Source: an uncultured Candidatus Saccharibacteria bacterium
GTDB taxonomy: Bacteria; Patescibacteriota; Minisyncoccia; Phycocordibacterales; CAIZLB01
NCBI GenBank assembly: GCA_964520545.1
Contig: CAZFOD010000003.1
Span: forward strand, 20,728-84,727
Direction of reading: 5' to 3'
Length of the DNA stretch: 64,000 nucleotides
Shown here piece by piece: positions 1-64,000 of this stretch. How positions within the stretch are numbered: position 1 is the first letter of the stretch; every line of letters begins with the position of its first letter. The position numbers were made by a program, and so were the translations under genes. The notes under the pieces were generated by a model. The model was given only the letters and a program-made list of their open reading frames with translations. It made no database searches and was not told where the DNA came from.

Positions 1-248
1 CTAGGGACGGCATAGTTGACAAAATCACATATTGTGCTATTCTGCTTGTAGGCAACGATTTTTGATTTGGTTGGGACAGGGCGGGCGCCATCACGTTTGA
101 GACTGCGTATTCGGTCACAGGATAACTGATTTGCTTTCTTTGCAGGAGCTTTCAATTGCCATCGAATGGTCAAGAACCTTGGCGCCCGCCTATCCACCCA
201 CTTCAATTTCGAAGTACGTCCCGTGCAAGACTGTTGCATATCTTTTAA

Positions 249-280
249 GAAGACACCCTGATCCGGTGTCTTTTTTCATT
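249..280 (+). terminator. Intrinsic terminator-like hairpin (AAGACACC...GGTGTCTT) followed by T-run
   Basis: Inverted repeat 249-256/265-272 followed by TTTTTT; lies upstream of tRNA-Ala. Confidence 0.4.
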
Positions 281-340
281 TATGTATACGTCTTGCTCTT
301 GTGTCGTTTTTTGGGTAAGATATCACCACGACACATATAC

Positions 341-416
341 GGGCCCTTAGCTTAGTTGGTAGAGCGCCTCATTTGCACTGAGGAGGTCGGGAGTTCGAAT
401 CTCCCAGGGTCCACCA
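341..416 (+). tRNA. tRNA-Ala (anticodon UGC), CCA encoded
   Basis: Cloverleaf readable by eye: acceptor GGGCCCT/AGGGTCC with G3:U70 Ala identity pair, D-arm GCTT-AGTTGGTA-GAGC, anticodon stem CCTCA/TGAGG with loop TTTGCAC (anticodon TGC), T-arm GGGAG-TTCGAAT-CTCCC, discriminator A + CCA. Confidence 0.9.
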
Positions 417-524
417 CCGTAGACAAAGTCAGATAAACATGATACTTTTCAGATGAAATTCAAGCGCCTAACTTGATGTTAGGACCTTCGCTTGATTCAA
501 GCTCGTTGATAGAAAGGATTTACC

Positions 525-743
525 ATGACGATACTCACTTGTTTGGGCTGGAAGACTCCTGCGGAAGCCCTTGCTATCTTCAAAGAGGCAGGACTGCCTT
601 CAGGAGAGCTCAGGAAAATTTTGGAGAGGCTTCGTGATTCCGCGGAGGCTCAAGAGGCTATGGAACATGTCTTAAAAGCCCCTCAATGTATAGCAAGAAA
701 ATTCGGGAGATTTCAAAAAAAAGAGGAAGCGAAGCAATCCTGA
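525..743 (+). CDS. Hypothetical small protein; possible upstream half of a frameshifted gene (see findings)
   Basis: 72-aa ORF ending 58 nt inside the next ORF; A8 homopolymer at 715-722 at the overlap. Confidence 0.3.
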   Translation: MTILTCLGWKTPAEALAIFKEAGLPSGELRKILERLRDSAEAQEAMEHVLKAPQCIARKFGRFQKKEEAKQS

Positions 744-1084
744 TAAGGAAGCCGATATCAAGGTACTCCGACATCGTGGATTTCCTGGGACTTTGTGGTT
801 TAAAAACTCGGATCTTGGTCGTTCAAGACGATGACCAAAACGGACCTAGGCCTGCTTTCTTGGCATTTGATGGGTTAGAAATAGATCGAGAGGACATTGA
901 GTTCTTGGAAAAGGTTGCCTGTAGCGGTAAATGGAGCGGCCAACGTCGATCTTTCAAGGCCACGATCGTGATAAGAACCCTGCAACAGAAGTTGGGATTT
1001 TCAGCTCTGTTCAATAATCGCGTGAATGAGTTGTGTCTGATCAAGATCCTGGAGGAGCGAACCGCTGAGCTGCTTTGGGAATAG
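686..1084 (+). CDS. Hypothetical protein (possible downstream half of split gene)
   Basis: 132-aa ORF in -1 frame relative to 525..743; terminator-like hairpin CCCCG...CGGGG + T-rich follows at ~1104-1140. Confidence 0.35.
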   Translation: MYSKKIREISKKRGSEAILIRKPISRYSDIVDFLGLCGLKTRILVVQDDDQNGPRPAFLAFDGLEIDREDIEFLEKVACSGKWSGQRRSFKATIVIRTLQQKLGFSALFNNRVNELCLIKILEERTAELLWE

Positions 1085-1349
1085 TCAGATTAGGAGATTG
1101 AAGGCACCCCGTAACACATGAGTTGTTGCGGGGTTTATTATTTTCACCGCGTTAACATGTGAACTTTGTGAACATTATTTGATACTGAGAATTTCTTTCA
1201 AGTAAATCAACTCATTTGCTATTTGGTTCAGAAAAACAACATTGAAGTCCGCTCGCATAGACATTTCTATAATTTAATGGTATTTTAATTTCGCTGTCGA
1301 AAGGACAGATGCGGTTGCATAGTGCGCCGTAAATCCGAAAGGGATTAAA

Positions 1350-1829
1350 TTGAACAAACATAGTCTAACAAAAACGGAGCTATTCATGCTCCAGCTCACG
1401 CAGTGGATTATTCAAAAACAGTTTGACCTAAAGCAAGGTCAATTCACCATCGTAGGGCAATCGTTTCAATCTGGCCCTGTGATTGAGGCTGGAGATCAAC
1501 CTGATCTGGAAAATAAGTTAACCCTGGAACGATGTCGTCGGGAGTCTCCAAACTCAACGGTGTGTCAGGTCAGAGATCTACGTCTTTTGATCGTCCGAGA
1601 CGGTGTTGACGAAGCGCGCTCGATGAGGATAACTTTCGAGACTGGCTATCGTCGGTTCAACCCACAATCGCCTAAGCTCATAGATCGAAAGCTGTTTTAT
1701 GTCTTCGCGCGTGATCACAAGTTGCGTAGGGGATATTACTTCGGTGCCCCAGACATTTACGGAGGAATCGACCACGTCGCAGACAAAATCTGGACAACGC
1801 TCGAGAATTTTCATCGAGTGACATTCTAA
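1350..1829 (+). CDS. Hypothetical protein
   Basis: 159-aa ORF, no recognised motif; followed by terminator 1834-1891. Confidence 0.4.
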   Translation: MNKHSLTKTELFMLQLTQWIIQKQFDLKQGQFTIVGQSFQSGPVIEAGDQPDLENKLTLERCRRESPNSTVCQVRDLRLLIVRDGVDEARSMRITFETGYRRFNPQSPKLIDRKLFYVFARDHKLRRGYYFGAPDIYGGIDHVADKIWTTLENFHRVTF

Positions 1830-1833
1830 CAAC

Positions 1834-1891
1834 CCACTTAAACCTTTAGGGAGATAGCAAACCCTAAGGCATCAGGTGGGTTTTCTATTTT
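1834..1891 (+). terminator. Intrinsic terminator (CCCAC...GGTGGG stem + TTTTCTATTTT)
   Basis: Hairpin CCCACTTAAACCTTTAGGG/CCCTAAGGCATCAGGTGGG then T-run; shares GGTGGGTTTTCT tail with terminators at 9179 and 28597. Confidence 0.5.
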
Positions 1892-1950
1892 AATATCGCC
1901 AAGTGATGGAAATAACGCATGTATCTTAATGCTCGTGCTACAATGTTTTC

Positions 1951-2676
1951 ATGATAAAACTCTTCGAAAAGTTCGTCCTATGTTTTCTTGCATTGACTGC
2001 AGCGGTTGTTGTTACTGTTTTCTTTATGCCAAAAGAAAGCGTTCAGGAAGTGGTTCCTTCTTTGCATGAAAGTGACGGTGCAATGTCAAAAACTGTTTTA
2101 GGTTTTGATAGAGATAATAAGACTTTTGCAGTTTTAGGTGAATCATCACTCGCCACCTCTACATTAGAACCTATCCAGTTTGTTCCCCCAAATACTGAAG
2201 TGCATACTTTACAGGTTTCTCCAGATGGAAAGTCTGTATACTACGTTCTTCGTACAAACCTCGAGTATGATGTTGTAAATCCTCAGGAAGGCAACCCCTC
2301 TGGTAGAATCGAATCCTTTGCAGCAATATATCGATATGATATGGAGAGTAAGGCTACGGAAGATATTTTGAGCGACAAGGATGTCAATCTACTATATCCT
2401 TCTAAAATGATATTTTCGCCTGGGGAAAAACGAATCGCTTTCGATGCGTATGGATGCACTAATTGCGGAGGTGGAGGACCTCGTAATATCATAATTTTCA
2501 ACAAAGAAATTCCGGGTTACCTTCAGCAATTCAAAAATCTCGGTCCTAGCGTGAATTTTAAATTTACAGGTCCAACCACATATGAATACAATGAATGGAT
2601 CCTAGATCCTGAGTGTAAAGCTGAGATGGCAGCTGCTTGCTCTAAGGCTGGTGCTAAACATACGGGAGAGTTTTAA
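1951..2676 (+). CDS. Secreted/membrane-anchored protein with beta-propeller-like (TolB-like) repeats
   Basis: N-terminal hydrophobic segment; repeated SPDGK.../IAFDA motifs typical of TolB-like propeller blades. Confidence 0.4.
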   Translation: MIKLFEKFVLCFLALTAAVVVTVFFMPKESVQEVVPSLHESDGAMSKTVLGFDRDNKTFAVLGESSLATSTLEPIQFVPPNTEVHTLQVSPDGKSVYYVLRTNLEYDVVNPQEGNPSGRIESFAAIYRYDMESKATEDILSDKDVNLLYPSKMIFSPGEKRIAFDAYGCTNCGGGGPRNIIIFNKEIPGYLQQFKNLGPSVNFKFTGPTTYEYNEWILDPECKAEMAAACSKAGAKHTGEF

Positions 2677-2833
2677 CTTGAATTAGTGTCTGTACTCTTT
2701 CCAGAAGCATGACGATTTTAAGGTTTGGTGCGCGAGGTTAATACAGGTTACGTAATATTGACGGATTCATAAACTCATTATATATTTCAGTCTGAACTTT
2801 ACGTTCCCAAACAATTAACCGGAGGAAAACCAA

Positions 2834-3640
2834 ATGCCTGAACAATGGCCTGAATCGTATTTAAAGGCATTCGATGCCTTCGTCGCTGACCCGCGTTCTG
2901 AACGCTACGTTGCAGCACTCTTTGACCACTATCGCACTGAACAGATGAAGGCGGCAGAACCTAAGAGTTGGAAAGTAATGGATGTGTGTTGCGGCACCGG
3001 CCTCATCGGCCGTGCATTGAAACACCATCTCGAATGTCTGGGTAAACACGTGGAGTTGACATTCGCAGACAGGTCTGGCGCGATCCTTGAAAGGATCGAC
3101 CTCGTGCCGACTGACTCCGTGATCCAAATAGACGTCACTTCAATGCCAGAGGTAACGTCGGAGAGCTACGATGCAGTCGTCTGTCGCTACGGCTTCAACA
3201 ACCTCCCACAGGAAGACTGGCTCAAGGCACTAGCGGAAGTTTTGCGAATTCTGAAACCCGGAGGCGTCTTTATCCTCCAAGATCACTTCGTCCCGGGGCC
3301 GACATTCTCGGCGCTGGTGAATGAAGCTGAGCAGTTTCTCGCAAAGATGGAAGGGAAGCGAGTGGCGCCCTTCATCTTCTCAACCGAAGCCTTCAACGCT
3401 GTTCTCGATGAGCATCCACTGGTCGTGAAGAGAGTAAAAGACGGCTATGGACTCTTCATCAACATCTGGGATCGGCTCCGCGCAAAGAAAGAGCTTCTGC
3501 CAGACTTCGAGGCTGCGAAGCGAGAGATCCTTCGCTTCTATCGGGAGATCTGCCTGGAGAAATACCAGGTGCTGATCGTTGACCCCGATGAGTACATCCA
3601 CGTTTATAACGTCACCTACGCGATCGAGAAGCGTGTGTGA
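2834..3640 (+). CDS. Class I SAM-dependent methyltransferase
   Basis: Motif I VMDVCCGTGLIG and post-I LKPGGVFIL; GC-richer than surrounding low-GC genes. Confidence 0.7.
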   Translation: MPEQWPESYLKAFDAFVADPRSERYVAALFDHYRTEQMKAAEPKSWKVMDVCCGTGLIGRALKHHLECLGKHVELTFADRSGAILERIDLVPTDSVIQIDVTSMPEVTSESYDAVVCRYGFNNLPQEDWLKALAEVLRILKPGGVFILQDHFVPGPTFSALVNEAEQFLAKMEGKRVAPFIFSTEAFNAVLDEHPLVVKRVKDGYGLFINIWDRLRAKKELLPDFEAAKREILRFYREICLEKYQVLIVDPDEYIHVYNVTYAIEKRV

Positions 3641-3656
3641 CTAAGAAAACAACAAT

Positions 3657-3698
3657 GCCGTGCATCGTCCGAGAGGAGGGTGTGCGGCTGTTTTTTTG
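3657..3698 (+). terminator. Intrinsic terminator after methyltransferase
   Basis: GC hairpin GCCGTGCA...GTGTGCGGC followed by TTTTTTT. Confidence 0.5.
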
Positions 3699-3769
3699 CT
3701 AGACTTTTTATAATCAGGTGGTACTTTTATTAAAACCCCAGAACAAAACAACGAACGAAAGGATACAAG

Positions 3770-4027
3770 ATGAAAAAGACGCGACTGCGCGCAGATAACA
3801 AGACAAACACGTACCTACTCATTTGCAAGAAAGTGGCCAAGGCACTTGAGAAGGAGATTGAAAAAATCACCGCTAAAACCCGAGTGCCACACGAGGCTTT
3901 CAATAGCTTAATCTCAAGGATGGAAGTGCAGAAGCACTTGAAAGCAATGCGATTGGACGTGGAGTGGCGGGAAGACCTGACTGTTCAGGAGTTAGCAAAC
4001 CTACTGTGGCCAAAGAAGGAGAAGTAA
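3770..4027 (+). CDS. Hypothetical small basic protein
   Basis: 85-aa ORF, Lys/Arg-rich; followed by hairpin CCCCG...CGGGG + TTTTGTGTTT at ~4030-4075. Confidence 0.35.
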   Translation: MKKTRLRADNKTNTYLLICKKVAKALEKEIEKITAKTRVPHEAFNSLISRMEVQKHLKAMRLDVEWREDLTVQELANLLWPKKEK

Positions 4028-4305
4028 GCCCCGATCATCAACCAGAACCACGTTCTGCAAGTTGAGGACGGGGTTTTGTGTTTATGGTAAAAGCAGATAT
4101 ATAGAGTCGTCCATATTGGTTTCGTCGAACTTAGGCAGTTCAACAAGTGAGTGCACCACCGAATTTCCATGAAGTAAAACCAAGTCCCACCACTAGACGA
4201 ATGAGGTTTTTAATTATATATTTGGGCCCGTAACGCCCAAGTAAGCGTTACTTGTTCTTTTACAGAGCAATCTAGTAAGTCAACCTCAAAACGGAGAAAT
4301 ACAAT

Positions 4306-5697
4306 ATGAGTCGCAAGACCCTGTTTGATACCGTGTGGGACGAGCACAGAGTGCGAAGTCTCCCACGTGGCCAGGATCAAATCCTGGTCGGCCGCCATCT
4401 GATCCATGAAGTTACGTCCCCACAGGCGTTTCCGATGGTTGAAGAGCGCGGTCTTTCGGTGCGCTTCCCAAAGAGCACCTTCGCCACGGTGGATCACATC
4501 GTGCCGACCGTCGGCCGCAATCGTCCTCTTTTGGACCCGATCGCGGAAATCATGCTCCAGCATCTGGAGCGCAACACAGCCAAACACAAGATCACCCTGT
4601 TCAACCTCGGCGACGAGAACCAGGGAATTGTGCACATCATCGGACCGGAATTGGGCATCACCCAGCCCGGAATGACGATCGCTTGCGGCGATAGCCATAC
4701 CTCCACACACGGAGCATTTGGTGCCATCGCCCTCGGCATCGGGACAACTCAAATTGCCTGCGTCCTCTCAACTGGATGCTTGCTGCTTGAGCGCCCGAAA
4801 GTGCGAAAGATCCAAGTTGACGGTGTCTTGGGAGAAGGCGTTACTGCCAAAGACATCACTCTCGCGATCATCAATCGCTTGGGCGTCAAGGGTGGTATCG
4901 GCTTCGCCTACGAATACGCCGGCAGTGCAATCCACGCACTCGACATGGAAGGTCGCATGACCATCTGCAATATGAGCATCGAAGGCGGTGCGCAGTGTGG
5001 TTATGTCAATCCAGATGAGATCACCGTCGAATATCTGCGGGGTCGGAAATACGTGCCGCAAGGCAACGAGTTCGACATCGCCGCGAAGCGGTGGCTCTCT
5101 CTGGCATCAGGACCCGATGCTGAATACGACGATGTCTTCGTCCTCCCAGCGTCGGAAATCGAACCGATGATGACCTACGGGATCACTCCCGGACAGTCCA
5201 TCGGTGTCAGCGGAACCATTCCGCTCGATGCGCCAAAAGATGCGCTCGATTACATGCAGCTTGAAGCGGGGAAACCTCTTCTCGGAACGAAAGTGAATGT
5301 GGCCTTCATCGGCTCGTGCACCAACGGTCGCATTAGCGATTTCCGCGAAGCGGCAAACCTCATCAAGAAGTATGGTCTCAAAGTTGCGCCTCATGTGACC
5401 GCACTTGCTGTACCGGGATCGGAAAACGTCCGCCGTCAAGCTGAAGGAGAAGGCCTCGATCGAGTCTTCACCGAAGCAGGATGGCAGTGGCGCGGATCCG
5501 GTTGCAGTATGTGCCTCGCCATGAACCCGGATAAACTCCAGGGTAACCAGTTGTGTGCTTCTTCATCGAACCGCAACTTCAAAGGTCGGCAAGGGAGTCC
5601 AACAGGACGAACTGTGCTGATGAGTCCCGCGTCGGTGGTCGCTTGCGCGACCGCCGGTCATATCGCGGATGTGCGAACAATAACCTCAGCGAACTGA
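4306..5697 (+). CDS. leuC: 3-isopropylmalate dehydratase large subunit (aconitase family)
   Basis: Motifs [37 protein letters not shown]; 463 aa; immediately followed by leuD-like gene. Confidence 0.85.
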
Positions 5698-5701
5698 TAC
5701 C

Positions 5702-6322
5702 ATGTTGAAAAAGATCACAAACATCTCCGGCGGTGGCTTTCACCTTCCCGGTAGCGACGTTGATACCGACCGGATCATTCCGGCACGGTTCCTCAAGTGC
5801 GTCACATTCGAGGGCTTGGGCAACCATGTCTTCGAAGACGATCGGGCCCAGCTCGCTGGGCGGCATCCGTTCGACAACGAACGCAACAAAGGCTGCAACA
5901 TCCTGGTTGTGGACGAAAACTTCGGGTCCGGCTCAAGCCGCGAACACGCAGTTCCAGCCCTCACTCAATGGGGCATCCAGGCCATCATCGGCCTTTCGTT
6001 CGCTGCGATCTTCCGTGGAAACGCGGTCGGCAACGGCCTCGTCTGCGTCACGGTCGAGAGGGAAGTGCACGACTTCATTACTCGCGAGATCAGTCTCGGC
6101 GCTTTCGCCGTCCACATCGATCTCGAGAAGATGGAAGTCACCACTGAGCATGCATCGGAAAGCCATCCGATGTGGTGTGCGATGCCTGACGCGCATCGTG
6201 AAAACCTCATGACCGGTGCCTGGGATGATATCGCAACCTGCATCGAAGCGGGAAGCGCTATCGAAGAAACGGCGGCTCGTCTGCCTTACTTCGAAATCCC
6301 GGTCCCCCTGCCCGCGGTCTAA
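5702..6322 (+). CDS. leuD: 3-isopropylmalate dehydratase small subunit
   Basis: LeuD-like DTDRIIPARFLK and VDENFGSGSSREHA motifs; 4-nt gap from leuC. Confidence 0.8.
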   Translation: MLKKITNISGGGFHLPGSDVDTDRIIPARFLKCVTFEGLGNHVFEDDRAQLAGRHPFDNERNKGCNILVVDENFGSGSSREHAVPALTQWGIQAIIGLSFAAIFRGNAVGNGLVCVTVEREVHDFITREISLGAFAVHIDLEKMEVTTEHASESHPMWCAMPDAHRENLMTGAWDDIATCIEAGSAIEETAARLPYFEIPVPLPAV

Positions 6323-6344
6323 CCACTAGATTGTTGAATAATAT

Positions 6345-6389
6345 GACCTCGTCTTCCTTCACAGGAGGGCGAGGTCTATTTTTTTATTT
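6345..6389 (+). terminator. Intrinsic terminator after leuD
   Basis: GACCTCG...CGAGGTC hairpin followed by TATTTTTTTATTT. Confidence 0.55.
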
Positions 6390-6484
6390 GACATACTTAT
6401 ATATAACAGTAATGTGGGAGCTAGACGCTTACTGAATAGGTAAGTGGTCCTTCAAAATCAACCTCAACCTACATATACTCGCAC

Positions 6485-7639
6485 ATGAAAGTTCATCCAA
6501 TCGCACTTGTAAACGGCGACGGCTCCGCTCCTGAAATGATGGCGGTAGCTTGCAAAGTCGCTCAACTCGCAGCAAAAAAAGATGGTCACGCGCTGGAGTT
6601 CCATCCTGCACCAATGGGCTGGAACGCATATCGTGATTACAACGACACGCTTCCTCAAAGTTCACTCGAAACAGCAATCAGTCTTGGCACCGTCTTCTTC
6701 GGCGGTGTCGGTGATCCACAGTTCGACAACACTATCGGTGTTGAAAAACCCGAAATGAAACCTGAAGCGCGGTGCCTCCTTCCTCTTCGGAGTAAAATGG
6801 GGCTTCTGCTCAACTTCCGTCCGATGATCTACTACAAGGATCTGGATCACCTCGCCAACGTCAAGCCCGAGACAATCCCAGCCGAAGGTGTCAGGCAAAT
6901 CTGGATCCGTTTCCTCCTCGAGGACAGCTACTTTGGAAATGCGGACTACAGTCTGAACCCCACGTTCGGACCCTACTTCAAACCAAAGAGCCAGGTGAGC
7001 GGCGAAGAGGACGTCGTCATGGATCTTGCCTATTATCAGCGCTCGACAATCGAGAAATACATTCGTGCGGCGTTCCGCGAAGCAAAAGCTCTCGGCCTTC
7101 CGCTCATCTCGATCGACAAAGCCAATGTCATGGCACGCTATGACTTCTGGCGCAAAATCGTCACGCGGATCGGGAAGAAAGAGTTCCCGGACGTCCCGCT
7201 GTCTCATCAACTCGTGGACTCAGCAAACGCCCTGCTCTTCACTCCGGCGAAATTGCACGGCGTCATTGCCTGCGGTAACGAACACGGAGACATCCTCTCG
7301 GATGGAGCAGCGGGTGCGCTCGGCAGTATGGGAATGATGTGCAGTTCTGCCATCAACCCTGACACTGGTGCAGCGATGTTCGAAAGTGGAGCTGGCACAG
7401 CGCCGACTCTTGCTGGACAGGACAAAGCCAACCCACTCGGTCGCATCCTCACCGCGGCAATGATGCTTCGTCACCTCGGTGCAACAAAGGGTGCAAACTC
7501 AATCGAGAAGGCGGTCAACCTCGTGCTTCGTGAGGGTTACCGCACAGGCGACCTCATCAGCGGAAAAGTTCGCGGTGACGTGACGCGAGTGGGCACGGAA
7601 GAAATGGGCAGTTTGGTTTTGAAGGAGATCGGCGAATAG
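6485..7639 (+). CDS. leuB: 3-isopropylmalate dehydrogenase-like (isocitrate/isopropylmalate dehydrogenase family)
   Basis: N-term IALVNGDGSAPEMM; NEHGDILSDGAAGALGSMGMMCSSAIN and ANPLGRILTAAMMLRHLG motifs; adjacent to leuCD. Confidence 0.7.
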   Translation: MKVHPIALVNGDGSAPEMMAVACKVAQLAAKKDGHALEFHPAPMGWNAYRDYNDTLPQSSLETAISLGTVFFGGVGDPQFDNTIGVEKPEMKPEARCLLPLRSKMGLLLNFRPMIYYKDLDHLANVKPETIPAEGVRQIWIRFLLEDSYFGNADYSLNPTFGPYFKPKSQVSGEEDVVMDLAYYQRSTIEKYIRAAFREAKALGLPLISIDKANVMARYDFWRKIVTRIGKKEFPDVPLSHQLVDSANALLFTPAKLHGVIACGNEHGDILSDGAAGALGSMGMMCSSAINPDTGAAMFESGAGTAPTLAGQDKANPLGRILTAAMMLRHLGATKGANSIEKAVNLVLREGYRTGDLISGKVRGDVTRVGTEEMGSLVLKEIGE

Positions 7640-7670
7640 GTTTTACCAACTCGCTAGTCATTCAATTCAT

Positions 7671-7707
7671 GGAGCGGCATACGAAAGTGTGCCGCTCCAA
7701 TTTTTTG
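7671..7707 (+). terminator. Intrinsic terminator after leuB
   Basis: GGAGCGGCA...TGCCGCTCC + AATTTTTTGT. Confidence 0.6.
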
Positions 7708-7710
7708 TAT

Positions 7711-7744
7711 CAAAAAACCTCCCTGTTCTGTCACAACAGGGAGG
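7711..7744 (-). terminator. Intrinsic terminator for minus-strand gene 7773..8546
   Basis: CCTCCCTGTT...AACAGGGAGG hairpin; on minus strand followed by T-run (plus-strand CAAAAAA 7711-7717). Confidence 0.5.
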
Positions 7745-7772
7745 TCTTACTTTTGAACATCATGGCCTGATC

Positions 7773-8546
7773 TCACTTCGTACGGACAATGCCTTCAGCG
7801 TATTCAGGGGTAAAGAGTTGCTTCCAACGATGTTTCTTCGGTGTAACCTCGATGGAATCAATGGGAATGAATCTTTTCCACGCCCACAACTCTTCGAAAC
7901 CTTTCTTCATCAGATGTGGAGTGTTCCACATATAGCCGAAAGGTGTCATGACCGGAGTTCGGATAAAAGTCAGCTGAAAAATGAAACCAGAAACGATTTC
8001 GACCTCAGCTTTTTCCGTTTCTTCACGGATTTGGATCAGTAAATGCTGTTCGCAATGAGCATGTAGACCCATTTCGTTGGTTGCACACCACTTACCACTA
8101 TGCAGATCGTAGGCGAATCCGAATACTTCATGTCCGAAGCCAGCTCCACGATCACCAGACACATAGACTCCGCCGTCGGCACGTCTTTCCATTCGTGCGC
8201 TGCAGACCTCATCGTCAAAAGTTTCAACTTCACTGTCGGTCATGCTCTGCAGTTTTGAGACATCTGCATCAAACACGCTTGGGTCAACAGGTTGGGGCAT
8301 CTGGGTGCCTTCATGGTAAATCTTGCACCTTCTTGTGACAGCTTCATCAAACGTGCTTTTGAGCATGTAACCGTGTGAAATACCTGTCCGCAGTTTTTCA
8401 AACAGTGCTCCTTGATCACGGGTTGTTGCTCCGAGCTCGATGACACCATCGGTCCCGAGAGCCTCCTCATGCATTGCTGCATGTATTTCGTCATTTGTGG
8501 GAGTCCTACGACGCCCCTTTCCTGATTTGGGTTTGTCGTTTTTCAT
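7773..8546 (-). CDS. Hypothetical protein (possible metal-binding H/C residues near C-terminus)
   Basis: 257-aa ORF, GC-richer; no confident family assignment. Confidence 0.45.
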   Translation of the reverse strand: MKNDKPKSGKGRRRTPTNDEIHAAMHEEALGTDGVIELGATTRDQGALFEKLRTGISHGYMLKSTFDEAVTRRCKIYHEGTQMPQPVDPSVFDADVSKLQSMTDSEVETFDDEVCSARMERRADGGVYVSGDRGAGFGHEVFGFAYDLHSGKWCATNEMGLHAHCEQHLLIQIREETEKAEVEIVSGFIFQLTFIRTPVMTPFGYMWNTPHLMKKGFEELWAWKRFIPIDSIEVTPKKHRWKQLFTPEYAEGIVRTK

Positions 8547-8631
8547 TTGGTGGTGAATGGGTTGAAGTTAAAGAGCGGGCCTCAACGTGAGGTCCGGAAA
8601 AAAGAATACCATAATTTTGCTTAATAGCAAT

Positions 8632-8649
8632 TTAACAGTCAACTGTTAA
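8632..8649. promoter_or_regulatory. Palindrome TTAACAGT-ca-ACTGTTAA in divergent intergenic region
   Basis: Perfect 8-bp inverted arms with 2-nt spacer between divergently oriented genes 7773..8546(-) and 8770..9177(+). Confidence 0.3.
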
Positions 8650-8769
8650 AAAATTATCACTCCAACACAGTAGACAATCCTCAACCATCATGGTATTACA
8701 TGACAGGCAGTATATTGTTTTCATAAGTCACAGCACATCACCAAAACCAGTACATAGAAAGGAAAAACC

Positions 8770-9177
8770 ATGAAATCATGCTTAGTTGTCTTGTTTAGCA
8801 TCCTCCTCGTCGGAGTGTATGCACCTGCGGAGGCTCAAACCATCATCATTCACACTCACTACGACGCCAAGCGTTATGTGGGAGAATATGTCGTCGATAC
8901 AAGTCGCACCGTTGATATTGAGGACGGTGAGGGGCGGAAGGGAGTTTGTGTCGTCCTCTACAAGGTGGTTAAGAAGGGAGAAAAGGCATTTCCTCCCATT
9001 GCTTTTCCTGAAGGATCGGGAGCCGTAACCGCTAACGATTTGAGAAAAGCAGTCAGGGTTACTCTCGAACCAACGGTCTTCGTTGATCGCCTGTGGGTGA
9101 CGTACTACGACGTCACTGGGCGAGCATTCTTTACCTCAACGATGTATCCGCTCGACGAGCGGATCAAGAAGAAATAG
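8770..9177 (+). CDS. Secreted hypothetical protein (signal peptide)
   Basis: N-terminal MKSCLVVLFSILLVGVYAPAEA signal-like segment. Confidence 0.45.
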   Translation: MKSCLVVLFSILLVGVYAPAEAQTIIIHTHYDAKRYVGEYVVDTSRTVDIEDGEGRKGVCVVLYKVVKKGEKAFPPIAFPEGSGAVTANDLRKAVRVTLEPTVFVDRLWVTYYDVTGRAFFTSTMYPLDERIKKK

Positions 9178-9178
9178 G

Positions 9179-9226
9179 CCCACCCCGAGCAGAGACCCTC
9201 TGCTCTTGCGGTGGGTTTTCTGTTTA
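9179..9226 (+). terminator. Intrinsic terminator (CCCACC...GGTGGG + TTTTCTGTTT)
   Basis: GAGCAGAG/CTCTGCTC core stem extended by CCCACC/GGTGGG, T-run follows. Confidence 0.55.
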
Positions 9227-9292
9227 TACAAACCCTTCACAATCTCTCTGCAGCACATAAAAGCTGGTGTATAATAAAAATATATAAATTAG

Positions 9293-10867
<1,575 letters not shown>

Positions 10868-10882
10868 TTTAGAAGCGATACC

Positions 10883-11437
10883 ATGTACAAGAACATAATC
10901 ATCACATTCTTCGTAATTGTCTTCATTGTTGCAGGTATTGCTTTGTTGTTTGATAGGAATTCATCAGAGCCTGTATCTGCACCGGAAACACCAACCCCAT
11001 CAGCAAAGGCGAGTATGGTTCCATATTCAAATACTGAATATGGCATCTCTTTTGAATATCCATCAAACTTGTATCTTAGTGAAAAAGAAATGAGTTCTTC
11101 AAGTCCAGAGTTTTCCATCTCACTTGTAGAAAGTAGTTCTACAGTTGAAGAATCTCCAGTTTCAATTTTTGTTGATGTGTACAAGAACAAAAATGATCTT
11201 AGTGCAAAGGAATGGATTTCTAAAGAAACAAATTGGACTGTGGCAGGTCAAACTATGAAGGATGTTGAAGTCAGAGGGCTTGCAGGTGTCATATATACAT
11301 ATGACGGGTTGTACCCAGGTAAGGCGTATGTTTTTACCTCTAAGGGGCGCACATATGTCCTTTCGGTAAACTGGCTTAGCTTGAACGATCAACTCATCAA
11401 AGATTTTGATATGATCATCAATTCGCTGGGTATATAA
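10883..11437 (+). CDS. Membrane-anchored extracytoplasmic hypothetical protein
   Basis: Single N-terminal TM helix, Ser-rich linker. Confidence 0.45.
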   Translation: MYKNIIITFFVIVFIVAGIALLFDRNSSEPVSAPETPTPSAKASMVPYSNTEYGISFEYPSNLYLSEKEMSSSSPEFSISLVESSSTVEESPVSIFVDVYKNKNDLSAKEWISKETNWTVAGQTMKDVEVRGLAGVIYTYDGLYPGKAYVFTSKGRTYVLSVNWLSLNDQLIKDFDMIINSLGI

Positions 11438-11449
11438 ACAACTATTGAT

Positions 11450-12394
11450 ATGAAATTTAGCATCATCATTTGCGGCTACAATGAAGCGCAATATTTAAAT
11501 GCTTGTTTTGAGTCTTGTTTAAATCAGCAATATTCTAAAGCGGAGTATGAAATCATATTCATCGACAATTGCTCATCAGATGACACTGCAAGTATTGTTT
11601 TAAAGTATCCAGAAGTAAGGACAGCGGTGGAATTGCGACGTGGCCCTGCTGAGGCTCGTAACAAAGGTATATCGATGGCAAAAGGTGATACATTTCTCTT
11701 CCTTGATGCTGACGCAGAACTTGCCCCGACATATCTCACAAATTGCGAACAGGTATTTAAAAGTGATGATAAAATCGGCGCTGTAACAGGAAAAGTTTTG
11801 CCTTCAGTAAGTACATGGATATCAAACTATCAAGGGGTTGCAATACTTGAGAATTACCCACGATACAATCGAAGAAAAAATATGCTCGCGTGTCCGAGTT
11901 GTAACCTAGTAGTACGAAGAGACGTGATCTCCAAAACTGGAGGCTTTCTTGAAGGAATTCCTTCTCCCTCAGGTGTTAATCGATCAGGAGAAGATAAGGA
12001 GCTTTGTGAAAGAATACGAAAGGAAGGATTTAGGATTGTGTATGATCCGAGTATATCTATTAGACACGATAATGCTCGAACCTTTCGAAGGCTTTTTTCA
12101 ATATGGACCAAGGGGGCAAGATCAAGGGCTACTACGATATCGATGGGCAAGAGTGATTTGTCGAGCGTATTGTTTCGATACAACATTCCATTTCTTTTAA
12201 TTCTTGGATCTATACTTTTCCCAAAACTATTAGGGACGATATGCCTTCTAGTATTAGTTTCTCTTTGTGTTAGTTCATTTAAAAATACGGGTATGTTTGT
12301 GCAGAGTTTTTTTATAAAGCCATGGATGGATATCTTGGCACTTGTTAGTATAAATATATCGGTGCTGTATTACAGGATTACTATAAAATCATGA
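11450..12394 (+). CDS. Family 2 glycosyltransferase
   Basis: FSIIICGYNEAQYL...IIFIDNCSSDDT and LDADAE motifs; C-terminal TM helices. Confidence 0.8.
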   Translation: MKFSIIICGYNEAQYLNACFESCLNQQYSKAEYEIIFIDNCSSDDTASIVLKYPEVRTAVELRRGPAEARNKGISMAKGDTFLFLDADAELAPTYLTNCEQVFKSDDKIGAVTGKVLPSVSTWISNYQGVAILENYPRYNRRKNMLACPSCNLVVRRDVISKTGGFLEGIPSPSGVNRSGEDKELCERIRKEGFRIVYDPSISIRHDNARTFRRLFSIWTKGARSRATTISMGKSDLSSVLFRYNIPFLLILGSILFPKLLGTICLLVLVSLCVSSFKNTGMFVQSFFIKPWMDILALVSINISVLYYRITIKS

Positions 12395-13674
12395 TTGAGT
12401 ATTTTATAAAAGCATATCATGATCATAAGGGGCATATTCCAAACATCTTGTGGCAAGTGTTGTATGCGGTAGGGAAACAGATATTTATTCTAGGTGTCTT
12501 TGTAATGGGGATTTTCTTGTTGAATCCGTATGACTTTGGTTTGTATAATTATGTTACGGCAATCTTACTACTCTTTGTATTATTTGGAGACTTTGGTATT
12601 TCAATGGCAGCATCAAAGTTTGTAGCTCATTACAGGGCACTAGATCATGAGCGAGAAGGAGCTGTGCTATGGAATGCTACGCTCTTTGCGCTCTTGTTCA
12701 TAGTTTTATCAGGGGGAGTTCTTTCTCTGTTTGCACCAAGACTTTTTGGTGAAAACGCACGTTATCTATATGTCCTTTTCCCTTCTCTTCTATTTCTCCC
12801 TCTGGGATATTTGTATGCAGGAATATATCGAGGTGTAGGAAGATTTAAGGCAACCGCTTGGATAACTTTCTTTGTAGGTATATTTAGTCTGGTTATTACT
12901 TTTTTTCTGATGCGAACTTATGGGTTGCACGGAGCCTTGTGGGGAAACAACATCTTCTCTTTTTTACTTTTTGTAAGTCTTGCTCTGGGATACCGTAAGT
13001 GGTCTTGGAAATTAGATGTTGGGCTTATGAAAATTATTGGTTCATACTCTTTGATATTAGGCTTCACGGGGCTTAGCTATTACCTCTACAGCCGAGTCGA
13101 CATCATTCTCCTTGGTAAGTTCAATTACATCGCGGAAATCGGCTTCTATGAGCTCATAAACAAGGTATTTATGATACTCGCGGCACCGTTCATGATATTG
13201 GCACAGGCCATTGGCCCCATGGTAAGCGGTATGCACGCCAGAGGAGAATTTAAGAGGGTTTTACATACATACAAGCAACTGATGTTTTTGAGCCTTGTAG
13301 GAGCATTGTTGCTCACTATCGGAACATATTTTGTTGCACCTATTGTCCTTAGATCAAGTTTTACTCACTATGCAAATCCAATGTTCATCAATGCGCTCTA
13401 TATCTCACTCATCATGCTCATCGGACAATCACTTTCAACTGTGACAGCTATTGGCTTTAGTGTTTCAACAGGACATGCGAATATTAATATGTATTTTCTT
13501 TTGATATGTGGAATCATAAACATCCCACTAACATATTTTTTCATTAAAGCCTTTGGGTTCATGGGGGCAATTTACGCCACTGTCATCATCCGGTGCCTCA
13601 CCGACATATTGTTCATCACATACTATTACTTCGTTCTTAGGAAAAAGGCAGTCTACTTGTTTGGAGGAAAGTAA
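12391..13674 (+). CDS. Polysaccharide flippase (Wzx/MOP superfamily-like)
   Basis: ~12 predicted TM helices; overlaps GT2 stop by ATGA; typical operon partner. Confidence 0.65.
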   Translation: MIEYFIKAYHDHKGHIPNILWQVLYAVGKQIFILGVFVMGIFLLNPYDFGLYNYVTAILLLFVLFGDFGISMAASKFVAHYRALDHEREGAVLWNATLFALLFIVLSGGVLSLFAPRLFGENARYLYVLFPSLLFLPLGYLYAGIYRGVGRFKATAWITFFVGIFSLVITFFLMRTYGLHGALWGNNIFSFLLFVSLALGYRKWSWKLDVGLMKIIGSYSLILGFTGLSYYLYSRVDIILLGKFNYIAEIGFYELINKVFMILAAPFMILAQAIGPMVSGMHARGEFKRVLHTYKQLMFLSLVGALLLTIGTYFVAPIVLRSSFTHYANPMFINALYISLIMLIGQSLSTVTAIGFSVSTGHANINMYFLLICGIINIPLTYFFIKAFGFMGAIYATVIIRCLTDILFITYYYFVLRKKAVYLFGGK

Positions 13675-15650
13675 TATATCAGTCCGCCTTTGTCTTGATA
13701 TACAACCTTACCTAGGCTGTTTAGAAATGGAATGAACTCTGGACCCATATTTCGTGCTGGGAAACTAAATATGTAATATGCAGGTTTTTTAACTTTCCCG
13801 ATGTCTCGATAGTCTAGTTCAGAAGAGTTTACATACTCATCGTTTGTAAGTAGCCCTGTGTCATTGTTGACGACGATATAGTCTGGAGAAGTTTCTAGCA
13901 GGAGATAGTAGGGAGTTGAAAAGCCTTTGTCTGTGAGCATTGTTGCTGTACCTAATGCTCCTGTTGAAACAATGTAGTTTAAGGCAGCATCGTAATTCGC
14001 ATTCTTTGCTGTATTTTTGGAGTTTCTTTCTGTTGCAGAGTTTCCTTCAACCCATCCTCCGTATGCTGTGGTTGTAAGGAGGGTAAGAATTAACATTGAA
14101 AAGACAAATCGTTGAAAGCCATTCTTTAAAGCTTCTGTATATCGCACTAGTACATATGCAACTGTGATTGTAAGGAACGGGAGAGCTGGATATATATATC
14201 TAATGGCGGAAGCTGAATATCCTTGGTATGCAACGATGGAATACCATCCTGCTGTAATTGAGAATATGTAGAGAATTCTTCTGTTTAAAGTTGTGAAGAG
14301 AAGCGGAAGAAGCAGTACACCTATTACCACAATATATGAATATTGGTTGACTGAGAGATAGTGAAAGAATTCCCCGAAAGGTTTGTCTGGCTGTAACATC
14401 TTCCAGTCCGGTTGAGGATATTTAATGAGCTGAATTAGTTTAAAGTTACTTCCATTGTCATAAGCAATCTTTGCAACTAATGTAAAGAAACTTAGAAACG
14501 TTATGAGTAACGACTTAGGATCTTTGTTAAATATAAATATGAGAATACCTACTGCAATGAGGGGATATAGGATGAATCCGACTAATTCCTGAGTATCAAA
14601 GCAAACTACTCCAATAAGAAGAATCCAGATGATGGTAAAAATAATCTTTGCCTTCAATTCTGGATTTCCAAAGTTTCTCATTACCCCCGCGGCTTTTGAA
14701 TACCAATTAGTTTTGGTGATAAGATCATCGAGTCTGATTAAAAGAAAGCAAAGTATTACAAACAGCGAAGTAAACATTTCGTAAAATCTCGCCTCTCTAA
14801 ACATGCTCACAGATATCCATGAGAAACTAAAAAGCGCAGAAGCAATGATTCCTACTTTCTTGTTATGTACATATGAACCAAGGAAGAATACTCCAAGTAA
14901 GCTTGCGAGAAAGAAAGGAATATTGGCGACTCGAGCTGCAATGTACACATCAAACCCACTGAAGGTGTCTAAAAACCAAGCAAGGTAATGGTGATATATG
15001 ATGGCACGATCGTAGAACATACCACTTAGAAGACTTTGCCCTAGACCTGCATTGATTTGCTTTGCTACCAATACGGTAGTTGTCTCATCAATCCACAACT
15101 CAAGACTTGTGAGCTGTATGATCCGCATGAATATACCTGCGAGTAGTACGAGGATGAATGCTGCAGAGTATGTTGCTAATTCTGCGAGTGAATCTTCTTG
15201 CCCCTTCTTTGTGCTTGTAAGTGAAGTTGTTGAAGCATCTACCTCTCGATCTCTCGAAAGAGATATGGTGAGATGTGCTGAGATATATAGTATGCCTAAT
15301 AAGAGAAGGTTTAATTCTAGAGGGTTAATAAATGTGTTTTTCTGGATATATTGAGATGTTTCAAGGCCAGCAATATATACATACATTTGGAGCACGAGAC
15401 AGAGGCAGAATACAAGGGCAGAAGATGTGTATACTCGTGCTTTCCATGTATCTGAAAGGCTGTGCAGTTTTTCTGATAGTGAGTAGCTAAAAAACGGAAG
15501 TGTTATCAATATGAGCGTAAAGTAATCGATTAAGTTCCTTGTACTTAAGATATTGAATTGAGAAAGGGCGTACAGAATAAGTAGAGTAGGTGAGAGCATC
15601 CATCCTAGTGGAACAAGAAAATGTTTTTTGAATATATATAGTCTATTCAT
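13653..15650 (-). CDS. GT-C fold membrane glycosyltransferase (PMT/ArnT-like) with N-terminal extension
   Basis: Many TM helices; DE motif in extracytoplasmic loop (ELWIDETTTVLVAKQI); C-terminal soluble domain. Confidence 0.5.
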   Translation of the reverse strand: MNRLYIFKKHFLVPLGWMLSPTLLILYALSQFNILSTRNLIDYFTLILITLPFFSYSLSEKLHSLSDTWKARVYTSSALVFCLCLVLQMYVYIAGLETSQYIQKNTFINPLELNLLLLGILYISAHLTISLSRDREVDASTTSLTSTKKGQEDSLAELATYSAAFILVLLAGIFMRIIQLTSLELWIDETTTVLVAKQINAGLGQSLLSGMFYDRAIIYHHYLAWFLDTFSGFDVYIAARVANIPFFLASLLGVFFLGSYVHNKKVGIIASALFSFSWISVSMFREARFYEMFTSLFVILCFLLIRLDDLITKTNWYSKAAGVMRNFGNPELKAKIIFTIIWILLIGVVCFDTQELVGFILYPLIAVGILIFIFNKDPKSLLITFLSFFTLVAKIAYDNGSNFKLIQLIKYPQPDWKMLQPDKPFGEFFHYLSVNQYSYIVVIGVLLLPLLFTTLNRRILYIFSITAGWYSIVAYQGYSASAIRYIYPALPFLTITVAYVLVRYTEALKNGFQRFVFSMLILTLLTTTAYGGWVEGNSATERNSKNTAKNANYDAALNYIVSTGALGTATMLTDKGFSTPYYLLLETSPDYIVVNNDTGLLTNDEYVNSSELDYRDIGKVKKPAYYIFSFPARNMGPEFIPFLNSLGKVVYQDKGGLIYYFPPNK

Positions 15651-16770
15651 TGACCTTAAGTGTTATTGACCGCAGGATTCCTTCTGATGTTGTATTGAAA
15701 ATGAATACTCTAGTATCGGCAGTGGAACCTTTAATGATTGCAGTGTCACTTGTTTTAAAGACAAGTTCATTAGAGAACTTTAAAGAGAATACGCACCCCT
15801 TGAAATTTGGATTTGATCCATTATTGTGATCAGTCTTTCCAAGACTAAGAGGGCTTCTTCCGTACTTGTCCCAGATGATATCTTTGCCAATTGATTTTCT
15901 TCCAGCAAAGTTTCCATCTACGAATAATTCTATATACCCATCTTTGCTTGAATCTTTAGATGGATTGTATTGAGCAAGAAGATCATGCTTTTTATTAAAG
16001 AATGCTTGTGTGACCGGATATCTTAGTATGTAAAATTCACCCTTTGCATCGTTTACTCTGCCAATCCTGAATGTTACGTTATCTTTATTTTGAATTAATT
16101 CCCAATTAAAGTGACCTACAATCTGTTGGTTACTATTTTTTCCATCTGTAGGCTTCCACTCTGTATATATACTGAAGGGACCTCTCTCGAACTTATCAAA
16201 CGAATCTTTTAGTTCTAATCTGTTTGTGCCGTCAAATTGGGTGCATCCATCAGCGTATGTTGCTTCTCCAAAAAAGTCTGATGATGGAACCCCTTTATTA
16301 AAATCCCAAGAATTATCCCAGACAGCTTCCTTTGGAAGGGGATCTATAGCTGATGGAATTATTTCAATATTCTCTCCTTTGGCTACTGCAACCATGTCAG
16401 CTTTTGTTAATACTGCCTTTGTTTTGAATACAGCACTTGCTGTATCGGTTACTTCTCGAAACGTGTAAGGGTTACCGTCAGTATCAACGCCGCTCTTTCT
16501 TGCAGAGAGGCCCTTTGATTCTTCAAGATGAAAATCACCGACGGTATCACTCAGTGCTCCAGCTTGAATGGTGACAGTCCGGGAATATCCTAGCGGTAAT
16601 ATGTTCCAGTACAAAACATACAATATTAAGAAAAGTGGAATGATAGCAGCAAGAATTCGCAAACTCAATACAAGAGGCCCTCGCGGTGTCACGGGAGCGG
16701 GTGGGGGAATTGGTTTCGGAGCAATTGGGGAAACGGGAACGTATGGTTGATATGGAGTACTTTCATTCAT
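15643..16770 (-). CDS. Membrane-anchored extracytoplasmic protein, possible LamG/ConA-like lectin domain
   Basis: Pro-rich N-terminus, one TM, then beta-rich domain; overlaps downstream GT-C gene by 8 nt. Confidence 0.35.
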   Translation of the reverse strand: MNESTPYQPYVPVSPIAPKPIPPPAPVTPRGPLVLSLRILAAIIPLFLILYVLYWNILPLGYSRTVTIQAGALSDTVGDFHLEESKGLSARKSGVDTDGNPYTFREVTDTASAVFKTKAVLTKADMVAVAKGENIEIIPSAIDPLPKEAVWDNSWDFNKGVPSSDFFGEATYADGCTQFDGTNRLELKDSFDKFERGPFSIYTEWKPTDGKNSNQQIVGHFNWELIQNKDNVTFRIGRVNDAKGEFYILRYPVTQAFFNKKHDLLAQYNPSKDSSKDGYIELFVDGNFAGRKSIGKDIIWDKYGRSPLSLGKTDHNNGSNPNFKGCVFSLKFSNELVFKTSDTAIIKGSTADTRVFIFNTTSEGILRSITLKVNE

Positions 16771-16953
16771 CTATATGTAAAATATTATAACCTACAAACA
16801 TTTAATGCAATGACCGGAATGCATATTCTCCTTAATTGTTTGAATAAAATAGGTTTCTGATATACCCTCATAGGAGAGCCGGAAATATTCGGCCAGCTAT
16901 ATGCGCAGCTTAACGCGCAGTTTTAAGAACATTGATTTGAAAGGCTGAACATT

Positions 16954-17637
16954 ATGTTTCGAAACACGTCACAATGGACGCATCTTTTTGAGGAGAGGGA
17001 TGCATTGTGGATACACGGCGGAAACCCCAAACAGCCGCACGTTATCCTACATTCTGGGAAACACTCAAGCGCCTACTTCATGGCAAAGCTTGTAACGGAA
17101 GACGATACGCTGAGAAGTGAGATGGTCTCTGATCTTCTCGACCTTCTCATTGAAAGAGGTTTTGATGTTGAGGTCGTTGATCGGATCGTCGGTCCTGCTA
17201 CGGGCGCAACAAAGCTCGCGGTGAGCCTTGCTGCGGAGATCACTAAACGGCGTGGTCGCATCTGTCGATCTGCATCACTCGAAAAGCTTAGCAATGGAGC
17301 TAACCTTCGGATGGTCTTCAAGAAGCTGGACGATTGTGTTCAAAGTGGGGAAAACGTTTTGATCATTGAAGATGCGTTTACCACCGGCAGCAGTGTCAGG
17401 CTTGCTCAACTTGCCGTTGTTGCACAGGGCGGTATATGCCCGCCCTACGTTCTGACGTTGATGAATCGCTCCGGACGTAATTTCCACAATGGCTACAGGG
17501 TCATCTCGCTTGTCAATCGCTATCTGCCCATCTGGGATGGCAAAGATGACTGTCAGTTGTGCTCCATCCGCTCTGAGGCCATCCTTCCGAAGGAACCGGC
17601 GTCCAATTGGGAGCGTCTCAAGCGGGGGCGACGATAA
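16954..17637 (+). CDS. Type I phosphoribosyltransferase, orotate PRTase (PyrE)-like
   Basis: PRPP-binding motif VLIIEDAFTTGSS; N-terminal HVILHSGKHSSAYF resembles OPRTase substrate loop; GC-richer. Confidence 0.5.
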   Translation: MFRNTSQWTHLFEERDALWIHGGNPKQPHVILHSGKHSSAYFMAKLVTEDDTLRSEMVSDLLDLLIERGFDVEVVDRIVGPATGATKLAVSLAAEITKRRGRICRSASLEKLSNGANLRMVFKKLDDCVQSGENVLIIEDAFTTGSSVRLAQLAVVAQGGICPPYVLTLMNRSGRNFHNGYRVISLVNRYLPIWDGKDDCQLCSIRSEAILPKEPASNWERLKRGRR

Positions 17638-17650
17638 TGATCGGCATTAA

Positions 17651-17710
17651 AAAGAGCGTCTTTTTCCAAGCACCTTCAGGGGTTGCGAAGAGAAAGACGC
17701 TTTTTTATTT
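17651..17710. terminator. Bidirectional terminator between convergent genes
   Basis: AGCGTCTTT...AAAGACGCT hairpin flanked by A-run upstream and TTTTTTATTT downstream. Confidence 0.5.
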
Positions 17711-18559
17711 CAAATACCTTTCAATATTCTTCTTGTGGTCTTCGTAGTTTGCAGTGCAGTGTATTTTTCTATTATTGTCGTGGATGTAGAAAATACATTT
17801 TGTATTGACGGGGTTGTACGCTGCTTCAATGGCATCAACGCTCGGGTTGGCGATTGCTGTTGGCGGTAGTCCTTTGTATTTGTATGTATTGTATGGAGAT
17901 TCTAGATATTTATCCTCTGACTTAACCTGAGGCCACCACTCTGTTGTTGTACCTTTTGCATACTGAAGGGTAGCGTCCATTTGGAGGTTCATACCGTTGA
18001 ACATTCTGTTCCAGATGATGCCGGAAATGAGACGCATGTCTTCCTTACCAGCAGCTTCTCTTTGGATGATTGATGCAATACGAACTGCGGTGTCGAGGTT
18101 AACATTCTTTTTGAGGTTTCCTGTTTTCTTACTCAGTACCTTCTTTTGAATCGTTTTGTTGAAATTATCAATCATTTCGTTTCCAACTTGTGCGCCTCCT
18201 GTGTCTTTGCTGAACCAATAGCTACCTGGGAGGTAGTAGCCATCAACCTCTGTATCTGTGCCTGTCTCGAGACCGGCGGCACTTAAAAATGCTTCTTTAT
18301 TCTGGTCGTTCCAAGCTAGTGTTTTACCGTAGAGGTCTGCTATTTCCTCCTTTCTCATGCCAGGAGTTACTCGTACGAATCTCATGGACGGATTGGCCAT
18401 ATTGGAGTAGAACTCAAGAGGGTCAATACCCTGGGAATTAAGGAAGTAGGTAGAACCCCCTATGGTCGCTGCAAATATAGCTATTAGGAGGGCTGCGCGA
18501 TTACGCCACTTTCTGTACTCCGCTGGTTGTTGCCTTCGAGGTGCTGATTTAAGACCCAT
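17705..18559 (-). CDS. mltG: Endolytic murein transglycosylase MltG (YceG family)
   Basis: YceG signature SPYNTYKYKGLPPTAIANPS and C-terminal ...FYIHDNNRKIHCTANYEDHKKN. Confidence 0.75.
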   Translation of the reverse strand: MGLKSAPRRQQPAEYRKWRNRAALLIAIFAATIGGSTYFLNSQGIDPLEFYSNMANPSMRFVRVTPGMRKEEIADLYGKTLAWNDQNKEAFLSAAGLETGTDTEVDGYYLPGSYWFSKDTGGAQVGNEMIDNFNKTIQKKVLSKKTGNLKKNVNLDTAVRIASIIQREAAGKEDMRLISGIIWNRMFNGMNLQMDATLQYAKGTTTEWWPQVKSEDKYLESPYNTYKYKGLPPTAIANPSVDAIEAAYNPVNTKCIFYIHDNNRKIHCTANYEDHKKNIERYLK

Positions 18560-18614
18560 ATGCTACCATTATAAGTCACGGTGTAATAAAAGCGAAGCTT
18601 TTACGTCATTATCT

Positions 18615-19163
18615 ATGTCAAAACAGAGTCGCCCGACAAACCAGTCCGCCAGTAAAAAGGAACGTTTTTCGGCGATATACGAGGAACACGCAGATGCGGT
18701 CTTCCGTTTTGCAAGCTACAAGCTCTCTGATAGGGAAAAAGCAAAAGATATTGTTCAGGAATCGTTCGTCAAATTGTGGGAATACATGTCCTCAGATGAG
18801 ACGGTCGATAATCCAAGAGCGCTCATTTTTCGTATAGCTTCGAATTCGATAGTGGATTATTATCGAAAGCGCAAAGATATCTCTCTAGACCTCTTAGCTG
18901 TCGATGGATTCGATCCAACCGACGAGGGTAATGAGGCAGGGAGAATTGTAGACAAATCAGATGGTAAGTTGGCACTCCTGCTTTTAAACCAGCTTGAACA
19001 ACCACTTCGTGATCTTCTGCTTCTGCGATATGTTGACGGCTTGTCGGTCAAAGAAATTGCCGAGGTACAGCGTGAAAGAGAAAATACAGTTTCCGTAAGG
19101 CTCCACAGAGCAATGAAAGAGTTGCGAGAGCTTTATGAAAGAAATGATACCCATGATAAATAA
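18615..19163 (+). CDS. ECF-type RNA polymerase sigma factor (sigma-70 family)
   Basis: Region 2 (...DIVQESFVKLWEY...IASNSIVDYYRKRK) and region 4 HTH (LRYVDGLSVKEIAEVQRERENTVSVRLHRA); start moved to MSKQSR to avoid overlap with mltG. Confidence 0.8.
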   Translation: MSKQSRPTNQSASKKERFSAIYEEHADAVFRFASYKLSDREKAKDIVQESFVKLWEYMSSDETVDNPRALIFRIASNSIVDYYRKRKDISLDLLAVDGFDPTDEGNEAGRIVDKSDGKLALLLLNQLEQPLRDLLLLRYVDGLSVKEIAEVQRERENTVSVRLHRAMKELRELYERNDTHDK

Positions 19164-20181
19164 ATCATTCGACAATTTTATAGAATCATTGAAGGCTGTA
19201 AAGCTTTCAGTTGAAGAAAAGAGCAACATACTTGCTCGTACTTTTGCTGTTATTGAAGATATAGAGGCAGCTTCATCAAAGGCCCCTGTAGCTTCTCCAT
19301 TTTCAACAGCTCCTTGGAATATATATTTTGTACATCGTAAATTTGTTCCATCACTCGTCATTGTCGCCATCCTTTTTGTAACAGGAGGTGCATCTCTTGC
19401 TGCTGAAGCAGCACTTCCAGGTGACTCTCTCTATTCCGTAAAAGTAAACGTGAACGAAGAAGTTCGAGGATTTACTGCTGTAACTCCAGAATCTAAAGCT
19501 CGTGTTGCTGTAGAGGCAACAGAACGACGACTTCAAGAGGTTGCGACACTCTCAGCTCGAGGAAAGCTAAATGACCAAACAAAAGCCATTGCGCAGCAAG
19601 AATTTAAGAAGCGTGCAACACAGGTGCAAAGCCGTGTTGCTTCGTTGGTTTCTGAAAATAATCTAACAGCAGCACAAGAGGTTGCTGTTAACTACGAATC
19701 ATCACTTCGAGCTCACGAAGTCATTCTTGAAAGGATTTCTGAAGACCAGCCTGATGAGAATACAGAACAACACCTCTCATCTTTCATTGCTTCTGTGAAG
19801 ACCGAACTCGCTACAACAACAGATGCTCGAGTGAACATACAAGACAAACAAGTTAAATCAACAATTGATCCAAAGGCAACAGCAGAGTTAAACTTGAAGA
19901 ACGTTCTTTCCCAGACTGATGAGACTTTGAACATGAGGACTGAGAATAAGACGTTGTTGGGGACAACTACAACAGCACTTGTTGGAGGAAAGATATCAGA
20001 AGCACAGGTTCTTACAGTAAAGGCAGAAGGATTCATGGCAAGTAGCAGCTATTCAGAAGCAATTCTCACATTGCAACAGGCAGCTACAGTACTAAGTGAT
20101 GCACAGGGAATCATGAGTGTAGAGGTAGGACTTGATGTTGATGTAAAGAAAGTGACAGGTGCGACAGTAATCATAAAGTAA
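19135..20181 (+). CDS. Putative anti-sigma factor (TM + extracytoplasmic helical domain, DUF5667-like)
   Basis: Overlaps sigma gene 3' end; cytoplasmic N-term, single TM (LVIVAILFVTGGASLAA), long helical ectodomain. Confidence 0.45.
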   Translation: MKEMIPMINKSFDNFIESLKAVKLSVEEKSNILARTFAVIEDIEAASSKAPVASPFSTAPWNIYFVHRKFVPSLVIVAILFVTGGASLAAEAALPGDSLYSVKVNVNEEVRGFTAVTPESKARVAVEATERRLQEVATLSARGKLNDQTKAIAQQEFKKRATQVQSRVASLVSENNLTAAQEVAVNYESSLRAHEVILERISEDQPDENTEQHLSSFIASVKTELATTTDARVNIQDKQVKSTIDPKATAELNLKNVLSQTDETLNMRTENKTLLGTTTTALVGGKISEAQVLTVKAEGFMASSSYSEAILTLQQAATVLSDAQGIMSVEVGLDVDVKKVTGATVIIK

Positions 20182-20194
20182 TAATTTTAACCGC

Positions 20195-21481
20195 ATGGCT
20201 CATACGCCGGTCTCGATTGTCATATTCGGCGTCACAGGTGATCTTGCGAGAGGTAAAATCATCCCTGCAATCTTTGATCTGTATAGACATGGGGATATTG
20301 GAGAAGACTTTTCTGTCATTGGGTATGGACGGAAGGTGTTATGCGCTGAAGAATTCTCATCTCTCATTAATGACGCTATAGCCCTAAAGTATCCTGATAA
20401 GAATCCAAAATCTCTTCGCCAGGCACGGCGATTCATAGACAAGTGTACATATGTACAAGGAGAACTTGCTGAAAAGAAAGGGTATGATCTCCTCAAGGAA
20501 GCAACCAAGGGTAGTGGACGAAATATCTTTTTTCTTTCGGTCCATCCTGAGCTCCATTCCACAATCATTTCACAGCTCGGCAAAGAGAAGCTTCTAAACA
20601 AGGAGAGTCAGATAATGATAGAGAAGCCTTTTGGACATGATGCGGTGTCAGCTGCATCTTTGGATGCGCTTTTACGACGATATATACAAGAAAATCAGAT
20701 ATATCGAGTTGACCACTATCTCGGCAAGTCGGCATTAATAGATGTAATTGAACGCAGAAGAAATGATCCGGATTTTGAAAGAGCTCTGGGCTATATTAAG
20801 GAAATAAAGGTATCACTTTGGGAAACTAAGACTGTTGCAAGAAGAGGTGCATTTTACGATATTGTAGGTGCCTTGAAAGATGTGGGACAAAATCACCTAC
20901 TTCAAATGCTTGCTGTAATTCTCTCTTCCAAGTCTGTGCTGTCTCCAGACGCAACGAAAGTTCAGAAGGCTCGTGCCGGCGCCATCTCTTCTTTGCGTAT
21001 TAAAACTCCTGTTATGAGGGGTCAGTATGTAAAATATCATGACGAGCCTGGTGTTAATCCCTACTCTGAAACCGAAACATTTTTCAGTATTAATGCCTCA
21101 ACGGTTTTAGCGAGACACAGAAAGGCCAATATTTACCTATCCGCAGGTAAGGCATTGTCTGAAAGTCGAGCTGATATATATATTAAGTTTAGTAAGCCGG
21201 TTAAGCTCAAAGAAGGTGTTATTAAGGAGATGATTTTTACAATTAACACACCACTCGGGCTATCTAATTCCGCTGGCCGTAATAGGGAAGCATATGAAAT
21301 GATATTTCTGGCAGTTCTTAAAAAAGACCAGAAACTATTCTGTTCACTAGACGAAGCGATAGCCGGTTGGAAGTTTGATGAACGAGTAAGAGGTTTTTGG
21401 AAGCAACACGAGACACCACTTCAGCGTTATGAGGTTGGGGGGACAATACACATATCAAAGAAATTGGACTCTGTGATATAA
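20195..21481 (+). CDS. zwf: Glucose-6-phosphate 1-dehydrogenase
   Basis: N-terminal IFGVTGDLARGKIIPAIF dinucleotide motif and DHYLGKS active-site motif. Confidence 0.8.
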   Translation: MAHTPVSIVIFGVTGDLARGKIIPAIFDLYRHGDIGEDFSVIGYGRKVLCAEEFSSLINDAIALKYPDKNPKSLRQARRFIDKCTYVQGELAEKKGYDLLKEATKGSGRNIFFLSVHPELHSTIISQLGKEKLLNKESQIMIEKPFGHDAVSAASLDALLRRYIQENQIYRVDHYLGKSALIDVIERRRNDPDFERALGYIKEIKVSLWETKTVARRGAFYDIVGALKDVGQNHLLQMLAVILSSKSVLSPDATKVQKARAGAISSLRIKTPVMRGQYVKYHDEPGVNPYSETETFFSINASTVLARHRKANIYLSAGKALSESRADIYIKFSKPVKLKEGVIKEMIFTINTPLGLSNSAGRNREAYEMIFLAVLKKDQKLFCSLDEAIAGWKFDERVRGFWKQHETPLQRYEVGGTIHISKKLDSVI

Positions 21482-21490
21482 TTTGGGGAC

Positions 21491-23056
21491 ATGCATTCGC
21501 ATCTTCTCGCATTCAATATTGGATTTACTATCTCAATACTTCTTCCTGCTACACTGGGTATCATTGCTTTGTTTAGAGGGTGGAAAAAGCCTGTAAACAT
21601 TGTATATTTTCTTAATAACGTATTTTTCTGTATATTCGCCTTTGCTTATGTAATGGGAGTAAATGAACATAATGCCCTTCTGTCTACAAAGTACATTTAT
21701 TTCACTTTAATAAATTTGTTTACGGTTTGTCTCACTGCACACCTTGCGGTAATTACTTTCGATCAGTGGAAAAAACATAAAAAATATGTTCTTGGTGCCT
21801 ATGCAGTAGCTTTCGTTCTTTTTATTTTCTTTCTCAGTGACATGTCGAGATATGTGATCACATCACGACCGCTTCTTTATTTCCCAAATTTCTATAACCT
21901 GGGTGAATATTACTGGGTTTTCGCAGTATTTTTCTTTTCTGTTGCAGGTTACTTCTTCTATTTCCTCACACATCTTTACCAGACTACTTCTGACACTCAG
22001 ACTAAGATTCGTATTAAATACTTTGCATTGTCATTTGGGTGGGGATACGGCATAGGTTCGTTACCTTTCCTAACCCTTTTTGGAAGCTCTTTTGACCCAA
22101 TGTACGGATCAATTCTTGGTTTATATGTAGTTCCTCTTGGCTATGCAGCTCTTAAATATGACCTCATTGAACTAGGTGTTATTGCAAAGAATGCAACAAT
22201 ATATGCCGTCTCTACTGCATTAGTGGGGCTTCTCATCATTGCTGTTAACGTAAGTAACAACTTTTTTGTTAACTCATACCCTGGATATCCATTTTGGCTC
22301 ATGCCGCTAGTCTCTGGAATCATTGTCGTCGCCGTCTGTTTCTATATCTGGCGGCACATACGTGAAGTTGATATTTTGAAATATGAATTCATAAACAATG
22401 TAAGTCATAAGTTCCGGACACCTTTGACCCATATCCGTTGGCTAGCAGAGGAGCTAAGAACAGAGTCTGATCCGGTAAAGCGAAATGCTGAGGTTGAGCA
22501 GATGCAACATGCCAGCATGCGATTATTTGAACTAACAAATATCGTTATCGACATCGCACGTGATGACAATGACTCATATCAATACCAGTTTAATAATACA
22601 AAGCTTGAGGATATCCTTACCGACATGAAAAGTGGCCACGAGGAACAGATATCTCATAAACAGCAGAATGTCATTCTTGATATTGAACCTGGGTTACCTG
22701 CAATACGGGCAGACAAGACGCGTATGCAGTTCGCTATTCAAATTCTGTTTGAGAATGCCCTCATCTACACCCCAGTAGGTGGAACAATTACGATTACGAT
22801 AAGGAGGGTGGATAATGATGTTGTCGTTACATTCAAGGATACGGGAATTGGTATTGCGCAGGAGGAGATTCCTCACCTGTTTGCCAAATTCTATCGCACC
22901 GCTAATGCGAGACACGCTGATACAGAAGGAATGGGAATTGGTCTCTTTATGACCAAAAATATCATTGAAAAGCACGGAGGAAAGATTGCTGTTGAGTCAG
23001 ACGGAGAGGGAAAGGGATCTACATTCAGTTTCTCGTTGCCTGTAAAGAGCCGTTAG
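21491..23056 (+). CDS. Sensor histidine kinase with multi-TM (7TM-type) sensor domain
   Basis: ~7 TM helices; H-box FINNVSHKFRTPLTHIRW; HATPase_c G-boxes DTGIGI / GMGIGLFMTK. Confidence 0.8.
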   Translation: MHSHLLAFNIGFTISILLPATLGIIALFRGWKKPVNIVYFLNNVFFCIFAFAYVMGVNEHNALLSTKYIYFTLINLFTVCLTAHLAVITFDQWKKHKKYVLGAYAVAFVLFIFFLSDMSRYVITSRPLLYFPNFYNLGEYYWVFAVFFFSVAGYFFYFLTHLYQTTSDTQTKIRIKYFALSFGWGYGIGSLPFLTLFGSSFDPMYGSILGLYVVPLGYAALKYDLIELGVIAKNATIYAVSTALVGLLIIAVNVSNNFFVNSYPGYPFWLMPLVSGIIVVAVCFYIWRHIREVDILKYEFINNVSHKFRTPLTHIRWLAEELRTESDPVKRNAEVEQMQHASMRLFELTNIVIDIARDDNDSYQYQFNNTKLEDILTDMKSGHEEQISHKQQNVILDIEPGLPAIRADKTRMQFAIQILFENALIYTPVGGTITITIRRVDNDVVVTFKDTGIGIAQEEIPHLFAKFYRTANARHADTEGMGIGLFMTKNIIEKHGGKIAVESDGEGKGSTFSFSLPVKSR

Positions 23057-23095
23057 TCTACAATGTACGAACCTATTAATTAATTTGAAACCAGC

Positions 23096-23329
23096 ATGGC
23101 ACTTTTCCAGAACTTTTTAATGAAACAAATGCTTAAGCGTCAGATGAAAGGCGTTCCCGAAGAAGAGCAAGAAAAGATTTTTGCGATGATAGAGAAAAAC
23201 CCTGATTTCTTTCAGAACATTGCTACAGAGATCCAAGAAAAAATGAAAAATGGTAAGGGTCAGCAAGAAGCATCGATGGAAGTAATGATGGCAAATCAGG
23301 AAAAGATGCGAGAACTTTTGGGGAAGTAA
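23096..23329 (+). CDS. Hypothetical small charged protein
   Basis: 77-aa ORF, Lys/Glu/Met-rich. Confidence 0.35.
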   Translation: MALFQNFLMKQMLKRQMKGVPEEEQEKIFAMIEKNPDFFQNIATEIQEKMKNGKGQQEASMEVMMANQEKMRELLGK

Positions 23330-23336
23330 AGACAAT

Positions 23337-24026
23337 ATGAAAACATCGGTATTGATCATTGCGCATAACGAAGAAAGACACATTGAAAAATGCATCAGAT
23401 CACTGCTTAAGCAAACCTCATCACCCGATGAGGTCTTGCTTCTTGCACATAACTGTACTGATGAGACTATCTCAATTGCTAAAAGATTTCCCATTTCAGT
23501 CATTCCATATGACGGACCTCGGGGTATTACACATGCGAGAATAGAAGGACTTAAACATGTTTCTGGGGATATAATTCTCTGCATAGATGGTGATTCTTTC
23601 GCAAAAGAAAATTGGATTGAGGTAATGGTTAAGACACTAAAACAAGGAAATATCCTTGTTGGCTCTTGGGTTAAATATTCAGGAACAATATTGGGCAAAA
23701 TTCTAACACAGAGGCACAAGAATATTTTGAAAGGAAGCACTGCTCGTTCGAGAGTGTGGGGTCCAAGCTTTGCATTCTGGGGGAGCGACAAAGAAAAAAT
23801 CATTCAATACTTTAATGAGGCAATTGAACTACGCAAAAAATTAAATCTTACTCGCGCTATGGATGACTACTATCTTGCGCTCAATATGGAAAAGACCGGA
23901 AAGATTGCTTTCACTAATGAGACATATGTTACTCAGTCTACAAAAGAAAAAACTTCATATAGTGTCCTTACGCGTCACCAAGAGAATTCTCGAAACGTAC
24001 GCTTACTTGATGCAGGTCTCATGTAG
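23337..24026 (+). CDS. Family 2 glycosyltransferase
   Basis: SVLIIAHNEERHI...; CIDGDS (DxD-like). Confidence 0.7.
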   Translation: MKTSVLIIAHNEERHIEKCIRSLLKQTSSPDEVLLLAHNCTDETISIAKRFPISVIPYDGPRGITHARIEGLKHVSGDIILCIDGDSFAKENWIEVMVKTLKQGNILVGSWVKYSGTILGKILTQRHKNILKGSTARSRVWGPSFAFWGSDKEKIIQYFNEAIELRKKLNLTRAMDDYYLALNMEKTGKIAFTNETYVTQSTKEKTSYSVLTRHQENSRNVRLLDAGLM

Positions 24027-24288
24027 GTATTGCCTCCGTTTTAATTTCGTGGCATTGTTGTCTTAAATCATCCAATCTGTTGAGACGCGGGGCGTCCCGA
24101 CGGATGCCGCGCTCTTTGACGCAATAGAATCACCCCGATGAACACAAAGAGTCCAAGTATCACGCTCTGGATCACATTCATGTCTTTGTGGTTTGTTGGC
24201 ATGGTCACCTACGTCACGTTGCGCTCCTGTAGGCGCGTTGCGGTGTGGCTCCATATCATCAAACCGGAATCGATCCATCGTTAGTTTC

Positions 24289-24332
24289 AAGCAGCCCCTC
24301 CGGGAAGACCGGGCGGGCTGTTTTGTATTTTT
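24289..24332 (+). repeat. Terminator-containing direct repeat, copy 1
   Basis: AAGCAGCCCCTCCGGGAAGACCGGGCGGGCTGTTTTGTATTTTT; near-identical copy at 26992-27034 (one C fewer). Confidence 0.8.
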
Positions 24333-24423
24333 AAACTCCTCTTTGGAAAAGTATGAAGAAACAAATAATCGCCGATGGAGGAATTCCTCCATCGGCGATG
24401 TTCTATTTTATCGAGTTTGTGAT

Positions 24424-25356
24424 TTACCCGATGACTCCGGCCCGCTGAAGCGTCCGCCGAGTGATGCGGAGATGATCGCGCGGGGCGAATGTATGGAGAA
24501 GTCCATCTCCCAATGCCGGGATCTGAGCTCGAACTTTCGCTCCGAAGGGTTCGGTGACCACTTCACCATCGTAACCGACTTCGTCCAAGGCACTAGCGAC
24601 GTTTATCCAGTCGGTGCGATCGGTCACCCCAGGTTCTCCGAACATGGGTTTAGCCCCCGCCGGGAGGCGCCTATTACCGTGGGCGTGCAGGTACCCCAAG
24701 ATGTCGCCACCCTTTCGGATCTCATGAGCCGGATCGCGTCCGTAGCTCTGCATGTGGAACGTATCCGCATGCCACAGGACTGTGCGGTTGCCTACCGCGT
24801 TACTGATTGCCCGTACATCTTCGACACTGCTTATCGCGCCGATACTTTCGCCGGGGCGCAAGTATTCGAGCACCACCGTCAGACCTTCACCGTTGAGCTC
24901 GGATTTGAGTTCGCGATAGAAATTGGCGGCGAAGTCGGTAATACCGCCCGGGAACTGAGCTCTGTAGTCGAAATCGACGCAGAAGCACGACGGTCCAGCG
25001 ATTTTTGCCACCTTGATTCCGTTCTTTCGCAGCTCAAGGAGGAAATGGATACCGGCGCGGAAAGAATCAAGGGAAAGCCTGTTCCTCCCGTTGTCATAGA
25101 TCGGGTTTCCCATGCACTGGTTTCCGGGGAAGAAGATGGTGCCGATAGCGGTATCGATACCTCCTCGTTTCATCGCCTCGGCAGTTTCGGCCGGGGTGAG
25201 GTTGTTGAGCGGAGCTCCGGCCCCGATGTCGAGGACGGTGCAACCGTTGTTGTATGCGGTCGTTGTGAAGCGGGTCAGCAGATTCTGCTGGCCTGCATTG
25301 AGGATGCCGGGGCCTGCCAGTTGATGGATGCCGAACGGACGGATATATTTACTCAT
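24424..25356 (-). CDS. Xylose isomerase-like TIM-barrel protein (sugar phosphate isomerase/epimerase family)
   Basis: Family-typical metal-ligand stretches ...VVLEYL... and WHADTFHMQ; GC-rich. Confidence 0.55.
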   Translation of the reverse strand: MSKYIRPFGIHQLAGPGILNAGQQNLLTRFTTTAYNNGCTVLDIGAGAPLNNLTPAETAEAMKRGGIDTAIGTIFFPGNQCMGNPIYDNGRNRLSLDSFRAGIHFLLELRKNGIKVAKIAGPSCFCVDFDYRAQFPGGITDFAANFYRELKSELNGEGLTVVLEYLRPGESIGAISSVEDVRAISNAVGNRTVLWHADTFHMQSYGRDPAHEIRKGGDILGYLHAHGNRRLPAGAKPMFGEPGVTDRTDWINVASALDEVGYDGEVVTEPFGAKVRAQIPALGDGLLHTFAPRDHLRITRRTLQRAGVIG

Positions 25357-25659
25357 GGTTTCTCCTTTTGTGGATTGTTTTTGATGTGATGTGCTTTCCT
25401 TCCTCCGAATTTCTTCAGTGGTAACCCGGGTGAAGTAGACACTTTTTTACAATATTTGTCAAAGAATACAGTACTAGCATCCTTGACTTCCATAACGACT
25501 ATCGTGTAAGTTTCTTCCAGATATAACAGTTCATCGAAAACCTGCTATCTGGATTCTACCCCTCAGACGGGAAATCTTGTCTTGCTTGTGTTGCCGGCTA
25601 TTATGCTTGGCCTCGTAAGATCAATTCGATATGTCCAAAAACCTCAATCCTGAAATCCT

Positions 25660-26859
25660 ATGAAATCCAAACCTGAACAACCCTCAATCGCGTTCTTCGC
25701 GGCTCAACTCAACGCGCTCCTCGTCGGCCCCGGTAATCGGTTTGCCACGTTCGACGACCTGTGCAAGTTCGCCGCGCAAGAGTGCGGCATCACCGGCGTT
25801 AGTATGCCGAGCGGCATGCTCAATGTGCGCCGCATGATCAACGACGATAGTCATCGGGCTGAGGTTGTCGCGCACTATGCCGGCCTCGGAACCCCCATCA
25901 TTGGCATCGAGACTCACATCGTCGGACAGCGTGTCTGCATGCATCCTGCTGTCGTGCCTCGTTTCGTCGGTTTTGCTCCGAAGTGGATGCAACACTGTGG
26001 CGTCGCAGATCTCGAAGCCCAAGCTCGCGATGAAATGCTCGAAGCTATCGAGCTCGGTCGCTTACTCGGGATCCGCCGCCATCAGACGTTCCCCGGCGGG
26101 CGCAGCGTACCCGTTGCCACCGATCCGTGGAATGCACACCCTCCGTTGCTCCGAGAGAAGGCTTTAGCTCTCCTGGCTGTGAAGTGGGAACCCATCCTCA
26201 AGGCTGCGGGTCGGGGAGGAGTTCGCGTCGGTTTTGAGATTCGTCACATCATGGAGGACCTCTTTTCCTGGCGTGATCTCCGGGATTTGCGCAATAAGTA
26301 TCTGCTGGACGTTGTTGCCAGGAACGCTTTCGCCTGGGGCGTGGACGTGTCTCATCATGAGATCGACGGCGACGACCCGACTGAAGACGTGCTCGAATGT
26401 ATCAAACTGGGTCTTGCGGAGCCTGGCCATGCAAAGCAGGGCGACTTCAATTCGAAGAAGCCGGGTGCTTGTCGCCGGCCTGCGAACATGGCCTGGGCTG
26501 ATCGCGCAGGACAATTCCGGACCTTCGGTACAGTGCACCCCGATCATAGTCGGCTCTTCGCGGATGTAGTGCTCAAAGCCCATGAGCGGAGCGCGCACGG
26601 AGAGTTCGCCGTCATTGAAGGCGAGTGCATGGCAATCCGTAATCCCGAGCAAGGCCTGCGTGTGGCTGCGGAAAATCTCCGCTTGGTGTTTGCTGGTAAA
26701 GAGCCCGTTTCTCTCCAGGAAATCACCCTTGAGCCATGGGACGGCCCGGCGTTCGACAAGTTTGCCGATAGCGGCTACACCGCTGAAGCCGTTATGGCGC
26801 TGAGTGGAAATGACGCCAAAGAGGTGAATCGTCGGCTCGAACACGCCGGCGACATCTGA
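25660..26859 (+). CDS. Xylose isomerase-like TIM-barrel family protein (divergent)
   Basis: GFEIRH and VDVSHHE metal-ligand-like motifs; divergent from 24424..25356 with AT-richer intergenic promoter region. Confidence 0.4.
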   Translation: MKSKPEQPSIAFFAAQLNALLVGPGNRFATFDDLCKFAAQECGITGVSMPSGMLNVRRMINDDSHRAEVVAHYAGLGTPIIGIETHIVGQRVCMHPAVVPRFVGFAPKWMQHCGVADLEAQARDEMLEAIELGRLLGIRRHQTFPGGRSVPVATDPWNAHPPLLREKALALLAVKWEPILKAAGRGGVRVGFEIRHIMEDLFSWRDLRDLRNKYLLDVVARNAFAWGVDVSHHEIDGDDPTEDVLECIKLGLAEPGHAKQGDFNSKKPGACRRPANMAWADRAGQFRTFGTVHPDHSRLFADVVLKAHERSAHGEFAVIEGECMAIRNPEQGLRVAAENLRLVFAGKEPVSLQEITLEPWDGPAFDKFADSGYTAEAVMALSGNDAKEVNRRLEHAGDI

Positions 26860-26991
26860 GGCCTGAGAAAGCCAAGAAACCAGAAAGGTTGAAAAGCAAT
26901 TTCCCGTTGGATGGCAGTCCATCCAGCGGGGAATTTTTTTATACTTGTCCATTTTCCTAAAAATGAACACCAAAGGTTCAAAGACTGTTTT

Positions 26992-27034
26992 AAGCAGCCC
27001 TCCGGGAAGACCGGGCGGGCTGTTTTGTATTTTT
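26992..27034 (+). repeat. Terminator-containing direct repeat, copy 2
   Basis: AAGCAGCCCTCCGGGAAGACCGGGCGGGCTGTTTTGTATTTTT. Confidence 0.8.
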
Positions 27035-27066
27035 CAAAGTGTTAGATTGTGTGTTACTATCGCATG

Positions 27067-28164
27067 ATGAAACTATCTTTAGGTATCGTTGGTCTTCCAA
27101 ACGTGGGTAAATCCACGCTTTTTAATGCACTTACAAAGAAATCTGTACCTGCTGAAAACTATCCATTCTGCACCATCGATCCTTCGGTTGGTGTTGTTGC
27201 TGTTCCTGATGAAAGACTCCATAAACTTGCTGATTTTTCAAAGACACTAAAGACAATCCCTGCCGCCATTGAGTTCGTGGATATTGCAGGTCTTGTAAAA
27301 GGAGCATCAGAAGGTGAAGGACTTGGAAACCAATTCCTGTCACATATTCGTGAAGTAGATGCAATCACTGAAGTTGTTCGTATTTTCGAGGATTCAAATG
27401 TCATTCACGTAGATGGAAAGATTAACCCTGTAAATGATATTGGGGTTATTAATCTCGAATTGGTATTAGCAGATGCGCAGACTGTGACAAAGCGACTTGG
27501 CTCTGTTGAAAAAGACGCAAAGCGAGGAGACAAGCTTGCTGTAAAGGAAAAAGCTGCGCTTGAAAAGATCCGTGTAATTCTTGATGAGGGAAAGCTTGCT
27601 CAGCAGGCAGATCTTACAGATGACGACAAGGAGGCAATTAAAAACCTTCAGCTCCTTACCATGAAGCCAATCATGTATGTGCTCAACAAAAAAGCTGGAG
27701 GAACGAATTTGGATGAATTAAATGATGAGCGATATCAGGAATTGATGAAGTTTTTTGTAGATAACAACTTCAAGTGGACAATCGTAGATGCAGGAGTAGA
27801 GCACGAGCTTAAAGACCTAGAAGGAGATGAGAAAGAAATGTTCCGAAAGGAACTGGGTGCTAAGGATGATGGGATTGATAGTCTCATTCGAGCAGGCTTT
27901 GATCTTCTAAACCTTCAGATGTATTTCACCACTGGAGTACAAGAAACACGTGCATGGACGATTCATAAGGGTTGGAATGCTCCAATGGCAGGAACAGCTA
28001 TTCATAATGACTTTAAAGACAAGTTCATCAGAGCTGAAGTTATAAACTGGAAGACTCTAATTGAAGCAGGTTCATACGCAGCTGCTCGTGAAAAAGGATT
28101 AGTAAAAACGGAAGGGAAGGAATATGTCGTACAGGATGGGGATGTAATGGAGTTTAAGGTTTAA
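27067..28164 (+). CDS. ychF: Ribosome-binding ATPase YchF (Obg-like GTPase family)
   Basis: LSLGIVGLPNVGKSTLFNALT P-loop, DIAGLVKGASEGEGLGN G3, C-terminal TGS-like domain. Confidence 0.9.
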   Translation: MKLSLGIVGLPNVGKSTLFNALTKKSVPAENYPFCTIDPSVGVVAVPDERLHKLADFSKTLKTIPAAIEFVDIAGLVKGASEGEGLGNQFLSHIREVDAITEVVRIFEDSNVIHVDGKINPVNDIGVINLELVLADAQTVTKRLGSVEKDAKRGDKLAVKEKAALEKIRVILDEGKLAQQADLTDDDKEAIKNLQLLTMKPIMYVLNKKAGGTNLDELNDERYQELMKFFVDNNFKWTIVDAGVEHELKDLEGDEKEMFRKELGAKDDGIDSLIRAGFDLLNLQMYFTTGVQETRAWTIHKGWNAPMAGTAIHNDFKDKFIRAEVINWKTLIEAGSYAAAREKGLVKTEGKEYVVQDGDVMEFKV

Positions 28165-28257
28165 ACTATTGACACTACGCTATTTTAATGCTACTGTTTT
28201 GCTCGGTAGCTAATTTCAAATATCAACAACCTACAAATCCAAAAGGAGGATTCTCAC

Positions 28258-28587
28258 ATGCCAGAAATGTTTGCCAAAGGTGACAAAGTTCGCCTGAAGA
28301 AAAAAGATGCCGCTATCGGGCTATCGTCCGATGAGGTTCATACCATCGGTGCAGTTCAGGACCTCTTCCTGCCCAACGACTACTACGTCGACCCATGTTA
28401 CTGGGGCGATCCGAAGTGGAGCTGGGCACGTCGCAAGACTCGCCTTCAGGTCGCAGGTCATCCGCAGATTGTCTTTCTGGACGGCGTCTTGCGCCCAAAG
28501 ATGGACACCCCACCAATGAATGAAGACCCTGAAGGTCAGGGACGGTGCAGCTTCTCTGGAGCATATTTTGAAAAAGTGGCAGCTTAA
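28258..28587 (+). CDS. Hypothetical protein (GC-rich islet)
   Basis: 109-aa ORF with strong RBS AAGGAGG; GC-rich; followed by terminator 28597-28650. Confidence 0.4.
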   Translation: MPEMFAKGDKVRLKKKDAAIGLSSDEVHTIGAVQDLFLPNDYYVDPCYWGDPKWSWARRKTRLQVAGHPQIVFLDGVLRPKMDTPPMNEDPEGQGRCSFSGAYFEKVAA

Positions 28588-28596
28588 GCCGCTATA

Positions 28597-28650
28597 ACCC
28601 ATCGTCTCAACCCAGGAACCCCTGTCGTGAGATGGTGGGTTTTCTGTTTC
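28597..28650 (+). terminator. Intrinsic terminator (…GATGGTGGG + TTTTCTGTTT)
   Basis: ACCCATCGTCTCA...TGAGATGGTGGG hairpin then T-run; shares tail with 1834 and 9179 terminators. Confidence 0.5.
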
Positions 28651-28661
28651 CATAATAGTGA

Positions 28662-28690
28662 AAACCGGTTCCATTGTCTGGAACCGGTTG
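28662..28690. repeat. Perfect inverted repeat AACCGGTTCCA-ttgtc-TGGAACCGGTT
   Basis: 11-bp perfect arms; each arm contains the self-complementary 8-mer AACCGGTT; no T-run after. Confidence 0.6.
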
Positions 28691-28929
28691 AATCTGGGTC
28701 TCTGAGCCGAAGCTCTTGTAGGCGTTTCGTGTACGCCTCGTTATTCGGAAAATATCCTACACCCAGGAACGGAAATCTAGGTATATGGTATCAAATTAAA
28801 ATAGGCAATACCACTTAAAATGACATTTTGACGTGTGAGATGCAAAAGGTCGGTTACTTATATAATGTTGAAAAATAGCTTGTGGAGGTATATCATGGAT
28901 GGTGTTACAAGCTAATTTAAGCCCCTTTT

Positions 28930-29922
28930 ATGGACCCAATGACAAAACCAAAGACTACTGCCAAGGATTTCTTCCTTCACATTGGAGTGATCGCAGCCTT
29001 GTACGTATTTGCGACAAGCTTTCTCAGTTTCTTGTTTGATATTATTAACTTCGCATTTCCAGATCGACAGGCATATTACGCTGACCCATATGCTGGAAGT
29101 TTGCGGATAGCGCTTTCAACACTCATTGTTTCGTTTCCAATTCTCCTTCTTCTCTTGAAAACAATTTACAAGGATCTTTTTGCTAACCAAGCAAAGAGAG
29201 ATCTTACTCTTCGAAAGTGGCTCATATATCTCACTCTCTTCCTAACATCAGTAACAATTGCAATTGATTTGATATATGTAATCAATACCTTCCTTGGCGG
29301 AGAGATTACTACTCGTTTCGTTCTTAAGGCACTCTCAGTGCTTGTTGTAACTGGAGGAATCTTCTGGAGTACCCTTAATGACTTACGTGGCGTGTTCTTC
29401 GAGAAGCCAAAGGTGCGTATCGTTGCAATAACTACTACATCTCTTGTTGTTTTGGCAGCTGTTGTAGGAGGCTTTCTAATCATCGGCTCTCCAAGCTCTC
29501 TTCGAGATCTTAGAGACGATAACCAGCGACTCTCTGACCTTCAGAGTATTCAATATCAGGTTTTGAATAGCTATCAGACTAAGGGAAAGCTTCCTCTTTC
29601 ACTGTCTGAACTTAATGACTCTTTGAGCGGATATATGGTTCCAACTGATCCTGCAACAGATGCGTCATATGAGTACACAAAGGTAGCAACAACCTCAATT
29701 ACTTTTGAGCTTTGCGCTACATTTGAGAAGTCTACACAGGATCTTGAAGGTAAGGGGGAATACCCAGGAAAGGGCGGTGTTGCATATCCAAGCGATGTGT
29801 ATATTGATCCAATCTTTGGTGGTGCGAATTGGAAACATGATGCGGGACACGCATGCTTTGTTCGAACTATCGATCCTTTGAAGTACCCAATATATCCTAA
29901 GACACAGAATCTCGGAGCGTAG
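28930..29922 (+). CDS. Membrane protein, DUF5671-like (CPR-type)
   Basis: Four to five N-terminal TM helices followed by extracytoplasmic domain. Confidence 0.45.
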   Translation: MDPMTKPKTTAKDFFLHIGVIAALYVFATSFLSFLFDIINFAFPDRQAYYADPYAGSLRIALSTLIVSFPILLLLLKTIYKDLFANQAKRDLTLRKWLIYLTLFLTSVTIAIDLIYVINTFLGGEITTRFVLKALSVLVVTGGIFWSTLNDLRGVFFEKPKVRIVAITTTSLVVLAAVVGGFLIIGSPSSLRDLRDDNQRLSDLQSIQYQVLNSYQTKGKLPLSLSELNDSLSGYMVPTDPATDASYEYTKVATTSITFELCATFEKSTQDLEGKGEYPGKGGVAYPSDVYIDPIFGGANWKHDAGHACFVRTIDPLKYPIYPKTQNLGA

Positions 29923-29934
29923 TACGACAGCCTC

Positions 29935-32790
29935 ATGAAATCTAAAAAAGAAACACAATACGATCATATAAAGATCGAGAAGAAATGGCAGAAAGTTTGG
30001 GAAACAAAGAAGCCATACAAGGCTTCTGATACGAGTAAGGCAAAGAAATTCTATCCTCTTGTAGAATTCCCATTCCCTTCTGGAGCAGGACTCCATACCG
30101 GACACATTCGCAGTTATGCTGCGATGGATATTGTTGCACGTAAACGTCGTATGATGGGAGAAAATGTGTTGTATCCAATCGGATGGGATGCCTTTGGTCT
30201 TCCTACTGAAAACTTTGCGATAAAGACAGGTAAACAGCCTAAGCTTGTAACAAAGGAAAATACGGACAACTTCCGCCGGCAATTAAAGATGCTTGGTCTT
30301 TCATTTGATTGGTCTCGAGAAATCAATACAACAGATCCTGAGTACTATAAATGGACCCAGTGGATATTCATACAGATGTTTAGGAAAGGACTGGCGTACA
30401 AGGCTCGTACGGCAGTAAATTGGTGTCCAAAAGACAAGACAGTGCTTGCAAACGAAGAAGTCATAAATGGGGCGTGTGAACGTTGTGGTACAAACGTTGA
30501 GAAGAGAGAAAAGGAACAGTGGATGCTTGCCATTACAAAGTATGCAGATCGTCTCGACAAAGATCTCGACACTGTCGACTATCTAGAACGTATAAAGATA
30601 CAGCAGCGTAATTGGATTGGTAGAAGTACTGGGTCAGAATTGGATTTCTCAATTGTTGGATCAAAGGAGAGTGTGAAGGTATTCACGACACGAGCGGATA
30701 CGCTCTTTGGTGTGACCTATGTTGTCCTCGCACCAGAACATGCTCTCGTTGAACAGCTTTTAGATAAGGTTTCTAACAAAGCTGAAGTAGTGAAATATAT
30801 TACTGCAGCTAAAGCTCGAGCAGATATTGATAGGACTGCGGAAGGAAAGGAAAAAACAGGAGTTGAACTTAAAGGCGTAAAGGCAGTTAACCCTGCAAAT
30901 GGTGAGGAGGTTCCTGTTTGGATTGCTGACTATGTCCTCGCAACATATGGAACGGGTGCTGTCATGGCGGTTCCTGCACATGATCAAAGAGATCTTGAGT
31001 TTGCTCAGAAATATAATCTTCCAGTAAAAAATGTTGTCATTCCGTCTGTCGTTGACCATGTAAATCCTCCACGTGCTGATAAGGGAACCAAGGTAAGAAA
31101 GAATGTACACGCCATAGTTTTTGATCCTAAGACGAAGAAATACCTCATCATCCGTAACAAGAAGTTCGGATGGGACACTGTTGTCATCGGAGGAATTGAA
31201 GAAGGAGAAGAACCGGTTGATTCAGCACTCCGAGAGTTAGCCGAAGAGACTGGCTACACTGATGTGGAATATAAAAGAACACTTGGTGGACCTGTTCAGG
31301 CTGCATATTTTGCAAAACATAAAGACGAAAACCGTGTAGCTTTTGCTACAGGTGTATATTTTGAATTGAAGAGTGATAAGCGATTAGAGATTGATCAAGG
31401 CGGTGAAAACGAGGGAAATGAAATCCTTTGGGTAGACGGAGCTGAATTTGTCCCTGGAAAGATGGTTAACTCTGAACTTCCATATTGGCTTGAAAGACTT
31501 ACGGCACAAAAAGATATTGCGTATGAAGGGAAGGGAATCCTTGCCGAATCTGGATCATTTGATGGAATGGATTCTGATTCAGCAAAGGTGAAGATTACAA
31601 AGCTTGTGCATGGAAAAGAGGTAACAAAATACAAGTTGAGAGACTGGGTTTTTTCTCGACAACGATATTGGGGAGAACCAATCCCTGTTGTTAATTGTGC
31701 AGCATGCGGATTAGTGGCGCTTCCTGACAAGGAACTTCCTCTTAAATTACCTGAGATAAAGAAATATGAACCTACAGATACCGGTGAATCACCACTTGCA
31801 ACGATAGAGAAGTGGGTAAAGACTAAATGCCCTAATTGTAAGGGTCCAGCAAAGCGCGAAACTGACACTATGCCTCAGTGGGCTGGATCTAGTTGGTACT
31901 ATTTGCGATATGCAGATCCAAAGAACAAGAAAGCACTTATAGATCCAAAGAAACTTAATATCTGGCAGCCTGTTGATTGGTACAACGGGGGTATGGAACA
32001 CACTACTCTTCATTTGTTGTACTCTCGATTCTGGCATAAATTCCTTTTTGACATTGGAGTGGTAAAAACAATTGAACCGTATGCTAAGCGTACCTCTCAC
32101 GGCCTCATTTTGGCCGAAGGCGGAGCGAAAATGTCGAAGTCGAAGGGAAACGTGGTTAACCCCGACGACCTCGTTAAACTCTACGGTGCGGACACATTGC
32201 GTCTTTATGAAATGTTCATGGGTCCATTTGATCAGGCAATACCATGGAGTAGTGACAATATGATCGGACCTCGAAGATTCATTGAAAGAACATGGAATCT
32301 TGCAAAGAAGGTTAAGAAAGCTGATGCCGACAAGGAGGTTGATGCACTGGTTCATAAGACTATTAAAAAAGTGAGTGGGGATATAGAGGGTATGGGCTTC
32401 AATACCGCAGTATCATCACTTATGATTCTCCTCAATGCGTTTGAGAAACAGACTGTAGTATCAAAGGACCATTACAAGATATTCCTTCAGCTCCTTGCTC
32501 CTTTCGTGCCTCATGTTGCTGAAGAATTATGGGCAGAGCAGGGAAACAAGAAGAGTATTCATCAGTCTCCGTGGCCAGAATTTGACCCAAAGAAGCTTAT
32601 TTCCGATTCCTTTAATATTGTTGTCCAAGTTAACGGAAAGGTACGAACTACCTTTGTTTCTGACAGTAATGACGAGGAGACTGTTAAGAAATATGCCCTT
32701 GAACACCCTGTGGTCATCAAATGGCTGGAGGGTAAGACCCCAATTAAGGTCATTTATATCCCAGACAAGCTTGTGAATATCGTCATTTAG
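29935..32790 (+). CDS. leuS: Leucine--tRNA ligase with an inserted Nudix hydrolase domain
   Basis: Class I HTGH (HIGH) and KMSKS motifs; CP1 editing signatures TTRADTLFGVTYVVLAPEH and GTGAVMAVPAHDQRD; extra ~160 aa (res ~368-525) with perfect Nudix box GGIEEGEEPVDSALRELAEETGY. Confidence 0.9.
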   Translation: MKSKKETQYDHIKIEKKWQKVWETKKPYKASDTSKAKKFYPLVEFPFPSGAGLHTGHIRSYAAMDIVARKRRMMGENVLYPIGWDAFGLPTENFAIKTGKQPKLVTKENTDNFRRQLKMLGLSFDWSREINTTDPEYYKWTQWIFIQMFRKGLAYKARTAVNWCPKDKTVLANEEVINGACERCGTNVEKREKEQWMLAITKYADRLDKDLDTVDYLERIKIQQRNWIGRSTGSELDFSIVGSKESVKVFTTRADTLFGVTYVVLAPEHALVEQLLDKVSNKAEVVKYITAAKARADIDRTAEGKEKTGVELKGVKAVNPANGEEVPVWIADYVLATYGTGAVMAVPAHDQRDLEFAQKYNLPVKNVVIPSVVDHVNPPRADKGTKVRKNVHAIVFDPKTKKYLIIRNKKFGWDTVVIGGIEEGEEPVDSALRELAEETGYTDVEYKRTLGGPVQAAYFAKHKDENRVAFATGVYFELKSDKRLEIDQGGENEGNEILWVDGAEFVPGKMVNSELPYWLERLTAQKDIAYEGKGILAESGSFDGMDSDSAKVKITKLVHGKEVTKYKLRDWVFSRQRYWGEPIPVVNCAACGLVALPDKELPLKLPEIKKYEPTDTGESPLATIEKWVKTKCPNCKGPAKRETDTMPQWAGSSWYYLRYADPKNKKALIDPKKLNIWQPVDWYNGGMEHTTLHLLYSRFWHKFLFDIGVVKTIEPYAKRTSHGLILAEGGAKMSKSKGNVVNPDDLVKLYGADTLRLYEMFMGPFDQAIPWSSDNMIGPRRFIERTWNLAKKVKKADADKEVDALVHKTIKKVSGDIEGMGFNTAVSSLMILLNAFEKQTVVSKDHYKIFLQLLAPFVPHVAEELWAEQGNKKSIHQSPWPEFDPKKLISDSFNIVVQVNGKVRTTFVSDSNDEETVKKYALEHPVVIKWLEGKTPIKVIYIPDKLVNIVI

Positions 32791-32853
32791 AGCCAATAAC
32801 ACCACTTACTTGACCATTTCACTAGTGTGTGCTACAAATAAAGTATAAATTTT

Positions 32854-33897
32854 ATGGCAGCAATCGCCCTCAACTTTAAACCAAAGAATGTAACAAAGAA
32901 ATTACTCGCTGCCTTGCCTGAAAGGGCTCGTTTGGTGGTATCTAAGCGTTACGGTCTTGATAAGACAAATGAAAGAATGACCCTCGAGGCTATCGGGGAG
33001 CTTTATGGCATTACCAGAGAGCGTGTTCGACAGATTGAAAATGCTGCTCTTGCTAATATCCGAAAATCAGGCTCTTTTAAGCAGGAAAAGGCTGCTTTTG
33101 ATGAGCTTCAGTCTATCGTAGTAGCCCTTGGCTCAATTGTCTCAGAAGATGATCTTCTTTCTCATGTTGCAAAGGATGAGTCAACTCAAAATCATGTTCA
33201 CTTCATGCTTGTTGTTAGCGATACCTTCAAGAAGGAAAAGGAAGATGACGAATTCAAGCACCGATGGCATGTAGATACAGAGCTCTCAAAAAAGATTCAT
33301 GAGGCTCTTCGAAAGCTCTACAAAAACCTCAATGATGACGATTTAGTTCCTGAATCTGAAATGATCGAGAAATTCCTCGAACATTTGAAGGATGTTAATG
33401 ATAAATACAAGAACGAGGAGGTTGCAAAGCGATGGTTGCGAATCTCAAAGCATATCGATAAGAACCCTCTTGGCGAATGGGGTAAGGCATCTTCACCTAA
33501 TGTCCGAACAAAGGGTATTCGAGACTATGCATTCCTCGCTATGCGAAAGCACGGCTCACCTATACACTTCCGAGACATTGCAAAGCTCATACAGCAGCTT
33601 TTCAACAAGAAGGCACATGTTGCTACAACTCATAACGAATTGATTAAAGACAAGCGATTCGTATTGGTTGGACGAGGTCTCTATGCACTTACTGAATGGG
33701 GGTATCTTTCAGGTGTCGTCAAAGACGTCATCAAGAAGGTCCTTACAAAAAACGGTCCACTTACAAAAGATCAAATCATCGAAAAGGTACTCAAGGAACG
33801 ATACGTAAAAGAAAATACTATCTTAGTAAACCTCCAGAACAGCAAGCAGTTCAAGAAGGACAAAGAAGGAAAGTATCACTTGGTAGAAGAGAAATAA
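32854..33897 (+). CDS. DNA-binding protein: sigma-70 region-4-like HTH plus C-terminal HARE-HTH-like domain
   Basis: TLEAIGELYGITRERVRQIENAALANIRK (region 4 signature); C-terminal ...DKRFVLVGRGLYALTEWGY (HARE-HTH signature). Confidence 0.5.
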   Translation: MAAIALNFKPKNVTKKLLAALPERARLVVSKRYGLDKTNERMTLEAIGELYGITRERVRQIENAALANIRKSGSFKQEKAAFDELQSIVVALGSIVSEDDLLSHVAKDESTQNHVHFMLVVSDTFKKEKEDDEFKHRWHVDTELSKKIHEALRKLYKNLNDDDLVPESEMIEKFLEHLKDVNDKYKNEEVAKRWLRISKHIDKNPLGEWGKASSPNVRTKGIRDYAFLAMRKHGSPIHFRDIAKLIQQLFNKKAHVATTHNELIKDKRFVLVGRGLYALTEWGYLSGVVKDVIKKVLTKNGPLTKDQIIEKVLKERYVKENTILVNLQNSKQFKKDKEGKYHLVEEK

Positions 33898-33903
33898 AGA
33901 AAG

Positions 33904-33926
33904 ACCCCGAAAGGGGCTTTTTCTTT
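33904..33926 (+). terminator. Intrinsic terminator (CCCCGAAAGGGG + TTTTTCTTT)
   Basis: GAAA tetraloop hairpin and T-run. Confidence 0.55.
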
Positions 33927-33964
33927 AGTGACGATTCGGAGATTATGAAGTAAAATAATATATC

Positions 33965-35212
33965 ATGTCAGGTAATGAAGCTCTTCAGCAAATCTTTGGA
34001 CCTCTCTTTGGAATAATCATCCAGATTGTAGTCTTTGTCTCATTCATCATTGTCCCTATATTTCTCATGATTTGGTTTTGGAAGAACTGGGTGAAATATG
34101 TTCGTGCTGTATTCTTCGCTTCTCAAAAGTATGTAGTGTTGGAGCTTAAGATTCCAAAAGGAATTGCCAAGAGTCCACTTGCTATGGAGCTCTTTATGAC
34201 CTCACTTTTCCAAACTGGAGGTGAGGGTACTCCGTTTGATAAGTTCTGGTTGGGGAAGACTCGTCCGTGGTTTTCGCTTGAGATTGCATCAATTGAAGGA
34301 CAGGTACGCTTTTTCATCTGGACCCGAGAGGCATTCAAGGGACTCGTTGAAAGCCAACTCTATGGTCAGTTTCCTGATATTGAAATGAATACTGTTGAGG
34401 ACTATAGCTCGAAAATAAACTTTAACTGGGCTGATCACCAAATGTGGGCGTGTGATTTTAAGAAAGGACAAGCATCACATCTCCCGATAAAAACATATAT
34501 AAATTATGGTCTTGATAAGGATCCGAAGGAAGAGGTAAAGATCGATCCAATAACATCAATCATCGAATTTCTTGGCTCCGTTGGCCGAGGTGAACAAATC
34601 TGGATGCAAATTGTCATCAGAGCTCATAAAAAGGAATTAACTAAACCAGGAACATGGTTTGAAAAAGTAGACTGGACCGATGCTGCAAAAAAGGATGTTG
34701 ATAAAATTATGAAGCGTGATAAGAAGGCTAAAGATGGAGAAGTGAACTTTGCTGATTTTTCAATGACAAAGGGTGAGCGTGAAAAAGTAGAAGCAATTGA
34801 AAAGAATGTTTCAAAGCTTGCCTTTGATTGCGGTATTAGAGCTATATACGTCGCTAGGAAAGATAGTTTCAAGCCCGCAATGATTCCAGGCCTTACTGGA
34901 AGCCTCCGTCAGTACAATGCTCCTAACCTAAACGGCTTCGCTCCAGCTAACGGTACTGCCTACGACTATCCATGGCAGGACTTTACTGGAGTAAGGACAA
35001 TGAAAAAGAAAGAAAAGATGATGTTCCTTTATAGGAATCGATCTTTCTTCTACCCAGAATTCTTTCCAGATGGATATGAATATGAAGCTTTTGTCATGAC
35101 GACAGAGGAACTCGCCACCATATATCACTTCCCAGGTGATGTTTCTCGAACCCCTAACCTTAGTCGAATTTCTGCAAAGAGAGCAGAAGCTCCATCAAAT
35201 CTTCCGATTTAA
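33965..35212 (+). CDS. Hypothetical membrane protein
   Basis: N-terminal TM helix, large soluble domain; no recognised family. Confidence 0.45.
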   Translation: MSGNEALQQIFGPLFGIIIQIVVFVSFIIVPIFLMIWFWKNWVKYVRAVFFASQKYVVLELKIPKGIAKSPLAMELFMTSLFQTGGEGTPFDKFWLGKTRPWFSLEIASIEGQVRFFIWTREAFKGLVESQLYGQFPDIEMNTVEDYSSKINFNWADHQMWACDFKKGQASHLPIKTYINYGLDKDPKEEVKIDPITSIIEFLGSVGRGEQIWMQIVIRAHKKELTKPGTWFEKVDWTDAAKKDVDKIMKRDKKAKDGEVNFADFSMTKGEREKVEAIEKNVSKLAFDCGIRAIYVARKDSFKPAMIPGLTGSLRQYNAPNLNGFAPANGTAYDYPWQDFTGVRTMKKKEKMMFLYRNRSFFYPEFFPDGYEYEAFVMTTEELATIYHFPGDVSRTPNLSRISAKRAEAPSNLPI

Positions 35213-35215
35213 TCC

Positions 35216-36181
35216 ATGTCATCACTCGGCAAATCATTGCGATTCGGGATATTGGGTGGACTCTTGGCTTTTTCAGTCATCATTGCCTTCTATCAATTCG
35301 TCCTGTCAGCTCCTTCTAATTTTGTTTCCGGTACATCCATTGTCATAGATCCAGGACAAAGTATTTCGAGTATCACTAATGAGTTGCACATGAACAATAT
35401 TGTTCGATCTCCTCTATTATTCAGAAGCCTTGTCATTTTCTACGGAGGCGAGCGGCGTACATCTGCTGGTATGTATCTCTTCAATGGGCCTCAAGATGTG
35501 TTCCATATAGCTCACCGTATTTCAAATGGTGACTATGGTTATGTACCCGTTAAATTAACTTTGCCTGAAGGGTTAACGTCAGCAGAAACAGCAAAGCTTG
35601 TTCATGACAAGTTTCCGCAAATTAATGAGAAAGATGCTGAGATTGCTTTTAGGCCGTATGAAGGAAAGCTTTTCCCAGAAACATATTTCTTTTCACCACA
35701 GGCACCTCTTCAAATGATTTTAGATAGGTTACTGGCGCAGTTTGATAAGAGCATTGGGAGTAGAACAAAAGCCATTGAGGATTCAGGTCGTTCACTTGAC
35801 GAAATATTGATACTCGCCTCCATTCTTGAGGAGGAAGTGCAGAATGACATTGATCGTCGCATAGTTGCGGGTCTCATTTTACGTCGATTAGAAATTGACA
35901 TGCCGCTTCAGGTTGATAGCACATTGGGGTATGTTACGGGCAAAGCATCTCTTCAGCTTACTCTAAAAGACCTACAGCTTGATTCGCCATACAATACATA
36001 TAAGTACAAAGGGTTGCCTCCTACTCCAATTTCTAATCCGGGCCTTTCATCGATAGATGCGGCACTTAATCCGACTCCTAGTAAGTACCTCTATTTTCTT
36101 TCTGATAAAGATGGTATAAATCATTTCGCCGTAACCTACGGTGAACATGTTAAAAATCGTAAAAAATACCTCGGGAAATAA
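35216..36181 (+). CDS. mltG: Endolytic murein transglycosylase MltG (second paralog)
   Basis: DSPYNTYKYKGLPPTPISNPG and C-terminal HFAVTYGEHVKN motifs. Confidence 0.75.
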   Translation: MSSLGKSLRFGILGGLLAFSVIIAFYQFVLSAPSNFVSGTSIVIDPGQSISSITNELHMNNIVRSPLLFRSLVIFYGGERRTSAGMYLFNGPQDVFHIAHRISNGDYGYVPVKLTLPEGLTSAETAKLVHDKFPQINEKDAEIAFRPYEGKLFPETYFFSPQAPLQMILDRLLAQFDKSIGSRTKAIEDSGRSLDEILILASILEEEVQNDIDRRIVAGLILRRLEIDMPLQVDSTLGYVTGKASLQLTLKDLQLDSPYNTYKYKGLPPTPISNPGLSSIDAALNPTPSKYLYFLSDKDGINHFAVTYGEHVKNRKKYLGK

Positions 36182-37247
36182 GAAGGTCTGGGTTGGTATG
36201 TCTGGTGGTGTAGATTCTTCTGTATCAGCCTTGCTTTTGAAGCAGGCGGGTTTCGACGTGACAGGTGTGTTCATTAAAGTGTGGCAGCCTGAGAATGGAG
36301 AGTGTACATGGAAAGATGAGCGACGGGATGCAATGAGGGTTGCGGCTCATCTGGATATTCCATTTCTTACATTTGATTTTGGAGATGAATACAAAAAAGA
36401 AGTTGTTGATTACATGATCCGAGAATACAAGCAGGGTAGAACTCCAAACCCTGATGTTATGTGCAACCGATTCATTAAGTTCGGCTCTTTCCTTAAGGCT
36501 GCAAGGGAAGCTGGTGTTGACTATGTTGCAACGGGTCATTACGCACAAAATATTTTAAATATTAAGACTGGAAATTTTGAACTTAAAGAAGGAGCTGACA
36601 AGAATAAAGATCAAACATATTTTCTTTGGACATTAAATCAGTCCGACCTGCAACACATATTGTTCCCTGTTGGACACTTGCAGAAGAGAGAGGTACGAAA
36701 GATTGCAGAAAAGAATAGCTTACCAATATTCGACAAGAAGGATAGTCAGGGTATCTGCTTCATTGGACATGTCGACATGAAAGAATTCCTGAAGGAACAT
36801 ATTGATACACAAAAAGGGAATGTCATTGATATGAAAGGTGAAATAATCGGTGAACACGACGGTGCCCTCCTGTATACCATCGGAGAACGCCATGGTTTTA
36901 CTTTGTACAATTCGTCGCCTGACGAACACCCAAAGTATGTAATCACTAAGGATGTATCGAAGAATACAATCACGGTGGCGGAATATACCGAGGAAGTAGT
37001 CTCTCATATGGCTAAAACAGCCCTAGCGAGCTCTGTAAGTGCTACAAGTGGTGAAATGGACTCACTCATTGGTACTTTTGACGTAAGGCTTAGATATAGG
37101 CAAGAGAAGCAGAGATGCAATATCAAGAAGGGTAAGGAAGGTACCCTAGAGATCACATTTGATCCTCCTCAGAAAACGGTAACTTCTGGCCAGTCTATTG
37201 TCATTTATGATGGCGAAGTCTGTAGGGGCGGTGGTATACTGGTTTAA
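36141..37247 (+). CDS. mnmA: tRNA-specific 2-thiouridylase MnmA
   Basis: PP-loop KVWVGMSGGVDSSVSA; conserved Cys pattern; 368 aa. Confidence 0.85.
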   Translation: MNMLKIVKNTSGNKKVWVGMSGGVDSSVSALLLKQAGFDVTGVFIKVWQPENGECTWKDERRDAMRVAAHLDIPFLTFDFGDEYKKEVVDYMIREYKQGRTPNPDVMCNRFIKFGSFLKAAREAGVDYVATGHYAQNILNIKTGNFELKEGADKNKDQTYFLWTLNQSDLQHILFPVGHLQKREVRKIAEKNSLPIFDKKDSQGICFIGHVDMKEFLKEHIDTQKGNVIDMKGEIIGEHDGALLYTIGERHGFTLYNSSPDEHPKYVITKDVSKNTITVAEYTEEVVSHMAKTALASSVSATSGEMDSLIGTFDVRLRYRQEKQRCNIKKGKEGTLEITFDPPQKTVTSGQSIVIYDGEVCRGGGILV

Positions 37248-37268
37248 TAAATATTAAACAGGCCACTC

Positions 37269-38129
37269 ATGTCAAAACCGCAGAGTACTATATATGTAAT
37301 TAAAGAGGATGGCAAAAAGGAGGAATTTCTTCCCGAAAAACTACAAACATCTCTCATTAATACGGGAGCGAATCCAACAACCGCTGAAAAGATTGTGCGA
37401 GGAATTGTCGAATCAATGGCAAAAGATTCCATCATCGAAAAAACTACAAGTGACATATACAGAGAGGCTTTCCATCAACTTAAGGAAATGTCACATGCAG
37501 CTGCTGCGCGATACTCTCTCCGTCGTTCCCTCATGGAATTTGGTCCAACAGGTTTTCCATTTGAAGCCTACATTGCAGAGATATTCAAAAAACTGGGTTA
37601 CGAAACAATGATTGATCAAGTCGTATTTGGTAGCTGTGTTCCACATGAGGTGGATGTTGTTGCTTGGAATGACAACAAGCTTCTCATGGCTGAAGTAAAA
37701 TATCACAATGAGCCAGCGGGAAAGACAGACCTTAAAGTAGCTTTGTATGTAAAAGCTCGGTACGACGATCTCAAACAGAATTCATACGAATATGGTCAAA
37801 GTCGAAAGCTTGATGAGGGCTGGCTCATAACTAATACAAAATTTACTGATACTGCGATCACGTACGCAAATTGTTCCGGTGTCAAAATGCTTGGATGGGA
37901 CTACCCAGAAACAGGAAGCCTTAGAGAAATGATTGAAGAAACTAAGCTTCACCCCATCACATGTCTCACAACAATGAGTGCCTCTCAAAAGACTCATTTG
38001 ATGAACAAAAAGATCGTGCTTTGTAGATCTGTTTATGACAACAAGGAACTTCTAAAGGAAGCTGGCCTATCAGATCTTGAGATATTAAAAGTCATGGAGG
38101 AGATAAGTGATATATTTAAAAACGATTAA
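37269..38129 (+). CDS. ATP-cone domain fused to Mrr-like restriction-endonuclease (PD-(D/E)xK) domain
   Basis: N-terminal YVIKEDGKKEEFLPEKLQTSL (ATP-cone); FEAYIAEIFKKLGYET...EVDVVAW...LMAEVKY (Mrr_cat-like D...EVK). Confidence 0.5.
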   Translation: MSKPQSTIYVIKEDGKKEEFLPEKLQTSLINTGANPTTAEKIVRGIVESMAKDSIIEKTTSDIYREAFHQLKEMSHAAAARYSLRRSLMEFGPTGFPFEAYIAEIFKKLGYETMIDQVVFGSCVPHEVDVVAWNDNKLLMAEVKYHNEPAGKTDLKVALYVKARYDDLKQNSYEYGQSRKLDEGWLITNTKFTDTAITYANCSGVKMLGWDYPETGSLREMIEETKLHPITCLTTMSASQKTHLMNKKIVLCRSVYDNKELLKEAGLSDLEILKVMEEISDIFKND

Positions 38130-38138
38130 TAAATACAA

Positions 38139-38909
38139 ATGTCTGAATACTACAACCCAAACAGAGGTGCTGCATGGAACTACGGTGGCAAAGACTGGAA
38201 ACTTAGTCGTTCAAAGATTGATCTCTTCATGGAGTGCCCTCGTTGTTTCTATCTCGACAACAAGCTTGGGGTAAAGAGGGTTCCTGGATTTCCTTTTGCA
38301 TTAAACAGTGCTGTAGACTTTTTACTTAAACAAGAATTTGATGGTCACCGAATTAAAGGTGAACAGCATCCATTGCAAACTGAATACGGTATAGATGCAA
38401 GACCTGTAGAGCATAAAGAGCTTGATGAGTGGCGTCGAAACTTTGGGGGTATAACATACAAACATAAACCAACAGGACTCCTCATCTCAGGAGCAATTGA
38501 TGATCTATGGATAAATAGTAAAGATGAATATATTGTTGTTGATTACAAAGCAACCGCTAAGGAAGAGCCTGTAAAAGCACTTGATATGGATTGGCATGAT
38601 GGATATAAGCGTCAGATGGAGGTATATCAATGGCTTTTGACTCAGAATGGTTTGAAAGTTTCAAACACAGGATATTTTGTGTACTGCACTGGGAGAATGG
38701 ATCGGAAGTCGTTTGATAAGAAGATTGAGTTTGATATTTGTCTCATTCCATACAAAGGAACAACAGACTGGGTTGAACCGACATTACTTAAAATAAAAGA
38801 ATGTTTGGAATCGAATGATATTCCTACTGAAGGATCATCTTGTGACTATTGCGCATACCGAACTGCTGCAGGCAATGCTTTTAAAAAGCATATGACTAAG
38901 AAGAAGTAA
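38139..38909 (+). CDS. Cas4/RecB-like PD-(D/E)xK nuclease with putative Fe-S cluster Cys (CxxC...CxxC)
   Basis: Motifs GAIDDL, IVVDYK, QMEVY (QhxxY); Cys pairs CPRC (N-term) and CDYC (C-term). Confidence 0.55.
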   Translation: MSEYYNPNRGAAWNYGGKDWKLSRSKIDLFMECPRCFYLDNKLGVKRVPGFPFALNSAVDFLLKQEFDGHRIKGEQHPLQTEYGIDARPVEHKELDEWRRNFGGITYKHKPTGLLISGAIDDLWINSKDEYIVVDYKATAKEEPVKALDMDWHDGYKRQMEVYQWLLTQNGLKVSNTGYFVYCTGRMDRKSFDKKIEFDICLIPYKGTTDWVEPTLLKIKECLESNDIPTEGSSCDYCAYRTAAGNAFKKHMTKKK

Positions 38910-38910
38910 T

Positions 38911-39537
38911 ATGGATAGACCAGTACTCAACATTGAATATTGTCATGTGACCTTAGGGCAGGATTACAACGAACAGGTAAAGATTTCGAACGAAGTCGTT
39001 GGCAAGGTGGTAGAGGTATATAAAGATATTTACGATATTTCCCCGTATCTCATGATTGATGATCTCCGCTCGAAGGAAACAGTTACTGATGAATATATTA
39101 AAAATCTGATAGATTCTCTGACAATAAAGCCTGCGGCTATTTACCTCGAATCTTCATTTATTCCTCTTGCTGAAGATATTCTCTCAATTTTTGAAGGTAG
39201 TAATCATCACCTGGTGACAACAGAAGAGGAAAGGTGGCTACATCAAATTAAAGATACATACGGATCATCAACAGATTTCTTACTTTCATGGAAAGGCAAG
39301 GATGCTGAGCACGCAGTAAATTTTTCTTGTTCAACACTCGTTTCCGCGTCATATCTTTTTCGATTGGGTAGCGTGAATAATATTGATGTCAAACCGATAT
39401 ATGGAGAGATGAAACCTGCTCAAAAACTTCTCAATATATTGCCTTCAATTTACATGCAGACCGAGGCCAATGCTCAGACGATAATAGAAGCCTACAAGCC
39501 AGGAGCGTCAAAAGATATTATCACCCTTTTCTATTAA
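38911..39537 (+). CDS. Hypothetical protein
   Basis: 208-aa ORF tightly packed between Cas4-like and UDG genes. Confidence 0.45.
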   Translation: MDRPVLNIEYCHVTLGQDYNEQVKISNEVVGKVVEVYKDIYDISPYLMIDDLRSKETVTDEYIKNLIDSLTIKPAAIYLESSFIPLAEDILSIFEGSNHHLVTTEEERWLHQIKDTYGSSTDFLLSWKGKDAEHAVNFSCSTLVSASYLFRLGSVNNIDVKPIYGEMKPAQKLLNILPSIYMQTEANAQTIIEAYKPGASKDIITLFY

Positions 39538-39539
39538 CT

Positions 39540-40148
39540 ATGGGAATTAAGTTACTAGAGCGCCAAGATGCAATCTCAAAGCTAACAAAAGAGCTTCTTG
39601 CAATGAAGGGTGCTCTAGCAGACGAACGACGTAAAAATAAAGTAAATCCTGTTGTTGGAGAGGGAAGTCTCACCGCTGACATCGTGTTTGTAGGTGAAGC
39701 TCCTGGAAAGAATGAAGCCTTAAAGGGTAAACCATTTTGTGGGGCATCAGGAAAGTTTCTTGATGTAATGTTGGATTCAATAGGTTTACTTAGATCACAT
39801 GTATATATTACAAACTTGGTAAATGATCGCCCGACAGATAACAGAGATCCTTCACCTCAAGAAATTGAGTCATATGCTCCTTTTCTTGAAAGACAACTGG
39901 AAATAATTAAACCAAAGGTTATTGCTACACTCGGGCGTATCCCTATGGCATACATCATGAAAAGATTTGGTCTAGAGCATGAGCTTAGTGTAATCTCAAA
40001 AATTCATGGTAAGACTTTTAAAGTAAAAGCACCTTGGGGTGGAAATATTACAATTATTCCCCTCTATCACCCTGCTTCTGCACTGTATAACGGAAGCAAT
40101 CGAGCTACACTTCTTGAGGATTTTAAGGTGTTGAAGGCTGTGATATAG
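39540..40148 (+). CDS. Uracil-DNA glycosylase, family 4
   Basis: VFVGEAPGKNEALKGKPFCGASGKFLD family-4 signature. Confidence 0.75.
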   Translation: MGIKLLERQDAISKLTKELLAMKGALADERRKNKVNPVVGEGSLTADIVFVGEAPGKNEALKGKPFCGASGKFLDVMLDSIGLLRSHVYITNLVNDRPTDNRDPSPQEIESYAPFLERQLEIIKPKVIATLGRIPMAYIMKRFGLEHELSVISKIHGKTFKVKAPWGGNITIIPLYHPASALYNGSNRATLLEDFKVLKAVI

Positions 40149-41947
40149 TGCTGCATATGAAAAAAACAGCTTCGACGTATAAGACTGAATGGGACTTTTC
40201 TGAAATTTACTCTGGATTGAACGACAAAAACCTGGAGGCGGATGTTGCGGCTATTGAAAAAGCACACACTCTTTTTGCTAAGAAGTATTCTAAGAGGGAA
40301 GATTATCTTACAGATGAAAATAAGCTGAGTATTGCTCTCAAGGATTACGAGAAGCTCCTCGAACAAATTGGTTCAACCAAGCCTCTTTGGTACCTGTACA
40401 ACATGCAGGCTATTGATAGTCAAAATCAAACTATTACTGCGTTACTCGGAAAATTTGAACCCCGCATCACTAAGGCTGGAAACCTTACATTGTTTTTTAC
40501 TTTGAAGCTAGGAAAGATTGATCGAAAGCTTCAATCGACATTTCTAAAAAGCCCGTTATTAAAACATTATAGGTATTTCCTTAAGCAGATATTTGAGACA
40601 TCGAAATATGACTTATCTGAACCTGAAGAGAAAATATTGAGTCTCAAGTCAAGAACAGCTAGAGATATGTGGTCTGAAAGTTTTAGTAAGCTTCTTGCTA
40701 AACAGACAGTAAGGCATGCTGGAAAAGATGTACCCATGGGGAGCGCCCTGAATTTGATTCAGCAACTTCCGTTAAAAGAAAGACACGAGCTACACACTGC
40801 ATGTATGAAGGTGCTCAAGGATATTTCATATTTTGCTGAGAGTGAGATTAACGCCATATATAGTGACAAGAAAGTTAATGATGAACTCCGAGGTTTCAAG
40901 GAGCCATACAGCGCTACAATTCTTGGATATCAAAATGAAGAGAAAAGCGTTATGGCACTGGTGGATGCTGTTACAGAAGGTTTTTCTATAAGCAATCGAT
41001 TCTATAAACTAAAAGCTAAGTTGCTTGGTTTAAAGAGTCTTAGATATGCGGACCGTGGAGTTGGTATTGGTCAAAACGTCAAGGAAATAAAGTTCGATCA
41101 GTGTTTGGACATCGTAAGAGAAGGGTTCCGAGATGTAAAAAAGGAATATTCAGATCAGTTGGACTATATGCTTCAGACGGGGAAAATTGATGTGTACAGC
41201 AAAAAAGGAAAACAAGGAGGAGCATATTGTTGGGGAGGTAGCGGAGTTCCAACAGTGGTATTTTTAAATTATGTACCGAGTTTAGATGCCGTCATGACAC
41301 TTGCTCATGAAATGGGCCATGCGATTCATTCAGAGCTATCAAAGAAGCCCTCTATAATATACCAACACTACACTATATCTGTGGCAGAAGTCGCCAGTAC
41401 CTTCTTTGAAAATCTTGCTTTTGAAAAGGTTTTTGCAACACTCACTCCTCAGGAACAGATTGTTGCACTTCACGATCGTATACAAGATTACATCTCCACT
41501 GTATTTCGACAGATAGCATGTTTTAACTTTGAACTCGATATTCATAGAATGATAAGAGAAAAAGGTGCAGTAACTGAAAAGGAACTATGCAAATTGCATA
41601 ATAAACATATGTCCGCATATATTGGACCTATAGCAAAGCTAAACGAAGATGACGGATACTTCTTCACCGCATGGAGCCATATCAGAAGGTTTTTCTACGT
41701 ATATTCATATGCTTATGGAGCTTTAATTAGCCGAGCACTATATACAAAGTACGTAGAAGATAACTCATACATTGAAAAAGTAAATTCATTTATGGAAGCA
41801 GGATGTACTATGAGTCCCGAAGATATCTTTAAATCAGTCGGAATAGATACCTCAAAGCCAGAATTCTTCAAGGAGGGGCTTAAGAGCATCGAGGCAGATA
41901 TCATACGCCTGGAGAAGCTTGCAAAAGCAGCAAAGATGATTAAGTAA
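40148..41947 (+). CDS. pepF: Oligoendopeptidase F (M3B metallopeptidase)
   Basis: HEMGHAIHSE zinc-binding HExxH motif, ~600 aa. Confidence 0.75.
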   Translation: MLHMKKTASTYKTEWDFSEIYSGLNDKNLEADVAAIEKAHTLFAKKYSKREDYLTDENKLSIALKDYEKLLEQIGSTKPLWYLYNMQAIDSQNQTITALLGKFEPRITKAGNLTLFFTLKLGKIDRKLQSTFLKSPLLKHYRYFLKQIFETSKYDLSEPEEKILSLKSRTARDMWSESFSKLLAKQTVRHAGKDVPMGSALNLIQQLPLKERHELHTACMKVLKDISYFAESEINAIYSDKKVNDELRGFKEPYSATILGYQNEEKSVMALVDAVTEGFSISNRFYKLKAKLLGLKSLRYADRGVGIGQNVKEIKFDQCLDIVREGFRDVKKEYSDQLDYMLQTGKIDVYSKKGKQGGAYCWGGSGVPTVVFLNYVPSLDAVMTLAHEMGHAIHSELSKKPSIIYQHYTISVAEVASTFFENLAFEKVFATLTPQEQIVALHDRIQDYISTVFRQIACFNFELDIHRMIREKGAVTEKELCKLHNKHMSAYIGPIAKLNEDDGYFFTAWSHIRRFFYVYSYAYGALISRALYTKYVEDNSYIEKVNSFMEAGCTMSPEDIFKSVGIDTSKPEFFKEGLKSIEADIIRLEKLAKAAKMIK

Positions 41948-41990
41948 GATCCCCTAATCCCATCGGAATCCTTCAAAAAATAAGCCTTTG

Positions 41991-41999
41991 TGTTATGAT
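41991..41999 (+). promoter_or_regulatory. Extended -10 element TGtTATGAT 9 nt upstream of alaS ATG (near-leaderless)
   Basis: TGnTATGAT match read directly. Confidence 0.3.
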
Positions 42000-42007
42000 G
42001 ATGTCCT

Positions 42008-43849
42008 ATGAAATCCTCTGATATCCGTCAGCGATTCCTTACCTTCTTTGAGAAGCGAGGGCACGCAATCATTCCATCAGCCTCACTTGTACCGGAAAAT
42101 GACCCTACCGTGCTTTTTAATACCGCAGGCATGCAACCTTTGGTCCCTTACCTATTAGGTGAGAAGCATCCTCAGGGAACTCGATTGGCTAACATACAGA
42201 AATGTCTGAGAACAAACGATATTGAGGATATTGGAGACAATACACATGCTACTTTCTTTGAAATGATGGGTAACTGGTCTCTTGGTGACTATTTCAAGAA
42301 AGAAGCTATTGAATGGAGCTATGAATTGCTCACAAGTAAGGAAGAAGGATTTGGACTTGATCCAAACCGGCTATACATCTCATGCTTTGAGGGCGACGCG
42401 GCCAACAATATCCCAAAAGATGACGAAGCCGCTGATATTTGGAAGAGTCTCTTTGAGAAGAATGGAATAAAGGGAGAAAGGGTATATTTCCTTGGAGCAG
42501 ATGCAAACTGGTGGCCAGCAGTTAAAAAGGCTACTGATACTTGGACAGGACCGACCGGACCTTGTGCTGAAATGTTTTACGATGTTACAGGTACCTTAAA
42601 TCAAGGAATGACAAGAGAGGAGTACCTCGCTGCAGATGAAGCGCAGAAGGTTGTTGAAATTGGAAACGATGTATTCATGGCGTACAGAAAGGAAAATGGA
42701 AAGATTGTCGGACAACTTGAAAAGAAGAATGTAGATGACGGGCGTGGATTTGAGAGACTTGTGATGGTAATTCAAGGTAAAGACAACATATTCGATACAG
42801 ATATCTTTGAAGCTGTTATGGGTAAGATGGATGAGTTCATTTCTGATGAAACTCTAAAAGCAAATCCTGCAGAAGTTAAAAGGCTTAAGCGAATCATTGC
42901 AGACCACACTCGTACATCAGTTATGCTCATTTCAGACGGTGTTTTGCCCTCTAATACCGACCAGGGATATATCCTACGGCGTTTAATCCGTCGAGCAGTG
43001 CGTTTTGCTGACAAACTTGGCATGAAGCACGGCTCACTCTTCTGGATCGCTGATGTAATAGCTGATTCATACAAGGACGTATACAAAAACATTGCTCAGC
43101 AAAAGGAAACAATCAAGATTTCAATAGACAAGGAGGAAGAAAAATTTAGAAATACCTTAAAACAAGGGTTAAAAGAGTTCGAAAAGTCATTGGAACGAGA
43201 AGGAGGCTCAAAACTAACAGGCAAAGACGCATTCGTTCTCTTCTCTACATATGGTTTTCCAATTGAAATGACCGAGGAGATGTGTAAAGAACGAGGTGTA
43301 AATCTAGACACCGTGGAGTTTAACGATGAAATGAAAAAGCATCAAGAGTTGTCTCGTTCAGGCGCTGAACAAAAGTTTAAAGGAGGACTTGGCGACACAA
43401 GTGATCAGTCGGTTAAATATCACACCGCAACACACTTACTTCATCAGGCACTTCGTGAAGTTCTTGGTGAGCACGTTATGCAGAAGGGAAGCAATATTAC
43501 ACCAGAAAGACTTCGATTTGATTTTGCGCATACTGCAAAGATGACCGATGAAGAGAAGAAGCGAGTTGAAGATATTGTAAATGAAAAGATTCAGGCATCA
43601 CTCCCTGTGCAGGTAGTTAGCCTTTCAAGGGAAGAAGCTGAAAAAACCGGAGCTTTACACTTCTTTGGTGAAAAGTACGCAGATACTGTTACTGTGTATT
43701 ACATAGGCGATACGATTGATGCAGCTTTCTCAAAAGAATTCTGCGGTGGGCCTCATGTAAAGAATACATCAGAACTTGGACATTTTAAGATACAGAAAGA
43801 AGAAGCGGTTGCACAAGGTGTAAGACGTATCAAAGCTATTCTCGAATAA
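42008..43849 (+). CDS. alaS: Alanine--tRNA ligase, short form (catalytic + editing domains, no C-Ala domain)
   Basis: N-term FLTFFEKRGH...NTAGMQPLVPY...QKCLRTNDIEDIGD...HATFFEMMGNWSLGDYFK; editing HTATHLLHQALR and CGGPHV; only 613 aa. Confidence 0.85.
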   Translation: MKSSDIRQRFLTFFEKRGHAIIPSASLVPENDPTVLFNTAGMQPLVPYLLGEKHPQGTRLANIQKCLRTNDIEDIGDNTHATFFEMMGNWSLGDYFKKEAIEWSYELLTSKEEGFGLDPNRLYISCFEGDAANNIPKDDEAADIWKSLFEKNGIKGERVYFLGADANWWPAVKKATDTWTGPTGPCAEMFYDVTGTLNQGMTREEYLAADEAQKVVEIGNDVFMAYRKENGKIVGQLEKKNVDDGRGFERLVMVIQGKDNIFDTDIFEAVMGKMDEFISDETLKANPAEVKRLKRIIADHTRTSVMLISDGVLPSNTDQGYILRRLIRRAVRFADKLGMKHGSLFWIADVIADSYKDVYKNIAQQKETIKISIDKEEEKFRNTLKQGLKEFEKSLEREGGSKLTGKDAFVLFSTYGFPIEMTEEMCKERGVNLDTVEFNDEMKKHQELSRSGAEQKFKGGLGDTSDQSVKYHTATHLLHQALREVLGEHVMQKGSNITPERLRFDFAHTAKMTDEEKKRVEDIVNEKIQASLPVQVVSLSREEAEKTGALHFFGEKYADTVTVYYIGDTIDAAFSKEFCGGPHVKNTSELGHFKIQKEEAVAQGVRRIKAILE

Positions 43850-43871
43850 CTTTCGTGACGACAAAAAAATA

Positions 43872-45035
43872 TTGCGGTACAATTACTACATGAGCAAGCA
43901 TGTTTCTCTTATTTGTTATATCGGCAACGGCATCGTAAAAGGATCTGTTGTACTGAATGAAAAGAATAAGCTGCCTGTAATCCTAGCTACCAGAGTTCGA
44001 GAGCTTCCATACCAAGAGTTTGTCGATAGACAACACCTCGAGTCTCGCGTCATGAGTGAGTTTACTAGCCTTATCACTGATATCAAATTCAAGGATTTAG
44101 CTGGAGCAAAATTCCGTGATGCATGCGTCATTCTTTCCTCACCATGGTATGTGTCTGAAACAAAGACGGTTAAGATAGAACACGAAAAACCTTTTGAAAT
44201 AACAGAAAAGATTCTTAATGATGCAGTTGCTTCTGCAGCTTTGGAATACTCCCAGAAACCTAAAGAGGGAATTACAATTCTTGAAAAGAATGTAAGTAAA
44301 TACTTTCTCAATGGATATCCGACAAATGTCCCCCTTAAAAAGACTGCTCAGCATGTAGAGATGTCTGTTTTCTTAAGCTTTTGCCAAACAAAAACGGTTG
44401 ATCTCATTAAACAAACCATACTGTCACACCTTAATATCCACGATACACAAATTCATTCTCAGTCACTTGCTGCTTTTGCAGCGGTTCAAGAGACTTGGAA
44501 AGACCTTGCAAACTACGTTTTAACTGACATTAGCTCTCAATTGACTGAGTTAATGATTGTACGGCAGGAAACTCTAGCTGAAGCAGCATCTTTCCCATTT
44601 GGAAAACAATATGTTTTAAAGGAACTTGGTTCAATTTTCAATACAAGTGGGGATGTTTCGCGCTCTCTTCTTGAGATGTATCACAAAGGTACAATAGAAG
44701 CCTCTTTAAAATCAAAGGTGGAGGAAGCAATTGCTATGGTAAAAAAGGAATGGCTTAAACCTTTCACAAATGCACTCTCTGAAATGTCCGCGGGATCTTC
44801 ACTACCAAGTCGCTTTATACTCTTTGCTCCAAAAGATGCTGAGTGGCTTTTCGCAGACTTTATTAAATCAGAAGAATATCAACAATTTACTTTTTCAGAA
44901 GGGAAGTTTGAAGTCTACGAAGCAAAAGTTTCTGACTTTGAACATCTATATGCACTTGCAGCAGGTGTCACACCTGACATTTCGTTAGCGGTGGGGGCAA
45001 TCTTCTTTCATAAAAAAATGAAAGGTGTAATATAA
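43872..45035 (+). CDS. Hypothetical protein, possibly actin-like ATPase fold (FtsA/PilM-like)
   Basis: N-terminal SLICYIGNGIVKGSVV weakly resembles phosphate-1 motif; low certainty. Confidence 0.3.
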   Translation: MRYNYYMSKHVSLICYIGNGIVKGSVVLNEKNKLPVILATRVRELPYQEFVDRQHLESRVMSEFTSLITDIKFKDLAGAKFRDACVILSSPWYVSETKTVKIEHEKPFEITEKILNDAVASAALEYSQKPKEGITILEKNVSKYFLNGYPTNVPLKKTAQHVEMSVFLSFCQTKTVDLIKQTILSHLNIHDTQIHSQSLAAFAAVQETWKDLANYVLTDISSQLTELMIVRQETLAEAASFPFGKQYVLKELGSIFNTSGDVSRSLLEMYHKGTIEASLKSKVEEAIAMVKKEWLKPFTNALSEMSAGSSLPSRFILFAPKDAEWLFADFIKSEEYQQFTFSEGKFEVYEAKVSDFEHLYALAAGVTPDISLAVGAIFFHKKMKGVI

Positions 45036-45042
45036 TATCTAT

Positions 45043-46356
45043 ATGGTTGAAAAAAATACAAACGAAGAAGGTACGGGTGCTGAAAAGAAATCTATTCGGA
45101 ATATTCCTCTCACCAAAAAACAAACTCGAGAGCTCGAGAAAATAGAAGAGGCATTGCATGAGGGTGTTGTTCCACCATCTCCAGTTATGCCAGCGGCACC
45201 AACAAGAAGAACTACTGTAAGAAGAACTCCTCCTCGTATTGTAAATATGGATACATCAACTGTAAGCGCACGGAAGCGTAGCCCTTTGCGATGGATAGTG
45301 GTGGTACTTGTCGGTATTGTTCTTGTCTACGGAATAGGTCACATGTTTAAGAAAGCCACAGTTTCAATTACTCATTCAGAAGAAGTTGTGACACTTTCAA
45401 ACTCTGAGTTTGCTCTTATGCCTGCAACTACTACAATTGCAGGAATTCCAGCTGGAACCATTGTGTACCAAAAGAAAGCTTTCGACGTCTCAGCAACAAC
45501 TACAGTTGCAGCAACTGGTGTTCAGCAGGTTCAGAATAAGGCGAGTGGAAAACTTGTCGTATATAACGACTCAGCATCATCTCAACTCCTTGTTGCAACT
45601 ACGAGATTCCAAACCCCAGAAGGTTTAATATTCAGACTCAATAAAACAGTAACTGTATCTGCAAAGACAAATGTAACCGTTGATGTAACAGCTGATCAGG
45701 CGGGGGAAAAATACAACATTGGACCAAAAACTTTTACTCTTCCTGGTCTTCAAGGAACAGCAAAGGCTAAAACAATATATGCAAAATCAGCCGCTTCTAT
45801 GACCGGTGGATCTATTGGAACAGTAGCTCAGACTTCAGCCGATGAACTTTCAGCCTCAAAGGGTGCAATTCATGACAGCATCGAACGTACCGCTCTAGAA
45901 AAGGCTACATCTCAAGTTCCTGAGGGTTATGTACTCCTCAAGGGAGGTATGACGGTTGAATTCGGAGACCTTAAGCAGGTATATGATCAAACAACTAAGA
46001 CAGCAACGCTCTCACAGACTGCTCTTGCCACGATTTACTATCTCGAGAAGTTAAGCCTAACAGATGCAATAGCTAAGAAAAGTAGCGCTTTTTCAGCCTC
46101 TAAGGCTATGGTGAGTACGGAGTCTCTTTCCGCTGAAATTAAGACTCCGGTCCTATTAAATATCTCAGGTACCTCAACTGTCAGGGCTGATTTTGATGAG
46201 AATGGCTTAACCATGGAGCTTGCGGGTAAAACCCGATCTGAAGCTCTCTCTGTCGTAAAGGGGATTACGGGCGTTAATGCAGTCGAAGTATCCCTCAGAC
46301 CATGGTGGGAAAGGAGACTACCCGAGGCCGGCTCAATTGAGGTTAAAATCGATTAA
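45043..46356 (+). CDS. Membrane-anchored hypothetical protein with large Thr/Ser-rich ectodomain
   Basis: Basic cytoplasmic N-term, single TM (WIVVVLVGIVLVYG). Confidence 0.45.
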   Translation: MVEKNTNEEGTGAEKKSIRNIPLTKKQTRELEKIEEALHEGVVPPSPVMPAAPTRRTTVRRTPPRIVNMDTSTVSARKRSPLRWIVVVLVGIVLVYGIGHMFKKATVSITHSEEVVTLSNSEFALMPATTTIAGIPAGTIVYQKKAFDVSATTTVAATGVQQVQNKASGKLVVYNDSASSQLLVATTRFQTPEGLIFRLNKTVTVSAKTNVTVDVTADQAGEKYNIGPKTFTLPGLQGTAKAKTIYAKSAASMTGGSIGTVAQTSADELSASKGAIHDSIERTALEKATSQVPEGYVLLKGGMTVEFGDLKQVYDQTTKTATLSQTALATIYYLEKLSLTDAIAKKSSAFSASKAMVSTESLSAEIKTPVLLNISGTSTVRADFDENGLTMELAGKTRSEALSVVKGITGVNAVEVSLRPWWERRLPEAGSIEVKID

Positions 46357-46357
46357 A

Positions 46358-46387
46358 TTGACACAATAGAGCCATTTCTGCTATAGT
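46358..46387 (+). promoter_or_regulatory. Sigma-70-like promoter TTGACA-N18-TATAGT upstream of infA
   Basis: Read directly; spacer 18 nt; 22 nt upstream of infA ATG. Confidence 0.4.
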
Positions 46388-46409
46388 TTGAACACCTTAT
46401 ACATTACGA

Positions 46410-46640
46410 ATGGACACACCAAAAAACGATAAACCGGAAAAAAACGCTGTAAATGGAGTAGTCACAGAGGCTTTGCCTAACACGTTGTTCCGAGTAAGAC
46501 TTGATGGTGAGGAAAAGGAAATCCTAGCGTATTTAGGCGGAAAAATGAGACTTAACAGAATCCGAGTCGTTATCGGCGACAAGGTGATTGTAGAGATCGA
46601 TCAGTACGGTGGTAAGGGTAGAATTACAAGACGGTTTTAA
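46410..46640 (+). CDS. infA: Translation initiation factor IF-1
   Basis: S1-like fold sequence ...[44 protein letters not shown]... Confidence 0.9.
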
Positions 46641-46784
46641 TAGGCGGTAGGGGCAAAATTGAGTCAGTTCTAGGAACTGATACCCCAGCTTTTTATTATG
46701 ACTTTACTTTTATACAAGGGTATAGTACGATAACACCTACGACTTTTCCGGTTTAAATTTTAGATTAAATTACAAACAATACCA

Positions 46785-46901
46785 ATGCGAGTTAAAGCTT
46801 CAGTCAAGAAAATATGTGCACAGTGCAAAGTAGTTCGACGAAAGGGCTACGTGTACGTAACGTGCAAAACAAATACTCGACATAAGCAGCGACAGGGCTA
46901 A
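46785..46901 (+). CDS. rpmJ: 50S ribosomal protein L36
   Basis: 38-aa [41 protein letters not shown] (below ORF-track cutoff). Confidence 0.85.
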
Positions 46902-46926
46902 CCTCAATTTCTAATACTTATCTATC

Positions 46927-47304
46927 ATGCGTATCCTCGGTATCACAATTCCAGACAATAAGAGAATCGAAATGGGTCTAACAGCTCTTTTTGGAGTAGG
47001 ACGATCTAGAGCTCACAAGATCTTGGATACAGCCGGCATTGAATACGGACGACAGGCAAAAGACCTTTCTGCAGATGAAGAAAACAAGCTTCGACAGATT
47101 GTAGAGTCATTTAAGCTCGAAGCTGATCTTAAGCGAGAAGTTGGATCAAACATTAAGCGATTGAAGGATATTAAGTCATACCGAGGTTCACGACATGCAC
47201 GAAAGCTTCCAGCTCGAGGACAGCGGACAAAGACAAACGCTCGAACACTCAAGGGTGTGAAGAAGACCATGGGTTCAGGCCGAAAGAAGGAGTCAAAAAC
47301 ATAA
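46927..47304 (+). CDS. rpsM: 30S ribosomal protein S13
   Basis: MRILGITIPDNKRIEMGLTALFGVGRSRA... Confidence 0.9.
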   Translation: MRILGITIPDNKRIEMGLTALFGVGRSRAHKILDTAGIEYGRQAKDLSADEENKLRQIVESFKLEADLKREVGSNIKRLKDIKSYRGSRHARKLPARGQRTKTNARTLKGVKKTMGSGRKKESKT

Positions 47305-47328
47305 TAATTAATCATTCACGAACGACCA

Positions 47329-47754
47329 ATGGGTAAGAAACGAATTGTAAAGAATAGCGGCGGTGAGGAAGGTGCTCCAAAGGCACAGTCTTCTTCATCT
47401 AAGAAGAAGTTTGATACAGCAGTGCTTCAGGTACAGTCTACATACAACAACACTAAGCTTATCCTTACCGACACAAAAGGTAATGCTATCGCGTGGTCTT
47501 CATCAGGTTCTCTAGGCTTTAAGGGTGCAAAGAAAGGTACTCCTTTTGCAGCTGCTAAGGTAGGAGAAATACTTGCTGACAAGGCTCTCGCTATGGGGGT
47601 TAAAGAAATCTCTGTAATCGTTAAAGGAGTTGGCTCAGGCCGAGAATCATCTATCCGATCATTCGTGACTAAAGGTATTGGTCTCATCTCAGTCAGCGAC
47701 AGAACACCTGCTCCTCATAACGGGGTGAAGGCTAAGAAACCACGTCGAGTTTAA
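47329..47754 (+). CDS. rpsK: 30S ribosomal protein S11
   Basis: ...GTPFAAAKVGEILADKALAMGVKEISVIVKGVGSGRESSIR... Confidence 0.9.
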   Translation: MGKKRIVKNSGGEEGAPKAQSSSSKKKFDTAVLQVQSTYNNTKLILTDTKGNAIAWSSSGSLGFKGAKKGTPFAAAKVGEILADKALAMGVKEISVIVKGVGSGRESSIRSFVTKGIGLISVSDRTPAPHNGVKAKKPRRV

Positions 47755-47777
47755 TTTAATAAAACAATAAACGTATT

Positions 47778-48392
47778 ATGAAACTAGGTCCAAAATACAA
47801 AATAGCACGACGACTCGGGGCACCGATCTTCGAAAAGACACAGACACAGAAGTTTAAGCTTCAGTCTGAAGCTAAGAAAGGTCCCGGCGCTAAGCGTGGG
47901 GGAATGATGAAGACAGATTTCGGACGACAGATGCTTGAAAAGCAGAAGGCGCGATTTACTTATGGTATCTCTGAAAAGCAGTTTTCAAAGTACGTAAAGA
48001 ATGTCATCGAATCTAAGTCGCACACTCCTACAAACGAAGTATTCGTAGCTCTCGAAACTCGACTCGACAACGTGGTAGCTCGACTCGGTATCGTATCAAC
48101 ACGACGATTTGCTCGACAGGTCGTATCTCACGGCCACATTCTCGTAAACGGACGGAAGGTAACTGTACCTTCATATGTTGTTCGAGCTGGCGACAAGATC
48201 TCAGTTCGAGAAGGAAGCAAGTCTACTGCGATCTTCAAGGAATTTGAAGCGAAGATCAAAGAAATCCAGACTCCAATCTGGCTCACATGGGATACAGAAA
48301 AGAAGGTTGCTTCTGTACTCAAGATGCCTTCGATTGAAGGGCAGGACCTTCTGTTTGATTTGGGCGCTGTAATCGAGTTTTATAAGCGATAG
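47778..48392 (+). CDS. rpsD: 30S ribosomal protein S4
   Basis: MKLGPKYKIARRLG...; S4 domain. Confidence 0.9.
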   Translation: MKLGPKYKIARRLGAPIFEKTQTQKFKLQSEAKKGPGAKRGGMMKTDFGRQMLEKQKARFTYGISEKQFSKYVKNVIESKSHTPTNEVFVALETRLDNVVARLGIVSTRRFARQVVSHGHILVNGRKVTVPSYVVRAGDKISVREGSKSTAIFKEFEAKIKEIQTPIWLTWDTEKKVASVLKMPSIEGQDLLFDLGAVIEFYKR

Positions 48393-48414
48393 TATCAATT
48401 TTAATAAATATTTT

Positions 48415-49389
48415 ATGTCAGAAACAACAATTGTATTGCCATCAAAGCCTCGAGTTATCGAAGAGAACGAAACACAGGGCCGATATGAGATCGATGGTCT
48501 TTACCCTGGATACGGTCACACACTTGGTAACTCACTTCGACGAATCATTCTTTCATCTCTCCCAGGTGCAGCTATCACTGGTGTAAAGATTGAAGGTGTT
48601 AGTCATGAATTTTCTACTATCAAGGGTGTTAAAGAAGATGTTATCGCTATCCTTTTGAACCTTAAGAAGGTTCGATTTTCTGTTGCTTCTGACGAAGCTC
48701 AGGTTCTTACTCTCAAAGTAAAGGGCGCAAAGAAGATTACGGCTTCAGACATTAAGCTTTCTGGACAGGTAACTCTTGCAAATCCAGATCAGCACATTGC
48801 AACTATCACCGACAAGGATGTTGAAATTGATATGGAAATTACAGTTGAAAAGGGAATTGGATATGTTTCAAAAGAAGTTATCCAGAAGGATCGAGTTGAA
48901 ATCGGATCTATCGCCCTTGATGCTGCTTTTTCACCTATTCTTCAGGCAAACTACGATGTTGAACAGATGCGAGTAGGAGATCGAACAGACTTCAACAAAC
49001 TCCGAATGTTCATCCAGACAGATGGAACTATCACTCCTCACGAAGCATTCGAGAAGTCTATTGAAATTATGATTACACAGCTTAAAGCTATTATCGGCTT
49101 CAAAGATGTTGAATCAGACATCATCCACCCTTCTCACGATGTCGCTATAGACGCTCCAGCTTCAAATGAGAACAAAGAAGCTCTTGATGATGTACTCAAG
49201 ACTCGACTCGAGACTCTTGACCTCTCACAGCGAACTATGAACGCTCTTGTAAACGCTAATGTTCGAACAGTAGGTGGCCTTATCCGAAAGAAGGAGAAGG
49301 ATATCCTCGAAGTAGAAGGATTGGGCGCTAAGGGACTCGATGAAATCAAGGGTATTCTCGAGACACTTGGCTTATCACTCAAAGCATAG
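48415..49389 (+). CDS. rpoA: DNA-directed RNA polymerase alpha subunit
   Basis: N-terminal ...GRYEIDGLYPGYGHTLGNSLRRILLSS...; 324 aa. Confidence 0.9.
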   Translation: MSETTIVLPSKPRVIEENETQGRYEIDGLYPGYGHTLGNSLRRIILSSLPGAAITGVKIEGVSHEFSTIKGVKEDVIAILLNLKKVRFSVASDEAQVLTLKVKGAKKITASDIKLSGQVTLANPDQHIATITDKDVEIDMEITVEKGIGYVSKEVIQKDRVEIGSIALDAAFSPILQANYDVEQMRVGDRTDFNKLRMFIQTDGTITPHEAFEKSIEIMITQLKAIIGFKDVESDIIHPSHDVAIDAPASNENKEALDDVLKTRLETLDLSQRTMNALVNANVRTVGGLIRKKEKDILEVEGLGAKGLDEIKGILETLGLSLKA

Positions 49390-49414
49390 TATAGTCTTGA
49401 AACACTTTTAAACC

Positions 49415-49765
49415 ATGAGACATCACAACGCAAACAGAAAATTTGGCAGAAAGACTAACATCCGACGCGCTTTGATGGTGTCTTTGGCTCGAGAGCTCTT
49501 CCTCCACGGAAAGATTGTTACAACTGACGCAAAGGCTCGAGAACTTCGACCTTACGCTGAAAAGCTCATCACTACTGCAAAGGAAGGTGGAGTTTCAGCT
49601 AGCCGAAAGCTTGCAGGTAAAATGCAGAACAACCCTATTGTCGGAAAGCTCGTCAACATGGTTGGTCCTAAGTACAAGGATCGAACAGGTGGATATATCC
49701 GAATCACAAAGATGGAACGCCGATTGTCTGATGGCAGCAAGATGGCTACTATCGAACTCATCTAA
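49415..49765 (+). CDS. rplQ: 50S ribosomal protein L17
   Basis: MRHHNANRKFGRKTNIRRALM... Confidence 0.9.
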   Translation: MRHHNANRKFGRKTNIRRALMVSLARELFLHGKIVTTDAKARELRPYAEKLITTAKEGGVSASRKLAGKMQNNPIVGKLVNMVGPKYKDRTGGYIRITKMERRLSDGSKMATIELI

Positions 49766-49770
49766 CTATC

Positions 49771-50118
49771 ATGACAAAACACGTAATTGACGCAAAGAAT
49801 AAGAAACTAGGACGAATCGCTTCACAGGCGGCTATGATTCTCATGGGTAAAGATACTGCTGCATTTGCAAAGAATGTTGCTCCTGAAGTAGAAGTTGAGA
49901 TTGTAAATGCTTCAAAGACAGCTATCGATGAAAAGAAGAAGCTCGACAAGAAGTACATTACTCACTCTGGATATCCAGGTGGACAGAAGGAAGAATCTCT
50001 CGGTAATCTCATCGAGCGTAAAGGTATTGTTGAGGTATACAAGCGAGCCGTCTACGGTATGCTTCCTGATAACAAACTTCGATCACGAATGATGACAAGG
50101 CTCATAATTACAGAATAA
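49771..50118 (+). CDS. rplM: 50S ribosomal protein L13
   Basis: ...IDAKNKKLGRIASQAAMILMGKD... Confidence 0.85.
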   Translation: MTKHVIDAKNKKLGRIASQAAMILMGKDTAAFAKNVAPEVEVEIVNASKTAIDEKKKLDKKYITHSGYPGGQKEESLGNLIERKGIVEVYKRAVYGMLPDNKLRSRMMTRLIITE

Positions 50119-50129
50119 ATTTTAATATA

Positions 50130-50534
50130 ATGACCGCAGAAAAATCACAATACATTGAGGCAGTAGGACGACGAAAGACAGCAATCGCGCGTGTTCGTCT
50201 TACACCAGCTGCTAAGCAGTCAATTCGAATAAACGAAAAGGAGTTAGCTGACTACTTCAAGACTTCTGAACTTCAGCGTATGGCTCTTGAATCTATGGAG
50301 AAATCAGGTGTTACTCAGAAATTTGCCATTACAGCAAAGCTTTTGGGAGGAGGTATTAGTTCTCAGGCTGAAGCTGTTCGACTCGGTGTTGCACGATGCC
50401 TTGAAAAGTTTGATGGAACTCTCCGAGCTATCCTCAAGAAAGAAGGATTCCTTACTCGAGATCAGCGAGCTGTAGAACGAAAGAAGCCGGGTTTGAAGAA
50501 GGCTCGAAAGCGACCAACTTGGTCAAAGCGATAA
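50130..50534 (+). CDS. rpsI: 30S ribosomal protein S9
   Basis: ...AVGRRKTAIARVRL... ending ...RKRPTWSKR. Confidence 0.9.
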   Translation: MTAEKSQYIEAVGRRKTAIARVRLTPAAKQSIRINEKELADYFKTSELQRMALESMEKSGVTQKFAITAKLLGGGISSQAEAVRLGVARCLEKFDGTLRAILKKEGFLTRDQRAVERKKPGLKKARKRPTWSKR

Positions 50535-50542
50535 ACAACAAT

Positions 50543-50566
50543 GCCCCGAAAGGGGCTTTTGTTTTG
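50543..50566 (+). terminator. Intrinsic terminator (GCCCCGAAAGGGGC + TTTTGTTTT)
   Basis: GAAA-loop hairpin + T-run after rpsI. Confidence 0.6.
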
Positions 50567-50626
50567 GTGTAACAGAAACCGCCGAGTGCTTTCAAACACT
50601 CGGCGGGTATGACTTCTTTGAGGTGA

Positions 50627-50998
50627 CTACTGCTTTTGTACGAAGGCGAGCAGTGCATCCAAGACGGCGGAAGGGCCGTCAATCTTCGAGATCATGTCGT
50701 TTGCTCCAAGCTTCAAGACCCAGGCTTTGAGTTCAGGGGTGGCATCCATACTGAACATCACAATTGGAAGGACTTCTGTAGGATACTTCAGGCGGAGCTT
50801 GGAAAGCAACACGTCTCCGTTCATCTGGGGCATTCGCATGTCCATGATGATGCCATCGCAGGGATTTTCTTCAAGCCACGATTCAACCAAGATGGGATCT
50901 CCGAGAGCCGTGACCACGCGATCTTTTCCTCGGAAGCATCTAACCAAGGTATCACGAATCATTGGGTGATCGTCTACAATGAGCAGATTCAATTTCAT
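50627..50998 (-). CDS. Stand-alone response regulator receiver (CheY-like) domain
   Basis: LLIVDDHPMIRD...IIMDMRMPQMNG...K motif pattern (Asp pocket, phospho-accepting D). Confidence 0.75.
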   Translation of the reverse strand: MKLNLLIVDDHPMIRDTLVRCFRGKDRVVTALGDPILVESWLEENPCDGIIMDMRMPQMNGDVLLSKLRLKYPTEVLPIVMFSMDATPELKAWVLKLGANDMISKIDGPSAVLDALLAFVQKQ

Positions 50999-51134
50999 AC
51001 TAGGTACCGGGTTCTAATTCCACAGATATGACTCACCATGAGTCAGCAGGGAATTTGAAGGCTCTATGTATAGAGCTCTTAAATCCACAGCCGACCCTAC
51101 AAGGAACAATATGACCAAACAGTAGCACTAGATA

Positions 51135-52025
51135 TTAGGGTGTCAATCTTACCTGAAGTGTAGATGATGCTGTCAATTCTAATTCGTAGAAACCTGTTTT
51201 GCCTCCTTTAACAAATATTCGCTGATCAAGTTCTCGAAAATCGAGATCACCGTTAAGTAATTTAAAGGTATTCTTTGGAGCGCGCTGATCTAGTTCGGTG
51301 ATGAAGATACCATTCTTTGTTGAATATATAATGATGTCATTGCGGCCTTGGTAGAATTCAGCTCGTTTCACTTTTGTTGATACGAATGTAAATGCTGTTT
51401 CGCACTTAGACCGCTCTTCGTCGCAGAAATAGTAGGGAACAGATTCGGTACTTCCTCTCCATATTGCACTCATGCTTGAAGTGGACAAAACAATCTCAAT
51501 ATCCTTACGAACTATGGATGTTGATGTTGCCTTAACTAACCTGTTTGTAGACGAAGTGCTGGTGGTTGTAGAGAAAAGAGAAGTAAGTTGTATATATAGC
51601 GGGTTCGTAGATGTTGCTCGTCCAGGGGCAACAAATGTCTTTTGAATTGATGTTGTAGAGATGACAGTTGGAACTAGATATGGATATGCTTCTGCAACCT
51701 TCTTTGAAGTTACATTCACGGTCTTGATCCAAGGAAGATATCCTTCTTTAGTGATACTTAACTCGTAACTTTTAGGGACAAGCTCATCAACAAAAAGACT
51801 TCTGTCAAAGAAGCTTGTTTCTGTTGCTAACTTTCCATCCACATACACACTCGCACCTGATTCAGGATAGTAGACATATATACCTCCAGTTGGAGTCAAA
51901 GAGAGGTCTTTTCCAACTCGATATCCTGTAGAGTACAGGATAACAAGGGGCATGAGGAGGGCAAAAATGGCTATGAAGACAAGAAAGACGATGAATCTTT
52001 TGCCGACGTGCATGGGTTCGGTCAT
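51135..52025 (-). CDS. Membrane-anchored protein, possible PEGA-like beta domain, Thr/Ser-rich linker
   Basis: Single N-terminal TM; SVYVDGKLA motif resembling PEGA; low-complexity TTSTSSTN tract. Confidence 0.35.
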   Translation of the reverse strand: MTEPMHVGKRFIVFLVFIAIFALLMPLVILYSTGYRVGKDLSLTPTGGIYVYYPESGASVYVDGKLATETSFFDRSLFVDELVPKSYELSITKEGYLPWIKTVNVTSKKVAEAYPYLVPTVISTTSIQKTFVAPGRATSTNPLYIQLTSLFSTTTSTSSTNRLVKATSTSIVRKDIEIVLSTSSMSAIWRGSTESVPYYFCDEERSKCETAFTFVSTKVKRAEFYQGRNDIIIYSTKNGIFITELDQRAPKNTFKLLNGDLDFRELDQRIFVKGGKTGFYELELTASSTLQVRLTP

Positions 52026-52075
52026 AGAGGTTTTAGATACCTAATATACCACTTAAACCCATATATATCAACCTC

Positions 52076-53635
52076 TTAATCGTGTTTGGTGTATTTCGGC
52101 GTAACCCAGAACCCCATGTATTTACCAAGGAGAAGTCTTGTCTGTGCTTCAATTCCAGGGATGGCTCCGAAGACAATGATTGTGACAGGCACGAACACCC
52201 ACTGAAGGAGCATAATCAGCTTGTCTCGCTTTCTGTTTCTCTGTGCATTGAATGGCAAGAAGCTAAGGAAGGCAAGGGCACTTACCACGAGTCCAACCAT
52301 AGCAAGAATCATGAGATTTCTGGTGATGATTGGGAGGTTGTATGAAAGTACTGTTGTATTAAAGGATCTTCCTCCGAGAATGAGTGGAAGCCAACCAAGA
52401 AGAAGGATGAGAAGAGGGTTTGTAGCAAGAGACCAATATCCTTCAAGCTGAACAAATGAAACCTTAATTTTTTGCTTTAAAGGGATTTGTTTGTTCTTAA
52501 GAAAACCGAAAAGTATATATGGAATGTTTTCTGACCCCCAAGCCCAACGTCTTTGCTGTTTGTAGATATTCCTTAACGTTTGCCAAAATGTGGGAGCGAA
52601 GTTTGCATCCATAGATACAGGATATGCAAGAGGAACAGCTTTGTAGTTTCCATTGAATGCAAGGAAAGCATTCCAGAAGATACGAGAATCTTCAGATACC
52701 ATGTTGCGCTGCCAATATCCAATCTCATGAAGGGTCTTAAATGGAACAGTGTGTGAAGAGAACGTTACGTTCTTCTCAGGTCTTTCCTGCTGTACCATCT
52801 GCCAGAAAGTACTAGAACCGGCCATAACTCGTGAAAGAGCTGGGACATCCCAGATATTGTTATTGTAGAGCGGTACAGGCTGATATGAGGCCCTGTAGCG
52901 GTCTTCTGTGGTAAGGAAGTACCATGTTACGCAATTGAAGTAGTGGTCATATACAAGAGTGTCGATGTCGAGGGCTGAAACTAAAATATCTCCATAAGGA
53001 ATATTATTAGGATCAATCACTCGCTTCTTTGTTTCCTCCATGGCGTATGAGATGTTTGATCCCTTTCCAATCAGCTCTCCAACGGTGTCTTTTGGGTGAA
53101 CTGTGGTAATGAAGGAATGGAACTTTGAACCAAACTTGTTCTCCATAGCTGTAGCAATATCAGTAGCTTCTTTTCCTCTCTTTTCTTCTGCTGCAAGCAC
53201 AACGATCATCTTTTTAAGGTCATACTTTGAATCCGCTAGATTCACTAGTGTCTTTTCAATGGTTTCAGCATCTTCACTGTAGAAAGGAAGAAGTATTACA
53301 TGATATATGTGCTCATACTTGAGATTAGCGAGCATAGGACGCCAATCTATTGCAAGGTTATGCTTAATTCGCATCCAATTTCTCCTTAGGAAATATGAAA
53401 GATATATGGTTTTCAAAAGCCAGTAGAGGTCGAATACGATGACGAATATAGAGGCCGCCATTGGAGCGAAATATGACAAAACTATGGTTCCTAGAATAGT
53501 GCCCCACGTCAAAACCCCTGGAACCGTCTCAAGTAGGCGATAGATGACCCGATCCCTTCCGGTAAGGTCCGAGGCCTTTCCGACGTGAAAATAGGGCGTA
53601 TCCCTATACAGTGTTTCAGACATATGTTGGAACAT
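52076..53635 (-). CDS. Processive family-2 glycosyltransferase (cellulose/chitin-synthase-like, QxxRW)
   Basis: DID (DxD) and QQRRWAWG motifs with flanking TM helices. Confidence 0.7.
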   Translation of the reverse strand: MFQHMSETLYRDTPYFHVGKASDLTGRDRVIYRLLETVPGVLTWGTILGTIVLSYFAPMAASIFVIVFDLYWLLKTIYLSYFLRRNWMRIKHNLAIDWRPMLANLKYEHIYHVILLPFYSEDAETIEKTLVNLADSKYDLKKMIVVLAAEEKRGKEATDIATAMENKFGSKFHSFITTVHPKDTVGELIGKGSNISYAMEETKKRVIDPNNIPYGDILVSALDIDTLVYDHYFNCVTWYFLTTEDRYRASYQPVPLYNNNIWDVPALSRVMAGSSTFWQMVQQERPEKNVTFSSHTVPFKTLHEIGYWQRNMVSEDSRIFWNAFLAFNGNYKAVPLAYPVSMDANFAPTFWQTLRNIYKQQRRWAWGSENIPYILFGFLKNKQIPLKQKIKVSFVQLEGYWSLATNPLLILLLGWLPLILGGRSFNTTVLSYNLPIITRNLMILAMVGLVVSALAFLSFLPFNAQRNRKRDKLIMLLQWVFVPVTIIVFGAIPGIEAQTRLLLGKYMGFWVTPKYTKHD

Positions 53636-53662
53636 ACTACCATAAATAGGGCTAAAAATAAA

Positions 53663-53674
53663 GGGTTAACCCTG
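53663..53674. promoter_or_regulatory. Palindrome GGGTTAACCC upstream of grpE promoter
   Basis: Perfect 10-bp palindrome (within 53663-53674) just upstream of the putative -35. Confidence 0.25.
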
Positions 53675-53686
53675 AAAACACACCCC

Positions 53687-53715
53687 TTGCATATTCACAA
53701 CAAAATCATTAGAAT
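53687..53715 (+). promoter_or_regulatory. Sigma-70-like promoter TTGCAT-N17-TAGAAT; -10 ends 9 nt before grpE ATG (near-leaderless)
   Basis: Read directly from sequence. Confidence 0.35.
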
Positions 53716-53724
53716 TGGCTTCAC

Positions 53725-54327
53725 ATGACAGACGAACTTAACAAGGATATTGAAAAAGAATTGCAAGAAGGCGATGTAGAGACTGAGCCGATATCTGGCT
53801 CTGACGATGTCGTTGTAGACGAAGATGCCGAGCTTGGAACAGCAGAGGTGGTTAAAAAGCTTCGCGAAAAACTTAAGGTCGCAGTAGATGAAAAACAGAA
53901 ATATCTTGATGGGTGGCAACGAGACAAGGCAGAATTCGTTAACGCTCGAAAGAGAGACGAGGAATCAAAGAAAGAATACATCAGATTTGCAGCGGAGAAG
54001 ATTGTTGAAGACATGCTCCCTGTATTAGATGCCTTTGATATGGCAATGGCAAACAAAGCATCTTGGGAGAGTGCACCTGCCGAATGGCGTAAAGGAGTAG
54101 AAGGTATACATCAGCAACTTTTGGGGGCATTTGCAAAGAATGAAGTGCAGCCATTTGGTACCATCGGGGATATGTTTGATCCAAATATGTATCATTCCAT
54201 CTCAACAGTCCCAACAGAAGAGAAAGCAAAAGATCACACCATTGCAGAAATATTGCAGAAGGGATATAACATAAAGGAAAAGGTACTACGACCTGCACTT
54301 GTACGAGTATTTGAGTTTCAAGGATAG
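53725..54327 (+). CDS. grpE: Nucleotide exchange factor GrpE
   Basis: Coiled-coil N-term and ...IVEDMLPVLDAFDMA... GrpE core. Confidence 0.85.
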   Translation: MTDELNKDIEKELQEGDVETEPISGSDDVVVDEDAELGTAEVVKKLREKLKVAVDEKQKYLDGWQRDKAEFVNARKRDEESKKEYIRFAAEKIVEDMLPVLDAFDMAMANKASWESAPAEWRKGVEGIHQQLLGAFAKNEVQPFGTIGDMFDPNMYHSISTVPTEEKAKDHTIAEILQKGYNIKEKVLRPALVRVFEFQG

Positions 54328-54344
54328 AAAAAACTAGAAATACA

Positions 54345-54740
54345 ATGAACATAATAAAACGAGACAATCAAAGAGCAGTCATCCACCTCTCGAAGATTCG
54401 AGGAACCGAGATGTTCTTTGCTCGTGCAATTGTGTTCACTCTCACATTCAATGGATCATATACGTCCCATCTTATTGGTATTAAAAAGATGTCTGCTGCT
54501 GAAGCAGAAGAGCTCCGCTCCCAGGTAGAAATACTTTCCCAATATAATATTACACTCGTTGATGCAGACGCTTCCGCAGCAGAGATTGTTGTAGCTACCG
54601 CTCTTCTTGGCGTCACAAGCAAAGCTACAACTGAGTCGACGGAAAAACCAGAGGTTTCAATCCCATCTCCATATGCTTCAAAGATAGGTATTCTTGAAGC
54701 ATTCTTTTCAACGCAAAAGACCAGAGCCCCTACATTGTAG
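54345..54740 (+). CDS. Hypothetical protein between grpE and dnaK
   Basis: 131-aa ORF in chaperone operon, no recognised motif. Confidence 0.4.
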   Translation: MNIIKRDNQRAVIHLSKIRGTEMFFARAIVFTLTFNGSYTSHLIGIKKMSAAEAEELRSQVEILSQYNITLVDADASAAEIVVATALLGVTSKATTESTEKPEVSIPSPYASKIGILEAFFSTQKTRAPTL

Positions 54741-54809
54741 ACATATGTATTTGAATATCAGTACGTCTGATAATTCATATTTGTATCAATTAACATATCT
54801 ACAACAATT

Positions 54810-56687
54810 ATGGCTAAAATAATCGGTATCGACTTAGGTACCACAAACTCAGCAGTAGCAATCATGGAGGTTGGCGAGCCAAAGATTCTGGAAAATACAG
54901 AAGGAGCGCGAACTACTCCATCTATTGTGGCAATATCAAAGACAAACGAGAGACTCGTTGGTCTTCTTGCAAAGCGACAGGCGGTAACGAACCCAAAGAA
55001 CACAGTTTACGGAATTAAGCGATTCATCGGACACAGCTTTGAAGAAAGCGGTGTGCAGCAGGACATGAAGACAGTTCCTTATGAAGTAACAAAAGCAGAC
55101 AACGGTGGTGTGAAGGTAAAACTTGCTGATAAATTCTATTCACCTGAAGAAATTTCAGCGATGATTCTTACCAAACTAAAGAACGACGCTGAAGCAAAGC
55201 TTGGTGAGAAAGTGACTGAAGCAATTATCACAGTTCCAGCCTACTTCAATGACTCACAGAGACAAGCGACAAAAGATGCTGGAAAGATTGCAGGATTGGA
55301 CGTAAAGAGAATCATCAATGAACCAACTGCAGCAGCGCTCGCATATGGATTCAATAAGAAAAAGGATGAGAAGATTGCCGTATTCGACTTCGGAGGTGGT
55401 ACATTCGACGTATCCATTCTCGAAGTAGGTGATGATGTTGTCGAAGTAAAAGCAACTGACGGAGATCATCGACTCGGAGGAAGAGACATCGATTACAAAG
55501 TACTAAATTGGATTGCCGACGAATTCAAAAAGGACAGTGGGATTGATGTACGAGGTGATGCTCTTGCAATGCAGCGACTTGATGAAGCAGCTGAAAAAGC
55601 AAAGATTGAACTTTCTACAGCGACAGACACTGAAATCAACATCCCATTCCTCACATCAGACTCATCTGGCCCTAAGCACCTTGTTATGAAGCTCACAAGA
55701 GCAAAACTTGAAGAGCTAGCAGGTGAATTCATTGAAAGGGCAATGCAAATTACAAAGAGAGCTCTCGAGGCGTCTCCATTCAAGGTCGGAGAAATCAATG
55801 AGGTAGTACTCGTTGGAGGGCAAACTCGAATGCCAAAGATTCAGCAGCTTGTAAAAGAATTCTTTGGAAAAGAGCCTAACAAATCAATTAACCCTGATGA
55901 AGTAGTAGCACTCGGTGCCGCTATTCAAGGAGGTATCATTGCTGGAGACGTGAAAGATATTCTTCTTCTTGATGTAATACCTCTATCACTCGGTATTGAA
56001 ACAATGGGTAATGTTGCGACAAAACTCATTGAAAAGAACACAACAATTCCAACTTCAAGATCTCAGGTGTTCTCAACTGCAGCTGACAATCAAACATCTG
56101 TGGAAATCCATATCGTGCAGGGAGAACGAGCTATGGCACGAGACAATAAGTCATTAGGACGATTCATCTTAGACGGAATTCCACCAGCTCCTAGAGGAAT
56201 GCCTCAAGTAGAAGTGAGCTTCGATGTCGATGCAAACGGTATCCTTAATGTAAAAGCTAGGGACAAAACATCTAACAAGGAACAATCTATCCGTATAGAA
56301 GCAAGCTCAGGACTTTCAAAGGATGATATTGAAAAGATGAAGAAGGATGCGGAAGCACACGAAGCAGAAGACAAGAAAAAGAAAGAGGAGGTTGAAACAA
56401 GAAACCTTGCTGAACAAATGATCTATACCGCTGAAAAGGCAGTTGCAGACAACAAGGATAAAGTTTCAGCTGAATTAATCGCTGGTGTTGAAGAGAAAAT
56501 TAAGGCGGCAAAGACAGCAAAAGACGGCTCAGATATTGAAGCTGTAAAGAAGGCAGCTGAAGAACTTTCAGCTGAACTTTCAAAGATTGGGGAAGCTATG
56601 CAGAAAGCTGCATCTGAGAAAGCTCCTGAACAACCTCAGGCTGGTAATGAACCAGAAGGAAACGTTCGAGACGCAGAAACTAAGTAA
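54810..56687 (+). CDS. dnaK: Chaperone DnaK (Hsp70)
   Basis: [38 protein letters not shown] signatures; 625 aa. Confidence 0.95.
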
Positions 56688-56695
56688 GTAACTCA

Positions 56696-56721
56696 TCAAC
56701 TGACAAATACATGTCAGTTGA
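56696..56721 (+). other. Stem-loop TCAACTGACA-aataca-TGTCAGTTGA between dnaK and dnaJ
   Basis: Perfect 10-bp inverted arms; no T-run; possible attenuator/processing site. Confidence 0.4.
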
Positions 56722-56788
56722 GGGGCGGGAAATCGATATATTCGATGATCGGCCTCTCTGCTGATGATTAATAACCATAAAATTAAAC

Positions 56789-57688
56789 ATGTCTAAGGAC
56801 TATTACAAAATACTGGGGGTAGACAAGAGCGCCACGAAAGACGAGATAAAGAAGGCGTTCCGAAAATTGGCGCATGAGCACCACCCTGACAAAAAAGAGG
56901 GTAATGCTGAAAAGTTTAAAGAGGCGAGTGAAGCGTACTCAACTCTTTCAGACGATCAGAAAAGAGCTCAATACGATCAATTCGGATCAGCAGGTCCTCA
57001 AGGATTCGGTGGTGGACAGGGTGGCTTCGGTGGACAAGGCTTCGACTTCAATGGTTTTGATTTTTCACAATTTGGAGGACAAGGATTTGGAGGTGAAAAC
57101 ATGGAGTTTGATTTGGGCGACATACTAGGCAGCATGTTCGGAGGAGGCCGCGGTCGAGTACGACGAGGAGCCAATGTTACTATCGATATTGAAATTACAT
57201 TTAAAGAATCAGTCTTTGGAACCGAAAAACAGATTTCATATACAAAATCTTCGACAAAAAAGAAGGAGTCTTTTGTTATTAAAATACCACCAGGAATAGA
57301 CAGCGGAGAAATGCTTCGAGTTACAGGCAAGGGAGAAGAAGTAGATGGTGGACGAGCTGGTGACTTATATGTAAGAGTGCACGTTAAGCTTGATAAGCAT
57401 CTTCATAAAGAAGGGCACAATCTTGTGACTTCAATCTCTTTGAAACTTTCTGAGGCACTACTAGGAGGCGAGCGAACAATTGAAACCGCAGATGGACCAT
57501 TGACCATTAAGATTCCAGAAGGAGTATCCAACGGAGAAATACTTCGAGTGCGCGGAAAAGGTGTTGCATTCAATTCAGGTAGTTCACAGCGTGGAGACCT
57601 CCTTATTAAAATATTGATTGATATGCCGAAGAAACTAAACAAGGAATCCAGAAAAATTGTTGAACAATTACGGGATCAGGGATTATAG
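56789..57688 (+). CDS. dnaJ: DnaJ-family co-chaperone lacking the Cys-rich zinc-finger (type II/CbpA-like)
   Basis: J-domain with HPD (HEHHPDKK), G/F-rich region, two C-terminal beta domains; no CxxCxGxG repeats. Confidence 0.75.
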   Translation: MSKDYYKILGVDKSATKDEIKKAFRKLAHEHHPDKKEGNAEKFKEASEAYSTLSDDQKRAQYDQFGSAGPQGFGGGQGGFGGQGFDFNGFDFSQFGGQGFGGENMEFDLGDILGSMFGGGRGRVRRGANVTIDIEITFKESVFGTEKQISYTKSSTKKKESFVIKIPPGIDSGEMLRVTGKGEEVDGGRAGDLYVRVHVKLDKHLHKEGHNLVTSISLKLSEALLGGERTIETADGPLTIKIPEGVSNGEILRVRGKGVAFNSGSSQRGDLLIKILIDMPKKLNKESRKIVEQLRDQGL

Positions 57689-57724
57689 TATTTACTTAAC
57701 GGCGTTTGCTTATATAATTATCAC

Positions 57725-58198
57725 ATGACAAACATCGTTCTTCTGATCGTATTTGCTGTAATAGCAATTTTTGCATTTTATAAAGGTAAGGGAATTATTT
57801 TCGGGGTAATCACAAGCTTCTATCCTGCTATAGTTGTGTATAAAGCATTTCCGTACATCGACAATGTTATTTTCTTCAAAGATACTTCGCTACAAATATT
57901 CCTATCACACCTTCTTGTGTTCTTTGTAATCTTCGTTCCAATATTCTTTGCAGTTCAACGTATTACGCATACAAGTGGCGGAAGAGGTGGAATTTCAGGC
58001 CTCATAGACGCAGCATTGCTCGCTGTTTCGGTGATAGGTTTAAGCCTTGTCTTGTCTCTCCATATACTCCCAGCACGAGATATATACAATCTCACCTCAT
58101 CAATGCTCAAGTTTTTCAACTCAGAACTCGGATATTTCCTGTCGCTCGTAGTGCCACTGGGCGTCATATTTCACATGTCACGACGATCATTCTACTAA
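57725..58198 (+). CDS. Small multi-TM membrane protein (CvpA-like?)
   Basis: Four predicted TM helices, 157 aa. Confidence 0.35.
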   Translation: MTNIVLLIVFAVIAIFAFYKGKGIIFGVITSFYPAIVVYKAFPYIDNVIFFKDTSLQIFLSHLLVFFVIFVPIFFAVQRITHTSGGRGGISGLIDAALLAVSVIGLSLVLSLHILPARDIYNLTSSMLKFFNSELGYFLSLVVPLGVIFHMSRRSFY

Positions 58199-58205
58199 TC
58201 AGCAT

Positions 58206-58913
58206 ATGCCCACTGTAATATTGCAACCTGCAAAGATCCGCCAAACAATGTCGATGCAACGACGTGTCAATTTAGACGTACAAACCTATGTAGCAAAAGT
58301 TACCCAAGGTTTTGGTACCATATTCTTTCGAATCTTGTACAGTATTCTTTTTAAGATTGAAATATTCGGCAAAGAGAACATTGCAAATGAAAAAGGGCCG
58401 ATGATTATAGTCTCAAACCATGTAGTATTCTTCGACAGCTTCATTTTTCATCTTTTCTTTGCCCCGAACGCTTCGTTGTTACCACTACGCTTCATGGCTG
58501 TAACAAAATTCCAAGTACCATTCTTAAACTTTTTAAGCAAAATTAGAGTTATACACTTCATATATCTACTCTTTGGTGTTTTTGTTGTTAAACAAGGAGA
58601 AGGCCTTGAGAAAAATCTACAGAATGCCGTAGACATACTTAAAAGAGGAGGCACTGTTACAATATTTCCTGCGGGACACATGCGAGGTGATAATTCACTT
58701 GGAGAATTCAAGCGTGGTGCAGCAGCTCTTGCTCAACTTACTGACTCACCAGTTATTCCAGTCGCAATCAAGAGAGTGCGAGAGAAAGGGAAAAGAACTC
58801 GATTTACATTGCTTGTTGGAAAAAAGTTTAAAATGGACAAACATCAATCATTTGAACAGGGAACAGCTTTCATACGTAGCAAGATTGAAGAACTCCACAA
58901 TCAGATATCCTAG
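58206..58913 (+). CDS. 1-acyl-sn-glycerol-3-phosphate acyltransferase-like (PlsC family)
   Basis: NHVVFFD (HX4D) and IFPAGHMRGD (FPEGTR-like) motifs. Confidence 0.65.
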   Translation: MPTVILQPAKIRQTMSMQRRVNLDVQTYVAKVTQGFGTIFFRILYSILFKIEIFGKENIANEKGPMIIVSNHVVFFDSFIFHLFFAPNASLLPLRFMAVTKFQVPFLNFLSKIRVIHFIYLLFGVFVVKQGEGLEKNLQNAVDILKRGGTVTIFPAGHMRGDNSLGEFKRGAAALAQLTDSPVIPVAIKRVREKGKRTRFTLLVGKKFKMDKHQSFEQGTAFIRSKIEELHNQIS

Positions 58914-58959
58914 AAATTTAGACTTGATGATATAATCAGCTTACACCGCAGAACTTTAC

Positions 58960-60054
58960 ATGAAAAAATTTGCTTTTCTCGTACACCCACGTGATAACAC
59001 GGACTTCTTAAGAAGATTTCCATATCTTCGTTTTTTGCCAGAAAGCTTTTTATCATTCCTCACAAAGTACATGCCGCCTGTAACAGTGTCGAACATTACA
59101 GGTCTAACTACAAAAGAGGGAACTCCGATCGAAGGATACATTATTGCCGTTACTATGACTGCAAAACAAATGATGGAGGATCGTGAGCACGCTTTGAAGA
59201 AGATAATAAGTGCGGCGAAGTTTGCCGAAAAGAAAGGTGTTGGAATGATTGGATTTGGAGCACTCACTTCCTCTCTTTCTAAGGGAGGACTTGATGTTGT
59301 GCCTGCTGTAAAAGAGATGGGTATCACAACCGGCCGAGCATATACAACAAAAACAGTCACCGATTACGTTAAAAAGTGTGTTGAAGATTTTGGGTTTGAT
59401 AAAAGTAAAGTAAAAGTAGCTGTCGTAGGAGCTGGAGGATCTATTGGTTCTAGTTGTGCAAGAATATTAGCGGCCTGGGGTGTTAGGAATTTCATATTCA
59501 TCGATACTGAGAAACGTGCTTCACATCTCAAGAAACAAGTTGAGCACATGTCATCAGTACACTTTGATGCAAAAATTGATATCTCGCATGCAATTGCAGA
59601 CATTAAAGGGTGGGATATCATTATTACAGCTACAAATACTCCAGAAGCAGTCATTTCTTCCTCAGACCTTATGGCCGGAGCGATTGTAATTAACGATGCA
59701 CAGCCTTCTGATGTTCCAAACAGCGTCATAAAGGAACGAGACGATGTCCTAATCATAGAAGGAGGCGTCATACATACTCCGGGTATTAAGTGTAACTTTA
59801 ACCTGGGGCTCGCAGGAAGAGAAGATACTTTTTGCTGTTTGGGAGAAGTGCTTGTCTTGGCAAGAGAGGGACATTTTGAAAACTATGCACTTGGTGAGCT
59901 AGATACAGACCTTGTAGCTCACATCGAGGAAATGGCTACAGACCTCAAATTTAGTATCTCTCGTTTCCAGAACTCGGTACAAAGATACATTCCTGATGTG
60001 CAGATAGAAAAAGTGCGAGGTATAATCAAAGAGCGTTTAACATCGGGCTCGTAG
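58960..60054 (+). CDS. NAD(P)-binding oxidoreductase resembling long-chain acyl-ACP reductase (AAR) family
   Basis: Rossmann VKVAVVGAGGSIGSSCARIL; N-terminal FAFLVHPRD / MIGFGALTSSL and C-terminal ...CCLGEVLVLAREGHFENY blocks parallel AAR as recalled; needs HMM confirmation. Confidence 0.45.
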   Translation: MKKFAFLVHPRDNTDFLRRFPYLRFLPESFLSFLTKYMPPVTVSNITGLTTKEGTPIEGYIIAVTMTAKQMMEDREHALKKIISAAKFAEKKGVGMIGFGALTSSLSKGGLDVVPAVKEMGITTGRAYTTKTVTDYVKKCVEDFGFDKSKVKVAVVGAGGSIGSSCARILAAWGVRNFIFIDTEKRASHLKKQVEHMSSVHFDAKIDISHAIADIKGWDIIITATNTPEAVISSSDLMAGAIVINDAQPSDVPNSVIKERDDVLIIEGGVIHTPGIKCNFNLGLAGREDTFCCLGEVLVLAREGHFENYALGELDTDLVAHIEEMATDLKFSISRFQNSVQRYIPDVQIEKVRGIIKERLTSGS

Positions 60055-60064
60055 AACTTAGTAC

Positions 60065-61669
60065 ATGAATTACATCACACTCTCACTTGTCATCATCGCA
60101 ACCATTAACTCCGCACTCGGATTAATGCTTGTACTAAGCAGCCAGCGCCATTATGCCGGTAAGATATATGCCATAAACGTACTCATGATTCTTTCATGGA
60201 TATTCGGCATGTTCTTCTACAGAATATCCACCCCTGACCAAGTATTAATGTGGACAAAGCTCCTATATTTCTTTGCATCACTCATTGCAAGTAGCTTCCT
60301 CTACTTTACATATATTTTCCCAGTTAAAGAGGAAAACTTTAACAGGAACAAGAAGCTATCCATTGTTCTACCGAACGTAATTATTGGTTTTTTAATCCTC
60401 CTTGGTAACCACATCATTAAAGGGGCTCAGGTTGTTGAGACAGGTGAAAACCATATTCAGTTCGGTAACTTCTACATCCTCTATATCGTTTACATACTCT
60501 CGTTCTTCATGTACGCATTCTTCCGCCTATACAAAAAATATAAGTACTCTGAAGACCCTACTGAAAAACGACAAGCTCTCTACCTCTTGGTTGGATATTC
60601 GACATCAGCAAATATCGCTTTCGTAACAAACCTCATTCTGCCATGGCTTGGATTCTTTGAATTTAACTGGGTAGGACAGGTCTCAACGGTAACGATGGTA
60701 ACATTTGCGACATACTCCATTGCAAAGCATCAATTGTTTAACATCAAAGCCATTGCCGTTGAACTCTTCGTTGGAGTTCTGTGGATCCTTCTCCTTCTCC
60801 GTACAGTCGTCGCAAATACGTTCGAAGACAGAATCTTCAATGGGGTATTGCTCGTCCTTACGATTCCTGTAGGAGTTGCTCTCATTAAGGGTGTACTCTC
60901 GGAGATCCGAAGTAGGGAAAAGATTGAACGACTTGCGCAAGACCTTGAGCAGGCCAATATTCGATTGAAGGAACTCGATCAACAGAAGTCTGAATTCGTT
61001 TCTCTAGCCTCACACCAGCTTCGAGGTCCGCTTACGGCAATCAAAGGCTATGCTTCAATGCTTCTTGATGGAGATTTTGGAGAAGTGAAAGATGGTATTA
61101 GAGATGCTGTCGACAAGATATTTAAATCAACACAGGATCTTGTAGTTCTCGTTGGAGACTATCTTAACGTATCAAGAATTGAGCAGGGAAGAATGGAATA
61201 TGACTTCACTCAATTTGATCTTAAGGCATTAGTAGGTACGGTAGTTGCTGAACTTCGTCCTACAATAGAAAAAGCAAACCTTACCCTCGACTATACGTAC
61301 GATGCTGGGCAAGAATATCAAATTAATGCAGATATTGGGAAGATAAAGCAAGTCATTGGAAACATAATCGACAATGGTATTAAATATACACCTCATGGAA
61401 GCATCCATGTGCTACTGGCACAAGGAGCCCCTGGAAAGATTCTTCTCAGTATTTCAGATACCGGTGTAGGAATTCCAAGCGAAGTACTCCCAAGACTTTT
61501 TGAAAAATTTACTCGTGCCCCTGATGCTTCAAAAACAAATATCATGGGTACAGGTCTTGGATTGTATGTAGCTCGGAAAATGATTGAAGCACACCATGGA
61601 AGAATCTGGGCTGAATCACCAGGGCAAGGAAAAGGTTCAACATTCTTCATAGAGTTTGATGCTGCTTAG
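60065..61669 (+). CDS. Sensor histidine kinase with multi-TM sensor domain (paralog of 21491..23056)
   Basis: ~7 TM; H-box FVSLASHQLRGPLTAIKGY; G-boxes DTGVGI / GTGLGLYVARK. Confidence 0.8.
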   Translation: MNYITLSLVIIATINSALGLMLVLSSQRHYAGKIYAINVLMILSWIFGMFFYRISTPDQVLMWTKLLYFFASLIASSFLYFTYIFPVKEENFNRNKKLSIVLPNVIIGFLILLGNHIIKGAQVVETGENHIQFGNFYILYIVYILSFFMYAFFRLYKKYKYSEDPTEKRQALYLLVGYSTSANIAFVTNLILPWLGFFEFNWVGQVSTVTMVTFATYSIAKHQLFNIKAIAVELFVGVLWILLLLRTVVANTFEDRIFNGVLLVLTIPVGVALIKGVLSEIRSREKIERLAQDLEQANIRLKELDQQKSEFVSLASHQLRGPLTAIKGYASMLLDGDFGEVKDGIRDAVDKIFKSTQDLVVLVGDYLNVSRIEQGRMEYDFTQFDLKALVGTVVAELRPTIEKANLTLDYTYDAGQEYQINADIGKIKQVIGNIIDNGIKYTPHGSIHVLLAQGAPGKILLSISDTGVGIPSEVLPRLFEKFTRAPDASKTNIMGTGLGLYVARKMIEAHHGRIWAESPGQGKGSTFFIEFDAA

Positions 61670-61721
61670 GGATATATAAAAGTTATGGCGGACGAATCGC
61701 AAGGATTCGCCCGCCATTTAA

Positions 61722-62453
61722 CTAGCCCTGATCAAGCCAGTACAGGATTTCCTCTGCCACGACGCCCGAGCATTTCTCGAGCATGGGCATATGTCCGCCC
61801 TCGAACTCGTGAAGCTCCGCACCATGCATGTTTGCGATAGCCTGCTGAACCCATGGTGGCGTCATCCTGTCTCGAAGACCACTCAAAACCAATGTCGGCT
61901 TTTCACACTGGGGAACTTTGACCTGGCCGAACGCCAACTGACGAGCAGCAAGACCAGACTCTTTCCAGGGAAACAACTCCGCTGGATCGAACTCGCTTCC
62001 GAGACAGTTCATCATCAGTCTTCTTGCGTCGTTGTCCGCAATCCTGAATCCGGCACCTGAAAACATTGATGCGATGTAGGGTCGGAACGGATTTGCAATC
62101 CGAAGGAAGAGCTCCGTACTCAGTGGCCATATTCCGTAAGGCGCAGCGCTCGTCGTAAGGACAAGACTCCGCACCTCCTTCAGGAATGAAATCGCCTGAG
62201 CGAGAAGACCTCCCATTGAATGGCCAATAACATCGCAGGGGCCAATCATTTTGATTCGGTGGATGACGTAGCTGATGTATATTTCCATGGACATCCCATC
62301 AACACTTTCACCCTCTTTGTGCCCAGGGAGAGTGATGAGATTCACAGTGTGACCTGCGTGTTCGAACCGTCTCCGCCATTGAGCGAACGGCTCCGCATCT
62401 GCCCACATGCCAGGAATGACAGCGATAGATGATTTTCTTTTTGGCTTATGCAT
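61722..62453 (-). CDS. Alpha/beta hydrolase fold protein
   Basis: Nucleophile elbow GHSMGG; GC-richer. Confidence 0.65.
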   Translation of the reverse strand: MHKPKRKSSIAVIPGMWADAEPFAQWRRRFEHAGHTVNLITLPGHKEGESVDGMSMEIYISYVIHRIKMIGPCDVIGHSMGGLLAQAISFLKEVRSLVLTTSAAPYGIWPLSTELFLRIANPFRPYIASMFSGAGFRIADNDARRLMMNCLGSEFDPAELFPWKESGLAARQLAFGQVKVPQCEKPTLVLSGLRDRMTPPWVQQAIANMHGAELHEFEGGHMPMLEKCSGVVAEEILYWLDQG

Positions 62454-62532
62454 TTTTGTACCTCCTTGTACTTGTTTGGTTGGTTAAAGATCTGGGTTAA
62501 ACTCGAAAAAACTGTACCACGAATGTATGGTG

Positions 62533-62560
62533 TGGGCAATGGTGGGCAATTATGGCCAAT
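62533..62560 (+). promoter_or_regulatory. Three direct repeats TGGGCAAT/TGGGCAAT/TGGCCAAT at exact 10-bp spacing upstream of trpS
   Basis: Starts at 62533, 62543, 62553; 32-60 nt upstream of trpS ATG. Confidence 0.45.
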
Positions 62561-62591
62561 ACAAGTGATTTTCTGTTATGATTACAAAGTT

Positions 62592-63536
62592 ATGAAAAAA
62601 ATCCTTCTTTCGGGAGTAAAATCCACCGGCAGACCCCACATCGGAAACTATTTCGGTGCCATGAAGCAATTTGTTGATTTACAAGACCAGTATGAATCTA
62701 GAATATTTATCGCTGATCTCCACTCACTCACATCAACACAGAACGGAAAGGAGCTTTCACAATCAACTCTTGATCTTGCAATAGACTACCTCGCCATAGG
62801 TCTTGATCCAGAAAAAGTACTCATCTTCAAACAATCAGATCTACCTCAAGTAACAGAGCTTAGCTGGATATTCAACTGCATTACTACAATGCCGTATCTC
62901 ATGAGGGCTCATTCGTTTAAAGATGCAGAAGCAAAGAACAAGGAGATTAATGTCGGTGTCTTCGACTATCCACTCCTCATGGCCGCAGACATCTTGATAC
63001 ACAATGCCGATGTTGTGCCTGTAGGACGAGACCAAAAGCAGCACATGGAGATTGCAAGAGATACTGCTGAGAAGTTCAATCGTACATTTGGTGAGGTATT
63101 CAAGCTTCCAGAGCCTATGATTCTCGATTCAGTGGAGACCGTTCCTGGTATTGATGGACAGAAGATGAGTAAGAGCTACAACAATCACATTCCATTATTT
63201 TCAGAAGATGAAGAGATCCGAAAACTTGTCATGTCCATCGTTACTGATTCAGGTGCAGGTATTCCTATGAATGTCTACAATATTCACAAGCTTTTTAGAG
63301 ACGAAGAGTACCTTAAAAAACTTTACGCTGAACACGAAGGGAAGTACAAAGCACTCAAAGATGCACTCGCTGATGACCTCATTACATTCATAGCACCACT
63401 TAGAGAAAGGAGGGCAGAGATTGCCAAGAACCCAGAGAAAGTTAAGGCAATGCTCCTAAAGAATGGAGAGAAAGTTCAAGAAATGACAGCGGCACTTGTC
63501 GCCCAAGTTCGAGAGAAGACAGGTTTAACATTTTAA
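62592..63536 (+). CDS. trpS: Tryptophan--tRNA ligase
   Basis: KSTGRPHIGNY (HIGH-type) and KMSKS motifs; start set at MKKILLSG rather than upstream ORF start. Confidence 0.85.
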   Translation: MKKILLSGVKSTGRPHIGNYFGAMKQFVDLQDQYESRIFIADLHSLTSTQNGKELSQSTLDLAIDYLAIGLDPEKVLIFKQSDLPQVTELSWIFNCITTMPYLMRAHSFKDAEAKNKEINVGVFDYPLLMAADILIHNADVVPVGRDQKQHMEIARDTAEKFNRTFGEVFKLPEPMILDSVETVPGIDGQKMSKSYNNHIPLFSEDEEIRKLVMSIVTDSGAGIPMNVYNIHKLFRDEEYLKKLYAEHEGKYKALKDALADDLITFIAPLRERRAEIAKNPEKVKAMLLKNGEKVQEMTAALVAQVREKTGLTF

Positions 63537-63545
63537 TTTTTAAAC

Positions 63546-63764
63546 ATGAACCCAGAAACAAATTTAATGTCGACTGAGAACAGGATATTAATTATGGAGA
63601 GAAAGATTGATCAGATTTACATATCTGTAGAGAAAACACGTAAGTACTTCCTCTGGACAATGATTATCACAGTTGCTTTGTTTGTATTACCTCTCATTGG
63701 CCTTATATTCGCAATACCGTCATTCCTTAGCCAGTACTCACAGATCACTAGCTTAGATCTTTAA
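63546..63764 (+). CDS. Small membrane protein, hypothetical
   Basis: 72-aa ORF with one C-terminal TM helix. Confidence 0.3.
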   Translation: MNPETNLMSTENRILIMERKIDQIYISVEKTRKYFLWTMIITVALFVLPLIGLIFAIPSFLSQYSQITSLDL

Positions 63765-63765
63765 T

Positions 63766-64000
63766 ATGCAGCTACCAGAAGGTTGCACTTTCACAGCGTA
63801 TGATCATGAAGGCGGGTATAGATATGACATACATCTCGCTGGTAAAAATATTGCATACGGATTTACAAAGAATGTGGACAAAGAAACGGTCCACATAGAC
63901 GGGTTGTATACGTCACCAGAACATCGGGGAAAAGGTCTTGCGACCTACTTGCTATCAGAAATCGAGAAGAACAATGCTGGAAAGCTTCTACAACTTAAAG
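63766..64000 (+). CDS. GNAT-family N-acetyltransferase (5' partial, runs off window end)
   Basis: ...HIDGLYTSPEHRGKGLATYLLSEIEK... acetyl-CoA-binding motif A. Confidence 0.45.
   Translation, partial: MQLPEGCTFTAYDHEGGYRYDIHLAGKNIAYGFTKNVDKETVHIDGLYTSPEHRGKGLATYLLSEIEKNNAGKLLQLK

Follow-up and report, generated by a model that had tools for sequence, protein, structure and literature searches.

GC-rich genes for an isopropylmalate isomerase and an unusual IPMDH-like dehydrogenase, apparently exchanged among CPR bacteria

A 64,000 nt stretch of DNA (hereafter, the window) from a CPR bacterium with a tiny genome encodes an isopropylmalate isomerase (LeuC and LeuD) together with an unusual enzyme resembling isopropylmalate dehydrogenase (IPMDH), a module that has apparently been swapped among many CPR. 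We consider it probable that the GC-rich block harboring these genes brings together accessory genes acquired independently of one another, and that its core module circulates horizontally among CPR and acts as a pathway fragment. As proposed in the preliminary description of this DNA, the host context is CPR-like, with DUF5671, DUF5667 and sigma-r4/HARE-HTH proteins, LeuRS, and a 613-aa AlaRS without C-Ala. The host genome would be Paceibacteria-like, and the module appears to be non-native there.

Layout, composition and assembly of the block

The features of the block and its surroundings are as follows.

341–416, + strand: tRNA-Ala(TGC), identified by ARAGORN and Rfam (context only)
1951–2676: low-GC gene between the tRNA-Ala gene and the block, GC3 0.31
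2758–2786: promoter-like site before the methyltransferase gene
2834–3640, + strand: class-I SAM-dependent methyltransferase (MTase), Pfam Methyltransf_25/11/12/23
3657–3697, + strand: predicted intrinsic terminator after the MTase gene, hairpin and U7, −26 kcal/mol, z −4.4
3770–4027, + strand: small ORF of 85 aa, GC3 0.616, gene call shared by independent assemblies
4040–4082: terminator-like hairpin after the 85-aa ORF, z −3.8
4194–4222: promoter-like site before leuC
4306–5697, + strand: leuC, 3-isopropylmalate dehydratase large subunit, bacterial type (PRK05478, Pfam Aconitase)
5702–6322, + strand: leuD, 3-isopropylmalate dehydratase small subunit (PRK01641, Aconitase_C)
6345–6386, + strand: strong predicted intrinsic terminator of leuCD, 14-bp stem and T-run, −25.4 kcal/mol, z −7.7
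6451–6479: promoter-like site before the dehydrogenase gene
6485–7639, + strand: IPMDH-like beta-decarboxylating dehydrogenase (Pfam Iso_dh)
7670–7699, + strand: predicted terminator of the dehydrogenase gene, −26.1 kcal/mol, z −7.7
7717–7745, − strand: predicted terminator of the convergent ORF, back-to-back with the preceding one, −23.6 kcal/mol, z −5.8
7773–8546, − strand: convergent ORF of 257 aa, GC 0.478, GC3 0.457
8770–9177, + strand: small ORF of 135 aa, GC 0.50, GC3 0.559, z 3.2
9178–9225: predicted terminator after the 135-aa ORF

The block is compositionally foreign to its genome. Between 3 and 8 kb, the GC content per kb is 50–56%, compared to about 37–45% in most of the window. 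Against a window median GC3 of 0.365 (robust sd 0.060, 60 genes), the genes for the MTase (GC 0.529, GC3 0.628), LeuC (0.566, 0.631), LeuD (0.581, 0.700) and the dehydrogenase (0.546, 0.605) have GC3 z values of 4.0–5.6. Arginine is mostly encoded by CGC in the block and by CGA or AGA in the ribosomal and housekeeping genes, in line with the CGA-rich usage reported earlier for the latter. The contrast between the block and the rest of the window is thus as described before; the rest is, however, not uniformly low in GC, given that 12 of the 60 window genes are GC3 outliers and that a second island lies at 24.2–27.0 kb. Also, the convergent ORF, previously counted among the GC-rich genes, is not an outlier because its GC and GC3 are only mildly elevated. 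On the right, the region of unusual composition ends with the 135-aa ORF, and a low-GC gene for an FAD-linked oxidase begins at 9305. Neither this ORF nor the 85-aa ORF gave a family match (the latter in Pfam and NCBIfam). The 257-aa ORF had no match in Pfam or NCBIfam and no homolog beside the module in relatives, and it probably lies outside the module.

The sharp contrast in GC content and codon usage, as well as the tRNA gene upstream, favor the view taken in the preliminary description, namely, a single recent MTase-leuCDB island that came from a high-GC non-CPR donor and integrated downstream of tRNA-Ala. However, the tRNA gene is located 2.4 kb upstream of the first GC-rich gene, with low-GC host sequence, including a gene, in between. 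No integrase (as noted before), transposase or flanking repeats were found at the block, and no partial copy of the tRNA-Ala 3' end was present within the first 20 kb, so that an integration hotspot at this tRNA gene found no support. Furthermore, the DNA between the block genes is AT-rich, like that of the host, and contains promoters and terminators of its own, which also argues against a single imported island. The claim that each gene is followed by its own strong terminator held for the MTase gene, leuD, the dehydrogenase gene and the minus-strand ORF, but not for leuC, because leuD begins 4 nt downstream. Based on these predicted signals, leuCD would form one transcription unit that is co-transcribed across the 4-nt gap, and the dehydrogenase gene a separate one.

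An assembly or binning artefact, in which a high-GC fragment of another organism was joined to a CPR contig, was also considered. Chimeric contigs do occur in MAGs, and both Logan assemblies break within leuC (4945–4974), where they overlap by just 30 nt. However, contigs of two sequencing runs tile positions 1–17639 of the window with 100% identity and span both block junctions, so that each half of leuC runs into low-GC CPR DNA, and both junctions were reproduced at 100% identity by three independent contigs. The break is an expected k-mer branch point: it falls in the codons of a conserved motif, where relatives share exact runs of 26–35 nt. The identity of leuC to the relative L166 is 87–95% throughout, with no switch at 4945–4974. 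In addition, a similar GC island is found in eight other CPR loci, one of them in a closed genome. Chimerism, for which a check had been recommended, is therefore ruled out at the junctions, and an artefact of this kind is scarcely conceivable.

Identities of the encoded proteins

The family assignments made at first reading were largely borne out, with matches to class-I SAM MTases, Aconitase (LeuC), Aconitase_C (LeuD) and Iso_dh (the LeuB-like protein). LeuC scored 650 bits with NCBIfam PRK05478 (cutoff 510) and 2e-153 with Pfam Aconitase, and retains DSHT as well as the cysteine motifs of the Fe-S cluster, GSCTN and CSMC. LeuD scored 169.8 with PRK01641 (cutoff 167) and retains GSSREHA. The stricter equivalog_domain models were just missed (TIGR00170, 548 vs. 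560; TIGR00171, 103 vs. 116). Judging from these matches and motifs, LeuC and LeuD are predicted to be canonical bacterial isopropylmalate isomerase subunits of the 4Fe-4S type.

The dehydrogenase, in contrast, does not reach the cutoff of the LeuB equivalog TIGR00169 (236 bits vs. 353), so its earlier designation as LeuB cannot be upheld. Identity is 63–100% within its family and 30–37% to canonical LeuBs, which also disfavors the import of a donor-type leuB. The family search yielded one main 50%-identity cluster followed by a plateau of canonical LeuBs at 234 bits or less, and a long stem branch sets the family apart. The 50 best PDB neighbours of an AF2 model (pLDDT 93.5) were all IPMDHs. 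At the positions that align with IPMDH R94, R104, R132, Y139, K185, D217, D241 and D245, the residues are conserved, as is the Leu-Leu pocket typical of IPMDH. However, the protein has about 15 aa inserted behind the catalytic Tyr, the family-specific motif RxLL(E/D)DSYFG where IPMDH has RELTGGxYFG, and an altered cofactor loop, ESGAGTAPTLAG, in place of EPxHGSAPDIAG of the NAD-dependent IPMDH. The Asp lost in this loop is, according to IPMDH cofactor engineering, the residue that discriminates against NADP. These features place the protein in a discrete, compact IPMDH-like subfamily, which is widespread in Patescibacteria and is not a LeuB equivalog. It is not strictly CPR-specific because one member is found in a 3.25-Mb contig, from a genome of non-CPR size without leuCD.

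In six of seven contexts, the dehydrogenase gene adjoins a gene for an aconitase-family dehydratase, in five cases bacterial-type LeuCD and in one, the closed Nealsonbacteria genome, a non-orthologous fused type-II LeuC/LeuD. This adjacency suggests that the dehydrogenase is functionally coupled to an aconitase-family dehydratase. The MTase, in turn, scores far below the UbiE/MenG equivalog cutoffs and belongs to a small family of 38 clusters. Its relatives are not linked to leuCD elsewhere, among them that of L175 (78% identity), so that the MTase gene and leuCDB do not constitute one block as had been thought; the former appears to be an independent accessory gene, unrelated to the leu module.

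Relatives of the module and its transfer among CPR

The phylogeny that had been named beforehand as speaking against import places the window LeuC with CPR sequences. Its clade encompasses 56 sequences, the window and 55 database clusters, with a moderate bootstrap support of 64/100 in a neighbor-joining tree, the one method used; CPR context or label was checked for 9 of the 55 clusters, and all nine were CPR-like. Conversely, no relative with a verified CPR context falls outside this clade. The nearest relatives, 66–95% identical, are in CPR contexts. Although high-GC Acidobacteriota and Planctomycetota are among the nearest non-CPR LeuCs, as the single-island view would have it, no non-CPR LeuC exceeds 64% identity. 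Since LeuC groups with CPR sequences at these identities, a one-off import from a high-GC outsider is not indicated. Moreover, leuCD and the dehydrogenase gene differ in their divergence histories: dS between the window and L166 is 0.31 for leuC, 0.59 for leuD and 1.75 for the dehydrogenase gene. Taken together, the reading as a single imported island is already largely refuted, and we consider it very improbable.

Transfer within CPR, by contrast, is consistent with several observations. Between the window and the relative L001, dS is 0.92 for leuC and 0.89 for leuD, whereas the syntenic host genes have a dS of 3.0 (LeuRS) or are saturated (the sigma/HARE gene). The lower leuCD values could partly result from codon and GC constraints rather than recency. 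The chromosomal site of the module differs in each CPR genome compared, and the identity of leuD to L166 falls off mid-gene, which suggests a recombination breakpoint. That the leu genes were acquired thus still stands with respect to horizontal transfer, but not with respect to an outside donor.

In all nine CPR loci, the closed genome included, the GC content of the module exceeds that of the flanks by 9 to 20 points, compared to −1 to +6 points for leuC versus its locus in 13 non-CPR loci. This excess persists even in pairs with saturated dS, which is odd for simple recent arrival and amelioration, and hints at some force that maintains the GC content of the module.

An alternative is a single ancient entry of the module into CPR followed by vertical inheritance, with its GC content kept by amino-acid constraints or selection. 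Besides this persistent GC excess, the restriction of the LeuC clade to CPR among the checked members fits such a history, as do leuC of the AT-rich non-CPR genomes Prochlorococcus and L089, also about 4–6 points above their own loci, and the GC1 and GC2 of the block genes, which are high owing to protein composition. However, vertically inherited leuC of AT-rich non-CPR genomes is fully adapted, with a GC3 of 0.25–0.33 (Prochlorococcus, 0.25) versus 0.56–0.75 in the CPR module, and the GC3 of conserved enzymes encoded elsewhere in the window (G6PD, DnaK, aaRS) is at its normal low level. The dS contrast within one genome pair, the dS mosaic inside the module and its varying locations also argue against vertical descent, which we consider improbable. 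Exchange among CPR is the preferred reading: the module would be drawn from a gene pool that is exchanged with recombination among Patescibacteria, instead of stemming from a single import out of a distant phylum, and would land at varied chromosomal sites, each time GC-richer than the recipient. Its GC-richness may come from higher-GC CPR lineages. The module was not found on viral contigs, phages or plasmids.

Predicted function and comparison with known systems

LeuCD would isomerize a 2-alkylmalate to the 3-alkylmalate, which the dehydrogenase would oxidatively decarboxylate to a 2-oxo acid, CO2 and NAD(P)H. The substrate is most likely 2-isopropylmalate, or alternatively citramalate, and the product 2-oxoisocaproate or, alternatively, 2-oxobutyrate. 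No HMGL-like/LeuA protein and no ilvE/class-IV aminotransferase is encoded in the 64-kb window or in eight other CPR loci (Pfam-annotated flanks of about 10 kb, less at contig ends). Because no leuA/cimA or aminotransferase gene is linked, a pathway fragment that uses an externally supplied hydroxy acid, derived from the host or community, appears most probable, rather than de novo leucine synthesis.

The window covers 64 kb of a 194-kb contig, and therefore leuA and ilv genes may be located elsewhere in the genome. In that case, leuA, ilvBHCD and ilvE would complete leucine biosynthesis, with the block providing steps 2 and 3 and the odd dehydrogenase serving as LeuB. LeuC and LeuD are indeed canonical and intact, the Leu-Leu pocket and nearest fold of the dehydrogenase are those of IPMDH, leu genes are not universally clustered in bacteria, and in Parcubacteria of soil and seepage, genomes are larger and contain more, though still incomplete, pathways (PMC11188291). 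However, at least seven further genes would be required in genomes of about 0.6–0.9 Mb, several relatives have leuCD without the dehydrogenase nearby, and the amino-acid synthesis gene sets of the phylum are reported to be generally incomplete (PMC13293708). A complete pathway is hence unlikely, and the externally fed fragment is the function that we favor.

Compared to LeuCD of E. coli and Salmonella, the window proteins pass the same models (PRK05478 and PRK01641), share the Fe-S ligands and GSSREHA, and are likewise encoded by adjacent genes; LeuC shares about 60% identity with its counterparts in Prochlorococcus, Vicinamibacteria and other prototrophs. However, the window genes are located in a reduced CPR genome without a linked leuA or canonical leuB, are foreign in GC content and are apparently exchanged horizontally among CPR. 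With LeuB of Thermus thermophilus (2Y41), Arabidopsis (5J32) and Bacillus coagulans (2AYQ), the dehydrogenase shares the fold (TM 0.8–0.9, predicted model), the catalytic Arg/Tyr/Lys/Asp set, the pocket and the adjacency to leuCD; its low identity, own motifs, loop and insertion set it apart.

The closed Nealsonbacteria genome pairs the same dehydrogenase family with a LeuC/LeuD of type II (archaeal/HacA-type; 485 with PRK00402, cutoff 385), its subunits fused in one 650-aa ORF, whereas the window dehydratase is of the bacterial type. The combination of homoaconitase and an AksF-type dehydrogenase follows a similar logic, a dehydratase plus a beta-decarboxylating dehydrogenase, but the dehydrogenase reached a much lower score with the AksF/HICDH models, about 116–129 bits (cutoffs 500–540). 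DmlA and TtuC (D-malate and tartrate dehydrogenases, Iso_dh superfamily) are also beta-decarboxylating hydroxy-acid dehydrogenases, and the ability of DmlA to substitute for LeuB in E. coli illustrates substrate promiscuity. They fit much less well (TIGR02089, 142 bits, cutoff 470; 3FLK, 69 bits vs. about 195 bits for IPMDHs).

The obligate symbiont Buchnera carries plasmid-borne leuABCD, including leuA and a canonical leuB, which completes a host-provisioning pathway. The dehydrogenase query matched 64 Buchnera plasmid records as LeuB homologs. Although the window module has no linked leuA, contains a dehydrogenase of another subfamily and was found without a plasmid or phage carrier, it resembles these plasmids in that leucine-pathway genes would constitute a mobile or amplifiable accessory unit of a reduced symbiont genome.

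Composition and integrity of the GC-rich block

The GC content of the window averages about 40–43% and rises to 50–56% over 3–8 kb. The high-GC block that the preliminary description placed here is real, as evidenced by the GC content and GC3 of its genes and by their arginine codons, which are mainly CGC, versus near-exclusive CGA/AGA in the ribosomal-protein and other housekeeping genes. Relative to the 60 genes of the window (median GC3 0.365, robust sd 0.060), four genes of the block are outliers at z = 4.0–5.6:

2834–3640: methyltransferase (MTase), GC 0.529, GC3 0.628
4306–5697: leuC, GC 0.566, GC3 0.631
5702–6322: leuD, GC 0.581, GC3 0.700
6485–7639: Iso_dh gene (the dehydrogenase), GC 0.546, GC3 0.605

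The fifth gene that had been counted as GC-rich, 7773–8546 (minus strand), lacks a family match and, with a GC3 of 0.457, is no outlier. Of the terminators assigned to each gene, those of the MTase gene, leuD, the dehydrogenase gene and this convergent ORF were found, each a strong hairpin with a U-tract, whereas leuC has none of its own because leuD begins 4 nt downstream. Nor is the block the sole GC anomaly in a low-GC genome: altogether, 12 of the 60 genes stand out by their GC3, a hint that GC-rich accessory genes form a general class in this organism. A second GC-rich island spans 24193–26973 (24.2–27.0 kb, 52–57% GC), and further outliers (robust z 2.7–4.2) are scattered over the window:

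24424–25356, minus strand: xylose-isomerase-like TIM-barrel "sugar phosphate isomerase/epimerase", second island
25660–26859, plus strand: 399-aa ORF without family, second island
686–1084: scattered outlier gene
3770–4027: scattered outlier gene
8770–9177: scattered outlier gene
16954–17637: scattered outlier gene, weak PyrE-like phosphoribosyltransferase
28258–28587: scattered outlier gene
61722–62453, minus strand: scattered outlier gene, alpha/beta hydrolase

The proteins of the second island are found, exactly, on a separate 2,658-bp contig in a Logan assembly; therefore, contigs break at both borders of this island. The NCBI gene calls for these proteins differ (290 aa and 109 aa). Translational selection was rejected as the source of high GC3, given that GC3 is low in the ribosomal, chaperone and aminoacyl-tRNA synthetase genes of the window, which encode arginine by CGA, not CGC.

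Chimerism of the contig is excluded by three contigs, assembled independently from two sequencing runs, all matching the window at 100% identity. L173 (SRR7369912) covers positions 1–4974 and continues upstream into UvrB, UvrA, UvrC and Ddl, L174 (SRR7369911) covers 2119–4974, and L170 (SRR7369911) covers 4945–17639. Each crosses one junction between GC-rich and low-GC sequence, so that both junctions are bridged. Contigs of both assemblies break at 4945–4974, a stretch made up of codons of a universally conserved LeuC motif, where exact runs of 26–35 nt are common to related leuC genes. Co-occurring leuC alleles form a k-mer branch point at this break, and the identity of leuC to its closest relative is even through it (87–95% per 150 nt). 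Thus, the block is no assembly artefact.

The description of the host as similar to the CPR (Patescibacteria) was borne out by DUF5671, DUF5667, a sigma-r4/HARE-HTH protein and a 613-aa AlaRS without C-Ala in the window, which also holds many family-less ORFs and a LeuRS (29935–32790) with a NUDIX hydrolase domain inserted past the editing domain (residues 388–511). The same LeuRS architecture is present in a related CPR locus, L001 (1951–4968, minus strand), inside a conserved order of LeuRS, sigma-r4/HARE-HTH and DUF8128 genes. Other genes of the window include two YceG/MltG-like paralogs (17705–18559, minus strand, and 35216–36181), a G6PD gene (20195–21481), two histidine kinases, and an ATP-cone/Mrr_cat protein followed by a PD-(D/E)XK nuclease (37269–38909). 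Directly to the right of the block lies a low-GC, host-like gene for an FAD-linked oxidase (9305–10867), whose best matches are YdiJ, a D-2-hydroxyglutarate dehydrogenase (N-terminal half), and GlcD, both far under the cutoffs. A 2-hydroxy-acid oxidoreductase adjoins a hydroxy-acid module here, a neighborhood that is not kept in the relatives.

The isomerase subunits, the dehydrogenase and the methyltransferase

LeuC scores above the cutoffs of bacterial-type subfamilies (PRK05478, 650.2 versus 510; PRK12466, 591.5 versus 531) and just under the stricter TIGR00170 cutoff (548.4 versus 560.25), and its translation keeps the three cysteine ligands of the 4Fe-4S cluster as well as the DSHT and SNRNF motifs. 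LeuD is marginally above the PRK01641 cutoff (169.8 versus 167) and below that of TIGR00171 (102.9 versus 116.25), and it contains GSGSSREHA. Judging from these sequences, LeuC and LeuD make up an isopropylmalate-type Fe-S isomerase that is intact. The proposed leuC-leuD-leuB assignment therefore holds for its first two members, but not for the third, which Pfam assigns to the Iso_dh family. The dehydrogenase falls under the LeuB equivalog cutoffs (TIGR00169, 236.4 versus 353.2; PRK03437, 155.8 versus 393), as do its relatives in L171, a closed Nealsonbacteria genome (CP179888.1), and in L172, a 3.25-Mb contig from a larger, non-CPR genome. NCBI names the family members only "isocitrate/isopropylmalate family dehydrogenase".

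Identity to the dehydrogenase is 63–100% within its own family, versus 30–37% for the canonical LeuBs that lie beside leuCD in other phyla. The family comprises more than 120 clusters at an identity of at least 68% (90% clustering level), and its carriers include Pacebacteria, Nealsonbacteria, Taylorbacteria and "Patescibacteria group" MAGs. An exhaustive search returned one main 50%-identity representative (62% identity, 500 bits) and a few satellites at 43–53%, beyond which the plateau of canonical LeuBs begins (at most 40% identity and 234 bits). In a neighbor-joining (NJ) tree, a very long stem separates the family from the LeuBs. By its cutoff scores, then, the dehydrogenase is no LeuB equivalog.

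Alignments to 2AYQ and to canonical LeuBs showed that the catalytic and substrate residues of isopropylmalate dehydrogenase (IPMDH) are kept, namely three Arg, a Tyr, a Lys, three Asp and a hydrophobic Leu-Leu pocket, and these positions are invariant or at least 90% conserved across the family. The NAD-binding loop EPxHGSAPDIAG is missing; the family motif ESGAGTAPTLAG stands in its place, with the consensus ESGAGTAPTL(A/S)G, and the substitutions His to Ala, Asp to Thr and Ile to Leu are at least 95% conserved in the family. Further family features are RxLL(E/D)DSYFG where LeuB has RELTGGxYFG, and an insertion of about 15 residues past the catalytic Tyr. The AlphaFold model has a pLDDT of 93.5, and its best 50 PDB neighbors are all IPMDHs (TM 0.8–0.9, 30–36% identity). 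The protein is thus predicted to be an intact beta-decarboxylating enzyme of the IPMDH fold with a hydrophobic pocket; the retained catalytic set, the pocket and the model argue that it probably acts like an IPMDH, on a predicted hydrophobic 3-alkylmalate.

The MTase had been included in the same block, but its relatives show no linkage to leuCD: in none of the leuCD relatives does an MTase gene adjoin leuCD, and a 78% identical MTase has other neighbors, none of them leu genes, and a GC excess that is only modest. The family is small (38 clusters). Only generic class-I SAM methyltransferase Pfam domains pass, and the protein remains under the cutoffs of the named equivalogs (best TIGR01934, 48 bits versus 158), so that a UbiE/MenG-type assignment does not apply. 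Yeast Tmt1 is linked with 3-isopropylmalate, which prompted the idea of a Tam/Tmt1-like partner of the leu enzymes; this was rejected because the relatives are unlinked to leuCD and no specific family was matched. The MTase is an independent accessory gene that neighbors the leu genes by chance.

Distribution and exchange among CPR genomes

Among the LeuC matches with identities between 95% and about 66% are MAGs labeled Patescibacteria or Paceibacterota; LeuCs of Planctomycetota, Spirochaetota, Acidobacteriota and cyanobacteria are encountered only at 64% identity or less. Pattern scans for LeuC in genome and metagenome contigs were dominated by universal motifs and yielded almost only relatives of at most 63% identity, which served as the non-CPR controls and as the source of canonical LeuBs. 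All seven close LeuC relatives whose genomic context was inspected lie in CPR-type neighborhoods, among whose genes are those for a HARE-HTH sigma protein, NUDIX-LeuRS, tRNA_bind and N_methyl pilins, besides many ORFans; some of the contigs reach 0.3–0.85 Mb. In an NJ tree, the LeuC of the window belongs to a clade of 56 sequences (itself and 55 database clusters; bootstrap 64/100), which holds every relative with a verified CPR context or label and is nested among LeuCs of Planctomycetota, Acidobacteriota and Spirochaetota. A narrower "window subclade", drawn ad hoc, had 0% bootstrap support and was dropped. The chromosomal site of the module differs in each genome, and its gene content varies.

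Gene content of the module in the window and in related CPR loci
leuC-leuD-dehydrogenase: window, L166, L167, L006, L003
asd-leuC-leuD without dehydrogenase: L001
leuC-leuD alone: L004, L168

The aspartate-semialdehyde dehydrogenase gene that precedes leuCD in L001 (8849–9841) has an intermediate GC content (0.457), and the L001 LeuC is 83% identical to that of the window. In L168 and in another CPR locus, L169, an NmrA-like NAD(P)-binding gene lies upstream of leuCD.

The dehydrogenase lies beside a dehydratase in six of the seven contexts examined, and the dehydratases are of two types. In the closed Nealsonbacteria genome (639,534 bp), a dehydrogenase 71% identical to that of the window directly follows a fused type-II LeuC-LeuD that is not orthologous to the bacterial-type pair (650 aa; PRK00402, 485 versus 385). 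In this single ORF (L171, 6035–7987), of which the stored gene call spans only the C-terminal 222 aa, a large subunit resembling type-II LeuC/HacA is joined to a small subunit resembling LeuD. The fusion and the dehydrogenase gene form a GC island (46% versus 31–36%). A member that is 72% identical stands alone, without leuCD, at 8001–9221 of L172 (ERZ21831019 ctg34051l, local GC about 47%). As this genome is far larger than CPR genomes and the member nests inside CPR sequences in the tree, the gene may have passed between CPR and a bacterium outside the CPR.

In nine of nine CPR loci, the GC content of the module exceeds that of the rest of the locus by 9–20 points. For leuC in 13 non-CPR loci, the offset is −1 to +6 points, and GC3 follows the genome (0.25 in Prochlorococcus, about 0.9 in Vicinamibacteria); therefore, protein composition accounts for at most about 5 GC points. 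The syntenic LeuRS, sigma/HARE and DUF8128 arrangement shared by the window and L001 allowed a calibration of dS. LeuRS is 55% identical between the two, with a dS of about 3 (NG86), and the sigma/HARE gene is saturated, versus a dS of 0.92 for leuC and 0.89 for leuD. Sharing of the leu genes therefore long postdates the split of the host lineages. Compared with L166, the module is a mosaic, with a dS of 0.31 for leuC, 0.59 for leuD and 1.75 for the dehydrogenase gene, and the identity of leuD falls partway along the gene; this pattern agrees with the presence, between leuD and the dehydrogenase gene, of a terminator and of a separate promoter-like site.

That the leu genes were acquired, as had been proposed, is supported by their unusual GC3 and codons, their patchy occurrence at varying sites and a divergence lower than that of host genes. 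A single import from outside is contradicted by the CPR contexts of the nearest relatives, the limit of 64% identity for non-CPR LeuCs and the differing sites. Taken together, the GC excess, the sites, the dS values and the mosaicism indicate, at the level of sequence comparison, that the units were exchanged horizontally and recombined among CPR genomes, rather than imported once or inherited vertically. High-GC Parcubacteria exist (genus C7867-001, about 58% GC; PMC11188291) and could be candidate source lineages of the GC-rich units.

No vehicle was found in the regions searched. The tRNA-Ala gene (341–416), suspected as an integration hotspot, is 2.4 kb upstream of the block, with a normal low-GC gene between and neither an integrase nor att-like repeats. 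A domain search of positions 1–12 kb yielded no integrase domain, no transposase or meaningful flanking repeat was detected around the block, and there is no tRNA-derived repeat within 20 kb. The only flanking pair, a 16-nt repeat at 1875 and 9210, was rejected as att sites, since it consists of terminator tails. No member of the dehydrogenase family was found on IMG/VR contigs, GenBank phages or PLSDB plasmids; all matches there were canonical LeuBs with at most 37.5% identity.

Putative pathway and comparison with known systems

LeuCD and the dehydrogenase would convert a 2-alkylmalate via a 3-alkylmalate to a 2-oxo acid, that is, 2-isopropylmalate to 2-oxoisocaproate in the leucine branch or citramalate to 2-oxobutyrate in the isoleucine branch. 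Neither a 2-isopropylmalate synthase or other condensing enzyme nor a branched-chain aminotransferase is encoded in the 64-kb window, and the annotated flanks of the module hold none in eight other CPR loci, searched over about 10 kb or as far as the contig reached. Amino-acid synthesis is reported to be generally incomplete in the phylum (PMC13293708). Because of this incompleteness and the lack of linked partners, we tentatively favor a pathway fragment that may act on an intermediate supplied from outside. Within the overall explanation, of which it is the weakest link, we give this reading slightly less than an even chance. A complete leucine pathway encoded elsewhere in the genome is unlikely; were leuA/ilv present, these CPR lineages would instead have an unexpected leucine prototrophy.

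The fragment reading can be extended to a two-step cassette that circulates in Patescibacteria and in which the dedicated IPMDH-like subfamily would be the constant partner of a LeuCD-type dehydratase, either bacterial-type or fused type-II. Episymbionts would take up 2-isopropylmalate or citramalate derived from the host or community and turn it into a 2-oxo acid, for leucine/isoleucine or for reducing power, so that the pathway would be split between symbiont and host. Lasting GC-richness might then stem from continual re-seeding from higher-GC CPR lineages or from selection on the cassette. In its entirety, this scenario is doubtful; the finding would gain interest if the split pathway or an active GC-maintaining process were true.

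CPR bacteria are regarded as host-dependent and devoid of amino-acid biosynthesis, and a patchy metabolism shaped by horizontal gene transfer is established for them. A conserved, repeatedly transferred two-step fragment of leucine-type chain elongation suggests a specific metabolite hand-off between CPR and their hosts or communities. The compact, highly conserved dehydrogenase subfamily is a tractable target, with a measurable substrate and cofactor. Because the leu genes are GC-foreign in nine of nine genomes and their dS is unsaturated, versus saturated host genes, they are also a clean marker of CPR gene flow. A full-text literature search retrieved no paper that ties isopropylmalate genes to CPR/Patescibacteria, and the cassette, the dedicated dehydrogenase subfamily and the universal GC-foreignness appear to be undescribed. 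Among known systems, the bacterial leuCD plus leuB genes come closest, and the enzymology of the window genes is probably the same. However, the module differs from these systems by its discrete dehydrogenase subfamily with an altered cofactor loop, by having no linked leuA, and by its CPR-wide horizontal circulation.

Follow-up and report, generated by a model that had tools for sequence, protein, structure and literature searches.

A recently acquired 2.66-kb islet bounded by two copies of a terminator-like repeat beside ychF in a Patescibacteria genome

Patescibacteria have tiny genomes and very limited metabolism, and gene gain in this group is mostly inferred from statistics. At the locus described here a gene gain is visible at base-pair resolution, from a filled site, an empty site and a duplicated terminator. 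The insert is a 2.66-kb islet with two metabolic genes, and among its closest counterparts are Campbell-type integration and homology-facilitated illegitimate recombination, as seen in Acinetobacter baylyi, Streptococcus pneumoniae and E. coli, which need host recombination only, leave a short homology duplicated on both sides of the insert and use a conserved gene as anchor. In E. coli, circles that carried a short stretch of homology integrated by single crossover and left two copies of that stretch, one on each side of the insert (PMC3240628). All of these integrations took place in the laboratory, and the duplications in the E. coli study measured 109–950 bp (PMC3240628), whereas the islet is a natural event with 37–52 nt shared, and we infer its route from the product alone. 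Islands bounded by attL and attR sites resemble it in atypical composition, a precise empty site, direct repeats with an identical core and a hotspot beside a conserved gene, but they are integrase-mediated and often lie at tRNA genes, whereas our locus has no integrase or mobility gene and no tRNA, its repeat has the form of a terminator, and the islet is only 2.7 kb long. Xer-dependent modules (IMEX, and the pdif modules of Acinetobacter) and integron cassettes are likewise small recombinase-free cargo with short, hairpin-capable bounding sites. However, the repeat, which we call T, has no dif-like 11-6-11 layout by eye, IntI and attI are absent, and we reject an integron cassette as the identity of the islet. 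The islet also differs from both kinds of element in having its own presumed promoters and terminators and two divergent genes, and in that another insert at the same site (L095, below) duplicates a different sequence.

The features of the locus, which lies in a 64-kb stretch of DNA (the window), are listed in Table 1. A first-pass annotation, made from the letters alone, had reported direct repeats of 44 and 43 nt that are one C apart, and both sequence reading and a repeat finder recover them (T1 and T2). T1 reads AAGCAGCCCCTCCGGGAAGACCGGGCGGGCTGTTTTGTATTTTT, and T2 has the same letters minus one C; the repeat finder places them in family D4 (40 nt, 98% identity, spacing 2702). Their exact core is 37 nt long (24296–24332 and 26998–27034), and at loose limits the duplication covers 24284–24335 and 26987–27037. 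Another repeat family, D5 ('GGTGGGTTTTCT'), was discarded as the bounding repeat, its members being merely similar terminator tails. On the + strand T1 and T2 each fold into a 14-pair hairpin (−24 kcal/mol, z about −4) with UUUUGUAUUUUU directly after it, which bears out the hairpin and T-run of that annotation; the minus strand lacks a U-run. T1 follows p48 in the same direction, with the single T of the empty site (below) in the identical place, and T2 comes after TIM2 and TIM2's own terminator. Both copies thus have the sequence signature of an intrinsic (Rho-independent) terminator, a predicted stem-loop and U-run located 3' of a co-directional gene. Because the islet has predicted terminators of its own near either end, T is the third terminator at each end.

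Table 1. Features at the insertion site, in window coordinates.
Feature	Coordinates	Strand	Description
p77	23096–23329	+	77 aa, conserved; left edge of the variable gap
GT2 family glycosyltransferase	23337–24026	+	host-like GC; Pfam PF00535, 4e-25
p48	24138–24284	+	48 aa, hydrophobic small ORF; ends 4 nt before T1
T1, left terminator-hairpin copy	24289–24332	+	44 nt; from sequence reading, repeat finder and folding
Left spacer	24333–24367	.	AT-rich; holds ATGAAGAAAC, weakly like the ychF start
Palindrome, putative terminator for TIM1	24368–24399	.	perfect 14-bp stem, T-rich tails on both strands; −29.8 kcal/mol, z −8.6
TIM1	24424–25356	-	310 aa, exact ORF; xylose-isomerase-like TIM barrel
Divergent intergenic region	25357–25659	.	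AT-richer, 36–45% GC
TIM2	25660–26859	+	399 aa, exact ORF; AtHYD homologue, rare family
Putative terminator for TIM2	26898–26935	+	17-pair hairpin then TTTTTTT; −28.4 kcal/mol, z −6.8
Right spacer	26936–26991	.	AT-rich; 26963–26981 (ATGAACACCAAAGGTTCAA) like the p48 start
T2, right terminator-hairpin copy	26992–27034	+	43 nt; from sequence, folding and empty-site alignment
Extended −10-like motif TGTTACTAT	27052–27060	+	3–6 nt before the ychF ATG
ychF (redox-regulated ATPase)	27064–28164	+	Pfam; right neighbour of the insertion site

The DNA between the repeats is foreign in composition and has yet to adapt to its host. The GC content is 0.55–0.65 (0.58) inside the islet against a background of about 0.415, GC3 is 0.66 and 0.64 in the two islet genes compared with 0.33–0.38 in host genes, and the tetranucleotide distance reaches a robust z of 5.9, with a correlation of −0.06 with host DNA. 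The repeats had been described as enclosing a GC-rich island; the enclosed DNA is indeed a strong outlier in both GC and GC3, but the repeat is not where the GC-rich DNA begins. It starts near 24030, some 260 bp to the left of T1, and this stretch is p48, which is common to the empty site. The p48 ORF has a GC3 of 0.69 and is intact in the empty-site relative, where 10 codons differ synonymously and 7 non-synonymously, and on this sequence comparison p48 belongs to the recipient despite its high GC. A second GC-rich block of the window (2.8–7.6 kb) has no flanking repeat.

Only two islet ORFs have a family match, both to PF01261. Among the islet ORFs we found no integrase, tyrosine or serine recombinase, transposase or other mobility gene; no terminal inverted repeats pair the islet ends, and a tRNA scan and Rfam search around the site returned nothing. 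We rejected an integrase-borne integrative element because the islet has no recombinase or mobility gene, and an IS or transposon because it has neither inverted ends nor a transposase. A prophage or plasmid remnant was also rejected; the islet has no plasmid or phage DNA match.

The site is present without the islet in a relative with 86–92% DNA identity, represented by three Logan contigs (L096–L098). Their gene order is HK-p77-GT2-p48-T-ychF with a single T, and the distance from the GT2 stop codon to the ychF ATG is 338 bp, compared with 3040 bp in the window; the difference of 2702 bp is the repeat spacing. In BLAST, positions 1–9971 of L096 match window 14332–24335 and positions 9920–11100 match window 26987–28166, so that the two segments overlap by 52 nt, which is the duplicated segment. 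The islet is one of only two large differences from these contigs across 21 kb. It sits exactly at T, the predicted terminator that closes the GT2-p48 unit some 30 nt ahead of ychF, a gene that has 92% DNA identity to L096 and is syntenic in about 40 Patescibacteria loci. GT2 has 90% amino acid identity in L096–L098 and does not occur in this gap in any more distant relative; the only matches in other relatives are weak ones (28–30%) in L049.

T1 matches the lone T at the empty site in 44/44 nt. T2 departs from this ancestral T by CCC for CCCC, and by GTTTT for GTTTC just upstream, and its right flank is that of the empty site. The single T is accordingly a hybrid, with GTTTC and CCCC as in T1 and the right flank CAAAGTG as in T2, a pattern expected of a crossover in the 37-nt core if the incoming DNA had a T of its own. 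The first-pass annotation had proposed that a cassette either recombined into a terminator or brought the terminator along, and had read the segment as a recent horizontal acquisition. An empty site shorter by one repeat spacing, which is what the comparison asked for by that annotation should give, supports this interpretation, and the composition marks the insert as foreign. The locus combines the hallmarks of a genomic island, namely atypical composition, absence from a close relative with collinear flanks, and flanking direct repeats. The islet is real, recent and of a known kind, a clean if fairly ordinary gene gain. Our favoured reading, which we hold to be probable, is that positions 24333–26991 are a recently acquired 2.66-kb genomic islet joined to the chromosome of an ultra-small Patescibacteria bacterium (class Paceibacteria) by host recombination in T, the insert having carried its own T copy.

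The hybrid pattern is also that of attL and attR, and T might instead be an attachment site for a recombinase encoded elsewhere or by a helper, with the islet as a non-autonomous integrative cassette like Xer dif/pdif modules or mobilisable islands. The identical 37-nt core stands in direct orientation at both ends of an islet that has no integrase of its own, and T is an inverted repeat, like many recombinase core sites. T is also unusually well kept, with 44/44 nt shared by the window and L096 while the 100-nt flanks are 88–93% identical (chance about 0.01), but a role as terminator explains this conservation equally. We consider an attachment site unlikely, because the ORFs examined near the site include no recognised recombinase gene, because the L095 insert duplicates the ychF promoter and start rather than T, which indicates a locus and homology and not a specific site, and because T was found nowhere else in the sequences searched. 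The window holds only two copies (shuffles expect 0 matches), each related locus of 17–21 kb holds one, and searches of JGI metagenomes and IMG/VR gave 0 matches. On these counts, from the window, the related loci and the two collections, we reject a dispersed repeat family (REP-like, or a common terminator), the outcome that the first-pass annotation had named as fatal to an insertion scar.

A different concern is that the true site is empty and that the 2.66-kb segment, from a separate molecule or another genome with the 37-nt core, was threaded in by the assembler. The segment has an alien composition, and in k=31 Logan assemblies it is always a separate contig of 2658 bp with ends set by the repeat and the palindrome: contig L004 ends at 24325, L002 corresponds to 24370–27027 and L005 starts at 27005, with breaks at the 37-nt core and also at the palindrome at 24368–24399. 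Look-ups of the exact TIM1, TIM2, GT2 and ychF proteins led only to k=31 Logan contigs, all of them interrupted at the repeat. Exact full-length TIM1 and TIM2 products are recorded from short contigs only, and the Logan graph is equally compatible with integration of the islet and with an empty site accompanied by a T-bearing circle. However, a 194,252-bp NCBI/ENA contig contains C-terminal fragments of TIM1 and TIM2 (100% identity) together with the window's ychF, which means that an independent assembly also joins the TIM genes to ychF. The usual metagenome assemblers end at k of at least 55, which exceeds the 37-nt core, so the join requires real spanning k-mers. A circle of 2.7 kb that lacks a replication gene is an implausible replicon, it would be an odd coincidence for an unrelated genome to share both the 43-nt terminator and the p48-like remnant, and T1 and T2 differ as two real copies would. 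We therefore regard an assembly artefact as very unlikely.

The gap between p77 and ychF is filled in different ways in different genomes. In many Paceibacteria relatives the two genes abut, and the distance between them varies from 0 to 5 kb; for example, p77 is 8–50 bp from ychF in five relatives (L017, L021, L025, L030 and L039, by tblastn synteny). Since the genes abut in the wider relatives, the gap is a variable hotspot. At the same gap L095 has different cargo, a 4.5-kb insert, and the ychF promoter and start are duplicated around it (40 nt, copies 83% identical). The displaced left copy in L095 looks like the window allele. In 13 more distant relatives with a filled gap we found no duplications of sequence upstream of ychF, although old ones could have decayed.

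Two independent hotspot inserts with duplications of similar size (window, 43–52 nt; L095, 40 nt) could point to a transposition-like insertion, in which an enzyme cuts the two strands 44–52 nt apart and gap repair duplicates T as a target-site duplication; T1 reproduces the ancestral T exactly, as this would predict. T2 is inexact, though, a p48-like remnant beside it is not expected from simple target duplication, and the locus has no transposase, casposase or terminal inverted repeats. We know of no bacterial system that makes target duplications of 40–50 nt around kilobase-sized cargo. Together with the lack of such repeats in the 13 distant relatives, where decay is possible, this makes a staggered cut hardly credible.

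Host recombination in T, with a T copy on the insert, would work as follows. What the sequences show directly is the repeat, the alien composition of the islet, the islet-free site in the relative and the hybrid T1/T2 pattern. We infer that the incoming DNA already bore its own, slightly different T copy, and that the donor would have been a related genome's version of the locus, probably with a decayed p48 start. Homologous recombination by the host in the 37-nt core would then have joined it to the chromosome, either by circularisation of a fragment followed by a Campbell-type single crossover, or by a one-sided homologous anchor in T and ychF with an illegitimate joint on the left. Both routes would leave T on both sides, with recipient sequence to the left of T1 and donor sequence to the left of T2, and neither would involve an element-encoded recombinase. 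A shared length of 37–52 nt is short for a RecA-dependent crossover. Both differences of T2, a C missing from the C-run and a base change immediately beyond the 44 nt, may also be later mutations and not donor alleles. Sliding identity to L096 gave no step and no mosaic that would mark a donor/recipient boundary in ychF, and the searches made did not find a donor molecule or a T' copy away from the ychF locus.

The spacers were compared with the genes that they resemble. ATGAACACCAAAGGTTCAA in the right spacer aligns locally with the p48 start at a score reached by 31 of 2000 shuffles (p about 0.016, a weak signal), and positions 26963–26981 may be a remnant of a donor p48-T locus. The likeness of ATGAAGAAAC in the left spacer to the ychF start is not significant (168/2000 shuffles reach the score). 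Alignments of the window, L095 and L096 show the motif TGTTACTAT, a putative ychF promoter, to be conserved, and the insertion has left it undamaged. With terminators at both ends the insert would be insulated and the ychF promoter undisturbed, which would make the site a low-cost landing pad.

The islet had been described as two divergent xylose-isomerase-like TIM-barrel genes, and both are exact ORFs, but the family assignment holds directly only for TIM1, which scores 47.0 bits against PF01261 (gathering cut-off 31.1). Searched against the PDB with phmmer, TIM1 matches D-tagatose 3-epimerase (2e-6) with E164, D198, H224 and E269 aligned, a Glu-Asp-His-Glu metal-site pattern. Its predicted structure (pLDDT 92.6) has Foldseek matches at 1e-15 (TM 0.72–0.80). 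TIM1 thus shares the fold and the aligned metal and catalytic residues of the ketose 3-epimerases (D-psicose, D-tagatose and L-ribulose 3-epimerase), and D198 sits in a DTFHM motif identical to theirs. However, its identity to these enzymes is only 16–22%, and its score against the D-psicose 3-epimerase equivalog NF051856 of NCBIfam (37.7 bits) is far below the cut-off of 300. By fold and metal site only, TIM1 resembles a ketose-3-epimerase-like metal enzyme.

TIM2 falls below the PF01261 cut-off (25.0 against 31.1 bits), its fold being shown by a structural model and by PDB entry 8ro4. This entry is AtHYD, the 2-hydroxy-3-keto-glucal hydratase of Agrobacterium tumefaciens, which acts in an oxidative glycoside-cleavage route (PMC10628242). 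TIM2 matches AtHYD over residues 19–337 (E = 1.5e-22), and Foldseek gives 7e-18 with 27% identity and TM scores of 0.70/0.81. In an alignment of the TIM2 family E193, H196, D229, H232, H257, E320 and E322 are invariant, with conserved Glu, His and Asp residues at positions aligned to AtHYD. TIM2 is about 50 residues longer than AtHYD, and its family is rare (72 representatives at E ≤ 1e-3 among 1.84 billion). Its locus also differs from the Agrobacterium operon and from proteobacterial plasmid loci, where a glycoside 3-dehydrogenase, a beta-eliminase (AtOGE) and a Gfo/Idh/MocA reductase are encoded; none of these three adjoins TIM2 in the islet, and among the ORFs scanned here no glycoside 3-dehydrogenase or Gfo/Idh/MocA partner was seen, whereas a distant TIM2 homologue on a plasmid adjoins a Gfo/Idh/MocA gene. 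From sequence and model, TIM2 resembles AtHYD and is a predicted hydratase. The islet cargo probably acts on keto-sugars, with 16–27% identity behind the two enzyme assignments, and would have given an organism with little sugar metabolism two enzymes for keto-sugars. Promoters for both genes are presumed to lie in the divergent intergenic region, which has one promoter-like consensus match (25577–25604, + strand) and is 91% identical in L014.

All the TIM homologues that we could place are 5–16 GC points above their own flanks, and they are 39–74% identical to the window proteins. When their loci were checked for flanking repeats or paired TIM1 and TIM2 genes, none was found except in the 95%-identical L014 fragment. 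A broader proposal is that ychF-side sequences (T, the promoter and start, and the downstream terminator) are landing pads of recurrent integrase-free capture in Paceibacteria that typically duplicates 40–50 nt, and that the TIM genes belong to a pool of small GC-rich cassettes that spread among low-GC reduced genomes and never become host-adapted; we think this generalization improbable as it stands. The islet itself suggests that host recombination can suffice for gene gain at an insulated intergenic position beside a conserved gene. In the public annotation of the 194-kb contig both foreign genes appear to be truncated, and metabolic surveys of such genomes may therefore miss acquired functions.

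The GC-rich insert lies between two near-identical copies of a terminator repeat T, left (T1) and right (T2), which differ by one C as the first-pass annotation had reported. A repeat finder pairs them over 40 nt at 98% identity with a spacing of 2702, and the exact core common to both is 37 nt long. On the + strand each copy forms a 14-pair hairpin (about -24 kcal/mol, z about -4) followed by UUUUGUAUUUUU, and the minus strand has no U-run. Because hairpin and U-run occur together on the + strand only, T1 and T2 look like one-directional intrinsic terminators, in line with the original prediction. There is no third copy in the 64-kb window (shuffles expect none). We also considered whether T belongs to a common terminator family; it is not a dispersed element, because each related locus has a single T and searches of JGI metagenomes and IMG/VR gave no match.

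By a cluster look-up of ychF, the conserved gene to the right of the insert, we found close relatives in which the site is empty. Three Logan contigs from SRR28892714-16 (L096-L098) encode a YchF with three amino acid differences in 365, and their DNA is 86-92% identical to the window. Their gene order is HK-p77-GT2-p48-T-ychF, with one T and no insert; p77, GT2 and p48 are the genes to the left of the insert in the window. The GT2 stop and the ychF ATG lie 338 bp apart in these contigs and 3040 bp apart in the window, whose excess of 2702 bp is the same as the repeat spacing. BLAST aligns relative and window in two pieces (1-9971 with 14332-24335, and 9920-11100 with 26987-28166), whose 52-nt overlap is the duplicated segment. 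Besides the insert, there is only one large difference in 21 kb of alignment. The relative's single T is identical to T1 over 44/44 nt and also in the preceding GTTTC; T2 instead has GTTTT and CCC in its left part. On the right, the single T is followed by CAAAGTG..., as T2 is. Since it matches T1 leftward and T2 rightward, the left side of T1 and the right side of T2 are recipient sequence, and the insert adjoins the other side of each. Judged from these alignments, this is the attL/attR pattern expected after a crossover inside a shared core.

Coordinates of features at the insertion site and of the duplication in the relative L095
Feature	Position	Strand	Description
T1	24289-24332	+	AAGCAGCCCCTCCGGGAAGACCGGGCGGGCTGTTTTGTATTTTT
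T2	26992-27034	+	AAGCAGCCCCTCCGGGAAGACCGGGCGGGCTGTTTTGTATTTTT minus one C
TIM1 own terminator	24368-24399		perfect palindrome, 14-bp stem
TIM2 own terminator	26898-26935		17-pair hairpin
p48	24138-24284		48-aa hydrophobic ORF, GC3 0.69; stop 4 nt before T1
Duplicated copies in L095	5399-5438 and 9984-10023		

The insert is also alien in composition. GC content is 0.55-0.65 between the T copies, compared to about 0.415 in the remaining window, and third-position GC is 0.66 and 0.64 in the insert genes, compared to 0.33-0.38 in adjacent host genes. The insert is one of only two tetranucleotide outliers in the window (robust z 5.9; correlation with host DNA -0.06). The description of a GC-rich island between the repeats needs one correction: GC-rich DNA, namely p48, extends ~260 bp leftward past T1, and p48 also occurs at the empty site. 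Together with the empty site, the alien composition supports the proposed horizontal acquisition of a small module, and the islet is real. It is more self-contained than was first noticed: the two divergent ORFs, TIM1 (minus) and TIM2 (plus), have exactly the limits originally assigned, and each has its own terminator, separated from T1 and T2 by AT-rich spacers of 35 and 56 nt. p48 is intact in L096, where 10 of its codon changes are synonymous and 7 non-synonymous; at this place gene callers predict a 71-aa ORF on the opposite strand (24063-24278) rather than p48. A second GC-rich block at 2834-7639 (GC3 0.61-0.70, tetranucleotide z about 6.5) encodes a SAM methyltransferase, aconitase-family large and small subunits (LeuC/LeuD-like) and an isopropylmalate/isocitrate dehydrogenase-like protein. 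Its profile correlates with that of the islet (r = 0.75) and not with host DNA, and a search for a direct repeat flanking it found none.

An assembly artefact, in which an empty site and a separate T-bearing circle were merged with no integrated islet, would produce the same k=31 Logan graph as integration, and every Logan contig stops exactly at the start or end of the 37-nt core (L004 ends at 24325, L002 spans 24370-27027 and L005 starts at 27005). We consider this improbable, because a 194,252-bp NCBI/ENA contig has the window's ychF along with 100%-identical fragments of TIM1 and TIM2, the final k-mers of the usual assemblers are longer than 37, and a 2.7-kb circle with no replication gene is an unlikely replicon. 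The records for that contig include only the last 109 aa of TIM1 (24424-24753) and the last 290 aa of TIM2 (25987-26859), both at 100% identity. These short records are probably gene-finder miscalls in foreign GC-rich DNA, although they could reflect a real difference in the middle of the contig. The region has long antisense ORFs, for example at 24193-25389 and 25684-26022.

The order p77-ychF-(DUF5671)-LeuRS is kept across about 40 Patescibacteria loci, from genomes labelled Taylorbacteria, Paceibacteria and the like, whose YchF proteins are 60-72% identical to the window's. In several of them 8-50 bp separate the end of p77 from ychF, and in others 0.4-5 kb of unrelated DNA lies between the two; in the window this gap is 3.7 kb long and contains GT2, p48, T1, the insert and T2. 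Because its contents and size differ between loci, the gap is, on this comparison, a variable hotspot. A second relative, L095 (GCA_040384045.1; ychF DNA 78% identical), has the same flanks with other cargo: a 4.5-kb insert with a 1425-aa ORF lacking a Pfam match. On each side of this insert lies a 40-nt copy, 83% identical to the other, of the ychF promoter and the first eight codons. The left copy is decayed and displaced 4.5 kb upstream of the actual start of ychF, and it is nearer to the window allele than L095's own working copy is.

The window insert encodes no recombinase or transposase, and we found no terminal inverted repeats, no nearby tRNA in a tRNA scan, and no plasmid or phage DNA match to it. 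The two inserts lie at neighboring yet different positions, and local sequence is duplicated around each of them, which speaks against a specific attachment site and for capture driven by homology next to a conserved anchor gene. Just such flanking duplications arose in E. coli when circles with a short homologous segment integrated by single crossover (PMC3240628). We therefore favor host homologous recombination with a T-bearing fragment, inferring the route only from its product: the fragment would join the chromosome by a Campbell-type crossover or, alternatively, by a one-sided anchor and an illegitimate joint. Directly left of T2, ATGAACACCAAAGGTTCAA resembles the p48 start (31/2000 shuffles reach its score), a hint that the DNA taken up included a decayed p48-T segment derived from this locus in a related genome. 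Terminators at both ends and an untouched TGTTACTAT before the ychF ATG would make the insertion transcriptionally harmless, which may be why it persists here.

Both genes were correctly recognized as xylose-isomerase-like TIM barrels. TIM1 exceeds the Pfam PF01261 cut-off, and its model (pLDDT 92.6) matches ketose 3-epimerases at TM 0.72-0.80. Its residues E164, D198 (in an identical DTFHM motif), H224 and E269, invariant in the family, align with the epimerase metal and catalytic residues. TIM1 scores far below the NCBIfam equivalog cut-offs, so it resembles ketose 3-epimerases without being one. TIM2 falls below the PF01261 cut-off but matches PDB 8ro4 (E 1.5e-22 by sequence, 7e-18 by fold). 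This is AtHYD, the 2-hydroxy-3-keto-glucal hydratase of A. tumefaciens, to which the hydration step of an oxidation-elimination-hydration-reduction route cleaving glycosides is assigned, on evidence its authors call preliminary (PMC10628242). Distant proteobacterial homologs adjoin Gfo/Idh/MocA oxidoreductase and sugar ABC-transporter genes. The window islet has no such partner, so "keto-sugar processing" is the most that can be said of its predicted function. The TIM2 family is rare: among 1.84 billion, only 72 representatives reach E<=1e-3, and only seven of them E<=1e-30.

All the TIM1/TIM2 homologs that we could place are GC-rich (0.53-0.60) within AT-richer flanks (0.40-0.52). They are 39-74% identical to the window proteins and mostly solitary (L007, L009, L012/L099, L101, L102 and L103 are single genes at different loci in different genomes), and we found no flanking repeats around them. 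They could represent many independent imports from unsampled GC-rich donors, or a cassette pool circulating among low-GC genomes. The TIM1-TIM2 pair recurs only in a JGI fragment (L014, JGI 3300037882; 95% DNA identity). Compared to window 24386-26234, its DNA identity is 97.9% in TIM1, 91.1% in the intergenic region, 93.2% in the TIM2 part and 79% in the TIM1 3' tail, an unevenness that may reflect a mosaic formed by recombination within the islet. The islet does not define a new type of system. It is a well-resolved case of a known kind of event, the horizontal gain of a small islet bounded by direct repeats at a hotspot, and only two features might lead further: the duplications of 40-50 nt that recur beside ychF, and a gene family that stays GC-rich.

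The gap between ychF and DUF5671 is a second site of swapping (window 28167-28594, L096 11101-12153, L095 11102-11724). It is occupied by a GC-rich 109-aa ORF in the window (p109, 28258-28587); L096 has an ORF of 131 aa there, and L095 one of 92 aa on the minus strand. The exchanged DNA starts directly behind the ychF stop codon in both the window and L096, and extends to a conserved terminator-like sequence (window 28596-28648). At the other end of the gene, TGTTACTAT (TATGATACTAT in L096) is an extended -10-like motif 3-6 nt before the ychF start codon (window 27052-27067, L095 about 9988-10003, L096 about 9986-10003), and its closeness to the start in three related genomes suggests that the ychF mRNA is leaderless. 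The first ATG reads AGG in L096, so translation there probably starts at the second. The leucyl-tRNA synthetase (window 29935-32790, 951 aa) has a NUDIX domain inserted between its synthetase domains in Pfam searches, a layout also found in L095 and L096.

Follow-up and report, generated by a model that had tools for sequence, protein, structure and literature searches.

The gene analysed here, leuS, lies on the forward strand of a 64,000-nucleotide stretch of DNA (the window). It is an unbroken reading frame that starts with ATG and encodes a leucyl-tRNA synthetase (LeuRS) of 951 aa. Its features are listed below, with invariance referring to 90 homologues (n=90).

29935..32790, + strand: leuS, a bacterial-type leucyl-tRNA synthetase with a nested Nudix domain (open reading frame; TIGR00396; 1h3n match)
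30094..30105, + strand: HIGH-type signature H54-T-G-H57 of the class I catalytic site (from the translation; H54, G56, and H57 invariant)
30607..31035, + strand: N-terminal part of the CP1 editing domain, residues 225-367 (PF13603 aligns residues 225-373 with profile positions 1-145 of 185)
30685-30702, + strand: T-rich motif T251-T256 within the N-terminal part of CP1 (T251, T252, R253, D255, and T256 invariant)
30976-30993, + strand: AHDQRD, residues 348-353, within the N-terminal part of CP1 (D350 and D353 invariant)
31036..31509, + strand: Nudix module, residues 368-525, consisting of a 20-residue N-terminal extension with the invariant R388 and the Nudix fold
31189..31257, + strand: Nudix box G419-Y441, GGIEEGEEPVDSALRELAEETGY (exact fit to GX5EX7REUXEEXGU)
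31306..31335, + strand: family-specific, "X-loop"-like loop after the box, Y458-F-A-K-H-K-D-E-N-R467 (aromatic residue at +17; K463 and R467 invariant)
31510..31602, + strand: C-terminal part of the CP1 editing domain after the insert, residues 526-556 (PF13603 and T. thermophilus alignment)
32128..32142, + strand: KMSKS loop, residues 732-736 (K732, S734, K735, and S736 invariant)
32329..32679, + strand: anticodon-binding domain, residues 799-915 (PF08264, 78.5 bits)

The host protein belongs to the bacterial LeuRSs. Its non-Nudix remainder scores 990.2 bits against the equivalog HMM TIGR00396 (leuS_bact; cut-off 548.4), and Thermus thermophilus LeuRS (1h3n) is matched with E = 2e-227. CP1 scores 216 bits against PF13603, and the HIGH, KMSKS, T-rich, and AHDxRD motifs are all invariant among the 90 homologues. 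With its catalytic and editing motifs retained, the insert-bearing protein is predicted to be a working LeuRS. The leucine-specific domain, located ahead of the KMSKS loop in the E. coli and T. thermophilus enzymes, is missing; residues 594-634 of the T. thermophilus enzyme are unmatched, and the window reads ...ILAEGGAKMSKS at this point. The first-pass annotation had described the protein as about 100 aa longer than typical. It is indeed longer, by 73-91 aa relative to T. thermophilus (878 aa) and Escherichia coli (860 aa) LeuRS, and this surplus reflects a gain of 158 aa partly cancelled by the missing leucine-specific domain.

The neighbors of leuS encode YchF, a DUF5671 membrane protein, a sigma70_r4/HARE-HTH protein, a DUF8128 protein, YceG, and MnmA. 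These are housekeeping genes and are uninformative regarding the function of the Nudix module. The gene order around leuS is conserved in relatives, and a scan for promoters and terminators around the gene returned signals at or near background.

Nucleotides 31036-31509 encode residues 368-525 (VIPSVV...LTAQ), in agreement with the extent given in the first-pass annotation, which had reported a complete Nudix domain and a perfect Nudix box inside LeuS. This description is upheld by the profile searches. Pfam NUDIX (PF00293; cut-off 21.1) matches residues 388-511 of the whole protein with 45.7 bits (E 8e-12) and the excised insert alone with 50.3 bits, the motifs of the host being kept alongside. 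The box sequence is the single match to the strict pattern in the window when all six frames are scanned. The concept of the X-loop, to which the conserved segment after the box is likened, is taken from PMC5389931.

The position of the insert differs from that originally proposed, namely after the CP1 editing domain, with the catalytic core resuming directly behind it. In the alignment, query residues 9-368 correspond to residues 4-362 of T. thermophilus LeuRS and residues 526-741 to 373-593, such that the insert occupies the place of a 10-residue CP1 loop (T. thermophilus 363-372). Upon in silico deletion of residues 368-525, the PF13603 match becomes contiguous (positions 1-182 of 185), and the KGILAESGSFDG segment on the 3′ side is therefore still part of the editing domain. 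Both the alignment and the profile thus place the Nudix insert inside CP1.

The AF2 model of the module has a pLDDT of 91 and a pTM of 0.85 (88 and 0.77, respectively, for full-length LeuS). A Foldseek search with the module returned 538 PDB matches at E ≤ 0.001, and among the matches listed, 50/50 belong to the Nudix family. The module is accordingly modeled as a canonical Nudix fold, i.e., an alpha/beta/alpha sandwich. It is acidic, with a net charge of −4 and a pI of 5.5 (family median 5.8) versus +22 and 9.2 for the LeuRS body. Its GC content is 42.8%, compared to 42.3% for the remaining gene.

The residues expected to support catalysis are strongly conserved. Within the Nudix box, G419, G420, E434, and G440 are found in 90/90 sequences, E437 and E438 in 89, and E425 and R433 in 87, which puts conservation of the catalytic Glu and Arg residues at 96% or more of the 90 sequences. 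Outside the box, R388, K463, R467, and W499 are invariant, while E491 is present in 89 and N466 in 88. A strict Nudix box is also found in 64 of 67 single-copy LeuS sequences from GTDB. Relative to the gene of one 96%-identical protein, dN/dS is 0.059 for the Nudix module, 0.055 for CP1, and 0.031 for the remaining LeuS including CP1 (dS ~0.47). Purifying selection on the module is as strong as on the editing domain. As read from the sequence, all metal-binding and catalytic residues of the Nudix box are retained, and the nested Nudix pyrophosphatase domain is complete and apparently active.

The architecture is widespread and not rare, being inherited across hundreds of species. PF00293 is present in 120/120 of the closest LeuRS clusters, and according to a genome scan, at least 563 GTDB species genomes encode a relative. 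In 80/80 inspected GTDB loci, which come from independent assemblies and mostly from MAGs labeled Patescibacteria or Parcubacteria, the module lies within the LeuS open reading frame. The rarity suggested by a first word-index search with the insert alone, which gave only five fragmentary proteins, was overturned by the genome scan and by full-length and exhaustive HMM searches. Recent horizontal acquisition is likewise rejected, as the GC content equals that of the host gene and the insert occurs throughout the clade.

Relatives extend the theme in several directions. Some LeuRSs carry two or three Nudix copies distributed over two insertion sites, both of which are occupied by the same Nudix subtype, and some also hold Ser_hydrolase/alpha-beta hydrolase or HAD inserts, with the alpha/beta-hydrolase adjoining CP1. 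The boxes are degenerate in some of the extra copies (second tandem copies at site 1) and in several copies residing in prolyl-tRNA synthetase (ProRS). The latter enzyme, in its archaeal-type form, has received the same Nudix subfamily in five clusters, whose nearest Nudix-less relatives are labeled Nanoarchaeota or Woesearchaeota. Free-standing relatives of the module, approximately 160 aa in length, also exist, one of which was verified as its own gene.

The fusion is already present in public sequence databases, where assemblies from NCBI, Logan, and ENA all yield the identical 951-aa protein. One member is named [quoted passage not shown] by JGI. Yet no publication describing a LeuRS–Nudix fusion was found in the searchable literature, where the co-occurrences that were opened proved unrelated; the earlier impression that the fusion is undescribed thus stands. 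Several Nudix-bearing LeuRSs are named "class I tRNA ligase family protein" rather than leucine--tRNA ligase by NCBI, a generic naming that we suspect to be caused by the insert.

Among PDB sequences, the profile of the module matches lupin Ap4A hydrolase best (2.5e-8, mainly covering the N-terminal strands and the box), followed by 2azw, the mRNA-decapping effector AvrM14, and Aquifex Ap4A hydrolase (5.7e-6). The best characterised sequence and fold neighbors are ApnA hydrolases and RppH, identities to all characterised Nudix enzymes being confined to 15-24%. According to Dunn et al. (1999), as cited in PMC5389931, a Tyr lies about 16-18 residues past the box in ApnA hydrolases. The window has Y458 at +17; across the 90 sequences, this position holds Y 49 times and F 39 times, so that an aromatic residue is kept but Tyr accounts for only about half of the family. 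The equivalog models for RppH (PRK00714) and NudB are matched with 24-28 bits, below their cut-offs of 103-118. In ADP-ribose pyrophosphatases, a Pro is conserved about 15-16 residues past the box (PMC5389931, citing Dunn et al. 1999); here, +15/+16 are A456/A457, and the nearest proline is P453 (+12), an unconserved position at which P occurs in 28/90. The NudC motif SQPWPFPxS is not found in residues 442-525. CoA pyrophosphatases carry the UPF0035/NuCoA motif LLTxR[SA]x3Rx3Gx3FPGG 5′ of the box, which is unmatched by the corresponding sequence, YLIIRNKKFGWDTVVIGG. Assignment to the ADP-ribose, NADH, and CoA pyrophosphatase subfamilies is rejected on the basis of these missing signature motifs.

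We tentatively favor the explanation that the window encodes the housekeeping LeuRS of a Parcubacteria-group (CPR) organism carrying a Nudix module that is a putative ApnN/RNA-5′-end pyrophosphohydrolase tethered to the synthetase. A free-standing Nudix gene would have given rise to the 158-residue module inserted into the CP1 surface loop. The module would act as an Mg2+-dependent pyrophosphohydrolase and provide LeuRS with a third, autonomous active site. Its likeliest substrates would be polyphosphate-bridged nucleotides such as Ap4A/ApnN, made by synthetases from adenylate intermediates; 5′-triphosphate or Np4-capped RNA ends, as for RppH-type enzymes, may serve as alternatives. aaRSs make ApnN, and NUDT2, RppH/NudH, and MutT1 break ApnN down (PMC7705103). 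The ApnN idea draws on the ApnA/RppH neighbors, the aromatic residue at +17, the invariant basic residues R388, K463, and R467, and the independent fusion to ProRS; the Ap4A-directed or sanitising activity suggested in the first-pass annotation is plausible. Points against it are the low identity to characterised enzymes, the equivalog scores far below cut-off, the limited share of Tyr at +17, and the degenerate boxes in some extra copies and some ProRS copies. In addition, Goerlich and colleagues reportedly noted in 1982 that the LeuRS of E. coli does not belong to the strong producers of Ap4A. Coupling to LeuRS would be by tethering, with the module co-localised and co-expressed with a substrate source, and not by exact channeling, since the same Nudix subtype works from two insertion points. 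The existence of two sites for one subtype, together with the insertion of unrelated hydrolases, also argues against tight coupling.

The same observations lend themselves to a second explanation, which we consider possible but rather unlikely, in which the Nudix domain is an active hitch-hiker acting on a substrate that has no connection with aminoacylation, such as ADP-ribose, a nucleotide sugar, or an oxidised or non-canonical nucleotide. In small CPR genomes, LeuRS would then offer a tolerant, constitutively expressed scaffold. The alpha/beta-hydrolase and HAD domains inserted in relatives suggest that LeuRS may simply be permissive, and the use of two insertion sites by the same subtype gives the impression that exact geometry is unimportant. 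The automatic JGI label points to an ADP-ribose pyrophosphatase, and no functional hint comes from the gene neighborhood. The independent fusion of the same subfamily to a second, unrelated synthetase, ProRS, and its repeated duplication inside LeuRS to up to three copies speak against this explanation. The absence of ADP-ribose, NADH, and CoA pyrophosphatase motifs and the position of ApnA hydrolases at the top of the profile matches also count against it.

A bolder proposal goes beyond the tethered pyrophosphohydrolase, and we regard it as unlikely. The Nudix subfamily could be a dedicated synthetase-associated hydrolase, forming a third catalytic site within LeuRS and, in some DPANN archaea, residing in ProRS, where adenylate-derived by-products such as ApnN, or even non-cognate aminoacyl-adenylates, would be destroyed as they arise. 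Combined with the HAD and alpha/beta-hydrolase inserts of relatives, it would make the LeuRS of Parcubacteria a multi-hydrolase quality-control platform, an undescribed mode of aaRS housekeeping.

It is improbable that the module is non-catalytic, serving as a structural, regulatory, or ligand/RNA-binding Nudix fold in the manner of CFIm25/NUDT21 or NrtR, where it might sense a nucleotide or aid tRNA-Leu binding in a LeuRS lacking the leucine-specific domain. There are precedents for Nudix proteins that have lost catalysis yet bind Ap4A or RNA (PMC7705103), the domain missing here contributes to tRNA binding (PMC3643597), and the degenerate boxes in second tandem site-1 copies and several ProRS copies would fit such a role. 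However, the catalytic residues of the window copy are conserved to the extent given above, both among the 90 homologues and in the single-copy GTDB sequences. The acidic module is unfavorable for binding an RNA backbone, which counts against a tRNA-binding role, and Nudix-less LeuRSs without the leucine-specific domain exist, e.g., in Bacillus and Mycoplasma (PMC3643597).

Even less probable is an integrated proofreading function, in which the Nudix domain would act in concert with CP1 to hydrolyze non-cognate aminoacyl-adenylates (pre-transfer editing) or would act on the acceptor end of tRNA-Leu. The nesting of the module in an editing domain that is itself intact is suggestive in this respect, as are the fusion to an archaeal-type ProRS without a separate Pfam editing domain and the esterase-type alpha/beta-hydrolase inserts beside CP1, which hint at more hydrolytic chemistry. 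Nevertheless, an aminoacyl-adenylate is an acyl-phosphate and not a diphosphate, and we know of no Nudix enzyme that hydrolyzes one. The interchangeable insertion site and the existence of free-standing homologues are further points against it.

An artefact (assembly chimera, frameshifted neighboring gene, intein, or mobile element), to which the five-fragment search result had lent some support, is refuted by the continuous frame, the identical database records, the breadth of the architecture across the 120 clusters and 80 loci, the lack of a compositional break, and the Pfam content, which at E ≤ 0.01 comprises tRNA-synthetase families and NUDIX only, with no intein or transposase domain.

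The best-known accessory domains of aaRSs are eukaryotic and confer signaling functions. The architecture of bacterial LeuRS is considered stable. In the present case, selection maintains a second hydrolase within the proofreading domain of an enzyme essential for translation, in a bacterial radiation that is very large and uncultivated. Relatives have up to three hydrolase modules more, and an unrelated archaeal synthetase from similarly reduced genomes has acquired the same Nudix subfamily. Should dinucleoside polyphosphates made by the synthetase prove to be substrates of the domain, LeuRS would be the first single polypeptide on which an alarmone is both made and degraded, and Ap4A biology would become directly accessible in organisms of minimal metabolism. 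Should the substrate have no link to aminoacylation, the fusion would still illustrate how symbionts with reduced genomes accommodate housekeeping enzymes within proteins that are essential.

With respect to known systems, the window LeuRS resembles the Bacillus/Mycoplasma-type enzymes, with the T. thermophilus (1h3n) and E. coli (4aq7) structures as templates, in its catalytic core, ZN1, CP1 with T-rich and Asp motifs, and anticodon-binding and C-terminal domains. It shares the short linker ahead of the KMSKS loop with LeuRSs that lack the leucine-specific domain (PMC3643597). It is unlike these LeuRSs in harboring a 158-aa enzyme domain in the CP1 loop, which is bare in the LeuRS chains matched in the PDB.

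The module itself shares the Nudix fold and box and an aromatic residue about 17 positions past the box with the ApnA hydrolases and RppH (1f3y, 3i7u, T. thermophilus Ndx1, E. coli RppH/NudH, and mycobacterial MutT1/Rv2985), a group of asymmetrically cleaving enzymes whose substrates are made by aaRSs (PMC7705103). In contrast to these free-standing enzymes, the predicted pyrophosphohydrolase is nested in another enzyme and falls far below the equivalog HMM cut-offs at the low identity noted above. The closest fold neighbor, 2azw from Enterococcus faecalis, is free-standing, has 19% identity, and is deposited under the name "MutT/nudix family protein" with no activity stated, thus offering no help for the substrate.

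In NadM-Nudix (PMC7824862), a nucleotidyltransferase of the HIGH superfamily and an active Nudix domain are covalently linked, the latter breaking down a nucleotide related to the chemistry of the former; however, that fusion is end-to-end, the Nudix domain is of the ADP-ribose type, and the host is an NMN adenylyltransferase and not a synthetase. The corresponding NCBIfam model, NF003786, gives a weak match of 16 bits. NF040702, [quoted passage not shown], likewise combines a class Ia aaRS with a foreign catalytic domain, with IleRS and GNAT taking the places of LeuRS and Nudix. In the mammalian LysRS/Ap4A/NUDT2 axis (PMC7705103), Ap4A production by a synthetase is countered by a Nudix hydrolase that removes the product. 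There, the two activities reside in separate proteins, whereas the proposed reading would unite them in one polypeptide, with LeuRS as the synthetase.

The leucyl-tRNA synthetase (LeuRS) of the window harbors a complete Nudix domain within its reading frame:

29935–32790, + strand: leuS, ORF call, 951 aa
31036–31509, + strand: Nudix module, residues 368–525 by translation
residues 225–373: LeuRS editing domain (Pfam, intact protein)
residues 388–511: NUDIX, PF00293 (Pfam, 45.7 bits versus a cut-off of 21.1)
residues G419–Y441: Nudix box GGIEEGEEPVDSALRELAEETGY, an exact fit to GX5EX7REUXEEXGU
residues 799–915: anticodon-binding domain (Pfam)

Pfam also matches the class I catalytic domains, and the protein scores 990 bits with the NCBIfam model leuS_bact (cut-off 548). 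In all six frames of the 64-kb window, the Nudix-box pattern is matched only once, by the leuS box, which together with the Pfam and NCBIfam scores establishes the Nudix domain in LeuRS as real rather than a chance match. The first-pass annotation, which had proposed a Nudix domain with a perfect box within LeuRS, was correct on both counts. All testable defining features of bacterial LeuRS and of the Nudix superfamily are present, and an artefactual origin of the architecture is excluded. The protein does not reach the NCBIfam equivalog thresholds for RppH and NudB. Antisense ORFs of 116–195 aa lie inside leuS on the minus strand (29695–30282, 30760–31110, 31395–31868, and 31789–32355); overlapping a strongly conserved coding frame, they are most likely not genes.

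In the alignment to the Thermus thermophilus LeuRS structure (1h3n), residues 9–368 pair with 4–362 and residues 526–741 with 373–593, such that the Nudix module replaces a 10-residue loop. Upon in silico removal of residues 368–525, the Pfam editing-domain model is matched contiguously (positions 1–182 of 185). On the basis of these two results, the Nudix domain is nested inside the editing domain (CP1). It starts approximately 15 residues downstream of the conserved AHDQRD, and approximately 30 CP1 residues come after it; the first-pass placement of the insert after CP1 was not quite right.

The leucine-specific domain is missing: residues 594–634 of the T. thermophilus enzyme are unmatched in the same alignment, and the window sequence there is ILAEGGAKMSKS. 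Absence of this domain is a known natural variation among LeuRSs (PMC3643597), and it explains why an insert of 158 aa leaves the protein with a net excess of only 73–91 aa over the enzymes of T. thermophilus and E. coli. Directly before KMSKS, the window enzyme has a short “EGGA” linker (window 32110–32142, residues about 726–736). The same short linker is found in the consensus of 90 aligned homologues and in LeuRSs of the Bacillus/Mycoplasma type, which, like the window enzyme, are without the leucine-specific domain (PMC3643597).

The module has a canonical Nudix fold and a complete catalytic set, is under purifying selection, and resides in a LeuRS that is otherwise intact. Across 90 aligned single-copy homologues, the Nudix residues R388, G419, G420, E434, G440, K463, R467, and W499 are invariant; conservation is 89/90 at E437, E438, and E491, 88/90 at N466, and 87/90 at E425 and R433. 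HIGH, KMSKS, and the editing motifs (T251, T252, R253, D255, T256, D350, and D353) are conserved across the same homologues. Column identity averages 0.43 in the Nudix module, 0.48 across the anticodon-binding and C-terminal part, and 0.76 in the catalytic core. Relative to a gene from an independent assembly whose protein is 96% identical (dS about 0.47), dN/dS is 0.059 for Nudix and 0.055 for CP1; for the rest of LeuS, with CP1 included, it is 0.031. In GC content, the insert cannot be told apart from its host gene.

The gene order around leuS, from YchF to YceG, is kept in the relatives inspected:

27049–28164, + strand: YchF GTPase
28930–29922, + strand: DUF5671 membrane protein, ending 12 nt before leuS
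32854–33897, + strand: sigma70_r4 and HARE-HTH protein, after leuS
33965–35212, + strand: DUF8128 protein
35216–36181, + strand: YceG/MltG
36141–37247, + strand: MnmA

The locus of one relative (L082) repeats the YchF-to-YceG stretch, and that of another (L083) the immediate leuS neighbors. Across the 64-kb window, tRNA-Ala(TGC) at 341–416 (+ strand) is the sole RNA gene to be detected; no further Rfam family reaches its threshold.

The exact 951-aa protein is recorded in NCBI, Logan, and ENA assemblies. Whether related LeuRSs share the insert, a check suggested in the first pass, is answered by PF00293 matches in 120/120 of the best relatives (50–96% identity). In a scan of one genome per species, relatives of the insert occur in at least 563 GTDB genomes; in all of the best 80 of these at least 563 loci, the Nudix lies inside a LeuS reading frame. 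As judged from record titles and these 80 loci, the specific titles (Giovannoni-, Taylor-, Vogel-, Uhr-, Moran-, and Wildermuthbacteria, and Paceibacterota) belong to the Parcubacteria group of Patescibacteria. Many MAGs with a Parcubacteria-like LeuS-Nudix (L004, L012, L031, L062, L074, and others) bear the titles “uncultured Candidatus Saccharibacteria”, “Gammaproteobacteria”, “Nanoarchaeia”, or “Fimivivens”, probably because a taxonomic label is a default or a mistake, or because the contig was mis-binned.

An exhaustive search with the insert profile yields 3348 cluster representatives at E ≤ 1e-3, of which 88 reach E ≤ 1e-30. LeuRS flanks are present in 103 of the 152 sequences examined (147 new representatives listed in this search and 5 from an earlier homology search with the insert). 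The remaining 49 include several LeuRS fragments as well as genuine free-standing proteins of ~160 aa, one of which is confirmed as a separate gene on its contig.

By profile, lupin Ap4A hydrolase (2.5e-8) is the closest characterized relative of the module, followed by the decapping effector AvrM14 and by Aquifex Ap4A hydrolase. By fold, the top neighbor is an Enterococcus faecalis protein deposited merely as “MutT/nudix family protein” (2azw), followed by RppH, the Ap6A hydrolase Ndx1, lupin Ap4A hydrolase, DDP1, AvrM14, and the ApnA-ase Rv2985. Position +17 after the box is aromatic (Y in 49/90, F in 39/90) and falls in the “X-loop”, a region that carries a tyrosine in ApnA hydrolases (PMC5389931). 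Three of the invariant residues, R388, K463, and R467, are basic and would suit a polyphosphate chain. The module sequence has none of the motifs that mark ADP-ribose, NADH, or CoA pyrophosphatases. With a net charge of −4 and a pI of 5.5 (family median pI 5.8), the module is acidic, whereas the LeuRS body has a net charge of +22 and a pI of 9.2.

A Nudix domain of the same subfamily (E 4.8e-27 to the insert profile) is found in archaeal-type ProRS between the anticodon-binding and C-terminal domains. It is limited to five protein clusters (P0245 and P0275–P0278, 641–674 aa), whose closest relatives without a Nudix domain bear the labels Nanoarchaeota or Woesearchaeota. The box is perfect in one cluster, differs by a single R-to-K change in another, and is degenerate in the other three. 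That two unrelated synthetases have captured this Nudix type is consistent with a connection to synthetase chemistry.

Synthetases make ApnN out of adenylates, and these products are degraded by the Nudix enzymes NUDT2, RppH/NudH, and MutT1 (PMC7705103). The module is predicted to be an active pyrophosphohydrolase. Tethered to LeuRS, it may act on ApnN, or on polyphosphate-bridged nucleotides and RNA 5′ ends. This reading is tentatively favored on the basis of the ApnA-hydrolase- and RppH-like neighbors, the X-loop aromatic, the basic residues, the absence of the other motifs, and the capture by two synthetases.

Many relatives have LeuRSs of 1100–1490 aa with two or three copies of the same Nudix family (clusters P0016, P0017, P0026, P0126, and P0127; loci L006 and L013). 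A second position, site 1, lies between “...DLD” and “WPESIKxxQRNWIGRS”, directly ahead of the N-terminal CP1 hinge; the position inside CP1 is site 2. A second tandem Nudix at site 1 usually has a degenerate box, and some lineages carry Nudix at site 1 only. In identity clustering, the window subtype groups with 22 site-1 and 28 site-2 copies (60–71% identity across sites). The same module thus works from two positions, arguing against strict geometric coupling. This identity clustering suggests that Nudix may have relocated, or duplicated and then been differentially lost. Among the loci compared (L015, L019, L020, L024, and L013), the subtype motif IIRNKKFGWDTVVIGG...MVNSELPYWLERL is at site 2 in the window's clade and at site 1 in other lineages; site 2 of L013 is occupied by a different Nudix subtype. 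The largest variant seen, L006 (Candidatus Taylorbacteria MAG PLXZ01000004.1), has a stop-free LeuS frame of 1735 aa with three Nudix copies, its T-rich motif first at residue 804 and KMSKS at 1496.

Other hydrolases are also inserted. An alpha/beta-hydrolase (PF06821/PF12697/PF00561, Ser_hydrolase) lies at site 1, between the catalytic core and CP1, in P0016, P0026, P0065, and P0157, and one cluster (P0073) has a HAD phosphatase domain downstream of CP1 (residues 654–808). The 1477-aa P0026 comprises Nudix, degenerate Nudix, Ser_hydrolase, CP1, and a further Nudix. These insertions and the interchangeable site speak for the main rival explanation, an unrelated housekeeping Nudix for which LeuRS is a permissive scaffold; set beside the ProRS capture, it appears the less likely of the two, and the tethered hydrolase is tentatively preferred. 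A non-catalytic role is less probable still for a module of this conservation, and an integrated role in aminoacyl-adenylate hydrolysis is the least credible.

NCBI names several members (P0023, P0064, P0104, P0121, and P0274) “class I tRNA ligase family protein” and not leucine--tRNA ligase, a generic name suspected to be caused by the insert. The JGI name of one member is a composite of LeuRS, ADP-ribose pyrophosphatase YjhB, and esterase YcpF. The LeuRS-Nudix architecture is already in public databases and is partly reflected in such automatic names. A full-text literature search found no paper on LeuRS-Nudix or another aaRS-Nudix fusion, and we know of no description of one. Conserved across the lineage, the architecture places an enzyme domain inside the editing domain of an essential synthetase, and the function of the insert is testable. 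The closest precedents include IleRS with a GNAT domain (NCBIfam NF040702) and NadM-Nudix, in which a HIGH-motif nucleotidyltransferase is fused to a Nudix domain (PMC7824862).
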